From contig CAYNND010000005.1 in NCBI GenBank assembly GCA_964398775.1, positions 5,266 to 69,265 of the forward strand: a stretch of 64,000 nt of DNA. Reading direction: 5' to 3'. The notes below the pieces were generated by a model that was given only the letters and a program-made list of their open reading frames with translations, had not been told where the DNA came from and made no database searches. Positions within the stretch are counted from its first letter, which is position 1. The number at the start of each line of letters is the position of its first letter. The translations under genes and the position numbers were made by a program. This document shows, in pieces, positions 1-64,000 of the stretch. This DNA is from an uncultured Candidatus Saccharibacteria bacterium (GTDB lineage Bacteria > Patescibacteriota > Minisyncoccia > Phycocordibacterales > UBA2100).

Positions 1-2
1 TC

Positions 3-167
3 GAGACACGAGAAGGACATGAAGCGCGAGCAAAGCAGCTTATGCTTGATATGGCACAGTTTGCAGAAGACCTATCGGACGCAGGTGTAAGCGGGGGAGA
101 TGCTTGGAAACGAGCACTTATACCACTTCGTGGACAGTATGGTTGGGTCGACAGAAAAGATAATTAA
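3..167 (+). CDS. C-terminal fragment of an upstream gene (hypothetical), open at the window edge
   Basis: Frame 3 is open from nt 3 to a TAA at 165-167 (…ARAKQLMLDMAQFAEDLSDAGVSGGDAWKRALIPLRGQYGWVDRKDN*). A strong hairpin terminator follows. No homology recognised. Confidence 0.3.
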   Translation, partial: ETREGHEARAKQLMLDMAQFAEDLSDAGVSGGDAWKRALIPLRGQYGWVDRKDN

Positions 168-220
168 ACTCTCCCGCCAACATTTCCGTAAGAACAATTC
201 TTACAGTTTCAAATATCAGC

Positions 221-254
221 AAAACACCTGGAAAAATAACTCCAGGTGTTTTTA
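221..254 (+). terminator. Rho-independent terminator for the upstream + strand gene
   Basis: 9-bp stem acacctgga / tccaggtgt with loop aaaataac, followed by a tttt run. Confidence 0.55.
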
Positions 255-416
255 CATATGCTCGAAAATGTCTTCATATTCGACCTCTGAACCCCTCAAG
301 GGAAGGCTAGATTTAAATGCCTACAACGTCGCACAATATATCTTTTGCGACGTTATAATGTAGAAAAGGGGGCTTAGACGCGTGCCTTGGTCTTGACATG
401 GATGGATATCTGAGCA

Positions 417-450
417 AAAAAATAACCACTCATGTGAGTGGTTATTTCTT
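417..450 (-). terminator. Bidirectional hairpin terminator downstream of the pilin gene
   Basis: Perfect 12-bp stem aaataaccactc / gagtggttattt with loop atgt. It has an A-run on one side and a T-run on the other; on the minus-strand RNA the stem is followed by UUUUUUU. Confidence 0.65.
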
Positions 451-468
451 GAAAATATTTTCTATGTT

Positions 469-966
469 CTATATGCCAGACACTTTGAGTACGTTCCCTG
501 TTCCTACTGCTGTAGAGGCGTTGTAGCCAGTGATACCGTCTATACCGTCGGTTACGTCTGTTGAAACTGTTCCTGAGCAGCCATCCTTTGATCCTGGGGT
601 TCCTTCAAGAACTGCACCTAGGCAGTATGATTCTGCGGCACCTGCGTACCAGTACTGTCTGTCTGTTGCTGCAGGAGACGCTGGAGCTGATGGATCCTTC
701 GGGATGTAGCTCATGAAGCTGGTGATTTGTGATGATGAGACGACCACCTCCGCACCTGAGGTTGTCAAAGGATAAGTCTTGTTGGCATCGAAGAGCAGCT
801 CAAGTGCTGTCTGCATTGCCTTCAAGTCCTGCATTCGTCGTGCGTCACGACTTTTCTTTCGTGCTGAGTTCATTGACGCGAGAACTACTGAGGACAGTAT
901 TCCGATAATTGCGATAACTACAAGCAGCTCAATGAGTGTAAAACCTTTTTGTTGTGTTGTGTGCAT
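469..966 (-). CDS. Type IV pilin / pseudopilin with prepilin N-terminal cleavage-methylation motif
   Basis: N-terminus MHTTQQKGFTLIELLVVIAIIGILSSVVLAS: class III signal G|FTLIE plus hydrophobic helix. C-terminal Cys pair. Confidence 0.85.
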   Translation of the reverse strand: MHTTQQKGFTLIELLVVIAIIGILSSVVLASMNSARKKSRDARRMQDLKAMQTALELLFDANKTYPLTTSGAEVVVSSSQITSFMSYIPKDPSAPASPAATDRQYWYAGAAESYCLGAVLEGTPGSKDGCSGTVSTDVTDGIDGITGYNASTAVGTGNVLKVSGI

Positions 967-1086
967 AGTATATATATACGAATAAATTACCCTTACATCA
1001 CCTTATGGGTCCTCTGATTTTATCATATGTCATTAAATTCGGTCGTCTCGAATGTATCTTCTTGTTGAAAACTTGCCCGGTTACTT

Positions 1087-2325
1087 TTACGTAACTTCCC
1101 CTAAGTATGGCAATGGGAGTCCGTAGATATACGGATCATGACTATCACGGTCCTCGCGCCGTTTACTGCGATACTCAGTCGACCGTAAACTTGATCCAAG
1201 CATCACAATAGATGTCCCATACAGGCCTTTTAGTTTCTGGACCGCCTCTGAGATGCGATGAGAGGTATCTAGGTACGTTGCGTTTTCCCCAAACAGGTCA
1301 TTTGGTACAAGGCTTGTTGGTATGCACCTATGTACAGTGATACCTGTTGCCTTATATGCAGTACCAGCCTTGTAAAGACTATTAAACAAAGGTTCTATGG
1401 AGCGTATAAGTATCCGTGGATCCTGAGTATGATGTGATAAATCACATTCTGCATATCTACGACCAAGCGCGGTCTTGAGGAATATGCTCGCATGCACTCC
1501 TGCGACTTTGAGGTCATGCATACGCTCACTCACCACCTCCACATTCTTAGAAAGTTCAGAAAAAACGAACGAACGTTCTTTCGAATATGATCCAAATGAC
1601 CGTGTGGATTCTACTGACTTTTGGTAGTCGCGTGTCGGGTTTATGGTAAAGCGATTATATCCTCTGAGTTCATCCTGTAGTTCAAGTACTCCTTTTACAT
1701 CAAGACCATCGAGCGCATTCCGCGTGGCGTCGCGAAATGCACGTGCCGTATATATACCTCGCTGCTGCAGCTTCGGTCCAAGTGCCCTCCCTATCCCCCA
1801 CACGTCATGGACCGAAATGGTCTCAAGGAATGCTGTCTCGCGCTCTTCCGGTATGTACGTAAGTCCGTACGGCTTCTTGTGTTTTGAGCCGAGTTTTGCG
1901 AGCGCCTTGGTGCGTCCTATGCCACATGAGTATGTGACGCCGAGACTTGCAAGTATTTCTTTTTGAATTTTCGCCACATACGAGACAAGGTCTGATTCAG
2001 CCACGTGAAAAAGGTCTACAAAGCATTCGTCAATACTGTATCGTTCGACAATAGGACTGTATTTTTTGAGTATAGTGTAGCAGTTCTGTGATATGTGCTC
2101 ATAGAGGTCAAAGTGAGATGGCACAACTGCAACACTACCCCCATGCAGCTCTCGTATTTGAAATATCGGCATGCCGCGAACTATTCCTGCCTTCTTAGCT
2201 TCTTGATTCATGGCTGTTGCGATACCACGTTCCTCACCGACGACTACAGGCTTACCGCGCAAATCACGTCTGCGCAGAAGCTCGCAGGCGGCAAAAAATC
2301 CATCACCATCAAGATGAAGTATCAT
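1087..2325 (-). CDS. dinB: Y-family DNA polymerase IV (DinB/DinP-like)
   Basis: MILHLDGDGFFAACE… start typical of the Y-family (DMDxFFA), palm/fingers motifs (SIDECFVDL). ATGA start-stop overlap with upstream lexA. Confidence 0.85.
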   Translation of the reverse strand: MILHLDGDGFFAACELLRRRDLRGKPVVVGEERGIATAMNQEAKKAGIVRGMPIFQIRELHGGSVAVVPSHFDLYEHISQNCYTILKKYSPIVERYSIDECFVDLFHVAESDLVSYVAKIQKEILASLGVTYSCGIGRTKALAKLGSKHKKPYGLTYIPEERETAFLETISVHDVWGIGRALGPKLQQRGIYTARAFRDATRNALDGLDVKGVLELQDELRGYNRFTINPTRDYQKSVESTRSFGSYSKERSFVFSELSKNVEVVSERMHDLKVAGVHASIFLKTALGRRYAECDLSHHTQDPRILIRSIEPLFNSLYKAGTAYKATGITVHRCIPTSLVPNDLFGENATYLDTSHRISEAVQKLKGLYGTSIVMLGSSLRSTEYRSKRREDRDSHDPYIYGLPLPYLGEVT

Positions 2326-2327
2326 GA

Positions 2328-2987
2328 TTAATATTTTCGTATAACACCTCGCACAATTGCTGCGATACTCAGTTTTTCTTTTGGACGGAGGTCAGGGTAC
2401 TCGTCGTTTGCAGCTTCAAGATAGTAGCCCTTGCTGTTGCGGCGTAGATACTTGAGGGTCCAGTCACCATCTATCTCAGCGACGACAATAGAGCCTACAG
2501 GAGCGGTGTTTGCGCGCTCTGCGATGACCATATCACCATCGTTAATACCTGCATCTTTCATAGAATGGCCTTTCACTTTAAGCATAAAAGAAGCTTCACG
2601 TTTTGGAATGAGCCATTCATCAAGTGAGATACTCTCAAGGAGTGATTCTTCTGCAGGTGTCGGGAAACCAGCTTCTATAAGTCCGAGCACTTTCAGTTCA
2701 GCAATTGGTGATTTTTGTGACGTTTTGTGTGCGTGCGAAACGCTGTGTACCAATGGTGATTTTTGAGCTGTTGTTTTTGGTATGAGTTTGCCTGCTGAGT
2801 CACGTTCGAGGAACCCTAAAACAATGAGCTCACGAATGTAGCGGTACGCAGTGTCTTTAGACTTCACACCAAGAACTTTTACAGCTTCTTGGTATGAAGG
2901 CATGCGACGATGCATTTGATAAAACGCATCGAGTTTTCTAAACCGATCAGTACTTTCCTGACTTTTCATTATCGCCTTGCGGGGCAT
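2328..2987 (-). CDS. lexA: LexA-like SOS repressor (wHTH + S24 peptidase)
   Basis: N-terminal wHTH; C-terminal S24 motifs GHSMKDAGINDGDMVIAE…VAEIDGDWTLKYL (Ser-Lys dyad region). Confidence 0.85.
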   Translation of the reverse strand: MPRKAIMKSQESTDRFRKLDAFYQMHRRMPSYQEAVKVLGVKSKDTAYRYIRELIVLGFLERDSAGKLIPKTTAQKSPLVHSVSHAHKTSQKSPIAELKVLGLIEAGFPTPAEESLLESISLDEWLIPKREASFMLKVKGHSMKDAGINDGDMVIAERANTAPVGSIVVAEIDGDWTLKYLRRNSKGYYLEAANDEYPDLRPKEKLSIAAIVRGVIRKY

Positions 2988-3000
2988 GTCTTGAGTGTAT

Positions 3001-3014
3001 CGAACGAACGTTCT
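3001..3014. promoter_or_regulatory. Cheo-type LexA operator (CGAACGAACGTTCT), 14-27 bp upstream of lexA start
   Basis: Matches the Gram-positive SOS box consensus CGAACRNRYGTTYC (GAAC-N4-GTTC palindrome). Positioned in the lexA promoter region. Confidence 0.6.
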
Positions 3015-3062
3015 TTATACAAGATACTAAAAAAGGAAGTTGTGTATAAGTATGGAGGCCAC

Positions 3063-3377
3063 TTAGTTATGCATGTGTACGTGGTTTTCGCCCCACAGAG
3101 TATCTTGTTCAGCAGGGGTGAGGGCGCGGATGCCGACAGCAGTGAGTGCAGTATTGAGCTCCGAGAGTAGGTTTTCGCGTACCTGAGGTGTAGCACCGCT
3201 TTGCGCTGAGCTTATGACGTCGCGAAGTGCCTTGTGTGCACGATTGCCTTTCTCATCAGCGCGGAGTGAGCGTATGGTTCCCATAAGAGCAGCAGTACTA
3301 GGAGCGTTCACATGTTCAGAACGAACATCAGTTCTATTAGTAACAAAACGTTTGATTCTTTCCGTAAGTCCTCCCAT
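3063..3377 (-). CDS. Hypothetical protein (104 aa)
   Basis: ORF between the helicase and the lexA promoter; no recognisable motif. Confidence 0.35.
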   Translation of the reverse strand: MGGLTERIKRFVTNRTDVRSEHVNAPSTAALMGTIRSLRADEKGNRAHKALRDVISSAQSGATPQVRENLLSELNTALTAVGIRALTPAEQDTLWGENHVHMHN

Positions 3378-3404
3378 ATGTGACTATTGTAATATGTATA
3401 AACA

Positions 3405-5117
3405 CTAGCGCAAGCAACGAAGTAGTCGGGCAATGCGAATATCATCGAAGGTGCATTCAGTCTTCCGTTCTTCAAGGTATGACTTTATAGGGGTCAATTT
3501 AAGCCCTATCCCCTCCCCTGCGTCGCCTGTTTTCTCAATGGCATCACATGCAGACAAGATTTTCTTTAGCAGCGGGGGTCGTACTAAGCCCGCAAAGTGT
3601 TTTTTAGGGATATGCTCTCCAGCTGCTGCGGCCTTTTCGAGATGGTTCATAACAGTACCAGGAGTAAGTTCAAGTGCAGTAGCGATTGCAGTAATGCTGT
3701 TGCCCTGTAGGAATCTCTCAAGTGTCTCTCTCCAAGATTCACCACGAGCTCGAGTTATCTTTCTCCGCTTCGATTTTTCTTGATTTACAACTTTTATAGA
3801 GCCGCCCGAGTCATGTATAAAACGTTCATGTTTTGCGCGAATCTCAGTTTTTGAAAGAGCTTGAATGCGCGCTTCTGCATTGCGAGACATCTGCTGCAAT
3901 TTTGCATCAAACGAGACAACTCGTGGGTGCATGCGGAGCGCGTCTCGTGAAAAGCCGGTGAGTGTGAGCCCTGCAAGTGTACGCACACGAGATAGTGCAA
4001 CATATCCCATACCTGGGGCAAATGCGCGTGAAATATCTATGATTGCCGCATCAAGACTCATGCCCTGGCTTTTATGCACTGTGATTGCCCAGGCAAGTCT
4101 GAGAGGTAGCTGAGTGATACTTGCAACTACTTTGCCATTATCATTCTCCAGAGACCATTCTGTGGCTTCTACGAGCATCTGTGAGCCTGATGCGGTCCGA
4201 ACTTGAGGGAATCCCTGCGGTGAGAAGCCTATGACCTCTCCCCGAGTACCATTTACATACCCTTTCTCAGGGTTGTTTTTTACAAAGAGTACTTGTGCAC
4301 CCTCCTTAAGGGTAAGTCGTTCTGGTGCGAGACATCCCTTCTTCAGGGCCTCGACGTGGTGCTCTTTCCCGTGCGTATGCATGGTGTACGACTCAACTCT
4401 ACCACCAAGGGAAGACAGTTTCTTTTCATTCTCTCCATCGACATCGACATTATGTGTGTAGATACGAGTAATAGTTTCATCAAGTTCTATGGTCGTGTCA
4501 TCTTGATGACGTTCCTGTAGGACTGTAAGGTGATCATCGGTAAGAGTCTGCGAACGAAGTGCATTGAGAATTTCAATGAAAGTTCCATCTTGCTGTCTGA
4601 ATTGCTCTTTCAAATAGCAGACTGCTGGTTTGAGCTCTGCCCATGCTTTTGCATCTATCGCGAGTGATTCCTGCCCGCGTGTGACTGGTGGCAACTGAAA
4701 AAGGTCTCCGCAAAACACAACTTGCATACCACCAAATGGTTTCTCATTTCTTCGCATGTGTTTCGCAAGTTTGTTCAATGTATCGAGGAACATTCCAGAG
4801 AGCATAGATATTTCATCGATGATGAGCACGTGGGTTCGCTGATACCGGTCCCAGAGTGCTTTCCTCGACTCAAGAGCATCCATTTCGTATTCATTGAGTC
4901 CATCTTTTGCTCCGACACCTGACCAAGAGTGTATTGTCACACCCCCAATGTGTGTTGCTGCAATTCCTGTCGATGCAGTAATTGCATGCGCGATGTCATG
5001 TTCTTTTAAATAATCTATGTACGCACGAAGTGTGTGACTTTTCCCTGTACCTGCACCGCCCGTCAAAAAAACGCTCGTGCCAAGTTTCAGTATGTCGAGC
5101 GCATCCTTCTGCAACAT
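3405..5117 (-). CDS. PIF1/RecD-like superfamily-1 DNA helicase with C-terminal HTH-like extension
   Basis: Walker A GGAGTGKSH right at the N-terminus, AAA_30 / UvrD_C_2-like motifs (…VHKSQGMS…), about 120-aa C-terminal extension. Confidence 0.75.
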   Translation of the reverse strand: MLQKDALDILKLGTSVFLTGGAGTGKSHTLRAYIDYLKEHDIAHAITASTGIAATHIGGVTIHSWSGVGAKDGLNEYEMDALESRKALWDRYQRTHVLIIDEISMLSGMFLDTLNKLAKHMRRNEKPFGGMQVVFCGDLFQLPPVTRGQESLAIDAKAWAELKPAVCYLKEQFRQQDGTFIEILNALRSQTLTDDHLTVLQERHQDDTTIELDETITRIYTHNVDVDGENEKKLSSLGGRVESYTMHTHGKEHHVEALKKGCLAPERLTLKEGAQVLFVKNNPEKGYVNGTRGEVIGFSPQGFPQVRTASGSQMLVEATEWSLENDNGKVVASITQLPLRLAWAITVHKSQGMSLDAAIIDISRAFAPGMGYVALSRVRTLAGLTLTGFSRDALRMHPRVVSFDAKLQQMSRNAEARIQALSKTEIRAKHERFIHDSGGSIKVVNQEKSKRRKITRARGESWRETLERFLQGNSITAIATALELTPGTVMNHLEKAAAAGEHIPKKHFAGLVRPPLLKKILSACDAIEKTGDAGEGIGLKLTPIKSYLEERKTECTFDDIRIARLLRCLR

Positions 5118-5160
5118 GAGAGGAGCATATCATACTCGACTAGTTTCTGTGATGTGAAAA

Positions 5161-5691
5161 ATGTCGTATGATTTGCTTATGGACCCACACCAAGATGGAC
5201 CGAGAGTATCAACAATTATTTCGCTGCTAGCAGCGCTCATCATTTTTGGCGGACTATACATTATTATTCCGCGGTATCTTGAGCAGAAGCCGATTGTAGA
5301 GACGGAGCAGCTCGTTCATGTACAAGATGAGGCAAGCCCATTACCGACACGAGAACATGACCAGCAAGGTCTCGCACCTACACCAACGACAGACCGTTTC
5401 AGCGCATTGTTTGCAGCTGTGGAGCGAAGTATGCAGCTTGAGCATTGTCAAAATTTTGCTCAAGCTGACTATCTTGCAGCGTGGCTTTCAACATGCAGTA
5501 AAAAGTCTATGGTTTCAGATGCGTGCGCTGCAGAGCTCACAGCAATACAAAACTCAAGCCCAGTCGATATGCAGCGTCTGAGTCGTGCTATGAGTACTAC
5601 CTGCACATGCGCGCTAACACAATCTGAAGCCCGAGCTACAGAAGATATGCTCAAGCGCTCTCAGAATATCTGCCAGCAAAAATACAAATAG
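5161..5691 (+). CDS. Hypothetical membrane-anchored Cys-rich protein
   Basis: Single N-terminal TM (IISLLAALIIFGGLYIII), Cys-rich C-terminal region. Confidence 0.4.
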   Translation: MSYDLLMDPHQDGPRVSTIISLLAALIIFGGLYIIIPRYLEQKPIVETEQLVHVQDEASPLPTREHDQQGLAPTPTTDRFSALFAAVERSMQLEHCQNFAQADYLAAWLSTCSKKSMVSDACAAELTAIQNSSPVDMQRLSRAMSTTCTCALTQSEARATEDMLKRSQNICQQKYK

Positions 5692-5695
5692 GTGC

Positions 5696-6463
5696 TTATA
5701 CAAGCTTCCTCGCGCGCATCATCGGATGGAGGACTTCTTCATCATATCTTTTAAAGATATAGCGATATCCTGCGTCACTTGGGTGATATCCATCAGCTGA
5801 AAAATATATATCTGGGTGACGCTTGAAAGGATCCTCGTGATTATCTTTCATGATGTGCAGAAATGAAACGTGCTGACCCACAAACTGATGCTTGAGAATT
5901 TTTTGTGCGCGTGTATTCACCCATGAAATCACTTTCCGCACTTTTTTTGTAATGATAGGCACCATGTCGGGATCACCGATTGCCCAGCAAATCTCATCCG
6001 AGCGTGCTTCGAGAAGCTCTGCTATATGCTTCAGTTTTTTTGTGAAATGGAAGAGGTGGAGATGGACAATGTCATTTGCACCAATGAACAAGAGTGTTGT
6101 ATCAAAATGTTCTTCCGCTGGGATATGTGATAGTAGTTGAGGTATGTCTGTTGTTTTCGCTCCAAACTTCCCTATGACACGCACGTACACTTTGTCTTTA
6201 TAGGTATCCACGACTCTGCGATGGAGCTTTGCTTCATGAGTTTTTGCGCCACAAGAAAGTGACATCGAATCGCCGATAATAAGTATTTTCATAGGCGCAA
6301 ATGGGTTGCCTACGACTGCCTGCACAACATTGTCAGAAAATGCAGTGTCTTCTGGGTCAACACTGAGGATGTGCTTGTAGAGATGATACATGAAGGCTTC
6401 AGTGTAGAAGCGGTTGTATTCAAGCGACAAGCCAAAGAGTGATAGTGCGAGCAATTGCCACAT
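5696..6463 (-). CDS. SGNH/GDSL-family hydrolase (esterase/lipase-like)
   Basis: KILIIGDSMS block I (GDS), GANDI block III, C-terminal DGYHPS (D-x-x-H) block V. Confidence 0.7.
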   Translation of the reverse strand: MWQLLALSLFGLSLEYNRFYTEAFMYHLYKHILSVDPEDTAFSDNVVQAVVGNPFAPMKILIIGDSMSLSCGAKTHEAKLHRRVVDTYKDKVYVRVIGKFGAKTTDIPQLLSHIPAEEHFDTTLLFIGANDIVHLHLFHFTKKLKHIAELLEARSDEICWAIGDPDMVPIITKKVRKVISWVNTRAQKILKHQFVGQHVSFLHIMKDNHEDPFKRHPDIYFSADGYHPSDAGYRYIFKRYDEEVLHPMMRARKLV

Positions 6464-6516
6464 AGCAACATCATAGCCTCATTTTGAGGCCTGACGTGTC
6501 TTGCTGTGGACAAAGT

Positions 6517-7944
6517 TTAGAGATACTCAAGTGGATTCAGATATCCACTCCATGCAGATACTGGCACAGCAACGTTTCTACACGGGCTTGATGAGCGAAC
6601 ATCACCCATTTTTACTACTTTGACGGCATCAGCTGCGTAGACTGTAAAGTGGAGGTGTGGACCGGTCGAGTAGCCAGTGTTCCCTGAATATCCAATAACT
6701 TCACCTGTTGTAACTGATTGCCCCGCTGAGACGTTTATTACTGAAAGGTGGCCATAGAGTGTTGCGAGACCGTTCGGGTGTCTGAGAAGCACGTACTTTC
6801 CGTATGAGTAACAGCCTCGAGCGACATCTGTGTTCCCAGTTGCAAGTACTGTTCCAGTTAAGGCTGCTTTTACTGGTGTTCCAACTGACGCTTGGAAGTC
6901 AACACCGTTGTGTCCTTTCCCGCCGTATGCTCCGCTTTTTGCAAAAGCAGTTGTACCAAATTTCTGTGTGATTCGTACTTTATCGAGTGGCCAAGTAAGA
7001 ATTCCCTTTCCTGCGGATGGAATCTTTGTTCTGTCGAGAACGTAGCGCAACTGCGACTCATAGCTCGCCATTTCTGCCTCGAAGGCTGCCTTTGCTTTTT
7101 TCTTTTCTGCAAGAATTCTTTGGTATTCTGATTCTTGGTTCTTTGTTTGAGCAAGTATTGTAGTCTTTGTTGCTCGAGTGATATCAAGTGACTGTTTCTG
7201 CACCAGGTAGTTTTTCTGCTGCTTCGCGAGAGTCACTTTTTGATTTTCATTTGCAGCTTTCAGTGTCTCAATAGCTTTTCTTTCTTTGCGAAGGAGTTCA
7301 ACTCGGGCCTGTACTGTTTGTTGCACATCTCGCAGGTTCTCAATGTTGTTGATGGTAGTAGATAGTGTGCCATTTCGCAAAAAGTTCTCCATGAAAGATG
7401 TGTCTTCTGTTGAATCTACAGAGCGTATTGTTTCAGCCGTTGCTGCAATCATACGCTTCAGTGCCTCAGAACGTGTACCCACCTCCTTTGTTAGCGATTG
7501 GATGCGCTCCTCGGCATCACCGATGCGCTCCTTGGTCAGAGCAATATTAGCCGTTGTGCGCTTTCTATTCAGGTCAAGCTCGTAGATTGTGTTTGTGAGT
7601 GTTCGCTTCTGTGCACTCACGGTGTTTAGTTCTTTTTGGTATTTTGAAATTTCAGTTTCAAGTTTGTTTATTTCTTTTGCGCGCGAGTTTATCTGTAACC
7701 TTAAGATTTCAGCGTTAGCACGTTCTTTCGCTGCCTCCTCTTCTTGTATACGTCGCGATTCTGCTGCAGCACGTTCTTCGGCGGCACGTGTCGCTGCATC
7801 CTCTGGGCTTTCCTCTTGGGCATACACGACAAATGAAGATGCAGATGCAGCACATATCAGCGTCAAAAAAAGTAGTGCAAAACGTCGTTTCAGCATTCCC
7901 TTAGTATACAGGATGCGGGTCTTACTGTTGAGCGTTTTCAACAC
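6517..7944 (-). CDS. Secreted M23 (LytM-type) peptidase with long N-terminal coiled coil (EnvC-like architecture)
   Basis: Signal/TM segment, about 250 aa of heptad-rich coiled coil. C-terminal M23 motifs HNGVDF…YGHLS…GYSGNTGYSTGPHLHF (HxxxD and HxH intact). Confidence 0.8.
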   Translation of the reverse strand: MLKTLNSKTRILYTKGMLKRRFALLFLTLICAASASSFVVYAQEESPEDAATRAAEERAAAESRRIQEEEAAKERANAEILRLQINSRAKEINKLETEISKYQKELNTVSAQKRTLTNTIYELDLNRKRTTANIALTKERIGDAEERIQSLTKEVGTRSEALKRMIAATAETIRSVDSTEDTSFMENFLRNGTLSTTINNIENLRDVQQTVQARVELLRKERKAIETLKAANENQKVTLAKQQKNYLVQKQSLDITRATKTTILAQTKNQESEYQRILAEKKKAKAAFEAEMASYESQLRYVLDRTKIPSAGKGILTWPLDKVRITQKFGTTAFAKSGAYGGKGHNGVDFQASVGTPVKAALTGTVLATGNTDVARGCYSYGKYVLLRHPNGLATLYGHLSVINVSAGQSVTTGEVIGYSGNTGYSTGPHLHFTVYAADAVKVVKMGDVRSSSPCRNVAVPVSAWSGYLNPLEYL

Positions 7945-9355
7945 GCTTTAAAGTTTCTTCCTTGCCGATGATTGCGGCTACAGTAAATGGATCTGGAGAT
8001 TTCTCCTTGCCTGTGAGGGCAACGCGTAGGGGCCAGAGGACGGCACCTCTACCTTTTTCTTCTGCATACCCCCACAGGGCATTCTTTACTGTCTCAGCAT
8101 CCCAAGTGTCACTCGTACTATTAAGGAGGTTGTAGACGTTCTTCAGGTGCTCCCGTGTTTCCTCAAGTGTTCCCTTTTTGGGAACTATAATTGCCGAGAC
8201 ATTACCTGGTGTTTCTGTAAAAAAGTCATAGTCTCCTGCTGCGCACTGCTCTCGTATATCTGAAAATACCTGTGCTCTGTCTTTTGCGAGTGGAATTATT
8301 TTTTCAATAAGCGATTCATGAGTTCGAAGTGTGTCGCTGAAAAATGGCAGTGCGAGTTTTGTGAATGTTGCGCGGTCAGTATCATACAACTTGAGCATAT
8401 ACTCTCGGTTGTACCATTTCAATTTATCTTCATTGAGTACCGCTCCGTGTGTCTGTATTCCATCAATAGAAAATGCACTCACTAGCTCATCTCTTGAGAA
8501 AAGCTCTTGCTCGGTGCCTGGATTCCATCCGATGAATGCAAGGAAGTTAATCATCGCCTCAGGAAGGTATCCTTCAGTTCGATACTCGAGGACATCTTTT
8601 GCCCCATCACGTTTGCCGAGCTTCTTTGTCTTGTCTTCACGAAGTATTGGTGGAAGTGTAACGAGCTTTGGCTGCGGTATACCAAGCGCTTCGTACAAAC
8701 TGAGAAATTTTGGTGTGCTTGAGATAAATTCATCTGCACGCATGATATGTGTCACACCCATGTTGTAATCATCAACGATGTGCGCAAAATTGTACGTCGG
8801 GTAGCCGTCCGCCTTAATCAAGATGAAATCATCCAGTGCCTCCTCTCCTGCTTCGAGGTCTCCTCGTACTTCATCATGCCATTTCATGCGCTTTACTTCC
8901 GGTACGCGAAAGCGAAGTGGTCGCTTTCCATCCCAGATACCGGGATTCACTGGTCGATGTTCACGAAACAAAAATGGTCGTTTCTCGTTTTGCGCCTTGC
9001 GTCGAAATGCATCTACCTCTTCTGCACTATATGGGTCAGCGTATGCATATCCTTTCTTTATAAGTAGTTCCGCCATTTCTCTATATGTACTAAGGCGCTC
9101 AGACTGGATAGCTGAGCCGAATGGGTTGTGCATGTCTGGTCCGAAGTCCCACTGGAGTCCGAGCCATGTAAGCGTTTCTTGGATGTGCGCAATCGAGCCA
9201 GGCACTTCACGTTCTTTGTCCGTGTCTTCAATGCGGAGTATAAAAGTACCACCTTCTTTTCGAGCGAGTAGCCATGCAAATAGAGCAGTTCTGAGACCTC
9301 CAATATGCATGAAGCCAGTAGGGCTAGGGGCAAAACGTGTGACAACCTTAGACAT
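7922..9355 (-). CDS. gltX: Glutamyl-tRNA synthetase
   Basis: RFAPSPTGFMHIGGLRTALF (HIGH region), KKLGKRDG (KLSKR-type motif). The ORF is open to 9391; the likely start is MSKVV at 9355. Confidence 0.9.
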   Translation of the reverse strand: MSKVVTRFAPSPTGFMHIGGLRTALFAWLLARKEGGTFILRIEDTDKEREVPGSIAHIQETLTWLGLQWDFGPDMHNPFGSAIQSERLSTYREMAELLIKKGYAYADPYSAEEVDAFRRKAQNEKRPFLFREHRPVNPGIWDGKRPLRFRVPEVKRMKWHDEVRGDLEAGEEALDDFILIKADGYPTYNFAHIVDDYNMGVTHIMRADEFISSTPKFLSLYEALGIPQPKLVTLPPILREDKTKKLGKRDGAKDVLEYRTEGYLPEAMINFLAFIGWNPGTEQELFSRDELVSAFSIDGIQTHGAVLNEDKLKWYNREYMLKLYDTDRATFTKLALPFFSDTLRTHESLIEKIIPLAKDRAQVFSDIREQCAAGDYDFFTETPGNVSAIIVPKKGTLEETREHLKNVYNLLNSTSDTWDAETVKNALWGYAEEKGRGAVLWPLRVALTGKEKSPDPFTVAAIIGKEETLKRVENAQQ

Positions 9356-9396
9356 GTTCGCGAGTGTATACCGATTAATATGCTTGAGCAACCAGG

Positions 9397-10533
9397 CTAG
9401 TCCTCGTGTTCAAGTACTGTTCCAAGAATAACTTGTGCCATTTTCTTTGCTGCGTCTGGCCGAGCAAATGCTCGTGCAGCTCGTGACATGTTCTCACGAA
9501 TCTCCTTTGTCTCCATGATGCGATCAATCTCTGAAGCAAGGATATGTGCAGTGAGATTTTTTTGTTCTATGACTGTGCACCCTCCTGCGCGCATATATGC
9601 AAATGCGTTTTTTGTCTGGTCATGTGATATGTCTTCAGGTATAGGCACGATAATACTTGGGAGTCCCCACTGCGCAATCTCAAATATACCTCCAGTTCCA
9701 GCACGTGAGACGACAAGTGACGCGGCTCCCGCTGCCATTTTCATTGCGAGTGCATTTAAGAATCCATATGTTTTGTAACGAGGTGCATACTCGTTATTGT
9801 TCAACATGACATGTGCAATACCGCGTACTTCTTCGAGGTTTGTTGCGCCAGTTTGGTGCACGATTTGATATTTAGGCAGAAGTAACGTGAGTGCATCGAG
9901 TACTGTGTTGTTTATTGTTTGTGCGCCCGATGAACCTCCAAGAACGAGTATGGTTGGAAGTTCGGGTGATAGTTCGAGAAATGTGTGCATACCTTCTTTT
10001 GCTGGGAACATCACATCTTTTCGCACTGGGTTTCCTACGAGCGCAATTTTCTCTCGTGGTGCAAGCATTTGGTCTTCAGTGCCCGGGTATGAGATACCAA
10101 TATACTTTGCAAACTTCGACGCGTACTTGTTTGTTCGTCCAACTGACGCATCTGATTCATGTACGATAACAGGGATGGTCAGTATTCGTGCTGCTACAAC
10201 AGTCGGAAACGCTGCGTATCCTCCTTTGCAAAATACTACATCCGGGTAGAGAGAGTAGAGTTGAAAGATGGATTGAATGATTCCAAAAAAAGTCTTGAAC
10301 ATATCGAGCACATTGAGTATCGATGCATATCTGCGCATCTTCCCTGCAGGTGATTGAACAAAAGTTATGTTGTGCTCAAGAAGTGCCTGTTTATCGTATG
10401 GTTCAGGACCGATGTAATAGAGTTGCGGTTCGAGGATACGTCGCTCTTCACAGATGCGATAGATTTCTTCCGCAACTGCTATCAGTGGGTAGAAATGTCC
10501 TCCCGTGCCTCCTCCTGTTAGTACTACCTTCAT
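9397..10533 (-). CDS. murG: Undecaprenyldiphospho-muramoylpentapeptide beta-N-acetylglucosaminyltransferase MurG
   Basis: MKVVLTGGGTGGHFYPLIAVAEE N-terminal glycine-rich motif of the MurG GT28 family. Confidence 0.9.
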   Translation of the reverse strand: MKVVLTGGGTGGHFYPLIAVAEEIYRICEERRILEPQLYYIGPEPYDKQALLEHNITFVQSPAGKMRRYASILNVLDMFKTFFGIIQSIFQLYSLYPDVVFCKGGYAAFPTVVAARILTIPVIVHESDASVGRTNKYASKFAKYIGISYPGTEDQMLAPREKIALVGNPVRKDVMFPAKEGMHTFLELSPELPTILVLGGSSGAQTINNTVLDALTLLLPKYQIVHQTGATNLEEVRGIAHVMLNNNEYAPRYKTYGFLNALAMKMAAGAASLVVSRAGTGGIFEIAQWGLPSIIVPIPEDISHDQTKNAFAYMRAGGCTVIEQKNLTAHILASEIDRIMETKEIRENMSRAARAFARPDAAKKMAQVILGTVLEHED

Positions 10534-10572
10534 GGTTGTCTATTGTACGGTTAAATACGAATTTCTCAAAGA

Positions 10573-11682
10573 TTAGCTTCGTTTCTGAAATTTGGATATG
10601 TTCAGAAGTACGCCGACTGCCGCAAGTGAAATGAGAAGCGCAGTACCTCCATGACTGACGAAAATCAATGGATTTCCGGAATACGGCAAAATACCTACAA
10701 TCACTGCAATGTTGATAAATGACTGAGTGATGATGAGGAGCGTAATTCCTATGCCTAACAATACTCCAAACATATCAGGTGCACGAACAGATAAGGTGAT
10801 GCCGCGCAGCGCGAACAATAGAAAACCAAATACGAGGATAAGTGACCCCAGGAAGCCAAACTCTTCCGCAAAAACAGCAAAAATGGAGTCGCCTATTGGC
10901 TCTGGAAGGTATCCAAATTTTTGCACACTCTGGCCAAAACCTCGGCCAAGTATTCCACCTGAGCCTACGGCGATGAGTGATTGATTTGCCTGGTACCCAC
11001 TTCCAAGTACATCAGCTGTAGGGTTCATGAATGACATAACACGTTCTCGTGCATGCGGTTTCATGTATAGAATGACTGATAAACCCAAGAGTGCAATGAG
11101 GCAGACTACTGCGATATCTCGATAGCGCATACCAGCTATGAAAAATACACCAAGCGTCGCAGCGGAGATAATCAATAGAACATCTATATCTGGCTGCATG
11201 AGAAGTACAGCACATGGAAGAGCAAGGATGCCTCCAAGTCCGCCGAGTGCATACAGTGAGTTCGTGCGAATTTCCTTTGTAAATCCTGCGCCAAATGAGG
11301 CTGCAGCAAGTATGACTGCATACTTGAGTACTTCAGAAGGCTGAAATGTTGCGACTTGCAGATCTATCCATCGTGAGGCGCCTTTTGCGGTTATGCCGAG
11401 CCCAGGGATAAACACGAGGGCTGTGAGAAGCATTCCAAATGCATACAAGTAAGGAGCATAGTTTCTGTAGTGGGTGTAATGGATACTTCGAGTGATTGAG
11501 AGTGCTGCAGCTCCACAGCAGAGACCAAGAAAAAATTGGTTACCGATGATACCCATTATTGAAACGGTGCCACTGGCAAGGAGCCCAAGAGATGCTGAAA
11601 GAAAAATAAGAAAACCACCTATCGCAAGGCATGCTGTGAGTACGGTAAGTACTGTATCGGGGTATGCCTTTCGAGCCATCTT
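10573..11682 (-). CDS. ftsW: SEDS-family cell division protein FtsW/RodA
   Basis: Ten-TM protein with GSGYQANQSLIAVGSGGILGRGFGQS motif. The ORF extends to 11811; the probable start is MARKAYPD. Confidence 0.85.
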   Translation of the reverse strand, partial: KMARKAYPDTVLTVLTACLAIGGFLIFLSASLGLLASGTVSIMGIIGNQFFLGLCCGAAALSITRSIHYTHYRNYAPYLYAFGMLLTALVFIPGLGITAKGASRWIDLQVATFQPSEVLKYAVILAAASFGAGFTKEIRTNSLYALGGLGGILALPCAVLLMQPDIDVLLIISAATLGVFFIAGMRYRDIAVVCLIALLGLSVILYMKPHARERVMSFMNPTADVLGSGYQANQSLIAVGSGGILGRGFGQSVQKFGYLPEPIGDSIFAVFAEEFGFLGSLILVFGFLLFALRGITLSVRAPDMFGVLLGIGITLLIITQSFINIAVIVGILPYSGNPLIFVSHGGTALLISLAAVGVLLNISKFQKRS

Positions 11683-11723
11683 GTATTTATACCACCACTT
11701 TAGTGATGGGGCATGTGCATATC

Positions 11724-12785
11724 TTATGCGACGATAGCAAACATGACTCCTGCAACTGCACACATCCAGGATACAACCCAGTAGCGCATAGTTACTTTGT
11801 AGCTTGGCCACCCAATAGCCTCAAAATGATGATGGAGTGGAGCAATACGCAGTAATTTGGTGCCGTATATTCGTTTGTATATAAGTTGGGCGATAACTGA
11901 AAGTACTGTTACAACAAGTGGGAAGCCTATGATAAGCAATGCGCTGATTCCTACTCCCCCACCCATTGCATCTGTCATACAGGCAACAGTTGCAAGAGTG
12001 AGAGTCAGAGCCATTGTTCCCGTTTCTGTCATGTAAAAGCGTGCCGGAGGAATGTTAAACCACAGGAATGCAAGAAGTGAGCCCACTAACATTGCACAAA
12101 ATGCAGCAAGGTCATATTGCTGTTGCTGAAATGCGACGATTGCATATGCGCTGAAGATAGACGCAAAGACGCCTCCCGAGAGTCCATCGATGCCGTCAAT
12201 GATTCCGCTTGCGTAAATGCACATTGCAAAAAACATGAAGAATGGGATAAGAAGCGGACCGATAAGCCATACACCCATGAAAGGTACGCTGATGCCAACG
12301 ACTCCAACTTTTGCATAAAACCACCACCCGAGGAGCCCCGCGAGTGTAGCAACCAAGGCAAGTCGTACACGTAGTGAAATTCCTTTCGCGTCAGGTTGGC
12401 AGTCAAGAACGTCGTTAATAAAACCGACTACGGCCCCGATAAGAAGCGCAGCAAGTGGAATCCATGTTTGAGAGCGAGAAAGAAAGTTAAATTTAACTGT
12501 ACCCATGACAGGAAACATAGGTGCAAGTACTGCAATCAAAGCAATAGTTATAAGTGCACTTCCCCACACGACTATCCCTCCCATGCGGGGGGTCTTCTTC
12601 TCCCCTTCAAGTTTCAGTTTGTTGAACTCTTCAGCGACAGTTCCATCCATGGCAACTTTGCCCGGCTTTTTTTTCCATGCCTTGTACTGGTATAGGTAGC
12701 GCGTGACAAGAGGTGTCATTGCAATTCCTATACAAAAAGACAATGTTGGCGGTACAAGTACCTTTAGAATATCGATTGGTATCAT
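11724..12785 (-). CDS. mraY: Phospho-N-acetylmuramoyl-pentapeptide transferase MraY
   Basis: Polytopic protein with the MraY/WecA signature IDGIDGLSGG. The ORF extends to 12866; the likely start is MIPIDIL. Confidence 0.85.
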   Translation of the reverse strand: MIPIDILKVLVPPTLSFCIGIAMTPLVTRYLYQYKAWKKKPGKVAMDGTVAEEFNKLKLEGEKKTPRMGGIVVWGSALITIALIAVLAPMFPVMGTVKFNFLSRSQTWIPLAALLIGAVVGFINDVLDCQPDAKGISLRVRLALVATLAGLLGWWFYAKVGVVGISVPFMGVWLIGPLLIPFFMFFAMCIYASGIIDGIDGLSGGVFASIFSAYAIVAFQQQQYDLAAFCAMLVGSLLAFLWFNIPPARFYMTETGTMALTLTLATVACMTDAMGGGVGISALLIIGFPLVVTVLSVIAQLIYKRIYGTKLLRIAPLHHHFEAIGWPSYKVTMRYWVVSWMCAVAGVMFAIVA

Positions 12786-12845
12786 ATTCGCGACAGTATA
12801 TACCCATTGATATGCAGAGCAAATATCGAATGATATACTTGCGAT

Positions 12846-13448
12846 ATGAACATACAAGCAAAACATATAGCCGAAGCATTCGGCACATTTATTCTTGCAG
12901 TGAGTGTTGCATTATCAGCTCATGCAGGCAACGGTCTGCCTCTGAACACTGCGGTGCTCGCAGCACTCATCGTGGGTCTATTTGTATTTACTATTGGTTC
13001 ACTATCGGGTACACATTTAAATCCTGCAGTAACACTTGCGCAACTCGCTCAAAAGAGAATATCTCAGGCAGACGCGATGCATTACATTGCAGCGCAGATG
13101 ATTGGCGGTATCGTTGCAGGCTATATTGTACTTGGTACGGGCATGTTTCGTTTTTCACACATACTTTCGTTTGAGCCTACAGTATTTATAGCAGAAATAT
13201 TTGGCGCGATGATACTTATGTTTGGTATTGCATCTGTTGTACTTAATCGCGTTCAGGCATCAGGTGCACCTTTTGTTATCGGTGGTTCACTTCTTGCGGG
13301 TGTTATGCTTGCGCTGCTTATGGGTGGCATTGGCATCATTAACCCAGCAGTTGCAATTGCACTTGGTGAGCTCACACTTGCGACACTCTTTGGTCCAGTC
13401 ATTGGTGCTACGATCGGGATGTACTTCTACCCCCTACTGGTTGAATAG
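12846..13448 (+). CDS. MIP-family channel (aquaporin/glycerol facilitator-like), compact 200 aa
   Basis: Two NPA boxes (HLNPAVT and IINPAVA), six hydrophobic segments. Confidence 0.85.
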   Translation: MNIQAKHIAEAFGTFILAVSVALSAHAGNGLPLNTAVLAALIVGLFVFTIGSLSGTHLNPAVTLAQLAQKRISQADAMHYIAAQMIGGIVAGYIVLGTGMFRFSHILSFEPTVFIAEIFGAMILMFGIASVVLNRVQASGAPFVIGGSLLAGVMLALLMGGIGIINPAVAIALGELTLATLFGPVIGATIGMYFYPLLVE

Positions 13449-13454
13449 TACTTT

Positions 13455-13484
13455 CAAAAAAGACCCGTACGGGTCTTTTTTATT
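13455..13484. terminator. Bidirectional terminator between the convergent MIP channel and carboxypeptidase genes
   Basis: aaaaaagacccgtacgggtctttttt: GC stem flanked by an A-run and a T-run. Confidence 0.6.
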
Positions 13485-14463
13485 TCTTTTCAGAATGCTG
13501 AAGTGCATCGACAAGCTTACGAATGTCCGTAAAGCGTGATTCCTTTGTTGATCCAAGCACTACGACAGCAACAGGTTCATTAATTGAACGATCAAAGACT
13601 ATCGCGAGGTTCCCACCTGCAAGTTCCGTATAACCTGTTTTCCCCCCAATGAGCGATGGTATAAGGGGTATAACTTCATTTGTGTTTCGTGCAGCATGTG
13701 TTATTCCAGAATTCGAAGTAAATGTGTCGTACGGCTTCATTGTTGCCTCGATAAGTTCAGGCTTTTTCTTCACGATGTATGCAAGTAGTTTTGCAATATC
13801 TTGCGCAGAGCCATACGCACCTGCCGTCACAGGTCCGGTATCGAGTCCCGTCTCATCAGTAAATTCAACGCTTGTTAGTCCAAGTCCACTTGCCCGTTCA
13901 TTCATCAAACGAATAAACGCGAGTCGAGGTCCTTCACCTTCCCGCGCTTCAAGTGCGCCAACATGTTTTGCGAGTGCTACTGCGGCATCGTTTGATGAAG
14001 TGATGAGCATGAAATCAATTAAATCTTTTGCCTTCCATAGTTCAGAAGCAAATAGCGTACTGTCACCTTCTTGACTCAATGCATCACGCGTGACAGTTAT
14101 TGTGGTTTCAGGTTCTACATACTCAAGAGTGACAAGTGCTGTCATGAGCTTGGTTATAGATGCCAGCGGCATTTTCTCGTTTGCATTCTTTTGATACAGC
14201 TGGACGTTATTTGTTATATCAAGCACAGCAACTGCACGTGCATCAAGCTGCTCAGGCTCGCGCATTGGTTGTACTGTCGGTACTTCAGGCTCGATAGGTG
14301 TATTTCTTTGCTGTATTGCACCGCTGACTTGTGCTCCCAATTTCTTTGCTCCAGATGTTATCGCATTTTCAAAACGGCTCTGTGAACCTAGTGCGGCACC
14401 AGCAACGAAAATTGCTATTGCTAGAAACGAGTAAATTGCTATGTATTTCTGGATTTTATTCAC
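13480..14463 (-). CDS. D-alanyl-D-alanine carboxypeptidase (S11 / PBP5-like, low-molecular-weight PBP)
   Basis: SxxK (ASITKLM), SxN (SSNDAA) and KTG (GKTGYT) motifs; N-terminal signal/TM. Confidence 0.85.
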   Translation of the reverse strand: MNKIQKYIAIYSFLAIAIFVAGAALGSQSRFENAITSGAKKLGAQVSGAIQQRNTPIEPEVPTVQPMREPEQLDARAVAVLDITNNVQLYQKNANEKMPLASITKLMTALVTLEYVEPETTITVTRDALSQEGDSTLFASELWKAKDLIDFMLITSSNDAAVALAKHVGALEAREGEGPRLAFIRLMNERASGLGLTSVEFTDETGLDTGPVTAGAYGSAQDIAKLLAYIVKKKPELIEATMKPYDTFTSNSGITHAARNTNEVIPLIPSLIGGKTGYTELAGGNLAIVFDRSINEPVAVVVLGSTKESRFTDIRKLVDALQHSEKK

Positions 14464-14532
14464 AAAAACGATTCTAGCCTAGAATTGGCTTAACTGCAAT
14501 CTTTGTGCTCAAAATATAGTGGATGGATTGAG

Positions 14533-15114
14533 CTAATCTTCAGACTCTTCAATCTTCTCTTCAACTGCAAGGTCAGTACTCTGTTGCGCCTTCTGTTCAA
14601 AAGCTGAGAGTGCTGTGACAATTTCTTGTCGGTTAGGAATTGCCTCAAGAGAGGTAACGCCGAGGTGTGCAAGTGCTTCTGGTGATGGTAGGTACGTCAC
14701 CTGAGTTCCTTCTTGCATTCTTGATATGAGGCCACGCATGCGGAGTGTGCGGAGTGAAAATGCAGAATTTACACCTCGTATTGAATCGATTTCAGTTTGC
14801 GTACTTTTCCCACGGTAGAGTAAAATACCCAGTACTTCAAGCGATGCAGGGCCTATCTCCTTCGCAAGGCCTTCCTTATGCAATGTTTCAATAAAAGGCA
14901 TGCATTCTTTTGCTATGCGAAGTGAGACTTCAGACTCAGTTGCAACCACAGTTATTCCTCGTGTGGTGCCGTACATCTGTGCAAGCGTTCCTACAGCGGA
15001 TGCAATATCTTCTTGAGTGGCTCCAGTTATCTGGGCGAGGGATTTCATAGACGCATTGCCGCCTTCGTAAAATAGGAATGCTTCAATTTTCTGTATGAGA
15101 GTAGGTTCTTCCAT
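14533..15114 (-). CDS. scpB: Segregation and condensation protein B
   Basis: Size (193 aa), tandem wHTH pattern. Positioned immediately downstream of scpA. Confidence 0.75.
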   Translation of the reverse strand: MEEPTLIQKIEAFLFYEGGNASMKSLAQITGATQEDIASAVGTLAQMYGTTRGITVVATESEVSLRIAKECMPFIETLHKEGLAKEIGPASLEVLGILLYRGKSTQTEIDSIRGVNSAFSLRTLRMRGLISRMQEGTQVTYLPSPEALAHLGVTSLEAIPNRQEIVTALSAFEQKAQQSTDLAVEEKIEESED

Positions 15115-15115
15115 G

Positions 15116-15844
15116 TTATGCAGTTGTTGAATGAATCATAAGGATGTCGTCAGCATGTCCTTGCTGTTCAGCTTCAACCATACCAAGTTTTACCAACTCA
15201 AGCAAAGCAAGAAATAACACAACTACATCATTGCGATGACTTCCTGCGGCAGTTGTTCGAAACGAGGTATGCGTCGAGCTCCGCAATACTCGCTCCTTGA
15301 TGCGCTCTATCATTTCTTCAATACTGACAGTTTTGTACACCGCCGCCTTTGGATGCTCCTTTGCAAACACAGGAAGCGCGTTCATAAGTTCTCCGATTGA
15401 AATAGAGATATTGTGCAGTGTCATATCTGATGACGGAGCAAAACATTCTGCGCGTTGAGGTTCTTTCCTAAATTCAGCCAGGTAATTAGTACCCCAAACT
15501 CGCTCGAGTCCTTTTGCTGCTTTCTTGTACAGTGCATAGCGCTCCAGAGCAGTAGTGAGGTCTTCAACTTGAATCTCTTCTTCCTCCGTGAGGTGAAAAT
15601 CAGGAAGTAAGGAGCGTGATTTTATGAGTACCAAGGTCGCAGCTATGGCGATGTATGAAGCTCGGTCATACATAGGGATAGTGTTTGCACGGACATACTC
15701 AATGTAGGCATCTGCAACAGAAGCGAGTGATACTTCATTAATAAACAATTTCCGTTTCTCTACAAGCTCAAGTAGCACATCAAGTGGGCCGCTAAAGTTT
15801 TCTACAGAAAGTGTAAATCGTTTTTGTGCTGTATCTGCTCCCAT
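15116..15844 (-). CDS. scpA: Segregation and condensation protein A (kleisin)
   Basis: FSGPLDVLLELVEKRKLFINEVSLASVADAY kleisin N-domain. The ORF is open to 15907; the probable start follows the upstream gene's stop. Confidence 0.8.
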   Translation of the reverse strand: MGADTAQKRFTLSVENFSGPLDVLLELVEKRKLFINEVSLASVADAYIEYVRANTIPMYDRASYIAIAATLVLIKSRSLLPDFHLTEEEEIQVEDLTTALERYALYKKAAKGLERVWGTNYLAEFRKEPQRAECFAPSSDMTLHNISISIGELMNALPVFAKEHPKAAVYKTVSIEEMIERIKERVLRSSTHTSFRTTAAGSHRNDVVVLFLALLELVKLGMVEAEQQGHADDILMIHSTTA

Positions 15845-15845
15845 G

Positions 15846-17075
15846 TTACAGGGTAAATTCACCCTTTGCATATAGTACCACTTCACTTCCATCATGCATA
15901 TGCGCAATCACAGTTCGAGGTGCCGTAGAAATGATATCGGTGTGAACCGACGAGTCGTTAAAGCCTAAGTCAGCAAACTCCTCCTGTGTCATGTCTGAAA
16001 GTGCTCCTGTGCATGTCGTCTTGTACGCCATTCCGAGTGCTATATGAGTATTTCCATACGGTCCACCAATGTTTTCATCGTAGAGAGTTTCAGCCATAAA
16101 CTTAGTTATACGTGATGTTCTCCTGTCTGTTAGTGAAAACTCACCAATCTTGTCAGCCCCAGGTGTTGCGATCATTTCTTTAAGGAGTTTCTCGTTTGTC
16201 TTTGCTTTTGAATGTATTACTTTTCCGTCTTTGAATGTAAGCTCGATTCCAGTTATGCGATTGCCATATCGGTATAATGGCTGATTGAATCGAATCCATC
16301 CATTCGTGCCCCTCCAGTCAGGAGAAGTAAATATTTCAAAACTTGGAATATTTGCACCACTTCCTCCGAGCCATGCACGATTCTTGCCGAGTGTAATCCA
16401 TAAGTCAGCATCTGTACCGACAATGTGTAGCTTATCTATCTTGTGAGATATTGCATTTAGTTTGCCTCTCGTTTTCTCGATAAGTGCAAACATTTTCTTC
16501 CATTCTTGTATCGGATCTTTCTTGTCTAAGAAGCACGCCTTTATGATTTGATCCCAGTATTGTTTGTGAGTGAGCCCAGCCTCTTTCGCCATTGCCTCAG
16601 TTCCAAAAAGTGCTATGGTCCATGAGAATTTTCCTCTGAGTTCTTTTTCACTTTCCCAGTCTCTAAACTGTTTCCACACTTTTCCCCGACGCATAATTTT
16701 TTTTGGGTCAATACCTTTCAATTCGTGAGGGTTTGCATGAGCAAGTATGTGTATCGAATGATCGATAGTATCTACCAGTCCACGGACGTACTTTTCAGGG
16801 AACCAGTCTATCTGCTCAGAGGTTGCAAGTTCGAAAAACTCACGAGTCCCGGAGCGACGGCTTGCAGTACCGTCTGGCAAGAAATTAGGAATCAAGTGCC
16901 CACCTGCTTTTAAAATTTCCTTGCGAAGTTCGATAAACAAATCACGAGAAGCCTCAGGAGCGTTTAAATGCACTACTTCACCTTTTCGAATCCCTTTACC
17001 TCCATTGAGTGCAAAACGTACAAGTACTTTCGCATAGCGCTCAAGAATGAGTTTGCTTGGTGTGTATTTTGCCAT
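15846..17075 (-). CDS. M29-family aminopeptidase (AmpS / aminopeptidase T-like)
   Basis: 409 aa; M29 conserved blocks (…HIALG…, FTDIISTAPRT… region). Confidence 0.65.
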   Translation of the reverse strand: MAKYTPSKLILERYAKVLVRFALNGGKGIRKGEVVHLNAPEASRDLFIELRKEILKAGGHLIPNFLPDGTASRRSGTREFFELATSEQIDWFPEKYVRGLVDTIDHSIHILAHANPHELKGIDPKKIMRRGKVWKQFRDWESEKELRGKFSWTIALFGTEAMAKEAGLTHKQYWDQIIKACFLDKKDPIQEWKKMFALIEKTRGKLNAISHKIDKLHIVGTDADLWITLGKNRAWLGGSGANIPSFEIFTSPDWRGTNGWIRFNQPLYRYGNRITGIELTFKDGKVIHSKAKTNEKLLKEMIATPGADKIGEFSLTDRRTSRITKFMAETLYDENIGGPYGNTHIALGMAYKTTCTGALSDMTQEEFADLGFNDSSVHTDIISTAPRTVIAHMHDGSEVVLYAKGEFTL

Positions 17076-17079
17076 ATGT

Positions 17080-18426
17080 TTATTCTGTTACTTCTGCATT
17101 CAATCGCTTATCGATGCGTGTCATGTCGCGTGGGAATGCAGCAGCCTCCTTCACATTCTTTAATTCAAGCATGCGTGCGGTAAAGCGCTCAAGTCCTGTG
17201 GAGCAGCCACCGTGTGGAGGCATACCTGATTTGAATGCTTCGAGATAGAAGCCGAACTTTTCAGGGTCCATGCCACGTTCTTTGATTCGCTCCACCAACT
17301 CATCGTGGTCGTGTATTCGTTGAGAACCACTATTGATTTCAAGTCCACGAAAGAGCAAGTCGAAACTTTTTGAGAATCCTGGTCGTGCAGCATCAGCGTA
17401 TGTATAAAAGGCACGCTTCTTTGTTGGGTAGTGCGTGATGAAGACAAAGTCAGTACCTTTCTCTCGTGCCGACCATTCGCAAATAAGTCGCTCATGCTCT
17501 GGCTCCATATCTGGCTCTCCAACACAGGTAATACCGTACTCCTTCTGGATAATTTCTTGAGCTTCTGTCAAGGTGAGTACAACAAATTTCTCTCCAAGTA
17601 ATGGAACGCTAGTACCAATTCGTGCGAAAATAGGAGCGTGTCGCTTCTCTACTTCCGTGACTACCGAGCGTACAACCTTTTCGAGCATATCCATTACCTC
17701 AGTATGGTCATCGATAAAGCCCATCTCAAAATCCATTTGTGTGAGCTCGCTGAGGTGTCGTGTTGTTGCTGATTTCTCTGCTCTGAAAATTTTTGCAATG
17801 GTGAATGCGCGCTCAAATGGACCTACCATTATTTGCTTGTAGAACTGAGGACTTGTTGCGAGATACGCGTCATGATCGTTGTAGTACTGTACTTTGAAAA
17901 CTGCAGCCCCGCCCTCTGCATCACCGCCGACAAGTGCTGGTGCTTGAAATTCAGTAAAACCTTCGGTGCGGAGTGTCTCTCGGTAGGTGTTAACGATTGT
18001 TCCTTGAACAGTGAAGATGTCGCGTGCTCGTTGCTGCCTGAGTGTAAGTGGTAGATGGTCAAAGTAAGTTTCAAGATTTACATCCGCTTCAACTTCAAAT
18101 GGTAATTCATGTGTTTTTCCAAGTACGGTAAGGTTTTGAATCTGGAGCTCTAATGTTCCATTTTGCTCATCAGGTTTTTTTGTTTTTTCGCCGCGCTCTA
18201 CAACTGTCCCTATAATTGACACCGGACTCTGTATGCGTGCGGCATCAGTTGCAGCGAATGCTTCTGCTGCACTTGCATGCACAACAGCTTGTATGATCCC
18301 CGTTCTGTCTCGCACTACAAGGAAGATAAGTTTTCCATGGTCACGTCGTATATCAACCATGCCCGCCACTGTAACTGTCTTTCCAATATGGCTCCCCAGT
18401 GTATCAATAAGTGTTCTCTCCTTCAT
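17080..18426 (-). CDS. aspS: Class IIb aminoacyl-tRNA synthetase, most likely archaeal-type aspartyl-tRNA synthetase (AsnRS not excluded)
   Basis: N-terminal OB anticodon-binding domain, class II motifs FRAEKSATTRHLSELTQMDFE (motif 2) and GGCSTGLERFTARM…FPRD (motif 3). 448 aa. Confidence 0.7.
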   Translation of the reverse strand: MKERTLIDTLGSHIGKTVTVAGMVDIRRDHGKLIFLVVRDRTGIIQAVVHASAAEAFAATDAARIQSPVSIIGTVVERGEKTKKPDEQNGTLELQIQNLTVLGKTHELPFEVEADVNLETYFDHLPLTLRQQRARDIFTVQGTIVNTYRETLRTEGFTEFQAPALVGGDAEGGAAVFKVQYYNDHDAYLATSPQFYKQIMVGPFERAFTIAKIFRAEKSATTRHLSELTQMDFEMGFIDDHTEVMDMLEKVVRSVVTEVEKRHAPIFARIGTSVPLLGEKFVVLTLTEAQEIIQKEYGITCVGEPDMEPEHERLICEWSAREKGTDFVFITHYPTKKRAFYTYADAARPGFSKSFDLLFRGLEINSGSQRIHDHDELVERIKERGMDPEKFGFYLEAFKSGMPPHGGCSTGLERFTARMLELKNVKEAAAFPRDMTRIDKRLNAEVTE

Positions 18427-18535
18427 AAAAAGTACTTAATTCTTAAAAATGCGGTTTATATGGATGTAAGGTAAATATGCCGCTTGCACGGCATTTGTAT
18501 TCGCATTGCTATATGCTCGAATACGCTCCATATCG

Positions 18536-19549
18536 CTAGTATATCTTAAAACCGAATGCTTCACGAACTTCGGAAAGTGATTGCGCGGCAAGCGTCCGTG
18601 CTCGCTCAGTGCCTTCCCGTAAGATGCGCTTCACCTCACCTGGATTTGATTCATAGTACCTCCGCCTTTCTCTGATTGGTTCCAGGAACTGATTCATTAC
18701 AGCAACAAGATATCGCTTCACTTCCATATCACCAACACGCCCTTCTCGGTATCGCACTTTAAAATCGGCAATTGCTTCTGTGTGCTCTGCAGAACCGAAT
18801 GTATCTAAGTACATAAAAACGGGGTTACCCTCAACTGTTCCCGGGTCTGTCGCGCGGATGCGCTTTGGATCCGTGTACATACCCATTACTTTTCGCTCAA
18901 CTTCCTCTGCTGCTTCGCCAAGGAAAATTGTATTGCCGATACTCTTACTCATCTTTGGGCTTCCATCAGTTCCTACAAGTTTGCCAACACGGCCTACAAG
19001 TCCTTCCGGCTCTGGAAAGATAGTTCTTCCAGCATGTGTATTCATATCACGAGCAATTTCCCGCGACTGTTCAAGGTGTGCAAGCTGGTCTACACCAACT
19101 GGCACAAGGTCGCCTTTTACGCACAAAATGTCTGCTGCTTGATAGATTGGATAATTTACAAATCCAAGCGAATATATGTCGCCCAAACCCTTAATTTTTA
19201 TCTCATCTTTAATTGTTGGATTTCTAAGTGCTGTGGCGTGTGTCACATACATACTGAAGAATGCAGCAAGTTCATATATCTCTGGAACACCAGATTCAGC
19301 AAAGAAAGTTACTTTCTCAGGATCAAGTCCCACTGCAAGGTTATCAGTGGTAGTTTCAAGGAGATACTCACCGACTTTCTGAGGTTCTTTGTGTAGTGTT
19401 GTGAGCGCGTGCAGGTCAGCCTCAATTATAAAAGTTTCGTAGTCATGCTGCAGTTTTACTCTGTTCTCAAGTGTTCCCACATAATGCCCAATGTGAAGCT
19501 TCCCTGTCGGTGTATCCCCAGTAAGTATACGCTTTTTTCTTTCAGTCAT
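18536..19549 (-). CDS. trpS: Tryptophanyl-tRNA synthetase
   Basis: TGDTPTGKLHIGHYVG (HIGH) and KMSKS present; 337 aa. Confidence 0.9.
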   Translation of the reverse strand: MTERKKRILTGDTPTGKLHIGHYVGTLENRVKLQHDYETFIIEADLHALTTLHKEPQKVGEYLLETTTDNLAVGLDPEKVTFFAESGVPEIYELAAFFSMYVTHATALRNPTIKDEIKIKGLGDIYSLGFVNYPIYQAADILCVKGDLVPVGVDQLAHLEQSREIARDMNTHAGRTIFPEPEGLVGRVGKLVGTDGSPKMSKSIGNTIFLGEAAEEVERKVMGMYTDPKRIRATDPGTVEGNPVFMYLDTFGSAEHTEAIADFKVRYREGRVGDMEVKRYLVAVMNQFLEPIRERRRYYESNPGEVKRILREGTERARTLAAQSLSEVREAFGFKIY

Positions 19550-19580
19550 CTGTAGATGGTATCAAAAAAATACAAAATGG

Positions 19581-19790
19581 CTACCGCAGCGGTTTTTCAA
19601 AAAGTGATGCTACATGTGCTGCAAAATGCTCCCCTGCTGTGCGGAGCTTGTCAGGCGTTTTCTTCATTTTATCTATTTCATCTGCCCAAATGATAATATA
19701 CGGCACCCCGGATTCTTGAAGTATAGCGAGCTGTTCTTGCAGCACATCGCTCGGCGGATATTTTTTTGATCTATTTGTGAAAACTATCAT
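19581..19790 (-). CDS. Small hypothetical protein (69 aa) translationally coupled (ATGA) to the patatin-like gene
   Basis: ORF start overlaps the upstream stop by 4 nt. No recognisable motif; it could be a frameshifted C-terminus of the patatin gene. Confidence 0.35.
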   Translation of the reverse strand: MIVFTNRSKKYPPSDVLQEQLAILQESGVPYIIIWADEIDKMKKTPDKLRTAGEHFAAHVASLFEKPLR

Positions 19791-20476
19791 CGAAGTGGGA
19801 CGAGCAATTTTTGAGAAGTCTTGATATGGGAATGGGTTCGTATCACCAGCGTCTTCGTACTGCCCCCGTCGATTAGCACTGGTACATAGTTTGTCATAAT
19901 GGGAAATGACATAGATGCTTCAAGTGTTTGCATAAGTTCAGTTTCTGTCTGCGGCCTCCGCAGTTCAGATTCCCCAGTCTTTGAGTTCTTCACTTGAAAA
20001 TATGTTTCAATTTCAGAGTTTATAACTCGTGATGCGTTGAGTTTTTTATGCTCTGAGCCTTGAAGCTTTCCAGCAAAGACTGTGTGCACAAGCCAGTGCA
20101 CGTCCATGATTGGCTTCCCTTCTTTTCTTCGCTTGAGGTCGAAGAACTGCGCGCGTGTGCACTCATCAGGATATATTGTGCAGCCTATGCCTGCCTTCTC
20201 TGCGGCACCATATGCCGCAGCAGCAGCCCCGGTCGATGAGCCAAGTATTGCATGAAAGCCTTGAGTGAGCCGCATGTGCTCTAATTTTGCCATGCCATAC
20301 CCACCACTGACGCCATCAAGTCCACCAGGCAATATTGCAATGCAAGGTCGCGCAGTCGGCTTCTCGCCACGTGCACGTTCTTGCGCAGAGCGAACAAGCT
20401 CATAGATCACCCGTTCAGCCTCAAACGCCTCATGATGAGTGAAATCACGTATATCACGTTGTGTGTCTAAACTCAT
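19787..20476 (-). CDS. Patatin-like phospholipase (compact, 229 aa)
   Basis: Oxyanion Gly-rich loop GGLDGVSGGYG, nucleophile elbow GSSTG (GxSxG), catalytic Asp in the DGG motif (VLIDGGS). Confidence 0.7.
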   Translation of the reverse strand: MSLDTQRDIRDFTHHEAFEAERVIYELVRSAQERARGEKPTARPCIAILPGGLDGVSGGYGMAKLEHMRLTQGFHAILGSSTGAAAAAYGAAEKAGIGCTIYPDECTRAQFFDLKRRKEGKPIMDVHWLVHTVFAGKLQGSEHKKLNASRVINSEIETYFQVKNSKTGESELRRPQTETELMQTLEASMSFPIMTNYVPVLIDGGSTKTLVIRTHSHIKTSQKLLVPLR

Positions 20477-20489
20477 ACAGGAATAAAAC

Positions 20490-22103
20490 TTACGCTATTG
20501 GAAGTTCTGCAATAAATGTCGAACCTTTTCCTTCGCCAGCTGATTCTGCCCATACTTTTCCTTTATGGGCTTCTATCATTTGTTTTGCTACATACAAACC
20601 AAGCCCAGTTCCAGACACGTTAACTCCAGATGCACCCCGAGCACGCACGAATTTGTCGAAAAGCTTCGGGAGCTCATCCGCTGGTATGCCCACACCACTA
20701 TCAGATATCGACACTCGAACATAGCCGCCAACAACTTCTGCAGAGATGCGAACCCACCCTTCTCGAGTGTACTTTATTGAGTTATCAATCAAATTACTGA
20801 CGACATGCTTTAGTTTTCCATAATCTGCATGGACAAGAAAATCAGTGTCAGGTACTTCATACTTAAGTATGAGCCCTTTCCGTTCTGCGCCAGCTTTTAA
20901 TTCGTCAAAGACCTCCTTTGTCAGTTTCTGAATCGGAAAATCAGTCATATCATAAACCATTCTTCCTTGATCAATGCGTGATACGCTCAAAAAGTCTTCA
21001 ATAGTGCCATTCATCAGCATTCCAGATTGGAGCACTTTTCCAAGAACTTCTTTTATTTTATCTGAAATTTCGCCAAATGAACCACCAAGAACTAGGGATG
21101 TATACCCAGTCATTGCGCCAAGCGGTGTACGAAGCTGGTGTGTTGCAATTGAAAGAAATTCCGACTTTTGCCTACTCAGTTCTTCAAGTTTGCTGTTTGT
21201 TGCTTCTAGTTCAATCTTCTGCCGCTCAAGTATTTCTTTTGACTCAATTTCTTTACCAATACTTTTAGAGAGAATATACCCGAGAATACCACTGGTGAGG
21301 AGTGTGAATGTGTTCAGTACAAGATCAGTAGTTCCTTGCGAGGTTATAAGTCGCAGGAGTAGCGTTGTGCAAAGTAAAAAGATAAACAATTGAGCGAAAA
21401 TCAGCTTAAAATTGAATATTTTATACTTGAATATGGCTATTGCTGTTACGAGCACAAAGCTTATGCTAAATATAGGACCGTAGGAATGCATTGAAATGAC
21501 GTGGAAGTATGGAAGTATTAGATTAAACAGCAATGCCATGATTGTTGATGGAAATGTTCCAACTGCAATTATTTTCAACTGTCTTCGCAATGAGTAGTCG
21601 TTACTCATGCGTATCACTTGTATGATTCGGTAAAATACCAAAATCATGTTGAGTATAAGCACACTAAGGTAGAATAAGTAGATTGGTCCTAGATAGTATG
21701 TATGCATGCGAGTCTCACTTGCAACCACATACATGAAATCATCTGAAAATGTAATGATAGCGGCGAAGCTGTTTAGTGCTGTGTATACGACAAACCACCA
21801 ATTCGATTTGAGGCTTTTACCGTCTGTAAACTCAATGACAAACAAATAGTAGAAGTATGTAAGGAGTGCCCCACACATAAAGGTCATTTTTGCGGTGAGT
21901 TCGACGAGCCAGGGCTCTGTTTGAAGATTAAAGACAAGGATACACAGCACCCACAATAGTAAGAAAAAGACCGAAGCTGCAAAAAAACGAGAATGGTTTC
22001 CTCTACGTATGGTTAGAAGTAGCAAGATAAGGAGTAGTGTGTAGACAAAACCCGCAACAACAAGTAAATAGTTTTCAAGCAGTTGTGTTTTCCACTCAAA
22101 CAT
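20490..22103 (-). CDS. Sensor histidine kinase with N-terminal polytopic (about 7TM) sensor domain; orphan (no adjacent response regulator)
   Basis: HisKA H-box SIATHQLRTPL; HATPase_c G-boxes (DSGVGIP, GTGLGLYVAK). Confidence 0.85.
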   Translation of the reverse strand: MFEWKTQLLENYLLVVAGFVYTLLLILLLLTIRRGNHSRFFAASVFFLLLWVLCILVFNLQTEPWLVELTAKMTFMCGALLTYFYYLFVIEFTDGKSLKSNWWFVVYTALNSFAAIITFSDDFMYVVASETRMHTYYLGPIYLFYLSVLILNMILVFYRIIQVIRMSNDYSLRRQLKIIAVGTFPSTIMALLFNLILPYFHVISMHSYGPIFSISFVLVTAIAIFKYKIFNFKLIFAQLFIFLLCTTLLLRLITSQGTTDLVLNTFTLLTSGILGYILSKSIGKEIESKEILERQKIELEATNSKLEELSRQKSEFLSIATHQLRTPLGAMTGYTSLVLGGSFGEISDKIKEVLGKVLQSGMLMNGTIEDFLSVSRIDQGRMVYDMTDFPIQKLTKEVFDELKAGAERKGLILKYEVPDTDFLVHADYGKLKHVVSNLIDNSIKYTREGWVRISAEVVGGYVRVSISDSGVGIPADELPKLFDKFVRARGASGVNVSGTGLGLYVAKQMIEAHKGKVWAESAGEGKGSTFIAELPIA

Positions 22104-22122
22104 AGATCAGTATAAGTATATA

Positions 22123-23286
22123 CTATCTTTTGAAGAAGAAGTCAGTGTGTTCATAGAATATTGTGTGTTCCATTTCGTGAGTCTCTTTTTGTACGAGTGT
22201 CAGGGTATTACTGATATCGTGCGTAAAGCTCGATGAAATATAGTAATTGTAATATGAGATTTTCTTTGTAAAATCACTAAGAAATGGAATAATTTTTCCT
22301 AAGAAAAGCAATAAATTAATGTATGTTTTTGCAGCCCATTCAGGTGCTGGAATTGCCAAAAATGAAATACGTGCGCCAGCTGATGTGTGCAGCAATATTT
22401 GACTAAACGGAACTGGAGTAGGGTTTGAGAGTTGAAATGTTGAAATAGTGTTACTACTCCCTTCTGTAATAAGTTTTTTGTATGTAATCGAAACTATAGC
22501 AGCAGATACCCATTCTGTTGAAACCAAATCCATCGCACATGTCCGTGAATAAACAAAGGGAATATGTGTTGTCAGGACGCCTTCAGCACTGAGGCGCATG
22601 CCAAATACAGTGGCAAGCAGCGGGTGTGCATGCACAAAGACGGCTAAGTGTTTTCTGAGACGAATCAGTGATTTTGCAAGTACAAAAAAACCAAAATTGT
22701 ACAAATGGGATTTTTCACTCGATATAAGTATGCCAGGCCTGAATATTACTACTGAGTGTGATTTTGAAAATGCATTTTGTATGTAGTGCTCCGAAAGAAA
22801 TTTTGATTCCTCGTAATAGTTATTGAAACTACTCGGTTGAATCAACTCATCTTCCTTCAAGATGCCTGTCCTATTCCCGTGCACAAATGCTGTGCTTACA
22901 AAACCAAATGGCACCCCCAATTCTTTACACACATCATATATTTGTGATGTTGCAGTGTAGTTGTCATTCATTACCTGTTCTTTATCGCGGCTTTTGAATG
23001 AAAGATTTGCAGCAGAGTGTAGAAAACAGAGTGGTTGTAGAAGTTCGAGGTGGTGCTTCAACGCACGCGTATCAACATTTGAAAGTGAAAACTCATAGTA
23101 TTTGCAACCATGCAAAAGCTCCTCATATTCACTACCAAGGTGATGTTTTATGCGTAATTCAAGGCTTTCATGCTCTGAACTTCTTCCGAGAAAAATGATT
23201 TTGTAACCGTCACTTAGAAATTGTCTCGCGACATGCTTTGCAAGAATGCCAGTTGCTCCAGTTAGCGCGATGTATTTAACATTCAT
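22123..23286 (-). CDS. NAD(P)-binding thioester-reductase / fatty-acyl reductase-like protein (extended SDR, NAD_binding_4-like)
   Basis: IALTGATGILAKH Rossmann motif, YEESK (YxxxK) catalytic motif. About 390-aa length is typical of terminal reductase domains. The gene is distinctly AT-rich. Confidence 0.55.
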   Translation of the reverse strand: MNVKYIALTGATGILAKHVARQFLSDGYKIIFLGRSSEHESLELRIKHHLGSEYEELLHGCKYYEFSLSNVDTRALKHHLELLQPLCFLHSAANLSFKSRDKEQVMNDNYTATSQIYDVCKELGVPFGFVSTAFVHGNRTGILKEDELIQPSSFNNYYEESKFLSEHYIQNAFSKSHSVVIFRPGILISSEKSHLYNFGFFVLAKSLIRLRKHLAVFVHAHPLLATVFGMRLSAEGVLTTHIPFVYSRTCAMDLVSTEWVSAAIVSITYKKLITEGSSNTISTFQLSNPTPVPFSQILLHTSAGARISFLAIPAPEWAAKTYINLLLFLGKIIPFLSDFTKKISYYNYYISSSFTHDISNTLTLVQKETHEMEHTIFYEHTDFFFKR

Positions 23287-23313
23287 TGAGCAATAATACC
23301 ACGTGTAGTAGTT

Positions 23314-23979
23314 CTAACCGAGAATATCACGAGAGATAGATCGGTAATGCTCTGCATCGTTCTCTTGTGTCATGTTTGTTTTTGGTTCGTATTCTTTCAG
23401 TTTTCGGCAAGTAACGCTATATGCTCCATTGTGTCTTACAATATTGATTGGTGCGATTACACATGGAGTTGTCATTGCTATGTAACCTGCCCCCCCGTGC
23501 ATTTTACCACTCGTAATACCACCTTCAGGAAAGATTGCGACTATTCGCTTCTCAGCAAGTAATGTGAGGTGATTGCTGAGTGAGATGGAGTAATCATGAC
23601 GTCCTCTCTGGATTCTCCATGCACCTATTGAGTTCATGACAAAGTCACTTGACATAAAGTATCTCAGAAAACCAAATGAAGTCGACTTAAAGTGCTCTGC
23701 GGTATTTGTAACAAAGAAGATTGGTGAAAAGGCGTACTTTGTGTGAACGAGTGCACATTGGATGTATGCAAAGTCGAGCATGCTTACATGATTTGCCGCA
23801 ATAAGGATTCCACATCCTTTTGCGTGAGCCGAATCTAGTGCTTCTTGCAGATTGTCGGCATTGTGAATTCTCATGCCCGTTGTCAGGTACAGAATAGGGT
23901 ACACGCACAACCTGAATATGTTTTGCGTTACTACTGTTACGTAAATAAAGATACGAGATACGCTAATGCTTTTCGTCAT
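23314..23979 (-). CDS. PlsC/LPLAT-family acyltransferase (1-acyl-glycerol-3-phosphate acyltransferase-like)
   Basis: HxxxxD motif (ANHVSMLD) and FPEGG motif. The ORF is open to 24069; the likely start is MTKS. Confidence 0.75.
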   Translation of the reverse strand: MTKSISVSRIFIYVTVVTQNIFRLCVYPILYLTTGMRIHNADNLQEALDSAHAKGCGILIAANHVSMLDFAYIQCALVHTKYAFSPIFFVTNTAEHFKSTSFGFLRYFMSSDFVMNSIGAWRIQRGRHDYSISLSNHLTLLAEKRIVAIFPEGGITSGKMHGGAGYIAMTTPCVIAPINIVRHNGAYSVTCRKLKEYEPKTNMTQENDAEHYRSISRDILG

Positions 23980-24463
23980 GGAAAATTGTGTTCGCTCTGT
24001 CTTCTGGATGTAGCAAATCTCTGTGCTCCTCATCGAGGTGCCACACAGAAGAATCGATAGCTGCATCATCGTACGAGCATTTTTTATCGTGATTGAAAGG
24101 ACACCACCAATTTTCTACAATTTTAACCAAATAGAGCAAGTATGATATGAGAGCAATCGTCAGTGGGCAGTACATTTTACAGTTAAACACCCAGTACCAT
24201 CTGAAGTTACTTATCACATACCCTTTGTAAACAATTTGATTGTCGAGTGTGTATCGGTGGGATGCCCATTTTGGTGCAAAATCCTTCCAATACGATTTGA
24301 GGTCATGTGCCCCAATGAATTTGAGGTGTGTGCGAACAAGGAGCACGCCAAGTATCATAAAAGGTACTGACGTCAGTATTGGAAGATAGATGAGAGGTAT
24401 TGCAATAAATTTTTTCCAGAAGGGCTGCTTAGCAAAGCCAGATGCAATATGTACTCGTTTCAT
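23963..24463 (-). CDS. Hypothetical membrane protein
   Basis: Two to three hydrophobic segments; Trp/Cys-rich C-terminal region; no recognised family. Confidence 0.4.
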   Translation of the reverse strand: MKRVHIASGFAKQPFWKKFIAIPLIYLPILTSVPFMILGVLLVRTHLKFIGAHDLKSYWKDFAPKWASHRYTLDNQIVYKGYVISNFRWYWVFNCKMYCPLTIALISYLLYLVKIVENWWCPFNHDKKCSYDDAAIDSSVWHLDEEHRDLLHPEDRANTIFHDEKH

Positions 24464-24480
24464 GGATGCCAGATAGAATA

Positions 24481-24966
24481 CTACACCTTACGTGAGAATG
24501 CTATCGCTGTGATGCCCGCAAGTAATACAAATAAAAGTGATGACTCACCTGTTACGAATTGACCAAGGAACGGGCCAAAGGTGAAAATTGAACTCATAGG
24601 TACTACTCGAGTTACCACAAAAGCTGACAATAGAGCCACTCCAGCAGCAGCCATGGCTACTTTTGGAAATCGCTTTGTATCATCTATGCCTGATGTTGAG
24701 TGACGTACTGCCCAGAATGAAAACGCAAGCATAAGCAGGAAAAAAGTAGCCTCTATAGGTACAGGCAATATGCCAAGCAGTGCTTGTATAAAGTTTGGCA
24801 CCAATAGCTTCCCTGCTGATAGTGTTGAGAGAAAAGATGCAACGACAAGCGCAATTCCAATTTCTGATACAATCTGAACTCCTCTTACAAGTCCAGCTGC
24901 AAGTGCGCTTGCAAATACTATCGTTAGAAACAATATGTCTGACGATATGCCAAAAATAAAATCCAT
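24481..24966 (-). CDS. Small 4-TM membrane protein (CvpA-like?)
   Basis: 161 aa with four hydrophobic helices. The family assignment is a guess. Confidence 0.4.
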   Translation of the reverse strand: MDFIFGISSDILFLTIVFASALAAGLVRGVQIVSEIGIALVVASFLSTLSAGKLLVPNFIQALLGILPVPIEATFFLLMLAFSFWAVRHSTSGIDDTKRFPKVAMAAAGVALLSAFVVTRVVPMSSIFTFGPFLGQFVTGESSLLFVLLAGITAIAFSRKV

Positions 24967-25007
24967 GTACTTAGTATACCTTGAAAAATTTTAGAACAAT
25001 ATAATAT

Positions 25008-26111
25008 CTACAGCCCTTCTTTTTGAAGTTCAGTGATAAGCTCCTTAGCATGCTTAGAAAGTTTCTTTGGAATCTCAACGGATATCACAGCAATAAGGTC
25101 ACCACGGCCGCCTCGTGTCGGGAATCCTTTTCCTTTCAGTCTCACCAGATCGCCATGTGAAGCACCTGCTGGTACTGTGATGGTCACATCTCCATCTGGT
25201 GAATGTATTGTGTAATCATGCCCAAGTAGTGCATCAGTAAGCTTGACCGAAAGATGGTGCAGTATGTCATTCCCTGCTCGCTCAAAACGAGCGTCTGATT
25301 TTACGTGAATTCGTGTATACAAGTCACCATTTACTCCACCTGAAGCTGCCTCACCTTTGCCGGTAAGGCGTATAACCTCCCCATCATTAATCCCTCCGGG
25401 AATTGCAATGCGAATCTCCTCCTCTTGCTTATAGACTTTCTGACCTTTGCAGGTACTGCAGGTATCTTTTGGTGTTGTGCCGAGTCCATCGCATGTGTCA
25501 CATGTCTTCATTTGCGTGAATACACCGAGCAGAGAGCGCTTGGTTTCCTTAATTTGTCCGTTGCCGTTGCAGGTAGTGCACGTTACTGTTGCTGTCCCTT
25601 TCCCTCCACTGCCTTTACATTCTGTACATTGTGCAACTTTATTGAGTAGTACTGTGCGTTCAGCTCCAAATATTGAGTCTTTGAATGAAATTTCAATGTC
25701 TATTGATATGTCTCGCCCGCGCTTCTGAGACCTTCTTCCTTGGTTTCTTGAGCCGGCACCGAAAAATTCTCCAAAGATATCACCTAAGTCGAATTCAACT
25801 CCATTTGCTGAAAATGAACCATTGAAGCCTTGCCCTCCAAATTGACTAAAATCAAAGCCTTCGAAGCCACTAAATCCACCACCTTGTGGACCTGCCCCAT
25901 TAAAAGTTTGTCCATAGGTATCATATTCAGCGCGGCGTTTTTTATCAGAGAGTATTGAGTATGCCTCACTCACTTCTTTAAACTTCTTCTCGTCACCACC
26001 TGCCTTATCAGGATGATACTGTTGTGCGAGCTTTCTAAAAGCTTTCTTTATATCCTCTTCGGAAGCGTTCTTTTTTACACCTAAAATATCGTAGTAATTC
26101 TTTGAATTCAT
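25008..26111 (-). CDS. dnaJ: Chaperone DnaJ (Hsp40)
   Basis: J-domain YYDILGV…HPDK, G/F-rich region, four CxxCxGxG zinc-finger repeats. Confidence 0.95.
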
Positions 26112-26147
26112 ATATGTATTATATTCTTTGCAAAGGTGTGTGCAACT

Positions 26148-27401
26148 TTATGCGGAGATACGTTTTTGTAGCACAGTAACTTTCTGCTTTCCACGCTTCA
26201 ATAGTGCAAGTCCATTTTCAAAAAAATCTTTTTCTTTGATTGCAAATTGCAAATCAGTTATTCGTTCAGCGTTGTTGAGTGATACAGCACCTGATTCGAT
26301 AAACTGTCGCGCCTCACGCTTTGATTGGGCGAGTTGTGCTGATACTAATACGTCCACAAGTAGCTCACCAGCCGTTACGAGTATCGATGGAGCATCTTGC
26401 ACGAAAGCAGCCGCATCAGTGATGGTAGAAATATCACCATCACCAAAAAGAATTTTCGATGTGTCTTCAGCGAGTTGTGCAGCCTTAGCGCCATGGACTA
26501 TCTCTGTTGCGGCGTATGCGAGTGAGCGCTGCGCCATGCGCTCACCTGGGTTTTCAGTGTGTGCACGAGCAATTTCAGCGATTTCAACCAGTGTTAGGTC
26601 AGTGAAAATCTTGAGGTAGTCAATTACTGAGTCATCTGATGCGTTGTACCAGAACTGGTAGTAATTGAATGGACTTGTTTTTTTACCATCAAGCCAAACG
26701 GCGTTGCCTTCACTTTTGCCGAATTTTTTCCCTGTTGCTTTATCAATAAGAAGTGGAATTGTTAGTGCGTATGCACTGCCACCTTCCTTTCTTCGAATAA
26801 GATCAACCCCCGCGATTATGTTCCCCCATTGGTCAGAACCTCCTATTTGCACATTACAACCATGGTTTCTGTAGAGATGGAGATAGTCATATGCTTGTAG
26901 TAATGGGTATGAAAATTCTGTATAGGTAATCCCATCCTCACTCTCCATGCGAGCTGCAATTGCATCTTTTTTTACGAGAGCATTTGCCGTAAAGTGTTTC
27001 CCAATATCTCTTAAAAATTCAATATATCCAAGTTTCCCAAGCCAATCGTAGTTATCTGTCATCGTGAGGTTTGGTACTTGTAAAATGCGCGCTGCTTGTG
27101 CGCGAATTGATTCTACGTTTGCTACAATTGTTTCTCGTGGGAGCAATGGTCGCTCTACATTCGGTTTCGGGTCCCCAATCATGCCGGTACCACCTCCAGC
27201 CAAAAAGATGACCTTATGGCCTGCTGTAGCGAGTTTGCGAAGGAGCATTACTGCAACTAGATTGCCAACAGTCATCGAGTCAGATGAGGGATCAACACCA
27301 AGATATACAGTGCGAGCATCTCCATCGAGCATTTCTTCAAGTGTCTCAGTCGAAAATTGGTTTATAAAGCCTCGTTCCTTTAGTTCATGTGAAAGCGACA
27401 T
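26148..27401 (-). CDS. tyrS: Tyrosyl-tRNA synthetase
   Basis: YLGVDPSSDSMTVGNL…LAGGGTGMIGDP (TyrRS-specific block), KFGKS (KMSKS), C-terminal S4-like domain. Confidence 0.9.
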   Translation of the reverse strand: MSLSHELKERGFINQFSTETLEEMLDGDARTVYLGVDPSSDSMTVGNLVAVMLLRKLATAGHKVIFLAGGGTGMIGDPKPNVERPLLPRETIVANVESIRAQAARILQVPNLTMTDNYDWLGKLGYIEFLRDIGKHFTANALVKKDAIAARMESEDGITYTEFSYPLLQAYDYLHLYRNHGCNVQIGGSDQWGNIIAGVDLIRRKEGGSAYALTIPLLIDKATGKKFGKSEGNAVWLDGKKTSPFNYYQFWYNASDDSVIDYLKIFTDLTLVEIAEIARAHTENPGERMAQRSLAYAATEIVHGAKAAQLAEDTSKILFGDGDISTITDAAAFVQDAPSILVTAGELLVDVLVSAQLAQSKREARQFIESGAVSLNNAERITDLQFAIKEKDFFENGLALLKRGKQKVTVLQKRISA

Positions 27402-27437
27402 ATGATGAGTATACTTTATAAAGAAAAAAATGAAAAC

Positions 27438-27725
27438 TTAGTGTAACGACTGCCAACTTCCACCGTTAATAGCTACTACTCCATGCGCTGCAAGCATTCG
27501 GACAGCCTGAGCGCTTCTTCCACCTGAAAAACATACTATGACAATTGGTTTTGCACTAGCTGTAAGTACTTCAATCTGAGATTGCAGTGCATTGAGTGGT
27601 ATGTTCACCGAACCTACGTAATGTCCTGCTGCAAACTCATCGGTACTTCGAACATCAACCACAAGAGCTCCTTTTAAAAGGAGCTCTTGTAGAGAAAATG
27701 TTGGTTCAGCATTTGTACCAAGCAT
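27438..27725 (-). CDS. Single-domain rhodanese-like sulfurtransferase
   Basis: Active-site loop CFSGGRS with catalytic Cys; 95 aa. Confidence 0.75.
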   Translation of the reverse strand: MLGTNAEPTFSLQELLLKGALVVDVRSTDEFAAGHYVGSVNIPLNALQSQIEVLTASAKPIVIVCFSGGRSAQAVRMLAAHGVVAINGGSWQSLH

Positions 27726-27727
27726 GC

Positions 27728-29581
27728 TTACTGTTGCTGATTTTCCTGCCCTCCTTGTGGTGCCTCAGCACCAGCCCCTGCGTCTTTTTGCATTGCCGGA
27801 CCAATTTCCTGCATTGCCATTCCGAGTGCTTCGGTAGCGTTTTTAATAGAGTCCATATCATCTTTCTGGAGTGCTTCACGTAAATCCTTTATTTTACCTT
27901 CCACTTTTGACTTTATGTCAGCTTGCACCTTATCACCATGTTCTTTCAGTGATTTCTCTGCTTGGTATGCTACTTGTTCACCGAAATTCTTCACTTCAAC
28001 CATTTCTTTTTTCTTCTTGTCCTCCTCAGCATGCAATTCTGCGTCTTTCGTCATTCGCTCAATATCATCTTTTGAAAGACCTGAACTACCCTTTATCTCA
28101 ATTGATTGCTGCTTACCTGTTGTTTTTTCTACAGCAGACACTTTGAGGATTCCGTTTGCATCAATATCAAAGCTAACTTCAATCTGAGGAACGCCTCGAG
28201 GTGATGGTGGTATACCATCAAGCAAGAAACGTCCAAGAGAACGGTTATCTCCAGCCATCTCTCGCTCACCTTGAACTACGTTGATATCAACTGAAGGTTG
28301 GTTGTCAGAGTATGTAGAGAAAACTTGAGTTTTGCTTGTTGGTATTGTTGTGTTTCGCATGATGAGCTTTGTAGCAACTCCACCCGCGGTCTCGATTCCA
28401 AGCGAAAGCGGTATAACATCAAGAAGTAGAACATCTTTAACATCTCCCTGAAGAATTCCTGCTTGGATTGCGGCACCGACGGCGACGACTTCATCCGGGT
28501 TAATCGTCTTGTTTGGTTCTTTTCCAAAGTAATTCTTAACCGCATCAACTATCGCTGGCATACGTGTCTGTCCTCCTACAAGGATCACTTGGTGTATATC
28601 ACCAATCTTAAACGGTGATGCCTCAAGAGTATCTTTTGTGATCTTCATTGAGCGCGCGATGTACTCTGATGCGAGTTCTTCAAGTTTTGCCCGTGTGAGC
28701 TTCATGAGAAGGTGTTGAGGGCCATCTGCAGTTGAAGTAATGAACGGAATGTTGATTTCTGCTTCAACAGTAGTTGAAAGTTCAATTTTTGCCTTTTCAG
28801 CAGCCTCATCAATTCGCTGGAGGGCCAGTGCGTCCTTGCCAACATCAATACCACTTTCTCTTTTGAATGAATCAACAATATGGTGAATAATTTTCTGGTC
28901 AATATCGCGGCCACCCATGTGAGAATCGCCACCTGTCGCTTTCACTTCAATCACATCGTCACCCACTTCAAGAACTGAAACATCAAAAGTACCACCACCA
29001 AAGTCATAGACTACTATCTTCTCTTCCTTTTTTGAGTTAAACCCGTAGGCAAGTGCTGCAGCGGTCGGCTCATTGATGATTCGCTTTACATCAAGACCTG
29101 CAATTGCACCGGCATCCTTTGTCGCTTTTCTTTGATCGTCATTGAAGTATGCAGGAACAGTAATAACTGCTTCAGTGATTGTTTCGCCTGTTTTTGCTTC
29201 TGCATCAGCTTTGAGCTTCGCGAGTACCATTGCAGAAATTTCTTCAGGTCGGTACTCCTTGTCGCCAATAACTGCAATAACTCCGCCATCCTTACCAGCT
29301 TTTAGTGTATATGGAACTGCGGTAAGGTCTTTCTGAACTTCTGGGTCACTAAATTTGTGACCAATATATCGCTTAATGCCGTAAATAGTATTTTTTGGAT
29401 TCGTGACTGACTGTCGCTTAGCGATAACACCTACAAGTCTGTCACCGTTTTTTGAGATTCCAACAACTGATGGAGTTGTGCGTGCACCTTCTATGTTTTC
29501 AAGAATGGTAGGCTGACCTGCTTGAATGATTGCCATTGCAGAGTTTGTTGTCCCGAGGTCTATACCAAGTATTTTTGCCAT
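27728..29581 (-). CDS. dnaK: Chaperone DnaK (Hsp70)
   Basis: [14 protein letters not shown]…, DLGGGTFD, full Hsp70 ATPase plus substrate-binding domains. Confidence 0.97.
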
Positions 29582-29630
29582 ATGTAATGTAGTTAAAATA
29601 TAAAGATTCCTTTCGGATGCCCTATATTAA

Positions 29631-29674
29631 AACGCTCCAGTAAATTATGCAAGTGGTTTATTTACTGGAGCGTT
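29631..29674. promoter_or_regulatory. 15-bp perfect inverted repeat (AACGCTCCAGTAAAT-N14-ATTTACTGGAGCGTT) between the upstream gene's stop and the dnaK start
   Basis: Seen directly in the sequence. It lies 3 bp after the stop of the 29678..30532 gene and about 50 bp upstream of the dnaK ATG. It could be a terminator, an operator, or both. Confidence 0.5.
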
Positions 29675-29677
29675 GCG

Positions 29678-30532
29678 TTATGGCTGAAATGTGAGAGTGC
29701 GTCGCTCTTTTCCGGTACCCGTGGTTATAGCGAAAGAACTGAGGTACTTCTGGTGCATGATGTCGAAAAAATGCATATCTGCAGTAAAAAGGTCGGTCAC
29801 ATCTTGTTCAAAAATAGTATCGTCTGATGCGAAAGTGTCATATTGTTCGCGTGCAGTATCATCAAACGTTACTGTTGTAAATATATAGCCCTTGGCACTT
29901 GCCTCTTTAAACAAAGCTACAACAGTAGGGTCAGCGCGAAGTGCTTCCCGCAAAGTCGTTGAGTCTGTTAGAATGAATTGAGCATCTTCATTCTGGATGT
30001 GTCCTGATATGCGTGGGAAATCTTTCAACGTGTATGACTCTGGAACAGTTGAATCTCTCAAAATCCAGAATAAGCGAACTGCACCAGGAATGTCCATTGC
30101 TTTTCTGTAGAAAGTGGGGTCAGTGTATATTTTATTTCGTGCATGCTCCGCATAGCGTCTCCCTATGTAAGCATTTCCAAACAAAAAGATAAAAAGTGAA
30201 CTAACAAGGAGTGTCACTAACTGCCCAAGAGCATCTTCTGCACTCAAGAAAGCAATTGCGAGAAGTGCTTTGACAGCAAAGATACTTGCTCCGAGTGTAC
30301 ACAGCATCACCACTACATCAGCGAAACGCTGCTTACGCGTGTCTTTTGCGGAGAGTCGTTCAAGCATGGATGCATAGGAAGGTGAAAATGTGTACGATGT
30401 GAATGCAATTGAATACGGCAAAATACTCTGCAGTTTGTGCATATCTATGTCAGCCATAGCTTTCCCCTCCATTACTAAAGATTGGTAGAATGTCTGTCTC
30501 TTTCTTGCTTCGTCAAGATCGTTATCTTGCAT
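29678..30532 (-). CDS. Hypothetical membrane protein (284 aa)
   Basis: Two central TM helices; no recognisable motif. Confidence 0.45.
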   Translation of the reverse strand: MQDNDLDEARKRQTFYQSLVMEGKAMADIDMHKLQSILPYSIAFTSYTFSPSYASMLERLSAKDTRKQRFADVVVMLCTLGASIFAVKALLAIAFLSAEDALGQLVTLLVSSLFIFLFGNAYIGRRYAEHARNKIYTDPTFYRKAMDIPGAVRLFWILRDSTVPESYTLKDFPRISGHIQNEDAQFILTDSTTLREALRADPTVVALFKEASAKGYIFTTVTFDDTAREQYDTFASDDTIFEQDVTDLFTADMHFFDIMHQKYLSSFAITTGTGKERRTLTFQP

Positions 30533-30535
30533 GAT

Positions 30536-31126
30536 CTATTCTAGCTCAAATAGTGCAATGTACTGTTCAACGTTGTCGATATCTATAGCTACAAGATACC
30601 GTACATACTCCGAAGCATTAAAGAAATCACAAATTGATTTCACCTCTTCTGTGCATTCAAAAGGGTAAATATACACTGAGCGCTGATACACTTTAAAGCC
30701 TATATCTTCGAGTTTCTGACGGAATGAATTACGAGTCGTAGTCATTTCCTTCGGGAAGTCAAACATCACTACTCTCCATTTTTTATCCCACCTCTTCGGG
30801 GTTGCGACTGAAAGATCCCATATAGCCACTTCTGCCAGCTTCACTTTCCCTTCTTGAGTCAGCAAAATATAATACTCGTCGCCGCGCTCCTTTATTGCGA
30901 TGCGGTTTTGCTCTTCAAGATACTTAATAGCTTTCCATATTCGATTACGCTCGAATCTATCTTGAGGTTTAAAATGGCTTATAACCTGCAATGCGTTAGC
31001 CTCAGCATGCGCAGAATCAAACTCAGCCTCAACGAGGCGAAGTATTGACTGAGCGAGCGATCCGCGCCCTGGTGTCCCAATGTGTCCAGTTACTGGACTC
31101 TGAGGGAGTACCTTTCTTTTCTTCAT
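30536..31126 (-). CDS. Putative transcriptional regulator: N-terminal winged helix plus C-terminal Cas2/PaaX-like (VapD-fold) domain
   Basis: C-terminal block RVVMFDFPKE…RNSFRQKLEDIGFKVYQRSVYIYPF resembles the Cas2 / PaaX middle-domain fold pattern. The N-terminal region is wHTH-like. Confidence 0.45.
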   Translation of the reverse strand: MKKRKVLPQSPVTGHIGTPGRGSLAQSILRLVEAEFDSAHAEANALQVISHFKPQDRFERNRIWKAIKYLEEQNRIAIKERGDEYYILLTQEGKVKLAEVAIWDLSVATPKRWDKKWRVVMFDFPKEMTTTRNSFRQKLEDIGFKVYQRSVYIYPFECTEEVKSICDFFNASEYVRYLVAIDIDNVEQYIALFELE

Positions 31127-31231
31127 AACCTGAGACTATCACTGCTTGCGTAATATTTCAAACGCTCAGTACTGGGCTGATATGCACATGAGGGATAGAA
31201 TATACGACACATATCATGCTACTCTTAAAAA

Positions 31232-31702
31232 ATGAGTAAAAAACTCAGTGGGTTCACACTTATCGAGCTCCTTGTTGTTATAGCAATCATTGGTGTACTT
31301 TCTGCCGTAGTGCTTGCGTCTATGAATGCTTCGCGCGGCAAGGCGCGGTACACGCGCATCCTCGAAGATTTTCGCTCGATCGAGACTGCTGTTCGTCTTG
31401 CGTATGATGCAAATAAAGCTTACCCTACTGATGTTCTTTGGGGGGTCTTTCCTCCCGAGCTGACACAGTATTTGAGTCGATGGCCAAAACCGCCTTGTAG
31501 TGGCTGGACATATGATTATGAAAATTGGTCAGATGGACGCATCTATGTGACTGCACGAAATGCATCAAATGATGATGTGGTGTATTACTGTATTGAAGAT
31601 GAAAGCGAAAATTGTCCAAATACAGCATCGGCACCAAGTTCGGGCTCGATAAATATAGTTACCGATTGGCCTGCAAAGGCAATTCAGTGTACAGAATTAT
31701 AG
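31232..31702 (+). CDS. Type IV pilin / pseudopilin paralog with prepilin N-terminal motif
   Basis: MSKKLSGFTLIELLVVIAIIGVLSAVVLAS. The N-terminus is about 80% identical to the pilin at 469..966, with C-terminal Cys residues. Confidence 0.85.
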   Translation: MSKKLSGFTLIELLVVIAIIGVLSAVVLASMNASRGKARYTRILEDFRSIETAVRLAYDANKAYPTDVLWGVFPPELTQYLSRWPKPPCSGWTYDYENWSDGRIYVTARNASNDDVVYYCIEDESENCPNTASAPSSGSINIVTDWPAKAIQCTEL

Positions 31703-31712
31703 ATTTTTTGCG

Positions 31713-32290
31713 CTACTTTGCTACTGTTACGCGAGCTGGTCTGATTACTCTCCCCGAAAGCTCATATCCTGCACGCTGCACTTTTGCGATATGCCCAGCT
31801 GAAAATTCGGAATTTTCAATATCACCTGATGGGTCGTGTCGCATTGGGTCGAAGATTTCACCCACTTTCCCAAACGGCTTAATGCCATTTTCTTCGAGTA
31901 CTTTTTTAAATTGAGTGTGGATGTACTCAATGCCAATTCTCCAATTAGCATCAACCTTTTCCCATGCTGCTCCAGTAAAGGCTGCATCAAAGGCATCAAG
32001 CACGGGGAGCAGATCTTCTAGCAATCGTTCTTTCACTATATCGCCAACTCGTGTTCGCTCCTCCGCAGCAGCTCTGTCTCTATTGACGACATCAGCTTTC
32101 ATGCGCTGCCAGCCATCGAGATACTCTTGCTTCTCTTTCTCCAGTAACTTGATTCTATTGCGAAGCTTCTGGATGGCTGCTGCGCCAGCATCATCCTCAT
32201 ATACTACTTCGCTGTTTGTATCTCCTTGATCGTTGCTTTCGTTTGAATTTTTAGTATGTATATCGTCTGTCATTGCGTTAGTATAGGACA
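31713..32290 (-). CDS. grpE: Nucleotide exchange factor GrpE
   Basis: Coiled-coil N-terminal region; C-terminal FDPMRHDP…VQRAGYELSGRVIRPARVTVAK GrpE signature. The ORF is open to 32429; the likely start is MSYTNAM at 32290. Confidence 0.85.
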
Positions 32291-33193
32291 TTGTTACCAA
32301 AAGAAAAGTGCCCGATATGGTATGCTTTTGCAATGGGAGAGGCTGAACAACACCATGAAGCAAGCCCATCTTCAGATCGTCGGTGGGTATCTCGTGAAGT
32401 CCCGGAGACTGGCAAAGAGCATTTTGCATCTCAATATGCGTTTGCTCAAAAAATCCATGAACGCACTGGAATGGATATGGACCAGTGCATCATGCGCTTT
32501 ACTTCACTGATACGTGGCTACATGTATGTCCCAGTGCGCAATATTGTGAGAGGGAGACGTAGAAACAATATTCCCTTTGAGCGTCTGGTTGATGAAGCAT
32601 ATGCAGTGTACAAAAAAGGCTTCGACGCCTCAAAAGAAAAAGGGAATACTTCTATCCAATACGAGTCCACTGAAGAAGCTGTTGGTTGGAAGAGATTTGG
32701 GTGTTTTTCGTATGAAGTACTCTTCAGTAAACCAGGCCATGTAGTCCACCTACATTTCAATAACTATGAGTATGATGCAACCGCTTCCCCGCTCTCAGCA
32801 GCAAAACAAGCTCAACGTATACAAGAACTCACAGACCTGTTTAGACACTTAAAAATGCATTACCCTCAGGTAACACATGTGGAGGGAAATTCATGGATAT
32901 ACAACTTAACTGGATATTGCTCACTACTTCCTGATTCATATACGCGAAGCCTCGCGTCGATAGACGATACTCGTGACCTCTGGCAAACAGGTTCGATTTG
33001 GGGGCAGTTTGTTCGTGCAGACGGCTCACTCGATACTCAACGCATGGAAATGCTCTTGAATGCAGCTGAATTAATCGTACCTTGCACACATGAGCTCGAG
33101 CTGTACAAGATGCTCAATGCAATACTTCCGCTAAAACCACTCTCAGCACGCGGCTCCGTAAAAGATTTCTATGCTCACTACGGCATTGAGTAA
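32291..33193 (+). CDS. Hypothetical protein (about 285-300 aa)
   Basis: Long uninterrupted ORF. The start is uncertain (TTG at 32291, first ATG at 32333). No recognised domain. Confidence 0.4.
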   Translation: MLPKEKCPIWYAFAMGEAEQHHEASPSSDRRWVSREVPETGKEHFASQYAFAQKIHERTGMDMDQCIMRFTSLIRGYMYVPVRNIVRGRRRNNIPFERLVDEAYAVYKKGFDASKEKGNTSIQYESTEEAVGWKRFGCFSYEVLFSKPGHVVHLHFNNYEYDATASPLSAAKQAQRIQELTDLFRHLKMHYPQVTHVEGNSWIYNLTGYCSLLPDSYTRSLASIDDTRDLWQTGSIWGQFVRADGSLDTQRMEMLLNAAELIVPCTHELELYKMLNAILPLKPLSARGSVKDFYAHYGIE

Positions 33194-33273
33194 TTGCAAT
33201 GCGCATTTTTGAGCTTATTGTCTTCATAATATATTGGGGTGAGGCACTGAGTTGTGCCGCACCCCATTGTTGT

Positions 33274-33462
33274 TCACCACTGAATTTGTAACCACACCTT
33301 GATAGTCGGCCAAATCAGTGGTTTACAATAGGACCAAAGTGACCGAAATACCCATCCCCAGAAGGCTACCGTAGCGATTACGGCAACAACTACGAATACA
33401 GTAAACGGCCAATCGATCTTTCTTCGCTTAGGTACGTTTGTAGGCATCAGAACCTCATACAC
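33274..33462 (-). CDS. Small hypothetical membrane protein
   Basis: 62-aa ORF with one TM segment; weak support. Confidence 0.25.
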   Translation of the reverse strand: MYEVLMPTNVPKRRKIDWPFTVFVVVAVIATVAFWGWVFRSLWSYCKPLIWPTIKVWLQIQW

Positions 33463-33504
33463 TACCTAGAATGAAAGCCTAACAAGTATATATCGACTTG
33501 CAAC

Positions 33505-33535
33505 AAAAAATACCCCGGGAGGGGTATTTTTTGTA
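33505..33535 (-). terminator. Hairpin terminator downstream of rpsI
   Basis: aaaaaataccccgggaggggtatttttt: GC stem with an A-run and a T-run (bidirectional). Confidence 0.6.
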
Positions 33536-33540
33536 AGTAA

Positions 33541-33930
33541 TTAACGCTTTGACCATTGTGGCGATCGGCGCGCTTTCTTGAGACCAAACTTCTTTCGCTC
33601 CACAGCACGAGAGTCGCGAGTGAGGAAACCTTTTGCCTTCAAATCTGCGCGAAGCGAGACATCCATCTTAAGAAGTGCACGAGCTACACCAAGACGAATT
33701 GCCTCTGCTTGCGCTGATGGCCCACCACCTTTTGTCATCGCTGATATCTCAAGAGTTTGACCTTCAGCAGACGCAAGTGCGTTCATGCGCTGTACAGCAG
33801 TTTTAAAATATTCTTCAAACTTTCTACCATTTACAGTAAGAGTAGTTTTCTTAGCTGCAGGCACAATGCGAACACGTGCTGTAGCTGTTTTACGTCTTCC
33901 AATTCCTTCAAAATACTTTTCTTTTGTCAT
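33541..33930 (-). CDS. rpsI: 30S ribosomal protein S9
   Basis: GRRKTATARV…; C-terminal …SPQWSKR. Confidence 0.95.
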   Translation of the reverse strand: MTKEKYFEGIGRRKTATARVRIVPAAKKTTLTVNGRKFEEYFKTAVQRMNALASAEGQTLEISAMTKGGGPSAQAEAIRLGVARALLKMDVSLRADLKAKGFLTRDSRAVERKKFGLKKARRSPQWSKR

Positions 33931-33937
33931 GGTAGTT

Positions 33938-34300
33938 CTATTTCTTAATAATGAGATTCTTCATTCGTTTTGTGCGGAGTGTATTTCTTGGAAGCATTCG
34001 AGAAACTGCAGTTCTCAAAACCTCATCATGACCAAACTTTTCAATCATTCTGCGCATTGAGATATGTCGAAGTCCACCTGGGTATCCAGAGTACTTAACA
34101 TATTGCTTCGTTCCTTCACGAGCATCTGGAATATCAAGCTCTGTTACGTTTTCAATTGTGACAGTTACTGGTGCTACGATTCTCTTCTCTGCGTCAACCC
34201 GGTCTTTCCCAAGTAGTAAAGATGCTATTTTACTAGCTGCACGTCCAAGGCGCATACCTTTCACGTCAACGACATGATTTTTTGTTTCTTGTGTTTTCAT
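33938..34300 (-). CDS. rplM: 50S ribosomal protein L13
   Basis: HVVDVKGMRLGRAASKIASLLLGK. The ORF is open to 34405; the likely start is MKTQETK at 34300. Confidence 0.9.
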   Translation of the reverse strand: MKTQETKNHVVDVKGMRLGRAASKIASLLLGKDRVDAEKRIVAPVTVTIENVTELDIPDAREGTKQYVKYSGYPGGLRHISMRRMIEKFGHDEVLRTAVSRMLPRNTLRTKRMKNLIIKK

Positions 34301-34301
34301 G

Positions 34302-34655
34302 TTATACAAATTCAATTCGCGCCTCGTCATGAGCAACATTAGTTGCTGTTCCGAGCTTGGTAATGCGTGTGTATCCACCTGCTCGCTTCTCATAGCGCGG
34401 TGCAATGGTTGCGTGAAGTTTCGCTACTGTCTCATCATCGTTTCCAAGTCGAGCTGCAAGCAAGCGTCGTGAAGCAACTGTGTTCTTTTTGGCCGTTGTA
34501 ACCATCTTCTCGATGTATGGACGAAGCTCTTTAGCCTTAGCTACTGTCGTTACGATAGCCTCCTCCTTTACGAGCGAACGCGCAAGAGAGCGCATAAGTG
34601 CAGTTCTCTGGTTTGTTGGTCGTCCGAAGTTTCTTGTTTTGTTGTGGTGTTTCAT
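34302..34655 (-). CDS. rplQ: 50S ribosomal protein L17
   Basis: MKHHNKTRNFGRPTNQRTALMRSLA… classic L17 N-terminus. Confidence 0.95.
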   Translation of the reverse strand: MKHHNKTRNFGRPTNQRTALMRSLARSLVKEEAIVTTVAKAKELRPYIEKMVTTAKKNTVASRRLLAARLGNDDETVAKLHATIAPRYEKRAGGYTRITKLGTATNVAHDEARIEFV

Positions 34656-34669
34656 AGGTCTAAACTAAA

Positions 34670-35650
34670 TTATGCTCGAAGTGAAATACCCTTGTCGTGC
34701 AGTACTTTCTTAATTTCCTGTACTCCCTTCTGTCCAAGGCCTTGTATTGCAAGAAGGTCCTCTTCGCGCTTTCTGACAAGACCGCCAAGTGTACGAATAC
34801 CTGCCTCATCAACTACCGCAAAGACGCGCGGAGTAAGTCCAAGCTCTTCTACTCGCATCTTGAGGATTTCCATATCTCCTTGGAGCGGGATTTCCTCACG
34901 TGGCGCAGCTTTCTTAACCTCTACTTTTTCAACTGGAGCAAGTGTCTCCTCTTTGAAACCAATTATTGCCTTGAGCTGATGAATCATGATGTCAATTGAT
35001 TGCTCAAGTGCTGCTCGTGGTGTGACAGTACCATCAGTCTCAACAGTAATCTTCAAGCGATTGAAGTCTGTTCTATCACCAACACGCATATTCTCAACTT
35101 CGTAGTTTACTCGGCGTATAGGAGAAAATGCTGCATCAAGTGCGATTGCACCAATTTCAACACGATCTTTATGGATTATTTCCTTTGGAATAAAACCAAT
35201 GTTTTTCTCAATAGTAGCCTCAATTTCAAGCTTCTTCTTTGATGCAACCTCGCAGATATACTGGTCAGGGTTTAAGACCTGTACTTGCCCAGGAACTTTG
35301 ATATCCGCTGCAGTAACTTGCTTCTCTCCTGTGATTGAGAGTGAGATGCGCTGGGGCTCTGCTCCGTCCATTTGAAAGCGTACTCTCTTCAAGTTCAAAA
35401 GCAAAGTGATAATGTCCTCCTTAACACCCTCAAGTGTTGAAAATTCATGTGTAACGCCTTCAATTTTGACGTTCGTGATCGCAACACCAGGAAGCGACGA
35501 AAGTATGATCCTTCGAAGTGAGTTACCGATAGTGTGTCCGTATCCTGGGAAAAAGCCGTCAATCTCAAAGACTGCTCGGTTACCTTCCTCTTTCACTGCT
35601 CGTGGCTTTGATGGGAGTACGATGTGGTGTTCTGACATACGTGTATACAA
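34670..35650 (-). CDS. rpoA: DNA-directed RNA polymerase subunit alpha
   Basis: FEIDGFFPGYGHTIGNSLRRIILSSLPG N-terminal domain; C-terminal alpha-CTD. Confidence 0.95.
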   Translation of the reverse strand: MYTRMSEHHIVLPSKPRAVKEEGNRAVFEIDGFFPGYGHTIGNSLRRIILSSLPGVAITNVKIEGVTHEFSTLEGVKEDIITLLLNLKRVRFQMDGAEPQRISLSITGEKQVTAADIKVPGQVQVLNPDQYICEVASKKKLEIEATIEKNIGFIPKEIIHKDRVEIGAIALDAAFSPIRRVNYEVENMRVGDRTDFNRLKITVETDGTVTPRAALEQSIDIMIHQLKAIIGFKEETLAPVEKVEVKKAAPREEIPLQGDMEILKMRVEELGLTPRVFAVVDEAGIRTLGGLVRKREEDLLAIQGLGQKGVQEIKKVLHDKGISLRA

Positions 35651-35673
35651 TTAAACTAAGTAAAAAGACACTA

Positions 35674-36270
35674 CTATCGGGTGTAGAACTCGAAGATCAT
35701 TGCTAGGTCAAACATTGACTCGCTACTCTTGAACACTGGGATTGTAGCAATCGTTGCCTCTTTTTTGTCCGTATCAACTGTGAACCATGAAGCTGGATGT
35801 GTCCAATCAGCATTCTGGAAAAGTACCCCATCCTTACTTCCAAGTCGTACCCCAACTACATCTGAAACCTTTAATGCCTGTGATGGCGTTGTGATGCGTC
35901 GTCCGTTGATAGTTATGTGACCGTGTGCAACCATCTGTCGTGCCATGCGGCGAGTTTTAGCGAGTCCAATTCGGTAAATTGCGTTGTCGGCTCGCATTTC
36001 AAGCGCAGCGAACAATGCCGCAGGTGAATCTTTTGCTGTAATAGTTTGGTGGATATACTTTTGAAGTTGCTTCTCAGTAATTCCGTATGCAAAACGTACT
36101 TTCTGCTTTTCTTTAAATTGCTTTCCATAATCAGAAAGTGTTGCTGGTCGCTTCCCTCGCTTACTGTTTTTCGATCGTGCTTCTGAAACAGCAAACTTCT
36201 GTGTCTGTGTTTTCTCGAAGATTGGTGCTCCGAGTCTTTTTGCCAATTTGAATCGTGGTCCAAGTTTCAT
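35674..36270 (-). CDS. rpsD: 30S ribosomal protein S4
   Basis: MKLGPRFKLAKRLG…; S4 domain. Confidence 0.95.
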   Translation of the reverse strand: MKLGPRFKLAKRLGAPIFEKTQTQKFAVSEARSKNSKRGKRPATLSDYGKQFKEKQKVRFAYGITEKQLQKYIHQTITAKDSPAALFAALEMRADNAIYRIGLAKTRRMARQMVAHGHITINGRRITTPSQALKVSDVVGVRLGSKDGVLFQNADWTHPASWFTVDTDKKEATIATIPVFKSSESMFDLAMIFEFYTR

Positions 36271-36290
36271 AGTAGTTCTTTCTTATGGGA

Positions 36291-36725
36291 TTAGATGCGT
36301 CGTGGTTTTGGTGCTCGGGGACCATTGTGTGGGACCGGAGTATCATCGACAATCTTTGTAATACCAATACCTTTTCCTGCAAATGAGCGAAGTGCAGACT
36401 CACGTCCTGATCCTACGCCACGGATAACTACAGAAACATCCTTAACTCCCATGAGTTGCGCTTTCTCACCAATAAGCTCTCCAACCTTAGCTGCAGCAAA
36501 CGGTGTGCCTTTCTTTGCGCCCGCAAAGCCGAGTGCGCCAGATGATGACCACATGACAACGTTGCCGTTTTCATCAGTCAAAGCAACCTTAGTGTTGTTG
36601 TAAGTAGCCTGAATTGTAAGAATACCGCGAACGATTTTCTTTGCGCCAGCTTTTGAAAGTGCACGTGATCGAAGTTCTCGGTCAACGCCCTTACCTGTCT
36701 GCTTAATGATTCTTTTCTTTCCCAT
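36291..36725 (-). CDS. rpsK: 30S ribosomal protein S11
   Basis: …IQATYNNTKVALTDENGNVVMWSSSG… signature. Confidence 0.95.
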   Translation of the reverse strand: MGKKRIIKQTGKGVDRELRSRALSKAGAKKIVRGILTIQATYNNTKVALTDENGNVVMWSSSGALGFAGAKKGTPFAAAKVGELIGEKAQLMGVKDVSVVIRGVGSGRESALRSFAGKGIGITKIVDDTPVPHNGPRAPKPRRI

Positions 36726-36810
36726 ATGTGTTTAAACTTTTTTGTTTTGGCTTGCTTCGGCACCGTTTCAGCCCTATGGATGCCTGTTATTAATATACGA
36801 ACAAAATTGA

Positions 36811-37191
36811 CTATGTCTTTTCGAGCTTTCGTCGACCACTTGTCATCGTCTTTCTGACGTTTCCACGAATGGTTCTATTGTTTGTACGGGTCGTCTGACC
36901 GTGTACCGGGAGCTTCTTTGCATGTCTATCACCTCTCCACGCTTTAATTTCTTTCAATCGTTTTATGTTTGCTGATATTTCGCGTCGAAGGTTACCCTCG
37001 ATTGAGCGTGATTCAACTTCTGTGCGTATCGCGTTTTCCTGATCAGTCGTGAGATCCTTTGGTCGAGCACCAAAATCTACTTTCACTTTTGAAAGTATCT
37101 TATGTGCGAGTGGGCGTCCGATACCGTAGACTGCTGTGAGTCCGATCTCGATTCGCTTCTCTTCTGGAATGTTTACACCTGCGATACGCAT
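36811..37191 (-). CDS. rpsM: 30S ribosomal protein S13
   Basis: MRIAGVNIPEEKRIEIGLTAVYGIG…. Confidence 0.95.
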   Translation of the reverse strand: MRIAGVNIPEEKRIEIGLTAVYGIGRPLAHKILSKVKVDFGARPKDLTTDQENAIRTEVESRSIEGNLRREISANIKRLKEIKAWRGDRHAKKLPVHGQTTRTNNRTIRGNVRKTMTSGRRKLEKT

Positions 37192-37219
37192 ACGATTGCT
37201 TCGTTATATAAATAATAAA

Positions 37220-37333
37220 TTAACCTTGTCGCTGTTTGTGTCTTGGATTTTTGCAAACTATCTGTATTGCACCTCGTCGGCGTACGGTCTTGCAGTCTTT
37301 GCATCGTGGTTTTATTGAAGCTTTTACTTTCAT
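37220..37333 (-). CDS. rpmJ: 50S ribosomal protein L36 (not in the ORF track; found by manual translation)
   Basis: Minus-strand translation gives [37 protein letters not shown], with the canonical L36 Cys/His zinc ribbon. It sits between infA and rpsM as expected. Confidence 0.9.
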
Positions 37334-37338
37334 AGAAA

Positions 37339-37554
37339 TTACATACGACGAGTAATACGTGCTCTTCCGCCATAGGAGTCGAGTTGAATCTCAACCTTAT
37401 CGCCAACGAGCACTTTGATGCGATTGAAGCGCATCTTTCCTGCTAGGTACGCGAGAACCTGTGTATCTTCTCCATCGAGAGTTACACGAAAGAGTGTATT
37501 CGGCAAAGCCTCGTCTACAACTCCAGTTCTCAATAATTCTTTGTTCGTACTCAC
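37339..37554 (-). CDS. infA: Translation initiation factor IF-1
   Basis: …[51 protein letters not shown]… S1-like OB fold. Confidence 0.95.
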
Positions 37555-37640
37555 AGGTAAAAATGTGCATTACATAACCATGCACAAGTGGGGGGTATAT
37601 TACCAGAGAGCCTATATACTGTCAAACCGCAGTGTCCCTA

Positions 37641-38678
37641 CTATCGCTGACTATCAATGTATAACCTCTTTTTTGAGAGGTGTTCTTCGTATGTTTTGCT
37701 GTAATAGGTGGTTCCACCACTGTCTGCTAGATAGAAAATGTAAGGGTGTGAGGACGGCTCTAGTACAGCACGTATTGAACTCAGTCCTGGATTGTTTATG
37801 GGTCCAGGAGGGAGGCCAGTATGTACATACGTGTTGTACGGAGACTGATGCTTGAGGTCTTCACGTGAGAGTCCGAAAGTTCCCTTTCCGAGTATATAGA
37901 GGAACGTTGCGTCAACTTGCAGAGGCATATTGATTTTAAGTCTGTTGTTGATGACGCCTGCGATCATATGTCTGTCCTTCTTGTCACTCTCTTCTTTTTC
38001 AATAATAGATGCAATTGTAAGTATCTCGTGAAGATTGTATGGTGATGATTCTATCTCATCCTTATATGGCTCAAGCTTCTTGTTTAAAGTCTCCTTCAGT
38101 ACCTTTATGAGATCCTGCTCTTTTATGTTTGGGAGTACATAGTAGGTGTCGGGAAATAGATATCCTTCAAATTTTTCTGCCTCATCTACAAACTTTGTTT
38201 TATCGAAATGCATGAGCTTGCCATCAAGTATCTTTGCGATTTCCTTTGCTGTACTACCTTCTGGAATAAGAATTTTTACCGGCTCAAGCCCAAATGCTCC
38301 ACTCGTGATACGTTTAGCAACTTTCATTAAGGTGATAGGTTCTTTGAAGACGTAATCACCAGCATAGACTTTTTCAGCCTTTCCCTGAATTTGAATGATT
38401 CGTCTAAGCCACCATCCTGATGATATTACATGCTTTTCTTCGAGAAGTTCCGCTGCATCAGACACACTTGTTCCTTCAGGTATAGTCACATATCCATCTA
38501 CTGGAAATTGTGACGGTGGGAGATTGATGTATGCATAGAACGAACTAACACATGCGGCGATAAGAACAATGATAACTATAGTTCTTCGGTTCGTGTTCTT
38601 GTTCCATGAAGACTCATCAGACAGTATTGCGTTCTCAATTGAATCTACAGTAGTTTCTTGAGTGTTTTTTTCAGACAT
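37641..38678 (-). CDS. mltG: Endolytic murein transglycosylase MltG (YceG family)
   Basis: N-terminal TM; C-terminal YNTYVHTGLPPGPINNPG hallmark of YceG/MltG. Confidence 0.85.
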   Translation of the reverse strand: MSEKNTQETTVDSIENAILSDESSWNKNTNRRTIVIIVLIAACVSSFYAYINLPPSQFPVDGYVTIPEGTSVSDAAELLEEKHVISSGWWLRRIIQIQGKAEKVYAGDYVFKEPITLMKVAKRITSGAFGLEPVKILIPEGSTAKEIAKILDGKLMHFDKTKFVDEAEKFEGYLFPDTYYVLPNIKEQDLIKVLKETLNKKLEPYKDEIESSPYNLHEILTIASIIEKEESDKKDRHMIAGVINNRLKINMPLQVDATFLYILGKGTFGLSREDLKHQSPYNTYVHTGLPPGPINNPGLSSIRAVLEPSSHPYIFYLADSGGTTYYSKTYEEHLSKKRLYIDSQR

Positions 38679-38724
38679 ACAAAAAGCTTAACACGAGAAA
38701 AACATACTGTAGAACTTTTTACAC

Positions 38725-39756
38725 TTAGAGTGCGACGTACTTACCGTCGTTTGTTCTGTTGAAAATTTCAGTATCCTGCAGGTTTACCAAAATTGTACCG
38801 TCTTTTACATAGCGCTCTCGCTTTACTCGGTCAATGATTTCCTTCTTCGAAAGAGGTCCATCTTTTTTCAAGATATCCTTGATCACCTCTTTGACAACAC
38901 CTTTAGAGTATCCCCACTCAGAGAGAGCGTAGAGTCCGCGTCCAACCAATACAAAGCGCTCGTCTTTAATCAGTTCGTTGTGGCATGTTGCTTCATGAGC
39001 CTTTCTGCCAAAGAGTTCTGATATTGAACGTGCAACTTCAGCAAAGTGCATTGGAGAACCGTGCCGTTTCAGTGAAAGATATGCCATGTCACGCATGTTT
39101 TTTACGCGCACGCCTGGTGCGTCAACTCTCCCCCATTCTCCAAGTTGGTTTCTAGAAATTTTCTTTGAGAGAGAAAGCCAGCGTCGTGCCGTTTCGTGTG
39201 TGTGGTGCTTTTTATCGAGATGTGTCAGGTCTTTGAGAAAGCGCGCGATAAGTTCTTGTTCTGGAACAAGATCATCATTTGAAAGTGAGCGGTACAAGCC
39301 CCTTAGTGCTGCATGCACAGAATCTGCAATGCCTTGGTCCGCATGCCAGCGATGGTTAAATTCAGGATCCTCCTTAAGTCTTTCAAATTCATTTCCAACT
39401 ACAAGAAGGAAGTGTATATGGTTTTGGAGTCCTTCATTCTTCGAAATTGCGTCGAGAAGTTCCTGCTCAGGCACGATGCCACCCATGTCTATAATGATGC
39501 CTGTCAGCTCTGTAAACACAGAAGAAACCTCTTTGTATGCTGGCGACGTTCTAATCGCGCCTATTGCTCTATTCTCTATCTGTCGGACTCGTTCACGGGT
39601 GATAGTGTATCGTGAGCCAATCGTCTCAAGGGTGTCTCGTTTTACAGTATTCCCAAGCCCGTAGCGCCCCGTTAGAACATCACGCTCACGCGAAGGAAGC
39701 ACCCCAAGGAGCTTTTTTGTGATCTGTTTTGGCTTGAATGTTACTGAAAACTGCAT
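38725..39756 (-). CDS. DNA-binding protein combining a sigma-70 region-4-like HTH (N-terminal) with a HARE-HTH-like domain (C-terminal)
   Basis: N-terminal LPSRERDVLTGRYGLGNTVKRDTLETIGSRYTITRERVRQIENRAIGAIR is a textbook sigma-70 region 4.2. C-terminal MHFAEVARSI…ELIKDERFVLVGRGLYALSEWGY matches the RpoE-delta / HARE-HTH pattern. Confidence 0.55.
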   Translation of the reverse strand: MQFSVTFKPKQITKKLLGVLPSRERDVLTGRYGLGNTVKRDTLETIGSRYTITRERVRQIENRAIGAIRTSPAYKEVSSVFTELTGIIIDMGGIVPEQELLDAISKNEGLQNHIHFLLVVGNEFERLKEDPEFNHRWHADQGIADSVHAALRGLYRSLSNDDLVPEQELIARFLKDLTHLDKKHHTHETARRWLSLSKKISRNQLGEWGRVDAPGVRVKNMRDMAYLSLKRHGSPMHFAEVARSISELFGRKAHEATCHNELIKDERFVLVGRGLYALSEWGYSKGVVKEVIKDILKKDGPLSKKEIIDRVKRERYVKDGTILVNLQDTEIFNRTNDGKYVAL

Positions 39757-39873
39757 ATGTTTCTGTTCGTTAGATAGGCTTTTCTACCATGTACTTGTAA
39801 GTTCGTCAAGTGCAACCATACAACAAGTTCGTCTTTTGTCCATGAGACGGCCTGTGGATAACCCTCAAATGAC

Positions 39874-42800
39874 TTATATTACGATATTGACGATCTTTCC
39901 CGGTATGACAATAACGCGTTTTGGGGTCTTCCCTTCCAACCATCGTTCTACTTCTTTGAGTGAGCGTGTACGAACACTTTCCTCAGTGGCATTCGGTGTA
40001 ACTGATACGGTACCTCTCAGTTTGCCGTTGACTTGAATTGCAATTGTAACTTCCTCTGATACGAGTTTTTTCTCAGACCACCGTGGCCATTTTTCAAGAT
40101 GAACTGAGCGCTTGTGACCGCGCAAATGCCAAAGTTCTTCCGTAATATGTGGTGCAAATGGTGCAAGTAATGTTATCAAGGTGTCAAATTGGGCGCTTGT
40201 TAATCCAGACTTGTCAGCGACATTGAGGAAACTCATGAGTGATGCAATTGCGGTATTAAATTTAAGTTCAGTCACACCCTCAGTCACTTTCTTGATTGTT
40301 TTGTGCATCTCACGCTCCACATCAGAAGTAGTTGTTGATGTGATTTTTGTTTGAAGTTTCCAAACACGCTCGAGGAATCTTCGGATACCTACAATTGCCT
40401 CTGGTGACCACGGATAGCTTCCTGGCTCGTTAAATGGACCTATGAATGCAAGATACATTCGGACTGTGTCTGCACCGAGACGTTTAACGACATCATCTGG
40501 GTCGATGACGTTTCCTTTGCTCTTACTCATTTTTTGCCCATCTGGACCCAAAATCAACCCTCGGTTCATTCTGCGCGTATATGGCTCCTTTTCCTTTGTT
40601 AATTTTAAGTCATACAAGGCCTTATGCCAGAATCGACTATAGAGCACGTGCATTGTTGTGTGTTCTGCACCACCTGAGTACAAATCAACTGGCAACCACT
40701 GTTGCAATTTCTTTGAAGCTGCGAACTCCTTTTTGTTTTTTGGGTCTGAATAGCGGAGGTAGTACCATGAAGAGCAGATAAACGTGTCAAATGTATCAGT
40801 TTCTCTCGTTGCTGCTTTTTTACAGTTTGGACATGTTGTCTTCACCCATTTTGTTGCCTTTGCTAGCGGTGATTTACCATCCCCAGTTGGTAGGTAATCA
40901 GTGACTCGAGGCAATTCAACTGGAAGATTCTTCTCTGGGACAGGAATGTAGCCACATGTATTACAGTGAATCATTGGAATTGGCACACCCCAATATCGCT
41001 GCCGAGACACAAGCCAGTCGCGGAGTCGGTATGTTTTTTTTGCGCGACCATACCGCTTTGTAATTTCTATTTTTGCTGTAGCCGAATGAACACCATCATG
41101 TTCTCCTGAATTCATGAGATAGCCATCGCCAGTATGTATATGGTGTTCCCCATTAAACTCTCGCCAGAGGGTATCTTTCTCTTTAAGCGTGATGAAATTG
41201 AGAACCTCTGACGCCGGTTTCCAAATATGCTCATGCTTAGCGAGTTCATCCGCAGCGATATGACCTTGTTCGTCATTATCAAGTTCAAAATAGAGGTATG
41301 TGAATTCAACGCGTCGATTTGTTTTCTTGAAGTTATGGTAAAACTCAACAGTGGCCTTGTCTCCAATTTGTCTCACAAAGCGTGCATTTTTATAACCACT
41401 TTCTTCAAGTATTTCTCGTTTTCCAGCAGTAACAGCATCCTCACCCTCTTCAATTCCTCCGGAGACAAATCCACGAATCGGGTGGCCTTTCCATGTCTGA
41501 CATAGATACTCATCTTTTTCCCAATGTTTTACAATGCACATAACTGCACTGCGACTTACGAACGGTTCATTTGGGTGGACTGCATCTGCACCTGATGTTT
41601 GTGTAACAAGGCGTGTCACTACTTGCCGTATCGGGAGTCCATGCGCGCGGGCAAACTCGTTGTCCCGCTCATCGTGTGCAGGTACCGCCATGATTGCTCC
41701 TGTACCGTACTGTGCGAGCACATAGTCACCTATAAACACAGGGATTTCCTCTCGAGTCGCTGGATTAATTGCGCGGATCCCCTTTAGTTGAACACCTGTC
41801 TTATCTTTATTCTCTTGCCGTTCAAGTTCTGTTTTTTGCTTAGTCTGGGCTCTGTATGCCTGCACTTCTGCTTCATTGTGTATAAGTCCTGAGTGTTGCA
41901 GTGCAGCTGTTACCCACTGGTGTTCAGGTGCCAGAACCATGTACGTAGCACCATGGAGAGTATCTGGCCGAGTTGTGAAGACTCTAATTGTTGGCGCAAT
42001 TGCCATAACCATATCTGGTTCACCCGCTTCTGAAGAAAAATGCGGTACTACACCAGTGCCTTTAATTAAGTGAGCACCGAGTGCCAACGCCCAAGCGTGT
42101 GCATCTTCTTGTGGGACAATGGTATCTGCCTCATCAGTGAGAACGACAAAGCCCTTTGAGTTCTGTTTTATTTTCTGTATATCGAACGGATGCTTACACG
42201 CTTTCGTAACAGAACGGCGCAACTTCTTATCAAGAAATACACCAGAATGTGGTGTTGCAATCAAAGAAACTCTGCCAACTTTTGAGCCGAGTTCGAGCGC
42301 TCTGAGTGCAACAAGTCCTCCAAATGATACTCCGACCAGTGCAGTTTTCTCGTTGAGGTTGCAATGTTTTTGTACATACGCAGCCTGCGTATCCAAATCA
42401 GGCTCTTGTGAATTTGGGAGCTCCGGTACGTCAACTGTGTATCCTCGCGCCTCTAATTGCTGTTTGAGCCACGGAAATGCATGACTCTTTGGTGAGCCAT
42501 TCCTTCCATGCAAAATAACAATTCGTGAACATGAGTCAACGCCTTTCAAAGGAAAATCGATTTCAGCACCTTCACTTCTCCCAATCCAATTTCGCTGAGA
42601 ATCCTTAATTGCCTCAGGCCATTGTAGTGGCTCGAGATCGTCAACGAGGCGATCGGCATACTTCGTAATTGCAATGTTCCATTGAGGCATGAGTCTCTGC
42701 TCCACTTTACTATTGCATCGCTCACACTCACCGCTCACCACTTGTTCATTCGCGAGCACTGTCTTACATGAGGGACACCAATTTGCTGCTGTGTCTTTTC

Positions 42801-43251
42801 GGTAGACCAAACCCTTCTTATGTAATTGTAAGAATAGCCACTGCGTCCACTTGTAGTATGCTGGGTCGCAGGTCACCACTTCTCGAGTCCAATCGAAAGA
42901 TGCACCCATTGAGGCAATCTGCTTCCTCATGTGCGCCATATTTTTGTAGGTCCATGTTCGTGGATTAATACCACGTTTGATTGCGGCGTTTTCAGCTGGA
43001 AGCCCAAATGCGTCAAAGCCAATCGGGTATAGAACATTACTTCCCTGCATGCGTCGTGCTCGTGCATACATGTCTGGCACTGCAAATGCGTACCAGTGGC
43101 CGACATGCAAATTACCAGATGGGTATGGAAACTCTACAAGTACATACTCATTTTTTTTCCCTTTTTCAGTATCCTTTACAGTGTAGAGGGCCTTCTTTTG
43201 CCATTCCTTTTGCCACTTCTTCTCTATTCGTAAATGATTGTAGTCCTTCAT
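39874..43251 (-). CDS. leuS: Leucyl-tRNA synthetase with two inserted hydrolase domains (YdeN-like alpha/beta hydrolase; Nudix), 1125 aa
   Basis: HIGH (NLHVGHW), KMSKS and the editing-domain landmarks TTRPDT and AHDERD are all present. There is a 180-aa insert with GVSFGG (GxSxG) between IGRSEG…DFPL and TTRPDT. There is a 140-aa insert with a perfect Nudix box GGIEEGEDAVTAGKREILEESGY between GLPIRQVV and YRLRDWLVSRQRYWG. Confidence 0.9.
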   Translation of the reverse strand: MKDYNHLRIEKKWQKEWQKKALYTVKDTEKGKKNEYVLVEFPYPSGNLHVGHWYAFAVPDMYARARRMQGSNVLYPIGFDAFGLPAENAAIKRGINPRTWTYKNMAHMRKQIASMGASFDWTREVVTCDPAYYKWTQWLFLQLHKKGLVYRKDTAANWCPSCKTVLANEQVVSGECERCNSKVEQRLMPQWNIAITKYADRLVDDLEPLQWPEAIKDSQRNWIGRSEGAEIDFPLKGVDSCSRIVILHGRNGSPKSHAFPWLKQQLEARGYTVDVPELPNSQEPDLDTQAAYVQKHCNLNEKTALVGVSFGGLVALRALELGSKVGRVSLIATPHSGVFLDKKLRRSVTKACKHPFDIQKIKQNSKGFVVLTDEADTIVPQEDAHAWALALGAHLIKGTGVVPHFSSEAGEPDMVMAIAPTIRVFTTRPDTLHGATYMVLAPEHQWVTAALQHSGLIHNEAEVQAYRAQTKQKTELERQENKDKTGVQLKGIRAINPATREEIPVFIGDYVLAQYGTGAIMAVPAHDERDNEFARAHGLPIRQVVTRLVTQTSGADAVHPNEPFVSRSAVMCIVKHWEKDEYLCQTWKGHPIRGFVSGGIEEGEDAVTAGKREILEESGYKNARFVRQIGDKATVEFYHNFKKTNRRVEFTYLYFELDNDEQGHIAADELAKHEHIWKPASEVLNFITLKEKDTLWREFNGEHHIHTGDGYLMNSGEHDGVHSATAKIEITKRYGRAKKTYRLRDWLVSRQRYWGVPIPMIHCNTCGYIPVPEKNLPVELPRVTDYLPTGDGKSPLAKATKWVKTTCPNCKKAATRETDTFDTFICSSWYYLRYSDPKNKKEFAASKKLQQWLPVDLYSGGAEHTTMHVLYSRFWHKALYDLKLTKEKEPYTRRMNRGLILGPDGQKMSKSKGNVIDPDDVVKRLGADTVRMYLAFIGPFNEPGSYPWSPEAIVGIRRFLERVWKLQTKITSTTTSDVEREMHKTIKKVTEGVTELKFNTAIASLMSFLNVADKSGLTSAQFDTLITLLAPFAPHITEELWHLRGHKRSVHLEKWPRWSEKKLVSEEVTIAIQVNGKLRGTVSVTPNATEESVRTRSLKEVERWLEGKTPKRVIVIPGKIVNIVI

Positions 43252-43296
43252 TGCGTAAGCCTACCAAAGGTACGGGATAAAGAAAAGAGGCTCACA

Positions 43297-44340
43297 TTAT
43301 GTTTTTTTTGAGTAGTGTGTCCACTGGACGAGGTTCCAGAGTATGCGCATACCAACGTTTGCATTCCATTCAGAATCATTTGCTTGTGGCGAAACTTCAT
43401 TAACATCAAAACCAATTATCTTTTTACCTGATTTCGCGACTGCTCGAATGAGAAATACCGCTTGGTCGAATGAAAGGCCTCCAGGGACTGGTGTACCTGT
43501 GCCTGGGCACAGTGATGCCTCAAGTCCATCAATGTCAAAACTTATATATACTTTTTCTGGAAGTTGTTGAACTATTTTGGCAACTGACATCTCCCATGTA
43601 GAACCGCAAAATGACTCAGCTTTCAAATCAGTATCAAAAAAAGTACTAATACGGTTACTGTTCTGTACGATATATTCTCGCTCTCCTGGTGAGTAATCAC
43701 GAATACCGACCTGAACTAATTTCTTAACAGAAGATACATGTGCAAGAACGTTCCACATTATTGATGCATGTGAGTACGTAAAACCCTCATATGCTTCTCG
43801 TAAGTCGCAGTGTGCGTCAATTTGCAAAATGCCAAATTCAGAGTGCACATCGCCGAGTGCTCGGATAAGCCCATATGGAGTACTGTGGTCGCCACCTATC
43901 AACCCTACTAATTTGCCTTGTGCAATGTGATATGCGGACTCTTCATGAATTTCATCATGGAATACTTCACACGCTATATTGATTTCGGCCAGAGCTTTTG
44001 CGTTCCCTTTTCTGCCAGATGATATGTCCTGTATATATCGCTCTGCCTTAGATCTTAATTGCTGACCACGCTTCAAGACATTGTGTTTTTCTTGCAGCGG
44101 AGTCATGTATACACCTACTTTCCAAGAATCACCACCATGCGCCTCATGATAATAGTCAATTTGGGGTGATGCAGCGTAAATCGCCTCAGGTCCTTTTTGT
44201 GTGCCACCACCATAAGAAACAGTAACACCCCACGGAGCAGGTATAAGTACTATGCTTGCATCAGATTCTGCGGTTGAAAGACCGAAAATACCAGAGTTTG
44301 TTTGCGCGACGGCGTTTGGGTCAAATGGTTTTGAGTTCAT
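43297..44340 (-). CDS. speB: Ureohydrolase of the arginase/agmatinase family (probable agmatinase)
   Basis: GGDHS, DAHCD and SFDIDGLE…PGTGTP metal-binding motifs. The context includes arginine decarboxylase and carboxyspermidine genes. Confidence 0.75.
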   Translation of the reverse strand: MNSKPFDPNAVAQTNSGIFGLSTAESDASIVLIPAPWGVTVSYGGGTQKGPEAIYAASPQIDYYHEAHGGDSWKVGVYMTPLQEKHNVLKRGQQLRSKAERYIQDISSGRKGNAKALAEINIACEVFHDEIHEESAYHIAQGKLVGLIGGDHSTPYGLIRALGDVHSEFGILQIDAHCDLREAYEGFTYSHASIMWNVLAHVSSVKKLVQVGIRDYSPGEREYIVQNSNRISTFFDTDLKAESFCGSTWEMSVAKIVQQLPEKVYISFDIDGLEASLCPGTGTPVPGGLSFDQAVFLIRAVAKSGKKIIGFDVNEVSPQANDSEWNANVGMRILWNLVQWTHYSKKT

Positions 44341-44349
44341 GTGTATATC

Positions 44350-45576
44350 TTACCCCATTCGTGACTTAAAATCTTCATATGTAAACTCTCTGAGTGTTTC
44401 AAGTTCTCCATTTTCATGAAGAAATACAATTGATGGATGTTTAACGCCATTAAACATAGTAATCTTTATGAGTGTGTATTGAATTGCGTGCTCAAATACA
44501 ACTGCATCACCTACTTTTAGTGGTTTATCAAATGAATAGAGTGCATGCGTCATATCACCTGCAATGCAGGTGCTACCACCAAATCTATATACATGCTGCT
44601 GCGTAGCGTTATTGTCGTCAGTATCAATTCGCTTTGCATTTCGCACCTCTAGCTGAAGATCTTTACTTACAAAAAAGTCTGTAAGATGATTTTCAAATGA
44701 CATATTTAGAATCGGTATTTTATATGGGACATCATCTCGCTCAACAATATCCAAAACGCGAGCGACAAGTGTACCGACATGCCATGCTATTGCTGCGCCT
44801 GGCTCAAGATGAATCTCTACATTATATTTTGCAGCAAATGTGTTGAGTATGTGTATGAGTTTTTTCCTATCGTATGAATCATCAGTTATTTTTTGTCCAC
44901 CGCCAAAATTAACCCACTCCATGGCGCTACAATACTCACCAAAGTTCGATTCAATTTTACTAAGTGCTTGCTCAAGGTCTTGCGCATCCTTTTCAAAGAA
45001 GAGATGGAAATGTAGACCGCTTATACCCTCGAGTGCCTTTGCATCTTCAGTCAACGCTCGCTTAAATTCAGAAATGCGGATCCCAAGTCGTGAGCCCGGC
45101 GCGCAGGGATTCCAAAGCTCGCCGTGACCATCTGCGTCAAGAATTTCCGGGTTAATTCTCAAACCAAAACTTCTTAATTTACCGGTTGTTCGTGCGTAAG
45201 TAAGAGCTTGGTCTTTAAACTGTTTCCATTGAGAGAATGAGTTGAAGATGATAGTACTGCAGTAATTTAAAATTTCTGAAAATTCCTGTGTGTTATATGC
45301 GGGCGCAAACATATGAACGTTCTCGCCAAAATGCTCGTAGGCAAGTCGCGCTTCGTGCAGTGAACTTACCTCTGCGCCTTGAAGATACTCTCGTTCAATC
45401 GGGAAAAGCTGCCAGGGACTCCATGCCTTCAAGGCGTGCAGTATGGTTGCTCCGGTAGCATCATGAATTTCTTTCAATACTGAAAGATTATGACGGAGAA
45501 TATGTTCTTCTATTACAAAGGCAGGTGTATCTACTTGTGATGCGATGAGTCGTGATGGTGGTCTTCGTAGTTCCAT
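44350..45576 (-). CDS. nspC: Carboxynorspermidine/carboxyspermidine decarboxylase
   Basis: About 400 aa. The C-terminal block …ITMFNGVKHPSIVFLHENGELETLREFTYEDF is characteristic of CANSDC. Alanine-racemase-fold N-domain. Confidence 0.75.
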   Translation of the reverse strand: MELRRPPSRLIASQVDTPAFVIEEHILRHNLSVLKEIHDATGATILHALKAWSPWQLFPIEREYLQGAEVSSLHEARLAYEHFGENVHMFAPAYNTQEFSEILNYCSTIIFNSFSQWKQFKDQALTYARTTGKLRSFGLRINPEILDADGHGELWNPCAPGSRLGIRISEFKRALTEDAKALEGISGLHFHLFFEKDAQDLEQALSKIESNFGEYCSAMEWVNFGGGQKITDDSYDRKKLIHILNTFAAKYNVEIHLEPGAAIAWHVGTLVARVLDIVERDDVPYKIPILNMSFENHLTDFFVSKDLQLEVRNAKRIDTDDNNATQQHVYRFGGSTCIAGDMTHALYSFDKPLKVGDAVVFEHAIQYTLIKITMFNGVKHPSIVFLHENGELETLREFTYEDFKSRMG

Positions 45577-45578
45577 GG

Positions 45579-46829
45579 CTATATTTTCTCGGGCAATGGT
45601 TTAAAATCAACAACTTCAAATGGCAAACCATTCTTCGATACAATTTCAAGAAAAGGCTCTGGATCAAGCTGCTCCATGTTATATACTCCAGCGCCACTCC
45701 ATACCCCTGTCATGAGCATGTATGCCGCAGACATTGCGGGGACACCCGTTGTATACGAAATTGCTTGTGAGCCAACTTCCTTAAAGCATGCTGCATGGTC
45801 GCAGACATTGTATATGTACTTTGTCGCTACTGTGCCGTCCTTTTCACCAGTAATAATGCATCCAATATTTGTCTTCCCGCTGTAGTTCGTTGCGAGTGAC
45901 GCTGGGTCAGGGAGCAGTGCTTTCAAAAATTCCATTGGAACAATCTTAACAATCTTCCCATTGAGTTTGAATGGTATCGGCTTAATACCTGAAATGCCAA
46001 TACTCTCCATTACCCTGAGATGGTTGAGATAATTTTCCCCAAAAGTCATCCAGAAACGCATGCGTTTCAGGCCAGGCAAGTTTTTTGCAAGCGACTCCAT
46101 TTCTTCATGGAAGAGCAGATAGCTTTCTTTGGGTCCGATTTGTGGATAGTTAAAAGCAAAATGAATGCTGCCAGTGTTCATGACTGGAGGTGTATACACC
46201 CAAGTCCCATCCCTGAAATGCTTCACTTCCTGTGTGACCTCACGAATATTAATTTCTGGATTGAAATTTGTAGCAAATGATTTGTCATGACTTCCAGCGT
46301 TTGCATCAAGAATGTCTACGGACTCAATTGTTGTGAAATACTTCTTGAGTGCGTACGCGCAATACATATTTGTAACTCCTGGATCGAAACCTGCGCCCAA
46401 AACAGCCATAAGACCAGCTTTTTTAAACTGAGTATGTTTTGCCCACTGGAGTTTGTACTCAAATTTTGCCTCGTCTTTCGGCTCATAGTTTGCTGTGTCA
46501 ATGTAATGGACTTTTGTTTTCAGGCATGCATCCATTATGGTCAGGTCTTGATATGGAAGTGCCAAGTTCAACACAAGGTACGGCTTTACTTTTTTTATGA
46601 GCGCGACCAGTTGCGGCACCTTGTCAGCATCAACTTGGTGTGTAGTTATTGCAACATCCCATCGTTTTTTAACATCTTTTTTTATTGCATCAGCCTTTGC
46701 TTTTGTTCGCGTTGCAACATGAATTTTTGTAAAAACTTTAGAATTCATTGCGCATTTGTGAATCGCAACTGATGCAACACCTCCTGCGCCAATTATAAGA
46801 ATTGTCCCATTATTTTTCTGAGTTTTCAT
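45579..46829 (-). CDS. Carboxynorspermidine/carboxyspermidine dehydrogenase (saccharopine dehydrogenase-like)
   Basis: N-terminal ILIIGAGGVASVAIHK Rossmann motif. 416-aa length and saccharopine-DH-like C-domain. Adjacent to the CANSDC gene. Confidence 0.7.
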   Translation of the reverse strand: MKTQKNNGTILIIGAGGVASVAIHKCAMNSKVFTKIHVATRTKAKADAIKKDVKKRWDVAITTHQVDADKVPQLVALIKKVKPYLVLNLALPYQDLTIMDACLKTKVHYIDTANYEPKDEAKFEYKLQWAKHTQFKKAGLMAVLGAGFDPGVTNMYCAYALKKYFTTIESVDILDANAGSHDKSFATNFNPEINIREVTQEVKHFRDGTWVYTPPVMNTGSIHFAFNYPQIGPKESYLLFHEEMESLAKNLPGLKRMRFWMTFGENYLNHLRVMESIGISGIKPIPFKLNGKIVKIVPMEFLKALLPDPASLATNYSGKTNIGCIITGEKDGTVATKYIYNVCDHAACFKEVGSQAISYTTGVPAMSAAYMLMTGVWSGAGVYNMEQLDPEPFLEIVSKNGLPFEVVDFKPLPEKI

Positions 46830-46849
46830 ATGAATAGTATATACGATAA

Positions 46850-47932
46850 TTATAAATATTTTTTGGCATGCAAAAGTTCTGCGATAAGAACTCCACCACC
46901 CGCTGCACCTCTAATCGTGTTATGCGAGAGCCCAACAAATTTCCACTGGAATAAAGGGTCTTCTCTGAGCCTACCTACGGTCACTGCCATTGCTTTATCT
47001 GAGTCTCTATCAAGTCTTGTCTGCGGCCTATTTTCTTCACTTTTATAATGAATAGCCTGCCGCGGAGCAAGTGGAAGTTGTAATCGTTGTGGTTCACCGG
47101 TAAACGATTCCCATGCTTTTAGTATCTCATCGCGACTTGGCTTCTGTTCGCATTCAAACGAAACGCACGCCATATGACCGTCAATGGTCGGAACACGGTT
47201 GCAGTGCGCTGAAATTGCAAATGAGTCGTCATAGATAAATGACGTGTCACCAATTGTTCCAAAGATTTTTCTTGGCTCTAGTTCAGACTTCTGTTCCTCG
47301 CCTCCAATATAAGGGATAACATTATCCAGAATGTCATATGAAGAGACGCCCGGATGCCCTGCCCCAGAAATTGATTGCATTGTAGTGACAAATACTTTTC
47401 GTACTTTGAATGTTTTGTGAAGCGCTGCAAGCGGTGCGGTATAGCTTTGAATTGAGCAGTTTGGCTTAACGACAATAAATCCTTTTGCCCACCCTCTGTT
47501 CTTTTGCTGTATTGGGATCATTTCAAGATGCTCAGGATTAACCTCAGGTATAATCATTGGAACATCCGACGTATGCCTGTGCGTTGAAGCATTTGAAACC
47601 ACTGGAATACCTGCTGCTGCATATTGCTCTTCCCACTCCTTCGCTATTGGTGTATCCAGCGCTGAAAATACAAAATCACATGATGCAGCGCAGGTCTGTA
47701 GATCGTCAACTGTGTGCACCTGTAACCCAGAGATACTCTCAGGGATATGTGCCTGCATGTGCCAGCGACCCTGTACAGCTTCCGCATACGTTTTCCCAGC
47801 TGAAGACTGACTTGCTACAAGATATGTAACCTCAAACCATTCATGGTTAGTAAGGAGCGCTATATACTGCTGCCCCACCATCCCAGTCGCACCAAGAATA
47901 CCAACTCGAAGTTTTTTGTTCATACTATGCAA
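46850..47932 (-). CDS. asd: Aspartate-semialdehyde dehydrogenase
   Basis: LRVGILGATGMVGQQ N-terminal motif; active-site Cys region (…SNCSI…-like NCSIQS). Confidence 0.85.
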   Translation of the reverse strand: MHSMNKKLRVGILGATGMVGQQYIALLTNHEWFEVTYLVASQSSAGKTYAEAVQGRWHMQAHIPESISGLQVHTVDDLQTCAASCDFVFSALDTPIAKEWEEQYAAAGIPVVSNASTHRHTSDVPMIIPEVNPEHLEMIPIQQKNRGWAKGFIVVKPNCSIQSYTAPLAALHKTFKVRKVFVTTMQSISGAGHPGVSSYDILDNVIPYIGGEEQKSELEPRKIFGTIGDTSFIYDDSFAISAHCNRVPTIDGHMACVSFECEQKPSRDEILKAWESFTGEPQRLQLPLAPRQAIHYKSEENRPQTRLDRDSDKAMAVTVGRLREDPLFQWKFVGLSHNTIRGAAGGGVLIAELLHAKKYL

Positions 47933-49235
47933 TTAAAGTTTTATGTAATGCAATCACCGATGACTGTGCGGCATCCTCCTTCACAATAAACGTTATACTG
48001 ACACCTGTCGCAGATTCTGAAATCATGCGTACTGGGACATTCATTTTTTCGAAAGTAGTGCAAGCAGTTTTCATGACGCTGGATACGTGCATACCTGCCC
48101 CTACAATGCATATAACCGCACAATTGTGGGTTACTTCAACTGCACCGATTGACCTGAGCGACTCTACAAGCGCTGAGGTATGAGCAGATGATGCATAACT
48201 GCATGATACACTCACTACAGAAGTTGCGATTACATCAACAGCAACCTCATGCTCTTCAAAGCATCTGAACATGCGTGCCATGAGGCCTGTACCGTCAAAG
48301 AAATCCGGACTATGCACGGTGACCACGGTTGTACCTTTCTTTGAGGTTATCGCCTTTGCCATTTTAGTATGGTTTTTCGGAGTTTGAGCTTGTATCAAAG
48401 TTCCTGTTCCTTGAGGTTTGAATGTGTTCAATACTCGCACTGGCACACCTTTTTCCATTGCTGGGAGCATTGTTTTTGGATGAAGTACTTTTGCACCAAA
48501 GTAGGCTAGTTCACCGGCTTCTTCATATTGCAATGCTGGTATAAGTCGAGCAGATGGAACAACACGAGGGTCAGTTGAGAGGACTCCGTCAACTTCTTTC
48601 CATATCTGGATCTCAGCGGCAGAGATTGAGCCACCGATAATTGCCGTAGTGTAATCAGAACCACCACGTCCAAGGGTAGTGACTGAACCTTTTTTTGTTT
48701 TCCCAATAAAACCTGTTACAACAGGTACTTTTGTGTATGCTTGGAAAAAAGACTTGATTGCTGCAGGTGTTTCTGAAAGTGGCTCAGAGTTTCCGTGCAC
48801 ATTTGTTGTAAGCATGCCGATATCCCATGCGTCATACGCTATTGAATCAACACCTCTTTTTTGAAGAAGTGCAGCCACAATCCGAGCCGATAATCTCTCA
48901 CCGAATGATACAAAGCGATCTCGAACCGCAAGCGATTGAGTTACATTTTTTGATGATAGTTTTTTCAGCTCATTCAGTAAAGGCTCGACACCATCGCAAG
49001 ACAGTTCGAGTTGTTCGATAATGTTCGCATGCCTCTGTGCCAATAAAGACACCTTATGAAGGCGTGCAGTGACTGAACGTTCATGGTATATCTCCAAAAG
49101 TGCATCTGTTACACCTGCAACCGCAGAAACAACCACAATTGGTTGCTGAGCAATTCGCGCTTTAATTATTTTAACAACGCTCTGGATACTTTCAGCAGTA
49201 CCAACAGATGTGCCGCCAAACTTCATTACTATCAT
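47925..49235 (-). CDS. lysC: Aspartate kinase
   Basis: MIVMKFGGTSVGTAESI amino-acid-kinase N-terminus; C-terminal tandem ACT domains. The ORF is open to 49265 (GTG); the first ATG is at 49235. Confidence 0.85.
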   Translation of the reverse strand: MIVMKFGGTSVGTAESIQSVVKIIKARIAQQPIVVVSAVAGVTDALLEIYHERSVTARLHKVSLLAQRHANIIEQLELSCDGVEPLLNELKKLSSKNVTQSLAVRDRFVSFGERLSARIVAALLQKRGVDSIAYDAWDIGMLTTNVHGNSEPLSETPAAIKSFFQAYTKVPVVTGFIGKTKKGSVTTLGRGGSDYTTAIIGGSISAAEIQIWKEVDGVLSTDPRVVPSARLIPALQYEEAGELAYFGAKVLHPKTMLPAMEKGVPVRVLNTFKPQGTGTLIQAQTPKNHTKMAKAITSKKGTTVVTVHSPDFFDGTGLMARMFRCFEEHEVAVDVIATSVVSVSCSYASSAHTSALVESLRSIGAVEVTHNCAVICIVGAGMHVSSVMKTACTTFEKMNVPVRMISESATGVSITFIVKEDAAQSSVIALHKTLIA

Positions 49236-49413
49236 AGAATCAACAATTACCCTGTAATGACTCACTGATGTCAGTGAGTTGTTGTGGAGCTATGCTCCGT
49301 CTTTCTATGCAGCGCTTCTGACGACACGAAGAAACTTCAGTCGGAATGATCGTGCTCTATAAACTCTAGCATGTAATTCACGGATTACAATCCTTGTGTG
49401 ATACACTTTCACC

Positions 49414-50436
49414 ATGAAGACAGCACGTATCGCGATTATTGGAAAAGGAAACATAGGAAATACTCTTGCAGAGCGTGCACAAGCACTGGGGCATCAGATT
49501 TCAGCGCATATAAGTCGCTCAGAATTTAAAAATCATCGCGGAGATACTGTCGCACACACTTTCGATAATTTCGCAACGTTTATAGAGCACTACCCTGAAG
49601 AGCGTCCTGAGATTGTTTGTTTGGCTATACCAACTCTGGATACTGGTGAGATTGCTGCTCAGCTAATCACAGATGCTCTATCACTTGGAATCCATGTTGT
49701 TACGTGCGAAAAAGGCTCACTTTCATATCATGCAGATGAGCTTTTAACTGCAGCATCACCTGCACAACTTCGTTATTCAGCATCAGTAGGAGGAGGTACG
49801 ATGATGCTTCCGTATATGTATATGAGAAATATGCAGGAGCGGGTTATTCAAATGGATGCAGTAATAAACGGAACATGCAATTTTATTTTCCATCAAACTG
49901 CACAAAGTGGACGCACTCTAGGAGAAGCATGTGATGAAGCTGCTCGGCTTGGATATGCAGAACCTGGGAGCAAAGAACCTTTAAGTCTTATAAATGGAGA
50001 ATTGAAAGATGTTCGCATGAAGACATGCGTACTCTTTAATACGGTATTGGCTCAGAAATTGCGCATTACGCCGCGCGACCTCGGTTCTCTATCCCTCAAC
50101 GAAGCAACACTAGATGAACTCAGTAGGTATTCGGGTAGTGTGCGGCTTGTTGTGCAATTTACAAACACAGAAAACGCCAAAATAGCTGAGTATAGTGGTT
50201 GCCAGTTTGTCACTTCAGTTGACGGATGGACAATCCAAGGAGGGTTTCGTAACCTTCAAAAGGAGCCTGAGCTGCTCCAGTGGCTTCCAGGAGGTGTCGG
50301 AAACGCAATCCACATCACAGAGGGTAAGCTAGGAAGTGGCGGAAGGTACACACTGACAGGACCGGGTGCAGGGGCTGAGGCGACTACATCAGCTATGCTC
50401 AACGACATTCATGAAATACTAACAACTCGATACTAA
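49414..50436 (+). CDS. hom: Homoserine dehydrogenase-like oxidoreductase
   Basis: N-terminal IAIIGKGNIGNTL NAD-binding motif; central …VINGTCNFIF…LGYAEPGSKEP… block resembling the homoserine DH catalytic domain. Confidence 0.6.
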   Translation: MKTARIAIIGKGNIGNTLAERAQALGHQISAHISRSEFKNHRGDTVAHTFDNFATFIEHYPEERPEIVCLAIPTLDTGEIAAQLITDALSLGIHVVTCEKGSLSYHADELLTAASPAQLRYSASVGGGTMMLPYMYMRNMQERVIQMDAVINGTCNFIFHQTAQSGRTLGEACDEAARLGYAEPGSKEPLSLINGELKDVRMKTCVLFNTVLAQKLRITPRDLGSLSLNEATLDELSRYSGSVRLVVQFTNTENAKIAEYSGCQFVTSVDGWTIQGGFRNLQKEPELLQWLPGGVGNAIHITEGKLGSGGRYTLTGPGAGAEATTSAMLNDIHEILTTRY

Positions 50437-50502
50437 AATCCTTTACATTCTGTGAAAATGCGTTAGAGTACAAATCACTAATTCATAACAATATCTAAAG
50501 AG

Positions 50503-51900
50503 ATGAAACGCGCACGTGCATCAGCACACAAACATGCGAAGAATGGTTTCAGAAAGATGTGGAAACTCGGCATAGAAGAGGTTAACACAGGGATGTTTGA
50601 TATAAGTGATGATGGTTCACTTGTTGTTCGAGAGGGAAACTTCCAATACAACATCCATGACATAGTAAAGAAGTACGGCACTTCAACCGAAATCCTCTTC
50701 CCTACGATCATTGAAAATCGAGTTCGAGACATGATTGAGACATTCAATGCCTACATTAAAGTGCTCGGATACAAAGGCAAATACCACTATCATTACCCAA
50801 TGAAGGTGAATCAGAACAAGGAATTCGTTCTTCCTGCAGTTGCTGAAGGCGCAAACCTTGAAGTTGCCTCTGCAAACGAATTATTTTTAGTGAAGCGAAT
50901 GATTGAACAGAACAAATTTACGAACAGTATTCGTGTGCTCTGCAATGGACCGAAAACAGAACGTTATATTGAACTTATCGAAGAGTTGAAATCTAAAGGA
51001 CTTGTTGTTATACCTATTATCGAAGACCATAGTGAGCTTGAGCGAATGAGGCGTTTCAAAGGTGAGGTTGGCATACGTGTTGACTTAAACATTAAAGTCG
51101 ACAGTCATTGGGATAAACGATTTAACCGATTTGGCTTTACTGAAGAAGAGCTTGTTTCTCTAGGTACAATACGAAACCTCTCAATACTTCACTACCATAT
51201 TTCAAGCCAGATTGAGCATATAGATGGCCTTATACGTCCGATGCAGCGAGCAATTGAACTGTACGCAAAGATGCGCCTAAAAAACCCTGGTCTCGACTCA
51301 CTTGATATTGGCGGTGGTGCTGGTATTCCATACAATAAGAACAAGCAACTCTATAACACCAAAAATCTAATACAACGAATTGTTAAGACGGCAAAGGCTA
51401 CTTGCGATAAATTGAATGTAAAACATCCGACACTCATCTCAGAATGGGGACGATATGCTGTTGCACCTGCACAAATAACTATATACAAAGTTATCGCTGA
51501 GAAAGAGATTGCACAGAAGGATAAGCATAAATGGTATGTGGTTGATGGGAGTTTTATGAATGATCTTACAGACACATGGGCATTGCACCAAAAGTGGCAT
51601 GTTGTACCAGTAAACAGTATGAAACACCACAAACTCCAGCATACATGGCTTGCTGGGAGCTCGTGTGACAGTGATGATAAATACACTGCGGGCGGCACAT
51701 CTATACCACTACCTAAAATAAGCGATACTGATAATGGACTCTATATAGCCATCCTCGACACAGGTGCGTATCAAGACTCGCTTGCGTCACATCACTGCAT
51801 GCTCTCGTCACCTCTTAAGCTTCTTGCAAGTAATGGTGAAATTAAGGTTATACGCAAACGCGAAGCTCCTGAAGATGTGGGGAGACAATTTGGATGGTAG
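50503..51900 (+). CDS. speA: Fold-III PLP-dependent decarboxylase, probable biosynthetic arginine decarboxylase (compact SpeA-like)
   Basis: PLP-lysine block YPMKVNQNKEFV; HYHISSQI matches the SpeA HFHLGSQ motif; DIGGGAGIPY glycine-rich loop. Confidence 0.65.
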   Translation: MKRARASAHKHAKNGFRKMWKLGIEEVNTGMFDISDDGSLVVREGNFQYNIHDIVKKYGTSTEILFPTIIENRVRDMIETFNAYIKVLGYKGKYHYHYPMKVNQNKEFVLPAVAEGANLEVASANELFLVKRMIEQNKFTNSIRVLCNGPKTERYIELIEELKSKGLVVIPIIEDHSELERMRRFKGEVGIRVDLNIKVDSHWDKRFNRFGFTEEELVSLGTIRNLSILHYHISSQIEHIDGLIRPMQRAIELYAKMRLKNPGLDSLDIGGGAGIPYNKNKQLYNTKNLIQRIVKTAKATCDKLNVKHPTLISEWGRYAVAPAQITIYKVIAEKEIAQKDKHKWYVVDGSFMNDLTDTWALHQKWHVVPVNSMKHHKLQHTWLAGSSCDSDDKYTAGGTSIPLPKISDTDNGLYIAILDTGAYQDSLASHHCMLSSPLKLLASNGEIKVIRKREAPEDVGRQFGW

Positions 51901-51901
51901 C

Positions 51902-52810
51902 CTAACGAAGAGGTTGTGGTGTTTTTACCGGTATGTTCACCGGGTATTTAGTTTCATCCACTGTGCGTTTAAAGCAGTTTTTCCCTTGTCCGTGTTCCCA
52001 GTACTCAGCTTGGTTAAAGGGATATGATTCTGTCGTAGGTGCTATCACTTTGTATTCTGCCGCGAATACTGCACAGAGCTCAAACTCCCTCTCCCCCGTA
52101 GTTGTGTACTGTATGTCTGCGCTGCCTCCAGTTGGAGCGCTGTATCCAGAGATTGGATCATTGAGCTCCAGTAGAGCTTTGGGAAGTTTACCGTTCTTCT
52201 GCCAGTAATCGATAATCTGATACTGTAATGACTGCAAATCCGAAACAATTACCTTGTCGCGTGCAATTTTTCTAAGGTAATTTGGTGACCCTGCAACAAC
52301 AAAGAGCAATACTATAGAAAATACGACAGCAGCACCGACCGTCATACCAACGAGTTCTGAGTGAGATTTATGTTCAACCCAGTACTGCCGAATCTCTTTC
52401 ATGTAGTACCAGAATGAGGCAACTAGTAGCGCTGCAGCCGAGAAGGACTTTAATAAGAACGATGCCGTCATTTCCTCACCGCTTAAAAATGAAGATAGTA
52501 AGATAAATACATCGACTGCAATCGTGGCGACTGAAATGAACAGAATTCCATAAAGTACCCATGTTCGAACCCAAATGTCTTTAGTAGCAGGGTCAGCGCG
52601 CTCAGCCGTATGTACAAGGCGAGTAAGCCAAACATACAACGGGAACGCTATAAGTAGTCCTGCCGCGGCAGTCTGCATACTAGAACCTTCAGGGTAGCCG
52701 GTTGTTACAACATCAATGAGTCCAAACCATAATGATAGCAAGGACGCGCAACTTATAATAAGAGAAACGAGTATTCCTACCCATACAAAAAATGACTGTG
52801 CTGTTTTCAT
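51902..52810 (-). CDS. Hypothetical polytopic membrane protein
   Basis: About six TM helices followed by a soluble C-terminal domain; no recognised family. Confidence 0.45.
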   Translation of the reverse strand: MKTAQSFFVWVGILVSLIISCASLLSLWFGLIDVVTTGYPEGSSMQTAAAGLLIAFPLYVWLTRLVHTAERADPATKDIWVRTWVLYGILFISVATIAVDVFILLSSFLSGEEMTASFLLKSFSAAALLVASFWYYMKEIRQYWVEHKSHSELVGMTVGAAVVFSIVLLFVVAGSPNYLRKIARDKVIVSDLQSLQYQIIDYWQKNGKLPKALLELNDPISGYSAPTGGSADIQYTTTGEREFELCAVFAAEYKVIAPTTESYPFNQAEYWEHGQGKNCFKRTVDETKYPVNIPVKTPQPLR

Positions 52811-52825
52811 ATGGCAAGTATGCCA

Positions 52826-53926
52826 TTAACTGTGCCTAAATTCCATGACGTCGCCATCACGCACAATATACTCTTTTCCTTCAGTTCGTAGCTTCCCGCT
52901 TTCTCGTGCGTTTGCCCATGAGCCGGTTTCTACCAAGTCACTCCAAAATACTGTCTCTGCACGTATGAATTTCTGTTGGAAATCAGTATGTATGACGCCA
53001 GCTGCAACGGGTGCAGTAGCGCCTATTGGTATTGTCCATGCGCGTGTCTCCTCTTCTCCTGATGTAAAGTATGAATGAAGCTTGAGGAGCTGATATCCTG
53101 TTTTGATTAAATTGTCGAGACCGTTTTCCGCAACACCAAACTCATCTCGGAACATGCCACGTTCATCTACAGATACATCTTTCAGGTTACGCTCGACACC
53201 AACATCCACTTTGACTGAGAGTGCGCCAGAATCACGGATGAAAGCTTCGAGCTCAAGGTAGCGTGGGTCGTTCACCTCATCCAAATTAGTAGCGCCAGCT
53301 TTTTTATTCAAAACGTACATTATTGGCTTCATTGTAAGAAGTTGTAGACCTTGAACCAGGAAGCACTCAGCATCATTGAGTGTCGTATTAGATGCCAGTT
53401 TGCCGGATTCAAGAACTGACAATATTTTTTTAAGAGTTGCATCGAGAACAATCGCATCTTTATCACCACGTTTTACGTCCTTTGTGTTTGATTCAATTCT
53501 TTTAGCTACAACCTGCATATCAGCAAGAACAAGTTCCAAGTTAATAACCTCAATGTCTCGCATGGGGTGTACTGAACCATGTACATGTGTTATATCTGCA
53601 TCTTCAAAAATGCGGACAACTTCAGCAATGGCATTAACTTCTCGAATATTTGAAAGAAACTTGTTTCCAAGACCTTCACCTTCAGATGCGCCTTTAACAA
53701 GGCCAGCTATGTCTACAAACTCCACAACGGCCGGGATGATTTTCTTACTGTGCGTAACGTTTGACAATGCTTCGAGGCGTGTGTCAGGAACAGGCACTAT
53801 GCCGACTGACGGGTCAATAGTACAGAAAGGATAGTTTTCAGCAGGAACTGATTTCTCGGTAAGGGCATTGAAAAGTGTTGATTTTCCAACGTTCGGAAGT
53901 CCTACAATGCCAATTGAAAGTGACAT
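52826..53926 (-). CDS. ychF: Ribosome-binding ATPase YchF (Obg-family GTPase)
   Basis: IGIVGLPNVGKSTLFNALT G1 motif; C-terminal TGS-like …GKEYIVRDGDVMEFRHS. The ORF is open to 53968. Confidence 0.9.
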   Translation of the reverse strand: MSLSIGIVGLPNVGKSTLFNALTEKSVPAENYPFCTIDPSVGIVPVPDTRLEALSNVTHSKKIIPAVVEFVDIAGLVKGASEGEGLGNKFLSNIREVNAIAEVVRIFEDADITHVHGSVHPMRDIEVINLELVLADMQVVAKRIESNTKDVKRGDKDAIVLDATLKKILSVLESGKLASNTTLNDAECFLVQGLQLLTMKPIMYVLNKKAGATNLDEVNDPRYLELEAFIRDSGALSVKVDVGVERNLKDVSVDERGMFRDEFGVAENGLDNLIKTGYQLLKLHSYFTSGEEETRAWTIPIGATAPVAAGVIHTDFQQKFIRAETVFWSDLVETGSWANARESGKLRTEGKEYIVRDGDVMEFRHS

Positions 53927-53927
53927 A

Positions 53928-54188
53928 CTAGAATGGACGCTGCTTAATGTGCTGCGCCTGAGGTCCAAGCACCTCTTGGAGCTGCTTTTGGTATTTTTTC
54001 ATCACTTGCATCATGGCAAACATTTGGTGCTCACCTTTCTTTGTCCGCTCTTCCATCTCTTTTGCAATTTTTGTAAAGAGTTCTGGGTTTTTTTCAATAA
54101 GGCCCTGTATCATTTCCTGCATTTCAGGTGATACGCCTTTCATTTGGCTTTGGACCACTTTCTTAGTTAGCCATGATTTTATACTCAT
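53928..54188 (-). CDS. Small Met-rich helical hypothetical protein
   Basis: MSIKSWLTKKVVQSQMKGVSPEMQEMIQGLIEKNPELFTKIAKEMEE… sits between truB and ychF in an apparent operon. Confidence 0.35.
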   Translation of the reverse strand: MSIKSWLTKKVVQSQMKGVSPEMQEMIQGLIEKNPELFTKIAKEMEERTKKGEHQMFAMMQVMKKYQKQLQEVLGPQAQHIKQRPF

Positions 54189-54222
54189 TGCGGTATAGTA
54201 TCGAAAATGCGGCAAACTGCAA

Positions 54223-55026
54223 CTACCAAGATGGCCACCAGAAATGGAAGCCGAGAAAGGAACGTCGCTTACCGATTCGAGTGCGTTTGATTGACAGCGC
54301 ACATGCTTGAGTTGAAAGTGCCCTACCCACCCGCTCAGCAAGCGTCCGCATGTACGTGCCTGACCCTGATATACACACGCATCGAACTATTACATACGTG
54401 CTCAGTAGTGTTGCCTGGAATGCCTCACCCCAGGCCTTCTCAATCTCGATTTGTCTGAAGTCAGTACATGGTTTGCCGCCGTTATACTCTGTGAGCTTAT
54501 GAATTCTAGAGAGAACCAGTTGTTTTAATTCATGCAATTTCACCTCCCGCACTTCTAGCACACGAAGGGCGTCAATTCTCGAGCTTGTAAGTGGAAGTTC
54601 AATTTCATGCAGTCTACCTTCACGTGCCCACATGTGCAGCGCTTTCCCGCGCACTGGTTTTGAGGAGTAATGCGGGTATGGCCATGCATGTGAGCCTATA
54701 AAACTTGTAAGTACGTTTTTAACTTGTGTGCGGCTTGGGTTGATATACAAATCACTAATCTTGGGAATGCCGAGAATATCTCCTGTGTCAGTTGATATAC
54801 CGAGTAGGATTTCTACTTCGTACTCTTTATCCATTGTCCGGTACTTCTTCTCAGCCTTACATTCATCACCAACAAGTACAAGAATCTTACCTTCTGCCAT
54901 AGGGTCAAGCCGTCCGGAATACGAAAGTGGGGTTGATTCAGTGATGACATGCCGTACTCTAAAACGCCGTATAGCTTGCAGTGGTGTCTCACCTATCTTT
55001 TTCCATATAACGCCCGTTCTCATCAC
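54223..55026 (-). CDS. truB: tRNA pseudouridine-55 synthase TruB-like
   Basis: YSGRLDPMAEGKILVLVGD catalytic-Asp motif of the TruB family. Confidence 0.75.
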   Translation of the reverse strand: MMRTGVIWKKIGETPLQAIRRFRVRHVITESTPLSYSGRLDPMAEGKILVLVGDECKAEKKYRTMDKEYEVEILLGISTDTGDILGIPKISDLYINPSRTQVKNVLTSFIGSHAWPYPHYSSKPVRGKALHMWAREGRLHEIELPLTSSRIDALRVLEVREVKLHELKQLVLSRIHKLTEYNGGKPCTDFRQIEIEKAWGEAFQATLLSTYVIVRCVCISGSGTYMRTLAERVGRALSTQACALSIKRTRIGKRRSFLGFHFWWPSW

Positions 55027-55035
55027 TACATTGTA

Positions 55036-55356
55036 CTATGTTCTTGCTGCATTCTGCTTTTTTACAATAGCAAGAAGTGCCTCGATAGAATCGTTTTTAT
55101 GAGTTCTATTGCGCTTTGTGTGTCCACAGACTGTACATTTGTGTGTGAGTACAGTCTCCTGCTTTTCTGTCTCAACAAGAATCGGCTCCATGAGCCCATC
55201 ACACAGGGCAGATCTGTCTCCTGGATTAACATCGACATGTTTACTCCATAAGCACGACGGGCAATGGTTAGTATACCCAGTACCCTTAACAGATACTGAA
55301 CATCTATCGCACGTAAAGTCCTCAACGACACGAGTGAAGCGTTTTGGACCTCTCAT
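55036..55356 (-). CDS. RNHCP-domain zinc-ribbon protein
   Basis: CDRC…GYTNHCPSCLWSKHVD…CTVCGH: RNHCP signature with four Cys pairs. The ORF is open to 55416; the likely start is MRGPKRF, directly after atpC. Confidence 0.6.
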   Translation of the reverse strand: MRGPKRFTRVVEDFTCDRCSVSVKGTGYTNHCPSCLWSKHVDVNPGDRSALCDGLMEPILVETEKQETVLTHKCTVCGHTKRNRTHKNDSIEALLAIVKKQNAART

Positions 55357-55360
55357 GGCT

Positions 55361-55606
55361 CTATAGCAATACGTTAGCTGTATTGTTTGAAACTTCAAGC
55401 ACTCCATGAGTGACATTGAACTGCTTCTTTTCGCCGTTGACTCGAACCGTAACTGTGCCAGGCTTCAAAGTGGTTATAAGTGCTTCATGATGTGCAAGTA
55501 TTGTCATTTCACCCGATACACCAGGAACAGTAATTGACTCAACTTCTCCACTGAAGAGTGGTTCTGTGATTGATGCGATGCTTACTGTCAGTAAATGCTG
55601 GCTCAT
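55361..55606 (-). CDS. atpC: F-type ATP synthase epsilon subunit (N-terminal beta-sandwich only, 81 aa)
   Basis: …SGEVESITVPGVSGEMTILAHHEALITTLKPGTVTV… Last gene of the atp operon; lacks the C-terminal helical hairpin. Confidence 0.85.
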   Translation of the reverse strand: MSQHLLTVSIASITEPLFSGEVESITVPGVSGEMTILAHHEALITTLKPGTVTVRVNGEKKQFNVTHGVLEVSNNTANVLL

Positions 55607-55611
55607 GATTA

Positions 55612-57919
<2,308 letters not shown>

Positions 57920-57925
57920 ACAATA

Positions 57926-59488
57926 CTACTTAGTGAATTCTGGATGAGCATCTTTGAATCGTGCATACGCATCGTCAAGTTTTTTCTTTGTATCATCTTC
58001 AAGTTTTGTAGAATCCTTGATCGTTACGAGTATTGATTCGTGCTGGTTATGTAAGTATTCGAGCAGTGATGCCTCCATCTTTGTGATGTTTGAAACTGGC
58101 ATATCATTGAATGCTCCAGAGATTGCCGCATAGAGCATTGCAACTTGCTCTTCAAATCCCATAGGTTTGTTGTTTCTCTGCTTCAGAATCTCCACCATTC
58201 GCTTTCCTGAATCAATGCGCTTTGCTGTAGCTTCATCAAGATCCTGTGCAAACTGCATAAATGCTTCGAGTTCACGGAATTGAGCAAGCTCAAGTCGCAA
58301 CGTTCCTGCCACTGACTTCATAGCTTTTGTTTGAGCAGAGGAACCAACGCGTGATACAGATATACCAACATCAATTGCAGGACGGATACCTTTGTTGAAA
58401 AGCCCCGCATCAAGGAATATCTGACCGTCGGTAATTGAAATTACGTTTGTCGGGATATACGCAGATACGTCACCTTCCTGTGTTTCGATGATTGGGAGCG
58501 CTGTCAGTGAGCCACCTCCCTTTTCATCAGAAAGTTTTGCTGCTCGCTCAAGAAGACGTGAGTGTAAGTAGAAAATATCTCCAGGGTAGGCTTCACGGCC
58601 TGGTGGACGGCGAAGCAAGAGTGACAATTCGCGGTATGCAATCGCCTGCTTTGAGAGGTCATCGTAAATGACAATCGCGTGCTTGCCTTGGTCCATGAAG
58701 TACTCTCCAATTGCTGCACCAGTAAATGGCGCAAGGAACTGCATTGGCGCAGGTGCTGAAGCGGGCGCAGAAACTATAACAGTGTATTCAAGTGCACCAG
58801 CTTCTTGGAGCTGCGCCATGATGCGCGCTGTCTTACTTTCCTTCTGTCCGATTGCTACGTAAATACAAATTGGGCGCTTTTCCTTAGGCTCGTTTTTCTG
58901 GTTGATGATTGTATCGATTGCTACTGTCGTTTTTCCTGTCGAGCGGTCACCAATGATGAGTTCACGCTGTCCGCGTCCAATTGGGATCATTGAGTCAATT
59001 GCTTTGATGCCTGTGTGCATCGGCTCATTCACAGACTTTCTATCCATCACACCATATGCCTGACGCTCAACTGGGACAAACTTTGGGTTCTGTAGAGCTC
59101 CCTTACCATCAACTGGTTCAGCAAGCGCAGAAAGAACACGTCCGGTGATTGCGTCAGATACAGGGATTGAAAGAATGCGACCTGTGGATACAACAGTCAT
59201 CCCTTCTCGAACCTTACTGACATCACCAAGGACAACAACCTTAACTGATTCTTCTTCCAAGTTAAGTACGAGGCCAAACAGCGCATCAGCATCATGCATT
59301 GCGTCTTTGAGGCTTTTGCCTTCCGTCGATTCAAACTGCACCATTTCCATCATCATGGCTGTTGCAAGGCCTTCCACTTCGGCAACACCATCACCGACTC
59401 GCACTACAGTACCAACGTTGTCCGTCTTTGCAGCAGGTGCGAAATTCTGAATTTCTTTCTTGATTTTTTCAATAATGACTGTATCCAT
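57926..59488 (-). CDS. atpA: F-type ATP synthase alpha subunit
   Basis: Walker A GDRSTGKT, 520 aa, alpha-specific C-terminal domain. Confidence 0.97.
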
Positions 59489-59509
59489 AACGTTCTTCTA
59501 ATGAATAAA

Positions 59510-59899
59510 CTACTTTCCGACCTCAGTTGAGGTAATTTTGTGATAGAGATTTAATAGCGCTCCTTTGTGACTTGCGTCAGTCCGTTGCGCACCTTTATTC
59601 AGTACGTATCCTCCAATCAGTGTTGAGTCAATCAATACATCTGGCTTGAGGGCGCGCACTTCATCGTGCGTAGATAGTATTGAGTCTGCATCTTCTTGTT
59701 TTGCAACTCGAAGTACAGGCTTCTTTCTATCTTCACGTGCTTGAATGCGCGTGTACGCATTCAGAATGTTTGGAAGCAGAGATAATGCACCCTTTCTTTT
59801 GAGAAAGGCAGTGAGTGCAGCTACAGCGCCCTCTGGTGCAGTACCTGTATCAACCGCTTTTCGTAGTCCGTGTGCAATATCATCTGCTTTCATAATCAA
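59510..59899 (-). CDS. atpH: F-type ATP synthase delta subunit (OSCP), short 129-aa form
   Basis: C-terminal …DSTLIGGYVLNKGAQRTDASHKG OSCP motif; position between atpF and atpA. Confidence 0.8.
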   Translation of the reverse strand: MIMKADDIAHGLRKAVDTGTAPEGAVAALTAFLKRKGALSLLPNILNAYTRIQAREDRKKPVLRVAKQEDADSILSTHDEVRALKPDVLIDSTLIGGYVLNKGAQRTDASHKGALLNLYHKITSTEVGK

Positions 59900-60361
59900 T
59901 TAGTTAGCTTTCTTACCTGTTTCTCCACGAAGTATTTTTTCAGCAACTAAAATGGCTGCTTTTGCAATTTCTTCACGGCTTTCACGCATGGCTTTCTCCT
60001 TTGTCTCTTGGGCACGCATATCTGCGTCGCGCGCGAGTAGTGCAGCCTTTTCTTCAGCAGCAGACAAGATGCCTGCTCCTTTTTCCTCTGCACGAACTTG
60101 CGCTTTTGCAATGATGGAGTCACCCTCACGAGTTGCATCTGCAATGATGACTTTCCCTTCAGTTTCTGCTTCCTTGTTTTTTCGTGCGGCTTCTTCAGCG
60201 TCCTTTACGCCCTGCTCTATAACTCGCTTACGCTCATCGAGCATGGACATGACTGGACCATACAGAAAACGCTTGAGGACAAAGAGAAGAATGCCGAAGT
60301 TCACCATTTGAATGATGAGCAATCTCCAATCAAGGCCGAATGTGCTGATAAGTTCGTTCAT
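59900..60361 (-). CDS. atpF: F-type ATP synthase subunit b
   Basis: N-terminal TM then a long charged helix (…EAEEAARKNKEAETEGK…). Confidence 0.85.
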   Translation of the reverse strand: MNELISTFGLDWRLLIIQMVNFGILLFVLKRFLYGPVMSMLDERKRVIEQGVKDAEEAARKNKEAETEGKVIIADATREGDSIIAKAQVRAEEKGAGILSAAEEKAALLARDADMRAQETKEKAMRESREEIAKAAILVAEKILRGETGKKAN

Positions 60362-60376
60362 ACGCTATTGTGCGAA

Positions 60377-60604
60377 CTAAACAAACTTAATGATGAATGC
60401 AACAACGAGCGCGAGAATACCGAGTGCTTCTGCGAACGCAATAGCAAGGATCATGTTTGAAGCAATCTTACCTGTAGCCTCAGGATTTCGTCCAATTGAC
60501 TCCATTGCACCTTTACCAATAAGACCCACACCGATAGCTGGTCCAAAAACTCCAAGACCTGCTGCGATTGCCATAGCGATTAATTTTGCTGATTCTACTT
60601 CCAT
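60377..60604 (-). CDS. atpE: F-type ATP synthase subunit c
   Basis: 75-aa two-TM hairpin with GRNPE loop and conserved carboxylate (AFAEALGI). Confidence 0.95.
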   Translation of the reverse strand: MEVESAKLIAMAIAAGLGVFGPAIGVGLIGKGAMESIGRNPEATGKIASNMILAIAFAEALGILALVVAFIIKFV

Positions 60605-60682
60605 AATGTACTAATTAACTTTATAAATTTCGCGCACTCTATCACAGAGACGCATTGGTTCCTACGAGTTTACTCGTAGAGA

Positions 60683-61555
60683 CTAATGCGCTTCCGTAGT
60701 AGCCAGCTTAATAAAGAACAGGGTGAGTAATGTGAATATCGCAGCCTGAACAACTCCAACAAACATCTCAAACATCATGATTGGGGCTGGCAAAACGTAC
60801 GGGACAAAGTATGTCACTACAGTGATAAGCACTTGACCTGCAAATATATTACCGAACAATCGAAAACTGAATGAGACTATTCGTGCCATTTCACTCACAA
60901 ACTCTATGATTCCTACAGTTGCTTTGATTGGAGATTCCAAAGTGAAGAATTTCTTGAGGTAGTGACCGAGTCCGAGTGCCATGATACCAGCTAACTCAAT
61001 GACAACCACAACTATAAGAGTGAGCGCCAGTGTCATATTGAGGTCTGTGTTTGTACCTCTCAGGAATGGGACCATACCAGTAGGACTCAAAAACTGAATA
61101 GAGTGAACTCCTGGGATAAACTCTGCGAGGTTACAGAGTGATATGAAGAGGAAAACAGTCATGAGCAAAGGGAAGAACTTTCGTGCAGCTTTTGCATCTT
61201 CAAGAGTTTGTTCTACAAATGAATATACATAGCCAAGCACTTCTTCGAAAAAGATTTGCACTTTACCCGGAACGAGCTTGAGTCGCTTGCTGAACCAGAT
61301 AGCAAATATAGACAATGAGATAGATACGATAAGCGAAGTGAGGAGTGTATTTGTTACTGGTACTCCCGCGATTGTTCCCAACGTTTCTGGAGAAAGTTTT
61401 ACGTGTATGCCTCCGTGCTCCTCCGTATGCGCTTCAGTGTGAACACTTTCTGCATGCACCTCAGAAGTCGCCTCAATACTAGCTGATTCATCTATCGTTT
61501 GTACTAGATTTTCTTCGTGCATATCAATCGTCATAAAACGGCTATACCTTAACAT
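60683..61555 (-). CDS. atpB: F-type ATP synthase subunit a
   Basis: FRLFGNIFAGQ motif with the essential Arg; five to six TM helices. Confidence 0.95.
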   Translation of the reverse strand: MLRYSRFMTIDMHEENLVQTIDESASIEATSEVHAESVHTEAHTEEHGGIHVKLSPETLGTIAGVPVTNTLLTSLIVSISLSIFAIWFSKRLKLVPGKVQIFFEEVLGYVYSFVEQTLEDAKAARKFFPLLMTVFLFISLCNLAEFIPGVHSIQFLSPTGMVPFLRGTNTDLNMTLALTLIVVVVIELAGIMALGLGHYLKKFFTLESPIKATVGIIEFVSEMARIVSFSFRLFGNIFAGQVLITVVTYFVPYVLPAPIMMFEMFVGVVQAAIFTLLTLFFIKLATTEAH

Positions 61556-61614
61556 ATCCTTGCAAAAAAGCGAGTGTTGCTCAATTCCCTTTTATTGTCT
61601 AATGCAAAGATGCC

Positions 61615-62343
61615 TTACAAGTGCACAGCGCATCCGAGCGCAGCCTCAGCTTTTGGTATATCTTCCGGGCTTGTAAGCCGTATTATTTGACCTGCCTTGA
61701 TTGGCTCAATGGCGATTTCGGTTGCAGCTTGAATGAGTGTCTGCGGCAGTCCTATCTCAGTACTTTCGGGTCGTACAACAGGAGGTAATGCGAAGTAGCG
61801 TTCATCGAGCCGGTACCCCCCGGCATTTGCGTAGCCTGGACCCCCGGTGTGTGATTCTTTTTCAAGGATATTGAGTACTCTATTATTATCTATAACAGCC
61901 TTTCCAGCACTACCAAGTTCTGCAACTTCTGTCACCAAAACAGCCCAATCTTTGCTCGATGCTAATTTTTCCAAATCAACTGGTAGATACAAATCATCTC
62001 CATGAATTACAATAAAAGAACCGTGCAGAACATGCTGCGCAGCATACACAGCACCACCAGTTCCATTCAAATCACCCTGCTCGACGTAAACAATTTTTTT
62101 CCCGCTGTAAACGTCACCAATGTGTGAACGGATCTGATCTCCGAGATATCCGATAACTAAAACGACCTCAGTTATCGACGCCGGGAGTGATTGCAGAGTG
62201 TGTTCAAGCGCAGGTTTTCCACACACTGGTATGAGAGGCTTTGGGAGAAGTTCGGTTAGTTTGCCCATACGGACACCTTTGCCTGCTGCGAGTATGACTG
62301 CTTGCATAGTGCCGAATACTACTGAGTTGTGTGCATTGGTCAA
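61615..62343 (-). CDS. Sugar-phosphate nucleotidyltransferase (NTP_transferase family)
   Basis: MQAVILAAGKGVRMGKLTELLPKPLIPVCGKP signature (GxGxR + K) of G1P nucleotidylyltransferases. Confidence 0.75.
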   Translation of the reverse strand: MTNAHNSVVFGTMQAVILAAGKGVRMGKLTELLPKPLIPVCGKPALEHTLQSLPASITEVVLVIGYLGDQIRSHIGDVYSGKKIVYVEQGDLNGTGGAVYAAQHVLHGSFIVIHGDDLYLPVDLEKLASSKDWAVLVTEVAELGSAGKAVIDNNRVLNILEKESHTGGPGYANAGGYRLDERYFALPPVVRPESTEIGLPQTLIQAATEIAIEPIKAGQIIRLTSPEDIPKAEAALGCAVHL

Positions 62344-62344
62344 G

Positions 62345-63745
62345 TTACCACTGGGTATGGAAACTTCCGTCCATGTCTACGCGGCGATAGGTATGCGCAC
62401 CGAAATGATCGCGCTGGGCCTGTGTAAGATTTGCAGGAAGTCGTTCAGTTCGATATGCATCGAAATACGAGAGTGCACTACTGAATGTTGGGATGGCTAC
62501 ATGGTGTCGGGTAGCAAGTATCACTACTTCTCTCCAGTCTGATTCATATGATTTAAGAAGCGAAGCAAAATAGCTATTCATAAGCAAGTTTTCAAGCTGC
62601 GGCATATCTTTGAACGCATTCGCGATTGTATTAAGGAATTGCGCACGAATAATGCATCCAGCACGCCACAGTAGCGCTATAGATGTCATACTAAGCTTCC
62701 AGCCATGCTCTCTATCTGCGGTTCTCATGAGTTGGAATCCCTGTGCATATGAACACACTTTTGAACACATGAGAGCTTTTCGTATGTGCTCGATTACAAC
62801 TTCTTTGTCACCTGAGAAAGGTTGTACTGGTGTAGCTAACTGCGCAGCAGCTTTCACTCGCTCATCTTTGAGCGCACTTATACACCGCGAGAAAACAGAC
62901 TCAGCTATCGTAGGTGCAGCAACACCAAGGTCAAGAGCAATCTGTGACGTCCATTTTCCTGTTCCTTTTTGTTCCGCTGAATCGAGAATAACATCAACAA
63001 GCGGTTTCCCTGTAACATCATCTTTTTTTGAAAGCACGAGCGCAGTAATTTCTATGAGGTAGCTTTTAAGTTCTCCTTCATTCCATTTTTTAAAAATATC
63101 TGAAATCTCATATGCATCCATTCGAAGTACGGTACTCATGAGGGCATACGCCTCAGCTATCATCTGCATGTCACCATACTCAATACCGTTATGTACCATC
63201 TTTACAAAATGCCCTGCACCTCCGTTTCCAATCCAATCACAGCATGAAGTTCCATCTTCGGCTTTTGCTGCAATTGCAGTAAGAATAGGCTGCACTATAG
63301 GCCACGCACGTTCATCACCTCCAGGCATAATTGACGGCCCCCAGAGTGCTCCTTCTTCTCCCCCGCTAATTCCTGACCCTACATAGAGAACTCCAGTACC
63401 TGCAAAGCTTTTTTGTCTTCGTTCCGTTTCAGTAAACAGAGTATTCCCACCATCAATTAGCACATCATCAGCTTGCAGGTATGGACGTAATTGCTCAATG
63501 ACCTCATCCGTAGGTGAACCTGCCTTAACCATCATTACAATTCTCCGTGGCACAGATAATGACGCAACAAATTCAGATATACTTGATGTCCCTTGGGCAC
63601 GCTCTGATGCAGCCTTCTCCAAGAATATCTTTACTTTTTCAGGATCGCGATTAAACCCTATTACTGAAAAGCCATTTCTCAAAATGTTTCGAGCAAGGTT
63701 TTCCCCCATTACTGCTAAGCCAATTACCCCGATATCTGATTTCAT
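62345..63745 (-). CDS. gnd: 6-phosphogluconate dehydrogenase (decarboxylating)
   Basis: IGVIGLAVMGENLARN N-terminal Rossmann; 466 aa; 6PGD C-terminal domain. Confidence 0.9.
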   Translation of the reverse strand: MKSDIGVIGLAVMGENLARNILRNGFSVIGFNRDPEKVKIFLEKAASERAQGTSSISEFVASLSVPRRIVMMVKAGSPTDEVIEQLRPYLQADDVLIDGGNTLFTETERRQKSFAGTGVLYVGSGISGGEEGALWGPSIMPGGDERAWPIVQPILTAIAAKAEDGTSCCDWIGNGGAGHFVKMVHNGIEYGDMQMIAEAYALMSTVLRMDAYEISDIFKKWNEGELKSYLIEITALVLSKKDDVTGKPLVDVILDSAEQKGTGKWTSQIALDLGVAAPTIAESVFSRCISALKDERVKAAAQLATPVQPFSGDKEVVIEHIRKALMCSKVCSYAQGFQLMRTADREHGWKLSMTSIALLWRAGCIIRAQFLNTIANAFKDMPQLENLLMNSYFASLLKSYESDWREVVILATRHHVAIPTFSSALSYFDAYRTERLPANLTQAQRDHFGAHTYRRVDMDGSFHTQW

Positions 63746-63754
63746 ATAGTTTTA

Positions 63755-64000
63755 TTAATGAATAAATGGATTTGTATCTGGTTCATACCGAATAAGTGGC
63801 GTATCATTTGATTCAAGAATTGTTGTGTATCTATCCGCAATCTTCCAAAGCAATTGAACTTCATGGGCAGATACTGAGTACTGCTGTGAACCTTCAAATC
63901 CAGCAGCGAGTATACGTGAATACTCTTCAACATACTGATATTTAGGTGTATGACCTGGTCTAAATTCAAACAACTCTTCATCTCCGTTACTGTAGTGCAA
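63755..64000 (-). CDS. zwf: C-terminal fragment of glucose-6-phosphate dehydrogenase (runs off the window edge)
   Basis: …LFEFRPGHTPKYQYVEEYSRIL…EVQLLWKIADRY…YEPDTNP resembles the G6PD C-terminus; adjacent to gnd. Confidence 0.5.
   Translation of the reverse strand: MHYSNGDEELFEFRPGHTPKYQYVEEYSRILAAGFEGSQQYSVSAHEVQLLWKIADRYTTILESNDTPLIRYEPDTNPFIH

Follow-up and report, generated by a model that had tools for sequence, protein, structure and literature searches.

In the agr locus of staphylococci, the variable block consists of the biosynthetic genes together with the part of the histidine kinase gene for the N-terminal polytopic membrane sensor, whereas the part for the kinase domain is conserved (PMC10482373). 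In the comQXP locus of Bacillus subtilis, ComP has a highly variable multi-helix membrane domain at its N-terminus and a conserved cytoplasmic domain, and the variable part co-varies with the upstream genes for the modifying enzyme and the signal (PMC4008528). By analogy, the pattern found in the window analysed here (a 64-kb stretch of DNA of an uncultured Candidatus Saccharibacteria bacterium) resembles these hypervariable loci. Region 20490-24966 probably represents what this genome carries in a slot that is variable throughout the Saccharibacteria lineage and in which a sensor and enzymes appear to be exchanged together.

Comparison of 83 related loci, the taxonomy of metagenome loci being inferred from synteny, revealed the conserved order dnaK-dnaJ-(small membrane protein)-variable slot-histidine kinase-trpS-asnS. 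TrpS is encoded downstream of the kinase in 44 of the 83 loci, directly adjoining it in 25, and dnaJ lies upstream in 26; the gap holds 0-9 genes and measures from 7 bp to 6.8 kb. Only three genomes are near enough for nucleotide comparison, and the compared pairs are different species with flank nucleotide identity of 75-90%. The genes of the region are all on the minus strand and tightly packed, an arrangement compatible with co-transcription with dnaJ and trpS. The features are, in order of coordinates:

18536..19549, minus strand: trpS, conserved flank on the 3' side of the slot
19581..19790, minus strand: 69-aa ORF, called as a gene in L001, with a 4-nt overlap with the stop codon of the patatin-like gene
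19787..20476, minus strand: patatin-like serine hydrolase, 229 aa (PF01734, E 5e-5, 23.9 bits, under the cut-off of 27.7)
20490..22103, minus strand: 7TM histidine kinase, whole gene (HisKA_7TM 30.3 bits, cut-off 28.6; HisKA E 3e-11; HATPase_c E 4e-28)
20490..21170, minus strand: kinase core (linker end, DHp and catalytic domains; HisKA at residues 312-380, HATPase_c at 427-536), conserved backbone
21171..22103, minus strand: 7TM sensor module, residues 1 to about 311 (HisKA_7TM at residues 14-232), variable, part of the cassette
22123..23286, minus strand: extended-SDR reductase, 387 aa (NAD_binding_4, E 3e-21), resembling the thioester-reductase/fatty-acyl-reductase domain
23314..23979, minus strand: PlsC/AGPAT-family acyltransferase, 221 aa (PF01553, E 4e-14, 52.9 bits, cut-off 23)
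23963..24463, minus strand: memA, 166 aa, two TM helices, uncharacterised conserved family, cassette-specific
24481..24966, minus strand: memB, 161-aa polytopic membrane protein, backbone, outside the cassette
25008..26111, minus strand: dnaJ (DnaJ domains), conserved flank, 5' of the slot in the direction of transcription

Nucleotide homology to the closest species (locus L002) runs from 27401 to 24483, breaks, resumes at 21170, breaks at 20499 and resumes at 19553. The slot in the window thus delimited (21171-24482) contains memA, the genes for the PlsC-type acyltransferase and the thioester-reductase-like SDR, and the part of the kinase gene that encodes the 7TM sensor, and a second insertion (19554-20498) contains the patatin-like gene and the 69-aa ORF. 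The flanks of L002 are 76-91% identical to those of the window at the amino acid level (84-91% for the housekeeping flanks; TrpS 91%, DnaJ 84%, the latter 97% in L166), but this species has neither memA nor the genes for the reductase, the patatin-like protein and this acyltransferase. MemB, which the original prediction assigned to an acquired island, turned out to be part of the backbone, with identities of 81% to L002 and 97% to L166. It has no Pfam match and weakly matches (E 0.004) the HMM of a membrane family (c6, ~161 aa) that follows dnaJ in 19 loci; the L003 counterpart matches at 1.6e-10. The interval 20490-24966 first singled out does contain the cassette, but it also takes in two backbone parts, the kinase core and memB, and omits the patatin gene cited in its own reasoning. 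In the direction of transcription it lies upstream of trpS and not downstream as had been described.

The patatin-like gene is a separate insertion in the kinase/trpS interval, distinct from the main slot. Its motifs G79SSTG, D203GG and G51GLDG are present, and L003 has an unrelated alpha/beta hydrolase at the same position. The 69-aa ORF, without a Pfam match, lies within the stretch lacking L002 homology and belongs to the same insertion.

On the kinase side, the junction falls within the coding sequence of the kinase, in the linker that separates the phospho-accepting histidine from the last transmembrane helix, and therefore the 7TM sensor module belongs to the variable cassette. The kinase motifs (H-box His322, N box NLIDN, G1 DSGVG, G2 GTGLG) are present. 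Compared with L002, the protein is ~20% identical before a change-point at residue 309 and ~80% identical after it (72% nucleotide and about 80% amino acid identity for the core), and the first 111 aa of the sensor module are 96% identical to L166 (dN/dS 0.03). Identity changes at residues 277-309 in 10 of the 11 kinase pairs, the eleventh pair having one common sensor type. Across the lineage, cores that are 90-95% identical are paired with sensor domains that are only 15-35% identical. By sensor, the 69 full-length kinases fall into 43 types, and by core into 39 groups; a single core group contains five sensor types and a single sensor type is spread over six core groups. At equal core divergence, sensor identity is bimodal, being either at least 75% or at most 45%. 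Moreover, sensor type follows the family of the gene encoded upstream: when cores are at least 75% identical, sensor identity reaches 50% or more in 8/16 pairs with the same upstream gene family and in 0/34 pairs with different ones (Fisher 2.4e-5; the pairs are not independent). Physical linkage alone might account for this co-variation. The absence of a cognate response regulator near the kinase was correctly predicted, as no receiver-domain ORF was found in the 64-kb window. However, the kinase is not an acquired orphan: its core and its position beside trpS are conserved across the lineage, and it has no adjacent regulator in 83 of 84 loci, so that its orphan status is not due to an insertion.

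Besides the 7TM kinase and the two membrane proteins, the YxxxK reductase and HxxxxD/FPEGG acyltransferase that had been recognized in the region are indeed there. The acyltransferase has the motifs H64xxxxD (HVSMLD) and F150PEGG; its longest ORF reaches 24069, but 23979 is likely the true start, matching the 221-aa gene call in L166. It is 31% identical to the enzyme at the same position in L002, the distance seen between lineages with DnaJ only about 50% identical. Taken together with the strong conservation within one cassette type, this divergence points to replacement rather than drift. Besides one identical sequence, the L166 copy (81%) was the only close relative among 5.8 billion proteins. 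MemA, found in neither L002 nor L003, is 97.6% identical in L166 (dN/dS 0.01). It has more than 200 homologs at 50-61% identity in non-CPR bacteria, solitary in unrelated contexts and without linkage to lipid genes; full-length ones at this identity in Proteobacteria and Chlorobiales suggest a foreign source. The motifs NCK.YCP and ENWWCPF.H are invariant in the family, and the AF2 model (pLDDT 85) gave no fold match in PDB.

Relatives fill the slot differently. L002 carries a different acyltransferase, an N-acyl synthase of the FeeM/autoinducer-synthase/GNAT-like kind (matches to FeeM, E 1e-5, and TIGR03694 are under their cut-offs) and an unrelated 7TM module. L003, L082, L084, L125, L146 and L161 combine a PlsC-type acyltransferase with a thioester reductase similar to acyl-ACP reductase (AAR) and PigE (PDB 6jzq, E 2e-8; 4ppm, E 9e-19; TIGR04058, E 5e-16). 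The order acyltransferase - X - 7TM kinase is common to the window, L002, L003, L082, L084, L125 and L146. Other cassettes include polyamine enzymes, an EamA transporter, a SET domain, SAM methyltransferases and a BioF/KBL-family alpha-oxoamine synthase, and in 11 loci the gene directly upstream of the kinase encodes a small, Cys-rich and possibly secreted protein whose N-terminal segment is hydrophobic. Gene content within the slot varies among related species; the kinase core, its place beside trpS and memB are conserved.

The region had been regarded as a recently acquired, horizontally transferred AT-rich island with an orphan kinase and a lipid module, and several observations are in line with this. 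GC content is 40.2% for 20490-24966 and 44.4% for the rest of the window, so the AT-richer stretch is real; the 3.3 kb of 21171-24482 (39.4%) rank 6th lowest among 1214 windows of the same length. The 1-kb bins between 21 and 25 kb have values of 0.387, 0.375, 0.414 and 0.411, the others mostly 0.42-0.48, and the local minimum, near 22230 inside the reductase gene, is 18% over 60 nt and 21% over 100 nt. The reductase has the lowest GC of 60 ORFs (0.384; mean 0.447, sd 0.022); the kinase gene has a GC of 0.401 (0.382 in its sensor-module part, with GC3 of 0.412) and the patatin-like gene one of 0.486. In addition, the closest species lacks the reductase, memA and the patatin-like gene, memA has its counterparts in Proteobacteria and Chlorobiales, and the reductase and acyltransferase are nearly without relatives. 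Nevertheless, the dip is no signature of foreign acquisition: composition is non-uniform, but codon-usage distance is ordinary and GC3 (0.34-0.44 in the region, window mean 0.383) is native. Low GC is confined to codon positions 1 and 2, because the cassette proteins are enriched in F, L, S, I and Y. Native codon usage, along with the lack of any tRNA, integrase or flanking repeats around the region (mobility or defence marks were not found either), argues against a recent foreign island. L166 carries the same cassette with the same dip although synonymous sites are saturated (pS 0.54-0.76), so that the cassette must be old, and with dN/dS of 0.01-0.09 between the two its genes are under purifying selection. 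Considering also that memB, the kinase core and its position next to trpS are ancestral, and that nearly all loci lack a regulator beside the kinase, recent acquisition of an island is quite improbable. It is highly improbable that nothing was replaced and that the acyltransferase and 7TM module are orthologs which diverged very fast in place. The gene order common to seven loci and the match of all sensor modules to one Pfam family would fit such divergence, but strongly purifying selection within a type (dN/dS 0.03-0.09), bimodal sensor identity, the presence of one sensor type in several core groups and the different families of the reductase, FeeM-like and AAR-like proteins do not.

Two further explanations concern function. 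The SDR could instead be a sugar-nucleotide enzyme, an NDP-sugar epimerase or reductase of an envelope-glycan module in which the acyltransferase O-acylates a sugar or cell-wall polymer. Its JGI annotation is nucleoside-diphosphate-sugar epimerase, it matches the Epimerase, RmlD_sub_bind and GDP_Man_Dehyd families, and its best PDB sequence matches are heptose epimerase and RmlD (about E 1e-5). Only nine homologs were found (98%, 87% and the rest at most 30% identical, except for one short segment), with T9GxxG13, S131, Y158 and K162 invariant; distant ones adjoin rpoB or a glycosyltransferase, homolog P0003 being next to a GT4 glycosyltransferase and a carbamoyltransferase. However, NAD_binding_4 (PF07993) outscores Epimerase by about 20 bits (76 versus 55), although TIGR01746 is matched at 53 bits, far under its cut-off of 213. 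The motifs are GATGILA, S131-T132 and Y158xxxK162. When the AF2 model was searched with Foldseek, thioester-reductase R domains gave the best E-value (4u7w) and the top query TM-scores (4u7w 0.66, 6vtj 0.68). Sugar epimerases reach TM-scores of 0.50-0.59, with E-values close to those of the R domains. Furthermore, PF01553 enzymes typically use lipid acceptors, and relatives pair the same kind of acyltransferase with an acyl-ACP-reductase-like thioester reductase or an N-acyl synthase. A glycan module is therefore improbable. Unlikely, too, is a pherotype-like locus whose enzymes would make a strain- or species-specific hydrophobic signal, here perhaps a fatty-acyl-derived aldehyde, alcohol or ester, with the 7TM module as its receptor. 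Such a locus would explain why biosynthetic genes vary together with the membrane sensor next to a conserved kinase domain, the layout of agr (PMC10482373) and comQXP (PMC4008528), and why sensor types reassort among cores and track upstream genes. The possibly secreted Cys-rich protein would fit as well, and so would the cassettes of relatives with LuxI/FeeM-like synthases, SAM methyltransferases and alpha-oxoamine synthases. Enzymes of these three classes are autoinducer synthases elsewhere. Against it, no regulator adjoins the kinase, the differences are seen between species only, the alpha-oxoamine synthase is nearer to BioF, KBL and SPT than to CqsA, and polyamine enzymes, the EamA transporter and the SET domain are unlike signal synthases; the L002 pair of PlsC-type enzyme and N-acyl synthase equally suits membrane aminolipid synthesis.

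Under the preferred reading, exchange of sensor and enzymes as one cassette, recombination through the conserved flanks would swap the contents without insertion of a mobile element. The enzymes presumably handle acyl chains: the PlsC-type acyltransferase, thioester-reductase-like SDR and patatin-like hydrolase make up the coherent gene set that had been noted, though the lipid biochemistry of the cassette is putative, as is the proposed link to the Lands cycle or to ether or wax lipids. The patatin-like enzyme may free fatty acids or lysolipids from lipid that the cell has scavenged, the acyltransferase may re-esterify an acceptor hydroxyl, and the reductase may turn an activated acyl group into an aldehyde or alcohol. 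The 7TM module matched to these enzymes would sense one of their substrates or products in the membrane, and the conserved kinase core would pass the signal on to a regulator whose gene lies elsewhere.

The layout is the same as that of agrB-agrD-agrC, and the junction lies in the linker that precedes the H-box. Unlike in agr, the window has no peptide precursor gene and the kinase no adjacent response regulator; the genes that vary represent different enzyme families and not alleles of one gene, and the differences seen are those between species and not within a species. AgrC is of the HPK10 type, whereas the kinase here is of the HisKA type with a HisKA_7TM sensor. In comQXP, ComA is adjacent and ComQ and ComX are homologous across pherotypes; here no regulator adjoins and the gene families themselves change.

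As to the enzymes, the aminolipid pathways OlsB/OlsA and GlsB/GlsA consist of an N-acyl synthase and a PlsC-family O-acyltransferase. L002 likewise pairs a PlsC-family acyltransferase with a FeeM-like N-acyl synthase, which by analogy suggests that the slot acyltransferase acts on a lyso-type lipid that its neighbour makes; the window has a reductase in the position of the N-acyl synthase. A NAD_binding_4-type acyl reductase is combined with a PlsC-family acyltransferase in two systems of ether-lipid synthesis, ElbD of myxobacteria and FAR1 plus GNPAT of eukaryotes. The window has the same combination, but as separate, small proteins less than 30% identical to characterised members and with no alkyl-DHAP synthase, adenylation or carrier domains. 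The protein of relatives similar to cyanobacterial AAR and to the N-terminal thioester reductase of PigE lies at the position of the window SDR, between acyltransferase and kinase. The window protein, an extended SDR (PF07993), is of another family than the AAR-like proteins, and BLAST clustering made no link between them; one position is occupied non-orthologously by two kinds of acyl/thioester reductase. Finally, the slot is similar to flexible genomic islands and recombination hotspots in its conserved flanks, variable content and lack of mobility genes, but here one of the boundaries is a domain junction within a gene, so that the genes next to it are exchanged along with a protein domain.

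The genes of the region all lie on the minus strand, with spacing ranging from a 17-nt overlap to a 41-nt gap. They are listed below together with several features from other parts of the window.

Genes of the dnaJ-trpS region and selected features elsewhere in the window
12846-13448, plus strand: MIP-family channel, among the few plus-strand genes in the window
18536-19549, minus strand: trpS
19581-19790, minus strand: 69-aa ORF
19787-20476, minus strand: patatin-like protein
20490-22103, minus strand: histidine kinase (conserved core, 20490-21170; 7TM module, 21171-22103)
22123-23286, minus strand: thioester-reductase-like extended SDR, 387 aa
23314-23979, minus strand: PlsC-type acyltransferase, 221 aa
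23963-24463, minus strand: cassette membrane protein memA
24481-24966, minus strand: backbone membrane protein memB
25008-26111, minus strand: dnaJ
27438-27725, minus strand: rhodanese between tyrS and dnaK
30536-31126, minus strand: regulator with a PaaX_M/Cas2-like domain
31232-31702, plus strand: pilin-like protein with an N-terminal methylation motif

An identical 15.9-kb contig is present in a public run. TrpS is 91%, 68% and 67% identical in the uncultured Saccharibacteria genomes L002, L003 and L004, respectively, and in L002, the closest species, the flanking proteins are conserved at 76-91% (DnaK 90%, TyrS 79%, DnaJ 84%, memB 81%, TrpS 91%, AsnS 91%, PepM29 89% and ScpA 76%). Between memB and trpS, L002 encodes a 227-aa acyltransferase (31% identical to that of the window), an N-acyl synthase of 248 aa that is FeeM/autoinducer-synthase-like, and a 7TM kinase; the reductase, memA and patatin-like gene are absent from L002. 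Nucleotide homology to L002, one of only three relatives close enough for such a comparison, runs from 27401 to 24483, breaks, returns at 21170-20499, breaks again and resumes from 19553. Two variable segments can thus be defined: 21171-24482, which comprises memA, the acyltransferase, the reductase and kinase residues 1 to ~311, and 19554-20498, which comprises the patatin-like gene and the 69-aa ORF. This ORF has a 4-nt overlap with the patatin stop codon, matches no known family and is missing in L002 along with its neighbor. The kinase itself is a mosaic, with identity to L002 of about 20% up to residue 309 and about 80% beyond.

The same discontinuity recurs across the lineage. A metagenome scan with the kinase core produced 80 loci, which were placed in Saccharibacteria by synteny and, together with the genome loci, make up 83 comparison loci. 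The kinase is followed by trpS in 44 of the 83 (directly adjacent in 25) and preceded by dnaJ in 26. Where both dnaJ and trpS are present (21 loci), the gap between dnaJ and the kinase varies from 7 bp to 6.8 kb and holds from zero to nine genes. Among 69 full-length kinases, there are many pairs with cores 90-95% identical but sensors only 15-35% identical, whereas other pairs with similar core divergence have sensors at least 75% identical, so that the distribution is bimodal. The position at which identity changes was mapped in 11 pairs: it lies at residues 277-309 of the window kinase in 10 of them, and the eleventh pair has one shared sensor type. This stretch corresponds to the linker leading from the last transmembrane helix to His322, and nucleotide homology of such pairs resumes there too. 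Flanks of the swapped pairs display nucleotide identity of 75-90%, indicating that they come from different species. Clustering yielded 43 sensor types and 39 core groups, with as many as five sensor types found in one core group. We regard this evolutionary anatomy of the locus as well established. The slot belongs to a known kind of polymorphic locus and, with its boundary at the domain level inside the kinase gene, represents a new form of it. Although coverage of our literature search was incomplete, it returned no prior description of this locus.

The gene content of the slot is diverse. In six loci (L003, L082, L084, L125, L146 and L161) the gap contains a PlsC-type acyltransferase and an acyl-ACP-reductase (AAR)/PigE-like reductase, while elsewhere it contains SAM methyltransferases, AdoMet decarboxylase, saccharopine-dehydrogenase-like, EamA and SET proteins, or small Cys-rich proteins. 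One of these Cys-rich proteins (family c11; 118-170 aa, an N-terminal hydrophobic segment, no Pfam family) is encoded directly upstream of the 7TM kinase in L102, L127, L128, L140, L144, L145, L150, L158 and L159, is associated with sensor types 1 and 5, and is possibly a secreted ligand or partner of the sensor. A trio of ThiF-family, nitroreductase-like and PaaK/F390-synthetase-like ligase genes precedes the kinase in another six loci (L083, L090, L099, L121, L155 and L157); it resembles a small-molecule or peptide-modification cassette. In L094, L095 and L101 the upstream gene encodes an alpha-oxoamine synthase of the BioF/KBL/serine-palmitoyltransferase (SPT) family (TIGR00858, 438 bits, over the cut-off), accompanied by an amidohydrolase in L094 and L095. 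The possibility that this enzyme is a CqsA autoinducer synthase was dismissed because it is nearer to BioF, KBL and SPT, and we retain only a family-level analogy. Polyamine-type genes (AdoMet decarboxylase and saccharopine-dehydrogenase-like), which occupy the dnaJ-kinase slot in other Saccharibacteria-like loci, have a counterpart elsewhere in the window, namely, a polyamine-type block at 43297-46829 (minus strand), 49414-50436 (plus strand) and 50503-51900 (plus strand). It encodes an arginase-family (agmatinase-like) protein, an Orn/DAP/Arg decarboxylase-like protein, a saccharopine-dehydrogenase-like protein, which is probably carboxynorspermidine dehydrogenase, a second PLP decarboxylase and a homoserine-dehydrogenase-like protein.

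Sensors and slot genes vary together, and single sensor types span up to six core groups with the upstream gene family unchanged. Sensor type 0 is found with upstream family c25 (usually followed by c12), type 1 with c11, type 2 with c53 and type 4 with c46. When only pairs whose cores share at least 75% identity are considered, sensor identity reaches 50% or more in 8 of 16 pairs with the same upstream family versus 0 of 34 pairs without it (Fisher 2.4e-5; the pairs are not independent). The simplest reading of this co-variation is functional matching between sensor and cassette. Physical linkage alone could also produce it. If sensor and cassette are functionally matched, the 7TM module would sense a hydrophobic compound that the neighboring enzymes consume or produce, and the conserved kinase core would relay the signal to a regulator encoded elsewhere. 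As in pherotype loci, the variable block consists of upstream genes and the N-terminal membrane sensor, while the kinase domain is conserved. The agr hypervariable region has the same layout as the slot (PMC10482373), and in comQXP the kinase ComP combines a highly variable N-terminal membrane domain with a conserved cytoplasmic domain (PMC4008528). Unlike in these systems, the window has neither an adjacent regulator nor a peptide precursor, the differences are seen between species only (flank nucleotide identity of 75-90%), and it is whole enzyme families, rather than alleles of one gene, that change.

The age of the cassette can be assessed using L166, a relative with the same cassette in the order dnaJ-memB-memA-acyltransferase (221 aa)-reductase-kinase. 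Amino-acid identity between the window and L166 is 81-98% and pS is 0.54-0.76, while dN/dS rises from 0.008 (dnaJ) and 0.010 (memA) to 0.031 (kinase N-terminus) and 0.085 (acyltransferase). These values indicate that strong purifying selection acts on the cassette genes, the sensor among them, and that the cassette is old. Relaxed constraint as the cause of sensor variability was rejected, since dN/dS over the first 111 residues is 0.03 relative to L166. The window and L002 have DnaJ proteins 84% identical, yet their acyltransferases (31%) are as distant as those in lineages whose DnaJ proteins are only about 50% identical. The slot content has probably changed through replacement rather than drift, and not recently.

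The original prediction had described 20490-24966 as an AT-richer, apparently acquired island. The lower GC content is real, 40.2% versus 44.4% in the rest of the window, and the segment 21171-24482 (39.4%) ranks sixth lowest among 1214 windows of equal length. Across 21-25 kb the 1-kb bins have GC of 0.387, 0.375, 0.414 and 0.411, other bins being mostly at 0.42-0.48; the minimum of a finer profile is 0.327, and local minima near 22230, inside the reductase gene, reach 18% (60-nt window) and 21% (100-nt window). The reductase has the lowest GC of 60 ORFs (0.384) and the kinase (0.401) is also near the bottom. Sliding-window GC and codon-usage analysis does not, however, bear out the dip as a mark of acquired DNA. 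GC3 is 0.343 for the reductase, 0.374 for the kinase and 0.34-0.44 over the cassette region against a window mean of 0.383 (sd 0.035), and codon-usage distances of the kinase, reductase and acyltransferase (0.22-0.43) are likewise ordinary (mean 0.32, sd 0.09). The deficit sits in GC1 and GC2 (0.42/0.31 in the 7TM part versus 0.58/0.38 in the kinase core) and is a property of the encoded proteins, which are high in F, L, S, I and Y and low in A, G, D, E, R and P. The L166 copy of the cassette shows the same dip with normal GC3 despite saturated synonymous sites, and the dip is thus no sign of recent foreign DNA. More generally, a GC dip driven by amino-acid composition should not be taken for recent foreign DNA. 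Plus-strand GC skew is positive (+0.05 to +0.27) over 21000-24600, nearly all other minus-strand coding DNA being negative, and this fits the Phe/Leu/Ser-rich cassette proteins.

Other hallmarks of an acquired island are also lacking: no integrase or transposase domains were found among the ORFs of the region, the window has no tRNA genes that could serve as a target, and the variable region is flanked by short chance repeats only. A mobile-element origin was therefore rejected. Presence of the cassette does vary among close relatives (present in L166, absent from L002). A scan for promoters and terminators gave no more hits than in shuffled sequence.

For the membrane protein memA, over 200 homologs that align in full length with 50-61% identity occur in Gammaproteobacteria, Geobacteraceae and Chlorobiales, which suggests a foreign source for this gene. 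Together with its homologs (among them P0085-P0204), memA forms an uncharacterised, widespread family of about 170 aa with two TM helices and invariant NCK.YCP, ENWWCPF.H and D.S.WH (Cys/His/Trp) motifs, some members being tandem duplications. The AF2 model of memA (pLDDT 85) has no fold match in PDB and the sequence has no Pfam family. Three homolog contexts (a gammaproteobacterial MAG, a Geobacteraceae MAG and an unlabelled metagenome contig) have no neighbors in common.

Domains predicted earlier for the kinase, reductase and acyltransferase were recovered, whereas both membrane proteins remained without family assignment. In the kinase, HisKA (43.6 bits), HATPase_c (98.6 bits) and HisKA_7TM (30.3 bits) each score over the cut-off and all boxes are intact (H322QLRTP, NLIDN (N), DSGVG (G1) and GTGLG (G2)). 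The acyltransferase matches PF01553 (52.9 bits versus a gathering cut-off of 23, E = 4e-14) and has both the catalytic HxxxxD motif (H64VSMLD) and the acceptor-binding FPEGG/T block (F150PEGG) in its 221 residues. It scores below the cut-off of the 1-acyl-glycerol-3-phosphate acyltransferase model TIGR00530 (25 bits versus 103) and has no significant sequence match in PDB. Its start is ambiguous: the longest ORF (23314-24069, minus strand, 251 aa) would overlap memA by 107 nt, and public gene calls give either 196 or 221 aa. Alignment of homologs favors the 221-aa version starting at 23979, with an overlap of 17 nt. As for the patatin-like protein, the motifs of the proposed lipase are all intact (GxSxG, G79SSTG; DG[GA], D203GG; Gly-rich oxyanion motif, G51GLDG), but its PF01734 score stays below the cut-off (23.9 bits versus 27.7, E = 5e-5), and it has no NCBIfam, PDB or PADLOC match. 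We also considered this protein as a CBASS-type effector in anti-phage defence and discarded the idea, PADLOC having given only a generic ATPase match for the kinase.

The reductase has the TGxxGxxG motif and Ser/Thr-Tyr-Lys triad (T9GATGILA, S131/T132 and Y158EESK162, invariant over 10 homologs), which are also found in sugar epimerases and do not discriminate between the two functions. A sugar-nucleotide role is less likely but conceivable; Epimerase scores 55.4 bits, and the protein falls below the cut-off of the thioester-reductase model TIGR01746 (53.1 bits versus 213). On the other hand, NAD_binding_4 (PF07993) is the top SDR family (76.1 bits versus a cut-off of 20.1, E = 3e-21), and in a Foldseek search with the AF2 model (pLDDT 74) terminal thioester-reductase domains gave the best E-value (4u7w) and the top query TM-scores (4u7w, 0.66; 6vtj, 0.68), sugar epimerases in the list having 0.50-0.59. 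Genomic context of distant homologs (P0003 beside a glycosyltransferase, P0005 beside rpoB) is uninformative for function. From the family match and the Foldseek ranking we infer that the cassette enzymes handle acyl chains. Relatives point the same way: they hold an unrelated AAR/PigE-type thioester reductase between acyltransferase and kinase (PDB 4ppm, E = 9e-19; 6jzq, E = 2e-8; TIGR04058, E = 5e-16), L002 has an N-acyl synthase there, and the further relative L003 has an alpha/beta hydrolase at the position of the patatin-like one. Tentatively, and with considerable doubt, these activities may be arranged into a three-step lipid pathway, in which the lipase would act on scavenged lipid to liberate acyl chains or lysolipids, the acyltransferase would re-esterify an acceptor and the reductase would turn an activated acyl group into an aldehyde or alcohol. 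Among 5.8 billion proteins the reductase has only nine relatives (98%, 87%, then at most 30% identical over any substantial stretch), and the acyltransferase has an identical sequence and the L166 counterpart only; individually, the cassette enzymes fall into known families, where they are new and very divergent.

That the kinase has no cognate response regulator nearby, as originally noted, holds for all ORFs of the 64 kb, in which phmmer searches with CheY, PhoB and NarL detected no receiver domain. The same searches in 84 loci (905 ORFs) revealed a receiver domain in one, L143, beside a second kinase, and thus the kinase stands without an adjacent regulator throughout the lineage. Two kinases also occur in L098, L120, L133 and L143, and in L154, L158 and L159 a second, shorter histidine kinase (404 aa) lies between the 7TM kinase and trpS.

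Saccharibacteria live as ultrasmall epibionts and have reduced genomes; they are believed to rely on their host bacteria for most building blocks, lipids included. To our knowledge, their host sensing and membrane adaptation are poorly understood, and we know of hardly any study of two-component signalling in the phylum. The locus offers a handle on these processes: one conserved kinase at a fixed genomic address, whose membrane sensor varies in step with neighboring accessory enzymes that, here and in the nearest relatives, presumably all act on acyl chains. Provided that the coupling is functional, the type of cassette could mark host range or lipid environment, and nature would offer, in the sensor-cassette pairs, a library of ligand-receptor or enzyme-sensor modules that are already matched. 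Even if the evolutionary pattern alone is borne out, the locus exemplifies domain-level exchange at a fixed junction within a kinase gene.

A bolder reading, which we consider unlikely but worth stating, is that the regulator-less 7TM kinase by trpS is a receptor for a ligand made or processed by the swappable cassette, constituting a lineage-wide recognition system (for self, kin or host) with discrete types, comparable to agr and comQXP, though assembled from unrelated enzymes of small-molecule and lipid metabolism. The signal in the window would then be a fatty-acyl-derived aldehyde, alcohol or ester produced by the acyltransferase and reductase.

What the first reader, a model, noticed from the sequence alone, without database searches (positions are those of the whole stretch)
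42004..42543. YdeN/RBBP9-like alpha/beta serine-hydrolase domain inserted just before the LeuRS editing domain
A 180-aa segment sits between IGRSEGAEIDFPL and TTRPDT (RIVILHGRNGSPKSHAFPWLK…GVSFGGLVALRALELG…VVLTDEADTIVP…GVVPHF). It has the order and spacing of the Ser-Asp-His triad of YdeN-type serine hydrolases: GxSxG nucleophile elbow, a DxIVP aspartate and a C-terminal GxxxHF histidine. Its position immediately N-terminal to the CP1 editing module is where an auxiliary deacylase would be expected to act on the tRNA 3' end.
Basis: partly seen in the sequence, partly recalled or inferred. Interest (0 to 1): 0.8.

Follow-up and report, generated by a model that had tools for sequence, protein, structure and literature searches.

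The report
Serine hydrolase domain nested in LeuRS
A complete, apparently active RBBP9/YdeN-type serine hydrolase domain sits inside a surface hairpin of the leucyl-tRNA synthetase of a Parcubacteria (CPR) bacterium, next to a second nested Nudix hydrolase; because the same hydrolase module is also nested elsewhere in LeuRS and in unrelated housekeeping proteins, it is probably not a dedicated extra tRNA-editing site.

Summary
On the minus strand, one 1125-aa bacterial-type LeuRS (39874-43251) carries a 183-aa insert (aa 239-421). The insert replaces 3 residues at the tip of the first CP1 beta-hairpin of T. thermophilus LeuRS. It matches Pfam Ser_hydrolase PF06821 (E 1e-10) and YdeN 1uxo (E 1e-11). 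It folds with pLDDT 96.6, and its best structural matches are YdeN and RBBP9 (E 1e-14 to 1e-13). Ser309, Asp376 and His404 align with the RBBP9 triad and are kept in 118, 106 (+14 Glu) and 120 of 121 aligned sequences. A second nested domain, a Nudix hydrolase with an intact Nudix box (aa 548-708), lies just after CP1. CP1's own editing residues are intact.

The "auxiliary deacylase placed for the tRNA 3' end" reading is only partly supported. The same module occurs at a second LeuRS site (the ZN2 knuckle). It also occurs in ValRS, IleRS, UvrB, EngA and SecA, and as a stand-alone gene. HAD, histidine-phosphatase and IS200-like modules are nested in related synthetases.

The most likely reading is an autonomous alpha-aminoacyl/ester hydrolase carried on LeuRS. 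A role in aminoacyl-ester clean-up is chemically plausible but untested. I found no paper describing this architecture.

The parts
39874..43251 (-). leuS: complete bacterial-type leucyl-tRNA synthetase, 1125 aa, carrying two nested domains
   Evidence: ORF. NCBIfam TIGR00396 leuS_bact scores 937.9 bits against a cut-off of 548.4. Pfam finds tRNA-synt_1, tRNA-synt_1_2 and Anticodon_1. HVGH is at aa 49-52 and KMSKS at aa 907-911. The best PDB match is T. thermophilus LeuRS 1h3n, E 1.9e-215.
42538..43251 (-). LeuRS N-terminal catalytic part plus the first strand of the CP1 hairpin (aa 1-238), ending in IGRSEGAEIDFPLKGV
   Evidence: Aligns to Tth LeuRS residues 1-239. The full-length model has a strand at E226-236.
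41989..42537 (-). Insert 1: nested RBBP9/YdeN-type serine hydrolase domain with short linkers (aa 239-421); the Pfam match covers aa 244-410 = window 42022-42522
   Evidence: The insert replaces Tth residues 240-242. pN is 0.147 against pS 0.72 versus the closest orthologue.
42505..42510 (-). His248-Gly249, the HG oxyanion-hole motif after the first strand of the hydrolase
   Evidence: H248 is present in 119 of 121 aligned sequences and is invariant in alignment A2. It lies directly after strand E243-247.
42325..42327 (-). Ser309, predicted nucleophile within G307-V-S-F-G311 (nucleophile elbow between a strand and a helix)
   Evidence: Ser in 118 of 121. It aligns with RBBP9 Ser75 and with the YdeN nucleophile. 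It lies between strand E303-308 and helix H310-320.
42124..42126 (-). Asp376, predicted triad acid (DTIVP); the neighbouring Asp373 (window 42133-42135) is also nearly invariant
   Evidence: Asp in 106 and Glu in 14 of 121. It aligns with RBBP9 Asp138 and with the second Asp of the YdeN 'KDD' motif. It lies in the loop after strand E368-373. D373 is at least 90% conserved.
42040..42042 (-). His404 (followed by Phe405), predicted triad base
   Evidence: His in 120 of 121 and Phe in 115 of 121. It is invariant in A2 and A3. It lies in the loop after strand E394-398.
41611..41988 (-). CP1 editing domain core (aa 422-547) with an intact editing site: T426, T427, R428, T431 and H526, D527, R529, D530
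   Evidence: Pfam PF13603. Aligns to Tth residues 243-364, so T426/T427/T431 correspond to Tth T247/T248/T252 and D527/D530 to Tth D344/D347. These residues are invariant or nearly invariant in 115 sequences.
41128..41610 (-). Insert 2: nested NUDIX hydrolase domain (aa 548-708); the Nudix box G598-x5-E604-x7-R612-E613-I-x-E616-E617-x-G619-Y is at window 41392-41460
   Evidence: Pfam PF00293, aa 569-683, E 2.6e-10. The insert replaces Tth residues 365-379. G598, G599, E613, E616, E617 and G619 are at least 90% conserved. The closest solved sequences are DIPP1/NUDT3, E about 5e-4. There are weak RppH matches in NCBIfam.
39874..41127 (-). LeuRS C-terminal catalytic half (ZN2 knuckle, KMSKS), anticodon-binding domain and C-terminal domain (aa 709-1125, plus the stop codon)
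   Evidence: Aligns to Tth residues 380-580 and 637-876. The leucine-specific domain (Tth about 581-636) is absent.

Best explanation
The window encodes the leucyl-tRNA synthetase of a Parcubacteria/Patescibacteria (CPR) bacterium. A complete 170-aa RBBP9/YdeN-family alpha/beta serine hydrolase is nested at the tip of the first beta-hairpin of the CP1 editing domain. A Nudix hydrolase is nested at the other edge of CP1.

Shown here: the fold; the family membership; an intact HG oxyanion motif; the Ser309-Asp376(/Asp373)-His404 triad; purifying selection; conservation of this architecture across more than 100 diverged orthologues; and an otherwise complete LeuRS with an intact CP1 editing site.

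Inferred: the domain is a working hydrolase that uses the classical acyl-enzyme mechanism. Ser309 attacks an ester or amide carbonyl, H248-G249 and the elbow backbone stabilise the oxyanion, and His404/Asp376 activate water to release the acyl group. By analogy with RBBP9, its preferred acyl group is a free-amine hydrophobic amino acid or a small ester.

Also inferred: it acts as an autonomous module that uses LeuRS as a carrier. The carrier would provide constitutive expression and possibly proximity to amino-acid/adenylate chemistry. It is probably not a third editing site whose action depends on where it sits relative to the tRNA CCA end. It appears to be one instance of a recurrent habit in these small-genome bacteria of nesting small hydrolase modules (YdeN-type, Nudix, HAD, histidine phosphatase) in surface loops of large housekeeping proteins.
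For: Identity and competence of the domain:
- Pfam PF06821 scores above its gathering cut-off.
- YdeN 1uxo matches at E 1e-11 and RBBP9 at about 4e-4 by sequence.
- The AF2 model has pLDDT 96.6, and its top Foldseek hits are YdeN and RBBP9.
- The triad and HG motif are conserved in 118-120 of 121 sequences.
- pN is 0.147 against a saturated pS of 0.72 for the closest pair. That is comparable to the anticodon-binding/C-terminal region (0.168).
- In the full-length model (pLDDT 90.4, pTM 0.78) the 10-residue blocks containing the two short linkers average pLDDT 92-94.

Autonomy of the module:
- The same domain is found at a second LeuRS site and in ValRS, IleRS, UvrB, EngA and SecA.
- One 218-kb contig carries it in UvrB and also twice in tandem in LeuRS.
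- These copies are only 30-56% identical to one another and to stand-alone genes, which points to old, independent captures.
- The same residues are conserved in LeuRS-hosted, otherwise-hosted and stand-alone copies.
- HAD_2, His_Phos_1 and Y1_Tnp modules are nested in related synthetases.
- CP1 editing residues are invariant whether or not the insert is present.

Chemistry: RBBP9 is an aminopeptidase that forms acyl-enzymes with Leu/Ile, Phe, Tyr and Trp and needs a free alpha-amine (PMC8866121).
Against: - The hosts are heavily enriched for class Ia synthetases of branched-chain amino acids (LeuRS at two sites, ValRS, IleRS). The module usually travels with a Nudix domain. Both facts suggest a functional tie to aminoacylation chemistry rather than pure hitch-hiking. 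The search was seeded with a LeuRS-derived copy, however, which biases the census.
- The best stand-alone relative lies 4 nt downstream of fusA and is followed by a Nudix gene and then tuf. This again hints at a link to translation.
- No activity, substrate or 3D geometry was measured.
- Stand-alone YdeN proteins have no known physiological substrate, so 'autonomous hydrolase' leaves the substrate open.
Confidence: 0.5

Rival explanations
1. Auxiliary proofreading site. The nested hydrolase deacylates mischarged aminoacyl-tRNALeu, or hydrolyses released non-cognate aminoacyl-adenylate or aminoacyl esters that CP1 does not clear. The neighbouring Nudix domain removes adenylated by-products such as ApnA.
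For: [quoted passage not shown]
- A cited paper title reports RBBP9 as a valacyclovir-activating enzyme. That valacyclovir is an amino-acid ester of a nucleoside analogue is my own knowledge.
- The module recurs in LeuRS at two sites and in ValRS and IleRS.
- It flanks CP1 together with a Nudix domain whose nearest solved relatives are DIPP-type enzymes. That DIPP enzymes also hydrolyse diadenosine polyphosphates is my own knowledge.
- The linkers are short and confidently modelled, which implies a fixed pose.
- A stand-alone copy sits between fusA and tuf.
Against: - The same module is nested in UvrB, EngA and SecA, which do not handle aminoacyl esters.
- The two LeuRS insertion sites lie on different parts of the enzyme, so there is no conserved geometry.
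- No residues are conserved specifically in LeuRS-hosted copies.
- The CP1 editing site is fully intact.
- By inference from strand lengths only, the hairpin tip is roughly 20-30 A from the threonine-rich pocket.
Confidence: 0.25
2. Substrate-supply module. The domain is an aminopeptidase that releases N-terminal Leu or other hydrophobic residues from scavenged peptides next to the synthetase. This would help an auxotrophic episymbiont charge tRNALeu.
For: - RBBP9 is an aminopeptidase, and Leu/Ile adducts were trapped on it.
- The hosts include LeuRS, IleRS and ValRS.
- CPR bacteria are generally amino-acid auxotrophs (my own knowledge, not tested here).
Against: - RBBP9 prefers aromatic residues.
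- The module also occurs in UvrB, EngA and SecA.
- Free amino acid diffuses, so fusion gives little channelling benefit.
- This window itself encodes aspartokinase, aspartate-semialdehyde dehydrogenase and homoserine dehydrogenase, so the organism is not devoid of amino-acid metabolism.
Confidence: 0.1
3. Non-catalytic passenger. The domain is a structural, regulatory or binding module, or a tolerated selfish in-frame insertion (intein-like or transposon-derived) with no enzymatic role.
For: - The insertions are in surface loops of essential genes, as with inteins.
- An IS200-like Y1 transposase domain is nested at the same LeuRS site in P0224.
- In this lineage the usual His of GHSxG is replaced by Val (GVSFGG).
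Against: - The triad, HG motif and elbow are conserved across orthologues that share only about 42% identity in the insert.
- pN is well below pS.
- Pfam reports no intein or Hint-type family for the protein, and I see no terminal Cys/Ser...His-Asn junction at the insert borders when reading the sequence.
- No meaningful DNA repeats flank the insert.
- Copies within one genome are only 30-35% identical, so there has been no recent mobility.
Confidence: 0.07

Closest known systems
RBBP9 / YdeN family serine hydrolases (Pfam PF06821; PDB 1uxo, 2qs9, 7oex, 9fcr)
   Same: The same minimal lid-less alpha/beta-hydrolase fold of about 180 aa. The HG motif, GxSxG elbow, Asp and His-Phe are at homologous positions. 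These are the best sequence and structure matches.
   Different: Here the domain is not a free protein. It is nested inside another enzyme through two short linkers. The residue before the nucleophile is Val in this lineage rather than His. The physiological substrate is unknown both for this domain and for bacterial YdeN.
LeuRS CP1 editing domain (Pfam PF13603) and canonical bacterial LeuRS (T. thermophilus 1h3n, E. coli 4aq7/4arc)
   Same: The host protein is a standard bacterial LeuRS. CP1 is inserted in the Rossmann fold, and the threonine-rich and GTG...HD..D editing motifs are intact.
   Different: It carries two extra catalytic domains, one at each edge of CP1 (183 aa replacing 3 aa, and 161 aa replacing 15 aa). 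It lacks the leucine-specific domain. The nested hydrolase has a different fold from CP1 and uses covalent serine catalysis. That CP1 acts without an enzyme nucleophile is my own knowledge.
Free-standing and appended aminoacyl-tRNA editing factors (YbaK/ProX/INS, AlaX, D-Tyr-tRNA deacylase)
   Same: If the rival explanation is right, the job would be the same: hydrolysis of an aminoacyl ester on A76.
   Different: There is no homology. None of those factors is an alpha/beta serine hydrolase (my own knowledge), and the top structural matches here are YdeN, RBBP9 and esterases. This module is not restricted to tRNA-handling hosts.
Synthetases with extra enzyme domains, e.g. NCBIfam NF040702 'isoleucine--tRNA ligase, N-acetyltransferase domain-containing'
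   Same: This is a precedent for a class Ia synthetase carrying an additional unrelated catalytic domain. The model appears in the NCBIfam hit list.
   Different: It involves a different added domain (GNAT) and a different host. The window protein scores only 81 bits against that model, whose cut-off is 1999, so it is not a member.
Inteins
   Same: They are large in-frame insertions in essential housekeeping proteins.
   Different: Pfam reports no intein or Hint-type family, and I see no splice-junction residues in the sequence. The insert lies in a variable hairpin tip rather than a conserved active-site motif, and its own hydrolase triad is under selection.

Membership tests
RBBP9/YdeN serine hydrolase family (PF06821) | Sequence match to the family profile above the curated threshold | tested here: met
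   PF06821 covers aa 244-410 over profile positions 1-159 of 172, at 42.1 bits against a cut-off of 22, E 1.1e-10. YdeN 1uxo matches at E 1.1e-11.
RBBP9/YdeN serine hydrolase family (PF06821) | Minimal alpha/beta-hydrolase fold of about 180 aa, superposable on YdeN and RBBP9 | tested here: met
   The AF2 model has pLDDT 96.6 and pTM 0.92. Foldseek gives 1uxo at 1.3e-14 and RBBP9 at about 1e-13, with TM 0.71-0.83 and rmsd 2.5-3.8 A over about 180 columns.
RBBP9/YdeN serine hydrolase family (PF06821) | Ser-Asp-His triad at the homologous positions, with a GxSxG elbow | tested here: met
   S309 aligns with RBBP9 S75 and the YdeN nucleophile, D376 with RBBP9 D138, and H404-F405 with the family's His-Phe. 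Conservation is 118/121 for Ser, 106 Asp + 14 Glu of 121, and 120/121 for His. Triad distances could not be measured because no coordinates were available.
RBBP9/YdeN serine hydrolase family (PF06821) | Hydrolase activity dependent on the serine | not testable with these tools
   This needs fluorophosphonate labelling and esterase or aminopeptidase assays of wild type against S309A.
Bacterial leucyl-tRNA synthetase (TIGR00396) | Equivalog-level profile match, HIGH and KMSKS motifs, CP1 editing domain, anticodon-binding domain | tested here: met
   TIGR00396 scores 937.9 bits against a cut-off of 548.4. HVGH is at 49-52 and KMSKS at 907-911. PF13603 and PF08264 are present. The CP1 residues are invariant.
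Cis-acting aaRS editing domain (functional class) | Exclusive association with tRNA-charging hosts | tested here: not met
   The same module is nested in UvrB (P0234), EngA (P0202) and SecA (P0146), and it is common as a stand-alone gene.
Cis-acting aaRS editing domain (functional class) | Conserved insertion point giving a fixed geometry relative to the synthetic site and the CCA end | tested here: not met
   There are two LeuRS sites: the CP1 hairpin tip (this window) and a site after PIPMIH762 in the ZN2 knuckle (P0159, P0182, P0212, P0224, P0246). Tandem double copies also occur.
Cis-acting aaRS editing domain (functional class) | Active site within reach of the tRNA 3' end; deacylation of mischarged tRNA | not testable with these tools
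Intein | Hint fold with Cys/Ser/Thr at the N-terminal junction and His-Asn followed by Cys/Ser/Thr at the C-terminal junction | tested here: not met
   Pfam reports no intein or Hint-type family. Reading the sequence, the junctions are ...FPLKGVDSCSRIV... and ...AIAPTIRVFTT..., with no His-Asn. The whole insert is accounted for by the alpha/beta-hydrolase model.
NUDIX hydrolase (PF00293), second insert | Profile match plus Nudix box GX5EX7REUXEEXGU | tested here: met
   PF00293 scores 40.9 bits against a cut-off of 21.1. The box G598...E604...R612 E613...E616 E617.G619 Y620 is read directly from the sequence. Its core residues are at least 90% conserved.

The most novel reading that the evidence does not exclude
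The nested serine hydrolase and Nudix domains may be two additional clean-up active sites functionally coupled to class Ia synthetase chemistry. The hydrolase would act as a covalent-catalysis aminoacyl-ester or aminoacyl-adenylate hydrolase, working in cis or locally in trans. The Nudix domain would act as an ApnA or adenylated by-product hydrolase. That would give CPR LeuRS four catalytic centres. It would also provide the first example of an alpha/beta-hydrolase used for translational quality control.
Probability: 0.2. Interest if true: 0.85.

Novelty: new variant of a known kind. Interest (0 to 1): 0.6.

Why it matters
LeuRS is one of the best-studied proofreading enzymes. A large clade of uncultured bacteria turns out to carry two extra, selectively maintained hydrolase active sites around its editing domain. 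As far as the searchable literature shows, nobody has described or assayed this. If the hydrolase acts on aminoacyl esters or adenylates, it would be a new class of translational quality-control activity. If it does not, the recurrent nesting of small clean-up hydrolases inside essential proteins (LeuRS, IleRS, ValRS, UvrB, EngA, SecA) is itself an unexplained feature of genome organisation in minimal-genome CPR bacteria. It would also supply natural, evolution-tested domain-insertion sites for protein engineering. In practice, these proteins are currently auto-annotated inconsistently, as 'alpha/beta fold hydrolase', 'NUDIX domain-containing protein' or 'class I tRNA ligase family protein'.

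Tried and rejected
- Plus-strand reading of the given coordinates: rejected, because it is full of stops.
- Intein or selfish element: rejected. Pfam reports no intein or Hint-type family, I see no junction residues in the sequence, and only short chance repeats flank the insert. The copies in one genome are only 30-35% identical.
- Naturally split LeuRS beginning at the hydrolase (many database entries start there): rejected. In L008 the full frame 2119-5691 is uninterrupted and includes the N-terminal catalytic part, so these entries are mis-called starts or fragments.
- Rosetta-stone test: the insert-less LeuRS P0120 has no YdeN-like gene within 10 kb on either side, so the test was uninformative.
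- Gene neighbourhoods of stand-alone copies: one lies between fusA and tuf, next to a Nudix gene of a different subfamily. Two others are in unrelated contexts. There is no consistent signal.
- dN/dS: synonymous sites are saturated even for the 86%-identical pair, so only pN and pS are reported.
- Domain-only word-index search: it returned nothing. The profile version returned only short stand-alone proteins. These are limits of the method, not evidence of absence.
- The afdb50 fold library was unavailable.
- Other nested domains in this window: none were found in the ten largest other ORFs, and there is no second YdeN-like copy in the six-frame translation.
The six aimed at this architecture found no description of a LeuRS with YdeN or Nudix inserts. 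The other two concerned RBBP9 chemistry.
Full report
**1. Checking the observation**

The coordinates 42004-42543 translate to nonsense on the plus strand. They lie inside the only long ORF of the region, 39874..43251 on the minus strand, which is 1125 aa. In that protein:
- IGRSEGAEIDFPL is aa 223-235 and TTRPDT is aa 426-431.
- GVSFGG is aa 307-312, DTIVP is aa 376-380 and GVVPHF is aa 400-405.

Pfam finds the LeuRS families (tRNA-synt_1, the LeuRS editing domain PF13603 at aa 421-549, and Anticodon_1). It also finds PF06821 Ser_hydrolase at aa 244-410, with E 1.1e-10 and 42.1 bits against a gathering score of 22. In addition, it finds a NUDIX domain at aa 569-683, with E 2.6e-10. The whole protein passes the NCBIfam leuS_bact equivalog model at 937.9 bits against a cut-off of 548.4.

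**2. Where exactly the insert sits**

phmmer against solved structures aligns the protein to T. thermophilus LeuRS (1h3n) in four blocks:
- query 1-238 = Tth 1-239
- query 422-547 = Tth 243-364
- query 709-903 = Tth 380-580
- query 907-1125 = Tth 637-876

From this mapping:
- The hydrolase insert (aa 239-421, 183 aa) replaces three residues at the turn of the hairpin PVEGK-EVR-IPVFTTRPDT.
- The Nudix insert (aa 548-708) replaces 15 residues after the last CP1 helix.
- The leucine-specific domain of Tth LeuRS (about 581-636) is missing.
- T426, T427 and T431 correspond to Tth T247, T248 and T252. D527 and D530 correspond to Tth D344 and D347. All of these are invariant or nearly so in 115 related sequences, so the canonical editing site is intact.

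**3. What the insert is**
- By sequence, the closest solved protein is B. subtilis YdeN (1uxo, E 1.1e-11), followed by human RBBP9 (E about 4e-4).
- An AlphaFold2 model built from 34 insert sequences has mean pLDDT 96.6 and pTM 0.92, with alternating strands and helices.
- Foldseek against the PDB ranks 1uxo first (1.3e-14) and then six RBBP9 chains (about 1e-13; TM 0.71-0.83). Ordinary esterases follow about six orders of magnitude behind.
- The motifs sit where an alpha/beta hydrolase needs them:
  - H248-G249 lies after the first strand.
  - S309 lies between a strand and a helix.
  - D376 lies in the loop after strand 368-373.
  - H404 lies in the loop after strand 394-398.
- In the phmmer alignments, S309 pairs with RBBP9 Ser75 and D376 with RBBP9 Asp138. 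Ser75 is the catalytic serine used in the RBBP9 trapping work. The YdeN nucleophile is listed as S71.

**4. Conservation**

A search with the full-length protein returned 120 close relatives. They come from Kaiserbacteria, Parcubacteria, Paceibacterota and Minisyncoccia metagenome-assembled genomes. Nearly all are 1122-1150 aa long and carry the same Pfam set.

Across 121 aligned sequences:

| Residue | Conservation |
|---|---|
| S309 | Ser in 118 |
| D376 | Asp in 106, Glu in 14 |
| H404 | His in 120 |
| H248 | His in 119 |
| G311 | Gly in 119 |

- 119 of the 121 have an insert of about 190 aa at this site, and 114 have the Nudix insert.
- A few relatives lack one of the two inserts: P0101 and P0120 have no hydrolase, while P0082, P0097 and P0113 have no Nudix.
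- Mean identity to the query is 42% in the hydrolase. It is 73% in the N-terminal catalytic part, 61% in CP1 and 45% in the anticodon-binding/C-terminal part.
- Against the closest orthologue (86% identical), synonymous sites are saturated (pS about 0.72). pN is 0.147 in the hydrolase, 0.04-0.09 in the core and 0.168 in the C-terminal region.
- The insert is therefore under purifying selection, and the catalytic residues are the most constrained part of it.

**5. The finding that changes the interpretation**

An exhaustive HMMER search of 1.84 billion representative proteins with the insert found 1176 relatives at E of 0.001 or better. I classified the best 150 by domain order and with Pfam.

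- Besides about 40 LeuRS proteins with the module at the same site, several have it at a second site, after CP1 and inside the C-terminal catalytic half (P0159, P0246, P0182, P0212, P0224, P0134).
- This second site maps to just after PIPMIH762, in the ZN2 zinc knuckle.
- The Nudix domain also moves. It is found before the hydrolase (P0139, P0162), inside CP1 (P0212) or after CP1.
- Other LeuRS proteins carry HAD_2 (P0094, P0147) or an IS200-like Y1 transposase domain (P0224).
- The same YdeN-type module is nested in ValRS (P0195) and in IleRS together with a histidine-phosphatase domain (P0216).
- It is also nested in proteins unrelated to tRNA: UvrB (P0234), the GTPase EngA/Der (P0202) and SecA (P0146).
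- On one 218-kb contig, UvrB carries the module. On the same contig a 1338-aa LeuRS carries two tandem copies at the CP1 hairpin plus a Nudix domain.
- These copies are only 30-56% identical to each other and to stand-alone genes. In an unsupported neighbour-joining tree the nested copies mix with stand-alone ones. This suggests several old, independent captures rather than recent mobility.
- Position by position, the residues conserved in LeuRS-hosted copies are the same ones conserved in copies from other hosts and in stand-alone proteins. I found no LeuRS-specific signature.

**6. Mechanism**

What is shown: a complete, selectively maintained RBBP9/YdeN-type catalytic apparatus is embedded in a complete LeuRS. 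The 10-residue blocks containing the two short linkers average pLDDT 92-94 in a full-length model with pLDDT 90.4 and pTM 0.78.

What is inferred:
- Catalysis follows the classical covalent scheme: Ser309 as nucleophile, His404/Asp376 as the relay, and H248-G249 plus the elbow backbone as the oxyanion hole.
- For substrate class, the only characterised relative is RBBP9. It is an aminopeptidase that needs a free alpha-amine. It was trapped as acyl-enzyme with Leu/Ile, Phe, Tyr and Trp. [quoted passage not shown]
- A paper title cited in PMC7730578 reports RBBP9 as a valacyclovir-activating enzyme. Valacyclovir is an L-valyl ester of a nucleoside analogue (my own knowledge).

Against a dedicated cis-editing role:
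- The host range includes UvrB, EngA and SecA.
- LeuRS has two different insertion sites, and tandem copies occur.
- There are no host-specific conserved residues.
- The CP1 site is fully intact.

I therefore rank the explanations as follows:

| Explanation | Probability |
|---|---|
| Autonomous aminoacyl/ester hydrolase carried by LeuRS | about 0.5 |
| Proofreading or clean-up coupled to the synthetase | about 0.25 |
| Peptide-derived leucine supply | about 0.1 |
| Inert or selfish passenger | about 0.07 |

The enrichment in LeuRS, IleRS and ValRS, the usual pairing with a Nudix domain, and a stand-alone copy lying between fusA and tuf keep the second reading alive. The Nudix gene next to that stand-alone copy belongs to a different subfamily. 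Two other stand-alone copies lie in unrelated contexts.

**7. What could not be done**
I could not measure the distance or orientation of the Ser309 pocket relative to the CP1 pocket or the CCA path.
- From strand lengths alone, the hairpin tip should be roughly 20-30 A from the threonine-rich loop. This is inference only.
- The census of hosts is biased, because the search was seeded with a LeuRS-derived copy and only the best 150 hits are listed.

**8. Comparison with what is known, and novelty**
- The domain is a member of the RBBP9/YdeN family, and every testable defining feature is met.
- The host is a member of the bacterial LeuRS family.
- The combination was not found in the literature searches aimed at it: a serine hydrolase and a Nudix hydrolase nested at the two edges of CP1, conserved across a large Parcubacteria clade.
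- A 2026 survey of domain insertions discusses CP1 only as an inserted module and does not mention such nested hydrolases.
- The sequences are public but inconsistently auto-annotated.
- NCBIfam does curate one comparable oddity, an IleRS with a GNAT domain.
- I classify this as a new variant of a known kind, of moderate to high interest. The specific 'auxiliary deacylase' mechanism is unproven and somewhat weakened by the host range.

Noticed in passing
window 41128-41610 (-), aa 548-708 of LeuRS: A second nested catalytic domain lies just after CP1. It is a NUDIX hydrolase with a perfect Nudix box (G598x5E604x7R612E613IxE616E617xG619Y). It is conserved in 114 of 121 relatives. Its nearest solved sequences are DIPP1/NUDT3 (E about 5e-4), and it has weak RppH matches.
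   Followed up: partly
window 40519-40545 region (-), around aa 903-907: This LeuRS lacks the leucine-specific domain. Tth residues about 581-636 have no counterpart, and query 903 joins 907 directly before KMSKS.
   Followed up: no
window 42328-42330 (-), Val308: In this lineage the residue before the nucleophile is Val (GVSFGG). In 85-96% of other family members, nested or free, it is His (GHSxG).
   Followed up: no
L001 6001-8538 and 12033-14538: One 218-kb metagenomic contig encodes a UvrB with the YdeN-type module nested between UvrB_inter and Helicase_C. It also encodes a 1338-aa LeuRS with two tandem YdeN-type modules plus NUDIX at the CP1 hairpin. The three copies are only about 30-35% identical to one another.
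   Followed up: partly
proteins P0224, P0094, P0147, P0216, P0202, P0146, P0195: Other nested modules occur in related housekeeping proteins. An IS200-like Y1 transposase domain is nested in LeuRS (P0224). HAD_2 is nested in LeuRS (P0094, P0147). His_Phos_1 plus Ser_hydrolase are nested in IleRS (P0216). Ser_hydrolase is nested in EngA between its two GTPase domains (P0202), in SecA (P0146) and in ValRS (P0195).
   Followed up: partly
L010 4511-6070: The best stand-alone relative of the hydrolase starts 4 nt after the stop of fusA (EF-G). It overlaps a downstream Nudix gene of a different subfamily. A 255-aa ORF, tuf, rpsJ and rplC follow. EF-G on this contig is broken by frameshifts, probably from assembly errors.
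   Followed up: partly
L003 3819-4825: In the genome whose LeuRS lacks the hydrolase insert, a Ham1-like ITPase gene and a small NUDIX gene sit inside the ATP synthase operon, between the gamma and beta subunit genes. This is another case of clean-up hydrolases embedded in an essential locus.
   Followed up: no
window 43297-51900: A cluster of metabolic genes lies directly upstream of leuS. It encodes an arginase/agmatinase-family protein, an Orn/DAP/Arg-decarboxylase-like protein, a saccharopine-dehydrogenase-like protein, aspartate-semialdehyde dehydrogenase, aspartokinase, homoserine dehydrogenase and an Orn/Arg decarboxylase. The set resembles the carboxy(nor)spermidine polyamine route (my reading). 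It is syntenic in the related genome GCA_964528735.1.
   Followed up: no
window 38725-39756 (-): The gene immediately downstream of leuS encodes a 343-aa protein with Sigma70 region 4 at its N-terminus and a HARE-HTH domain. This is an unusual stand-alone region-4 protein, and it is conserved in synteny in L007.
   Followed up: no
window 1-64000: ARAGORN found no tRNA or tmRNA gene in the 64 kb. The other two synthetases in the window, GluRS-type (7922-9391) and Asp/Asn/LysRS-type (17080-18426), have ordinary architectures without nested domains.
   Followed up: yes
L008 2119-5691: Many database LeuRS entries that appear to begin with the hydrolase domain are mis-called starts. In L008 the open frame continues upstream through the whole N-terminal catalytic part, and a stand-alone NUDIX gene lies just upstream of leuS.
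   Followed up: yes

Follow-up and report, generated by a model that had tools for sequence, protein, structure and literature searches.

NadM-Nudix is a bifunctional NMN adenylyltransferase/ADP-ribose pyrophosphatase, in which a Nudix domain is covalently joined to a HIGH-motif enzyme of nucleotidyltransferase fold that yields an adenylylated product. To our knowledge, it is very unusual for the editing domain of a bacterial aminoacyl-tRNA synthetase to contain accessory enzyme domains. A curated precedent for a class I synthetase with an extra enzyme domain is IleRS with an N-acetyltransferase domain (NF040702, ileS_w_GNAT), known here by its model name. A search of the openly accessible literature found no paper on a Nudix domain or an alpha/beta hydrolase inserted in LeuRS, and an NCBIfam scan of the protein described below returned no comparable curated LeuRS+Nudix model. 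LeuRS+Nudix sequences are already public and auto-annotated; what is new here is the interpretation and the survey.

The host protein, encoded by a bacterium of the Patescibacteria (CPR), is a complete bacterial-type housekeeping LeuRS with two inserted domains. Its leuS open reading frame (1125 aa plus stop) lies at 39874..43251 on the minus strand of the window, i.e., of the whole stretch of 64,000 nt that was analysed, and all features given below lie on this strand. In the NCBIfam scan, the whole protein scored 937.9 bits against TIGR00396 (leuS_bact; equivalog cut-off 548.4). The synthetic motifs HVGH (aa 49-52) and KMSKS (aa 907-911) are intact, as are the CP1 editing motifs TTRPDT (aa 426-431) and AHDERD (aa 525-530), which are conserved across the family. 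All domains fold in the full-length AF2 model (mean pLDDT 85.9), at a pTM of only 0.63. The N-terminal catalytic half (aa 1-238; 42538..43251) aligns with T. thermophilus LeuRS 1-239 and finishes in the first CP1 strand (…AEIDFPLKGV). The CP1 editing core (aa 422-547; 41611..41988; PF13603 at aa 421-549) aligns with T. thermophilus 243-364 and carries the Thr-rich TTRPDT motif and the aspartate of AHDERD. Alignment and Pfam assign the remaining residues (aa 709-1125; 39877..41127) to the C-terminal segment of CP1 (G.L.NSG..DG), the second half of the catalytic fold, the anticodon-binding domain and the C-terminal domain; aa 709-903 align with T. thermophilus 380-580 and aa 907-1125 with 637-876, and PF08264 matches aa 979-1091. 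No counterpart of T. thermophilus 581-636, the leucine-specific domain, was found in this alignment. As this domain varies among bacterial LeuRSs, its absence does not exclude membership. Two further synthetase genes in the window, one of GluRS type (489 aa) and one of class II Asp/Asn/Lys type (448 aa), match nothing but their own synthetase families in Pfam, in line with a restriction of the Nudix insert to LeuRS.

The Nudix hydrolase domain occupies aa 548-708 (41128..41610), as supported by Pfam, alignment, AF2 and fold matches. A preliminary description of this DNA had placed it at 41152-41574, i.e., aa 560-700; this span is part of the insert, but the full insert is larger. The same description had the insert replace a short linker of canonical LeuRS, and indeed 161 residues stand in place of 15 in T. 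thermophilus LeuRS (365-379), a net gain of about 146 aa. PF00293 (NUDIX) matched aa 569-683 with 40.9 bits (cut-off 21.1, E 2.6e-10). AF2 modelled the insert confidently (pLDDT 95) as a Nudix fold of alpha/beta/alpha type, in which a loop-helix-loop carries the box. This fold is complete, and both of its ends rejoin CP1 strands in the AF2 models. The cassette sits in a CP1 surface loop between the motifs …AHDERD..FA..LPIR.VV and G.L.NSG. It was initially thought to lie between the editing core and the catalytic domain; it does follow the editing core but is still inside CP1, as isolated CP1 constructs in the PDB (2ajg, 5agr, 4k47) run 34-52 residues past the insertion point. A lead of about 20 aa at the N-terminus of the Nudix domain (G.DA.R…ER) is specific to the family.

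An artefact has a negligible probability, be it a chimeric assembly, a selfish insertion such as an intein, or a decaying gene. In a few relatives DUF559 endonuclease-like domains are found at one of the insertion sites (site 1), a hint that these sites can be targets of mobile DNA. However, the gene is a single uninterrupted ORF, the identical protein occurs in independent assemblies (P0001, P0388; Logan and NCBI), hundreds of orthologs share the junctions and the insert differs little in GC content (0.427) from the rest of the gene, all of which speaks against an artefact. Mis-assembly and a pseudogene are ruled out by the intact ORF, the identical independent protein and the shared junctions. 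An intein or homing element is likewise ruled out, because the protein has no intein or homing-endonuclease Pfam match and the insert is a complete Nudix fold.

The Nudix box GGIEEGEDAVTAGKREILEESGY (aa 598-620; 41392..41460, a few bases off the 41390-41466 given earlier) fits GX5EX7REUXEEXGU. The match had been called perfect; every specified residue is present, but the last 'U' is Tyr instead of Ile, Leu or Val. This terminal Tyr is characteristic of the family, with Y620 present in 107 of 120 relatives. Across 120 relatives, the other box positions are kept as G598 in 115, E604 in 104, R612 in 107, E613 in 112, E616 in 110, E617 in 112 and G619 in 112. We counted glutamates by position, since pattern matching misses free-standing boxes with Lys for Arg and Asp or Gln for the first Glu, substitutions that most free-standing copies have. 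All three REUXEE glutamates are present in 269 of 277 post-CP1 copies, i.e., at the insert's own site, in 23 of 23 pre-CP1 copies and in 140 of 146 free-standing copies. Orthologs that lack the box or have altered glutamates, named earlier as a sign of a degenerate fold, are thus the exception, and the claim of a canonical, conserved Nudix domain within LeuRS holds, given the Pfam score, the AF2 model and the kept glutamates. The putative metal-binding and catalytic helix is conserved, and from the conservation of E613, E616 and E617 we infer that the domain is enzymatically active. It could alternatively be a non-catalytic module, i.e., a structural, tRNA-binding or ligand-sensing Nudix fold like NrtR, CFIm25 or the mitoribosomal Nudix-fold proteins. 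We consider this very improbable, as the three helix glutamates and their flanking glycines are near-invariant in all positional classes at 25-60% overall identity, which points to selection on catalysis.

An aromatic pair conserved in relatives, F637-Y638 (41338..41343), lies 17-18 residues past the box, at the putative 'X-loop' position. In the relatives' alignment, 86 sequences have F and 27 have Y at position 637; at position 638, Y occurs in 74 and F in 33. The X-loop has been located about 17 aa downstream of the Nudix box, and a Tyr there has been linked to ApnA activity (motif of Dunn et al.; PMC5389931, which also names NADM_SYNY3). F637-Y638 aligns, in a weak alignment, with the 'YWY' of the Aquifex Ap4A hydrolase.

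Sequence-profile and fold searches found diadenosine-polyphosphate hydrolases and RppH as the probable nearest characterised structures, at 15-20% identity. ApnA hydrolases and RppH rank near the top by small margins, and the best match is itself uncharacterised. The early proposal of Ap4A as a substrate gains from ApnA hydrolases being among these closest structures, but the curated RppH models NF001936 and NF001938 scored only 19-21 bits in the NCBIfam scan, far below their cut-offs of 116-118. E. coli RppH entries occupy most of the top Foldseek ranks, and the decapping enzymes AvrM14 and Dcp2 are among the sequence and structure matches. Moreover, CP1 touches the tRNA acceptor end during editing, as established by LeuRS structures. 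Like RppH, the domain might hence process the 5' terminus of tRNA(Leu) bound to LeuRS, or of another RNA (5'-triphosphate, Np4 or NAD cap), exploiting the nearness of CP1 to the acceptor end. We find action on RNA ends improbable: besides the low scores of the RppH models, RppH and Ap4A hydrolases form one structural neighbourhood within which the matches do not discriminate, and the CP1 geometry is not shared by free-standing copies or by those in the C-terminal half of LeuRS. Also, there is no sign that tRNAs here keep 5'-triphosphates, and the window has no tRNA gene (tRNA and Rfam scans of its 64,000 nt gave no match).

The Nudix subfamily occurs in at least 338 species-level genomes, mostly Patescibacteria. 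An exhaustive HMMER search returned just 297 representatives at E<=1e-3, and the long ones are nearly all LeuRS. A survey of fused versus free-standing versions, as suggested in the preliminary description, found both: the domain is always within leuS in the best 80 loci, and about 35 of the top 150 representatives are free-standing, with no host other than LeuRS in this set. Within LeuRS the subfamily occupies at least three sites, with one to three copies present. For pre-CP1 copies, the nearest relatives are post-CP1 copies of other proteins; those in the C-terminal half most resemble the free-standing type. The sequence comparison supports the view that LeuRS has captured this subfamily repeatedly and independently at several sites. 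Of seven free-standing genes that we looked up, two are direct upstream neighbours of leuS (P0142 stops 2 bp short of it, P0279 is about 580 bp away) and five are not near leuS. A functional tie to LeuRS is supported by the near-restriction of the subfamily to LeuRS and small free-standing genes, by the several independent entry sites and by the two of seven genes abutting leuS.

In LeuRSs with 86-88% core identity, the cassette is missing or has given way to a nucleotidyltransferase at its site, with identical boundaries. A natural linker lacking the cassette reads SGGASLPYTG in P0082, and an insert-free leuS of 807 aa has the same synteny, i.e., leuS followed by Sigma70_r4/HARE-HTH and YceG. 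As close relatives are without the Nudix insert or carry a nucleotidyltransferase at its site, it appears to be a labile accessory cassette. The coupling to LeuRS proposed at the outset thus draws on distribution, entry sites and the neighbouring free-standing genes, and is tempered by a domain that close relatives can dispense with or swap.

Related LeuRSs hold further domains at the same hot spots, among them HAD, Ham1/ITPase (E 1e-54), an ANT(2'')-like nucleotidyltransferase, DUF559 and an alpha/beta hydrolase. Both these unrelated domains and the loss and swap of the cassette fit a passenger role. The insert would then be an active Nudix enzyme of general nucleotide-pool sanitation or salvage, acting e.g., on non-canonical NTPs, to which LeuRS, being insertion-tolerant, essential and constitutively expressed, gives expression and stability and no substrate. 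Many free-standing homologs lie in unrelated neighbourhoods, and the free-standing genes were auto-annotated as MutT-like by JGI, which also agrees with such a role. However, insertion tolerance alone leaves unexplained why LeuRS is the only host among the top 150 representatives; IleRS and ValRS have CP1 domains comparable to that of LeuRS. Nor does it account for the repeated capture at different LeuRS sites or for the free-standing copies abutting leuS. We regard a mere passenger as possible but doubtful.

A second inserted domain lies 126 residues upstream of the Nudix insert in the same protein, at the N-terminal edge of CP1 (insert 1, aa 239-421; 41989..42537), and replaces T. thermophilus LeuRS 240-242. 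It is an alpha/beta serine hydrolase of the YdeN/RBBP9 family: PF06821 matched aa 244-410 (E 1.1e-10, 42.1 bits, cut-off 22), and the closest PDB sequences are YdeN 1uxo (E 1e-11) and RBBP9. Its pLDDT in the full-length AF2 model is about 87-97, and S309 of the GxSxG motif and H404 are invariant in 65 sequences. The preliminary description was silent on insert 1, on the breadth of the architecture and on the existing auto-annotation. A role of either insert in anti-phage defence was dropped, as PADLOC gave no match for them. Leu and Ile are among the hydrophobic amino acids with a free amine that human RBBP9 traps (PMC8866121).

The two inserted hydrolases might together form an enlarged, LeuRS-dedicated apparatus for proofreading and by-product clearance, built into CP1. 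The Nudix domain would break down adenylylated compounds that arise as by-products at the synthetic site (e.g., Ap3A/Ap4A, possibly mis-activated aminoacyl-adenylates), and the RBBP9-like hydrolase would cleave alpha-aminoacyl (thio)esters, e.g., mischarged tRNA ends or homocysteine thiolactone; the recurrent capture of one Nudix family at different LeuRS sites would then reflect selection for physical coupling. We think this unlikely. Aminoacyl-adenylates are not known to be Nudix substrates.

We favour, with middling confidence, the reading that the Nudix insert is an active pyrophosphohydrolase tethered to LeuRS, with an accessory function and a nucleoside-polyphosphate substrate, most likely of ApnA type. 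An independently folding Nudix domain would have been inserted as a cassette into a CP1 surface loop of a housekeeping LeuRS, where it would act most likely on diadenosine or other dinucleoside polyphosphates (Ap3A-Ap6A). Their cleavage would return ATP or ADP and AMP to a nucleotide-salvaging host; CPR bacteria are expected to salvage nucleotides. As the cassette has been lost or replaced in close relatives, LeuRS itself would work without it. The Ap4A rationale does not account for LeuRS being the sole host, because LeuRS is not known as one of the strongest producers of Ap4A. Self-resistance to adenylate-mimic LeuRS inhibitors of the agrocin-84 type (PMC5059758) was considered and not ranked.

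One dedicated Nudix subfamily thus appears to have been captured by LeuRS repeatedly across a large part of Patescibacteria, with its catalytic residues kept. Should its substrates be nucleotides derived from LeuRS, the domain would physically connect aminoacylation with (di)nucleotide turnover or alarmone control in a new way, and would bear on the economy of ultra-small, nucleotide-scavenging bacteria. If it is a passenger only, the CP1 hot spots would show how an essential enzyme can naturally exchange domains as cassettes, which is useful for protein engineering.

Compared with known systems, the host shares with bacterial LeuRS (TIGR00396; T. thermophilus 1H3N, E. coli 3ZGZ/4AQ7) the full-length match, the HIGH (HVGH) and KMSKS motifs, the Thr-rich motif and catalytic Asp of CP1 and the anticodon-binding and C-terminal domains. 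It differs from these enzymes in its two additional enzyme domains (183 aa and 161 aa), which lie within CP1 or at its edge, and from T. thermophilus LeuRS in the missing leucine-specific domain. The Nudix insert shares its fold, the box and, probably, an aromatic residue at the X-loop position with T. thermophilus Ndx1 (1VC8), M. tuberculosis Rv2985 (9CXX), Aquifex Ap4A hydrolase (3I7U), Chlamydia CT771 (4ILQ) and E. coli RppH (4S2Y). In contrast to these, it is embedded in another enzyme and has its own N-terminal lead of about 20 aa and Tyr as the final box residue, at 15-20% identity. The free-standing E. faecalis protein 2AZW, a structural-genomics entry with 17% identity, is described only as a MutT/nudix family protein and hence gives no help in substrate assignment. 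Free-standing Patescibacteria Nudix genes (about 155-190 aa; P0142, P0279, P0314) belong to the same subfamily, with 30-65% identity, and share the N-terminal lead as well as the GY ending. Some directly precede leuS, in the synteny seen in the window; unlike the inserted domain, they are separate polypeptides, mostly not adjoining leuS. The IleRS of NF040702 is another synthetase with another passenger fold. NadM-Nudix is an end-to-end fusion of the ADP-ribose clade unrelated to translation, whereas the Nudix domain of LeuRS is an internal insertion.

The leucyl-tRNA synthetase (LeuRS) gene of the window, leuS, is a single long ORF of 1125 aa (39874–43251, minus strand), within which the Nudix insert is encoded. 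The protein is a complete and intact bacterial-type LeuRS. It scored 937.9 bits against NCBIfam TIGR00396 (cut-off 548.4), matched the Pfam class I catalytic, LeuRS editing (PF13603) and anticodon-binding domains, and contains the motifs HVGH (aa 49–52) and KMSKS (aa 907–911), the Thr-rich editing motif TTRPDT (aa 426–431) and AHDERD (aa 525–530), all encoded on the minus strand. Identical proteins (P0001 and P0388) came from independent assemblies. Two Pfam domains foreign to LeuRS, each above gathering score, lie within the minus-strand frame, i.e., Ser_hydrolase (PF06821, aa 244–410, E 1.1e-10) and NUDIX (PF00293, aa 569–683, E 2.6e-10). In the alignment with Thermus thermophilus LeuRS (1H3N), residues 1–238, 422–547, 709–903 and 907–1125 corresponded to 1–239, 243–364, 380–580 and 637–876, respectively. 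Insert 1 (aa 239–421, 183 aa) hence takes the place of three residues and insert 2, the Nudix domain (aa 548–708, 161 aa), that of 15. Unlike the canonical enzyme, the window's LeuRS lacks the leucine-specific domain (T. thermophilus 581–636); the gap lies between aa 903 and 907 (about 40530–40545, minus strand), with KMSKS directly after …LILGPDGQ. A full-length AlphaFold2 model reached a mean pLDDT of 85.9, with both inserts at about 87–97; its pTM was 0.63, and the relative placement of the domains is therefore uncertain. Two short ORFs in alternative frames, of 84 aa (41112–41366, minus) and 92 aa (41227–41505, plus), cover parts of the Nudix-coding region; lying wholly within the conserved leuS frame, they are most likely spurious.

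The preliminary description had placed a Nudix domain at 41152–41574, i.e., aa 560–700, and the Pfam match and the exchange of 15 residues for 161 bear this out; the observation was right and is robust. The insert does follow the core of the editing domain CP1, as had been stated, but it does not lie between CP1 and the catalytic core. CP1 constructs deposited on their own (PDB 2ajg, 5agr, 4k47) continue for 34–52 residues past its position, so the Nudix domain is inside CP1, between the …AHDERD..FA..LPIR.VV and G.L.NSG motifs. The Nudix box, GGIEEGEDAVTAGKREILEESGY, spans aa 598–620 (nt 41392–41460, minus strand); it fits GX5EX7REUXEEXGU with Tyr as the final hydrophobic residue; the coordinates first assigned to it were a few bases off and lacked the strand. 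A relaxed box pattern had a single match among the window's six reading frames and none in any of 200 shuffles, the match thus being more than chance. AlphaFold2 on aa 545–712 (41 aligned homologs) gave the strand and helix order of a Nudix fold, with pLDDT 95 and pTM 0.88, both ends forming short strands that rejoin CP1. Foldseek matches of this model in the PDB were exclusively Nudix proteins, and a family profile searched against PDB sequences placed Chlamydia CT771 and the lupin and Aquifex Ap4A hydrolases on top (E ~1e-8). The insert folds independently, and its catalytic helix is conserved.

Among the 120 closest LeuRSs (54–100% identity), 111 carried both inserts, and the box residues were retained in most, i.e., G598 in 115, E604 in 104, R612 in 107, E613 in 112, E616 in 110, E617 in 112 and G619 in 112. 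Loss of the box or of its glutamates in orthologs had been named as a sign of a degenerate fold. Among 474 Nudix domain copies, however, all three glutamates of the REUXEE helix were kept in 269 of 277 copies after CP1, the site found in the window, in 23 of 23 before CP1 and in 140 of 146 free-standing ones. In the free-standing copies the box Arg was usually Lys (98/146) and the first box Glu usually Asp or Gln. The conservation pattern points to selection on catalysis. Box positions 7 and 15 covary: Glu at 7 goes with Arg at 15, and most free-standing copies (P0270–P0386) combine Asp or Gln at 7 with Lys or Ala at 15.

Searched exhaustively with HMMER, 1.84 billion representatives yielded only 297 matches to the insert at E≤1e-3. 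Among the 150 best, every long protein was a LeuRS or a LeuRS fragment, and about 35 were free-standing proteins of 154–200 aa. When one genome for each GTDB species was scanned, at least 338 genomes carried the subfamily. Both fused and free-standing forms exist: the domain lay within a LeuRS ORF in all of the best 80 of these loci, and free-standing homologs are common (286 clusters). The subfamily's distribution is LeuRS-specific. MAGs labelled as Patescibacteria, as Paceibacterota or as one of their candidate phyla (Kaiser-, Nomura-, Vogel-, Adler-, Jorgensen-, Taylor-, Colwell- and Zambryskiibacteria) made up most of the best 80 loci; many were labelled Saccharibacteria, and a few archaeal or gammaproteobacterial. 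Five Nanoarchaeota- or Woesearchaeota-labelled MAGs (L006, L008, L026, L035, L069) had a Nudix-bearing bacterial-type LeuRS, whose C-terminal part was often matched over a shorter length; three of them (L008, L026, L035) had the serine hydrolase insert too. The five cases reflect either mis-binning or gene transfer from CPR to DPANN. Some Gammaproteobacteria- or Saccharibacteria-labelled matches may likewise be taxonomic mislabels. The sequences are already public and auto-annotated, under names such as 'class I tRNA ligase family protein', 'alpha/beta fold hydrolase' and 'NUDIX domain-containing protein', and full-text literature searches found no published description of the architecture, which is clade-wide, modular and previously deposited.

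Within LeuRS, the Nudix subfamily most commonly sits after the CP1 core; in some proteins it precedes CP1, singly or as a tandem pair, occupies both sites together, or lies in the C-terminal half. Up to three copies occur per LeuRS, as in the 1559-aa ORF L072, where the serine hydrolase is accompanied by three Nudix domains; further extreme forms are L062 (1305 aa), P0121 and P0122, and tandem pairs before CP1 occur with one copy after it. In a nearest-neighbour analysis, copies from different sites were interleaved: those before CP1 were often closest to post-CP1 copies of other proteins (55–65% identity), and those in the C-terminal half to the free-standing type. Such interleaving implies that the domain entered LeuRS by repeated captures or transpositions rather than in one ancient event. 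Loss and replacement are recent. P0113 and P0094 are LeuRSs without the cassette at 86–88% core identity to Nudix-bearing ones, P0058 has an ANT(2'')-like nucleotidyltransferase in its place with identical boundaries, and insert-free LeuRSs have linkers of 2–10 aa. Besides the ANT(2'')-like enzyme, the three hot spots of related LeuRSs (P0058, P0215, P0126, P0094, P0169, P0191, P0149, P0174, P0140; loci L016, L048, L059) also house HAD hydrolases, DUF559 endonuclease-like domains and Ham1/ITPase (E 1e-54 in P0149). A recurrent inserted domain of about 125–145 aa containing '…PGFWNEY…' (L030 aa 245–387, L033 aa 242–384, P0246 aa 239–364, P0240 aa 552–681) had no significant Pfam match, and P0134, P0196 and P0269 hold further inserts without an assigned domain. 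A labile cassette and mixed cargo argue that the Nudix function would be accessory, and they keep alive a passenger model, in which the domain simply rides in LeuRS.

Against mere carriage, three features together argue for a real functional connection: a host range almost confined to LeuRS, repeated capture, and in some cases a position next to leuS. For seven free-standing homologs we examined the surrounding genes. P0142 stops 2 bp before leuS, which at that locus encodes a Nudix insert as well; about 580 bp separate P0279 from a downstream leuS of 807 aa that is free of inserts; and the other five are located elsewhere in their genomes. At both loci, as in the window, leuS is followed by a Sigma70_r4/HARE-HTH gene (window: ~345 aa, 38725–39756, minus) and then YceG, a synteny conserved also in distant relatives (L084, P0142 locus). 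The window's other synthetases, a GluRS-type (489 aa) and a class II Asp/Asn/Lys-type enzyme (448 aa), had Pfam matches only to their own families. Almost all long ORFs of the window are on the minus strand. Immediately upstream of leuS (43297–49265, minus) lie genes for an arginase-family protein, a carboxynorspermidine-decarboxylase-like PLP enzyme, a saccharopine-dehydrogenase-like protein, aspartate-semialdehyde dehydrogenase and aspartate kinase, with a further Orn/Arg decarboxylase nearby (50503–51900, plus); the run resembles an alternative polyamine pathway together with the enzymes supplying its aspartate semialdehyde. No tRNA genes or Rfam families at gathering score were found in the 64-kb window.

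Insert 1, absent from the preliminary description, is a YdeN/RBBP9-type α/β serine hydrolase (nt 41989–42537, minus strand) at the N-terminal edge of CP1. It matched Bacillus subtilis YdeN (1uxo; E 1e-11) and, less strongly, RBBP9 (E about 5e-4). Of the 120 closest relatives, 118 carry it, and its nucleophile S309 (GxSxG) and H404 were invariant. Human RBBP9 removes hydrophobic amino acids with a free amine, trapped acyl adducts including Leu/Ile, and according to the authors cleaves their amide, ester or thioester bonds (PMC8866121); a reference cited in PMC7730578 also lists it as a valacyclovir-activating enzyme. By analogy, we speculate that insert 1 might be an auxiliary deacylase, an α-aminoacyl hydrolase within the editing domain, and that both inserts might for this reason extend LeuRS quality control.

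The preliminary description had read the fusion as coupled clearance or regulation of synthetase by-products, which is plausible, albeit unproven; for aminoacyl-adenylate cleavage, we know of no Nudix precedent. We infer that the Nudix insert would be an active pyrophosphohydrolase tethered to LeuRS. Its substrate can be suggested only weakly, because RppH models scored far below cut-off for the window's protein, the top structural match is uncharacterised and the nearest characterised relatives, ApnA hydrolases, share 15–20% identity with the insert. Dinucleoside polyphosphates would yet be the likeliest substrates, given these relatives and a conserved aromatic pair, F637-Y638, located 17–18 residues past the box, which would be the 'X-loop' position; a Tyr in this loop has been correlated with activity on ApnA (PMC5389931).
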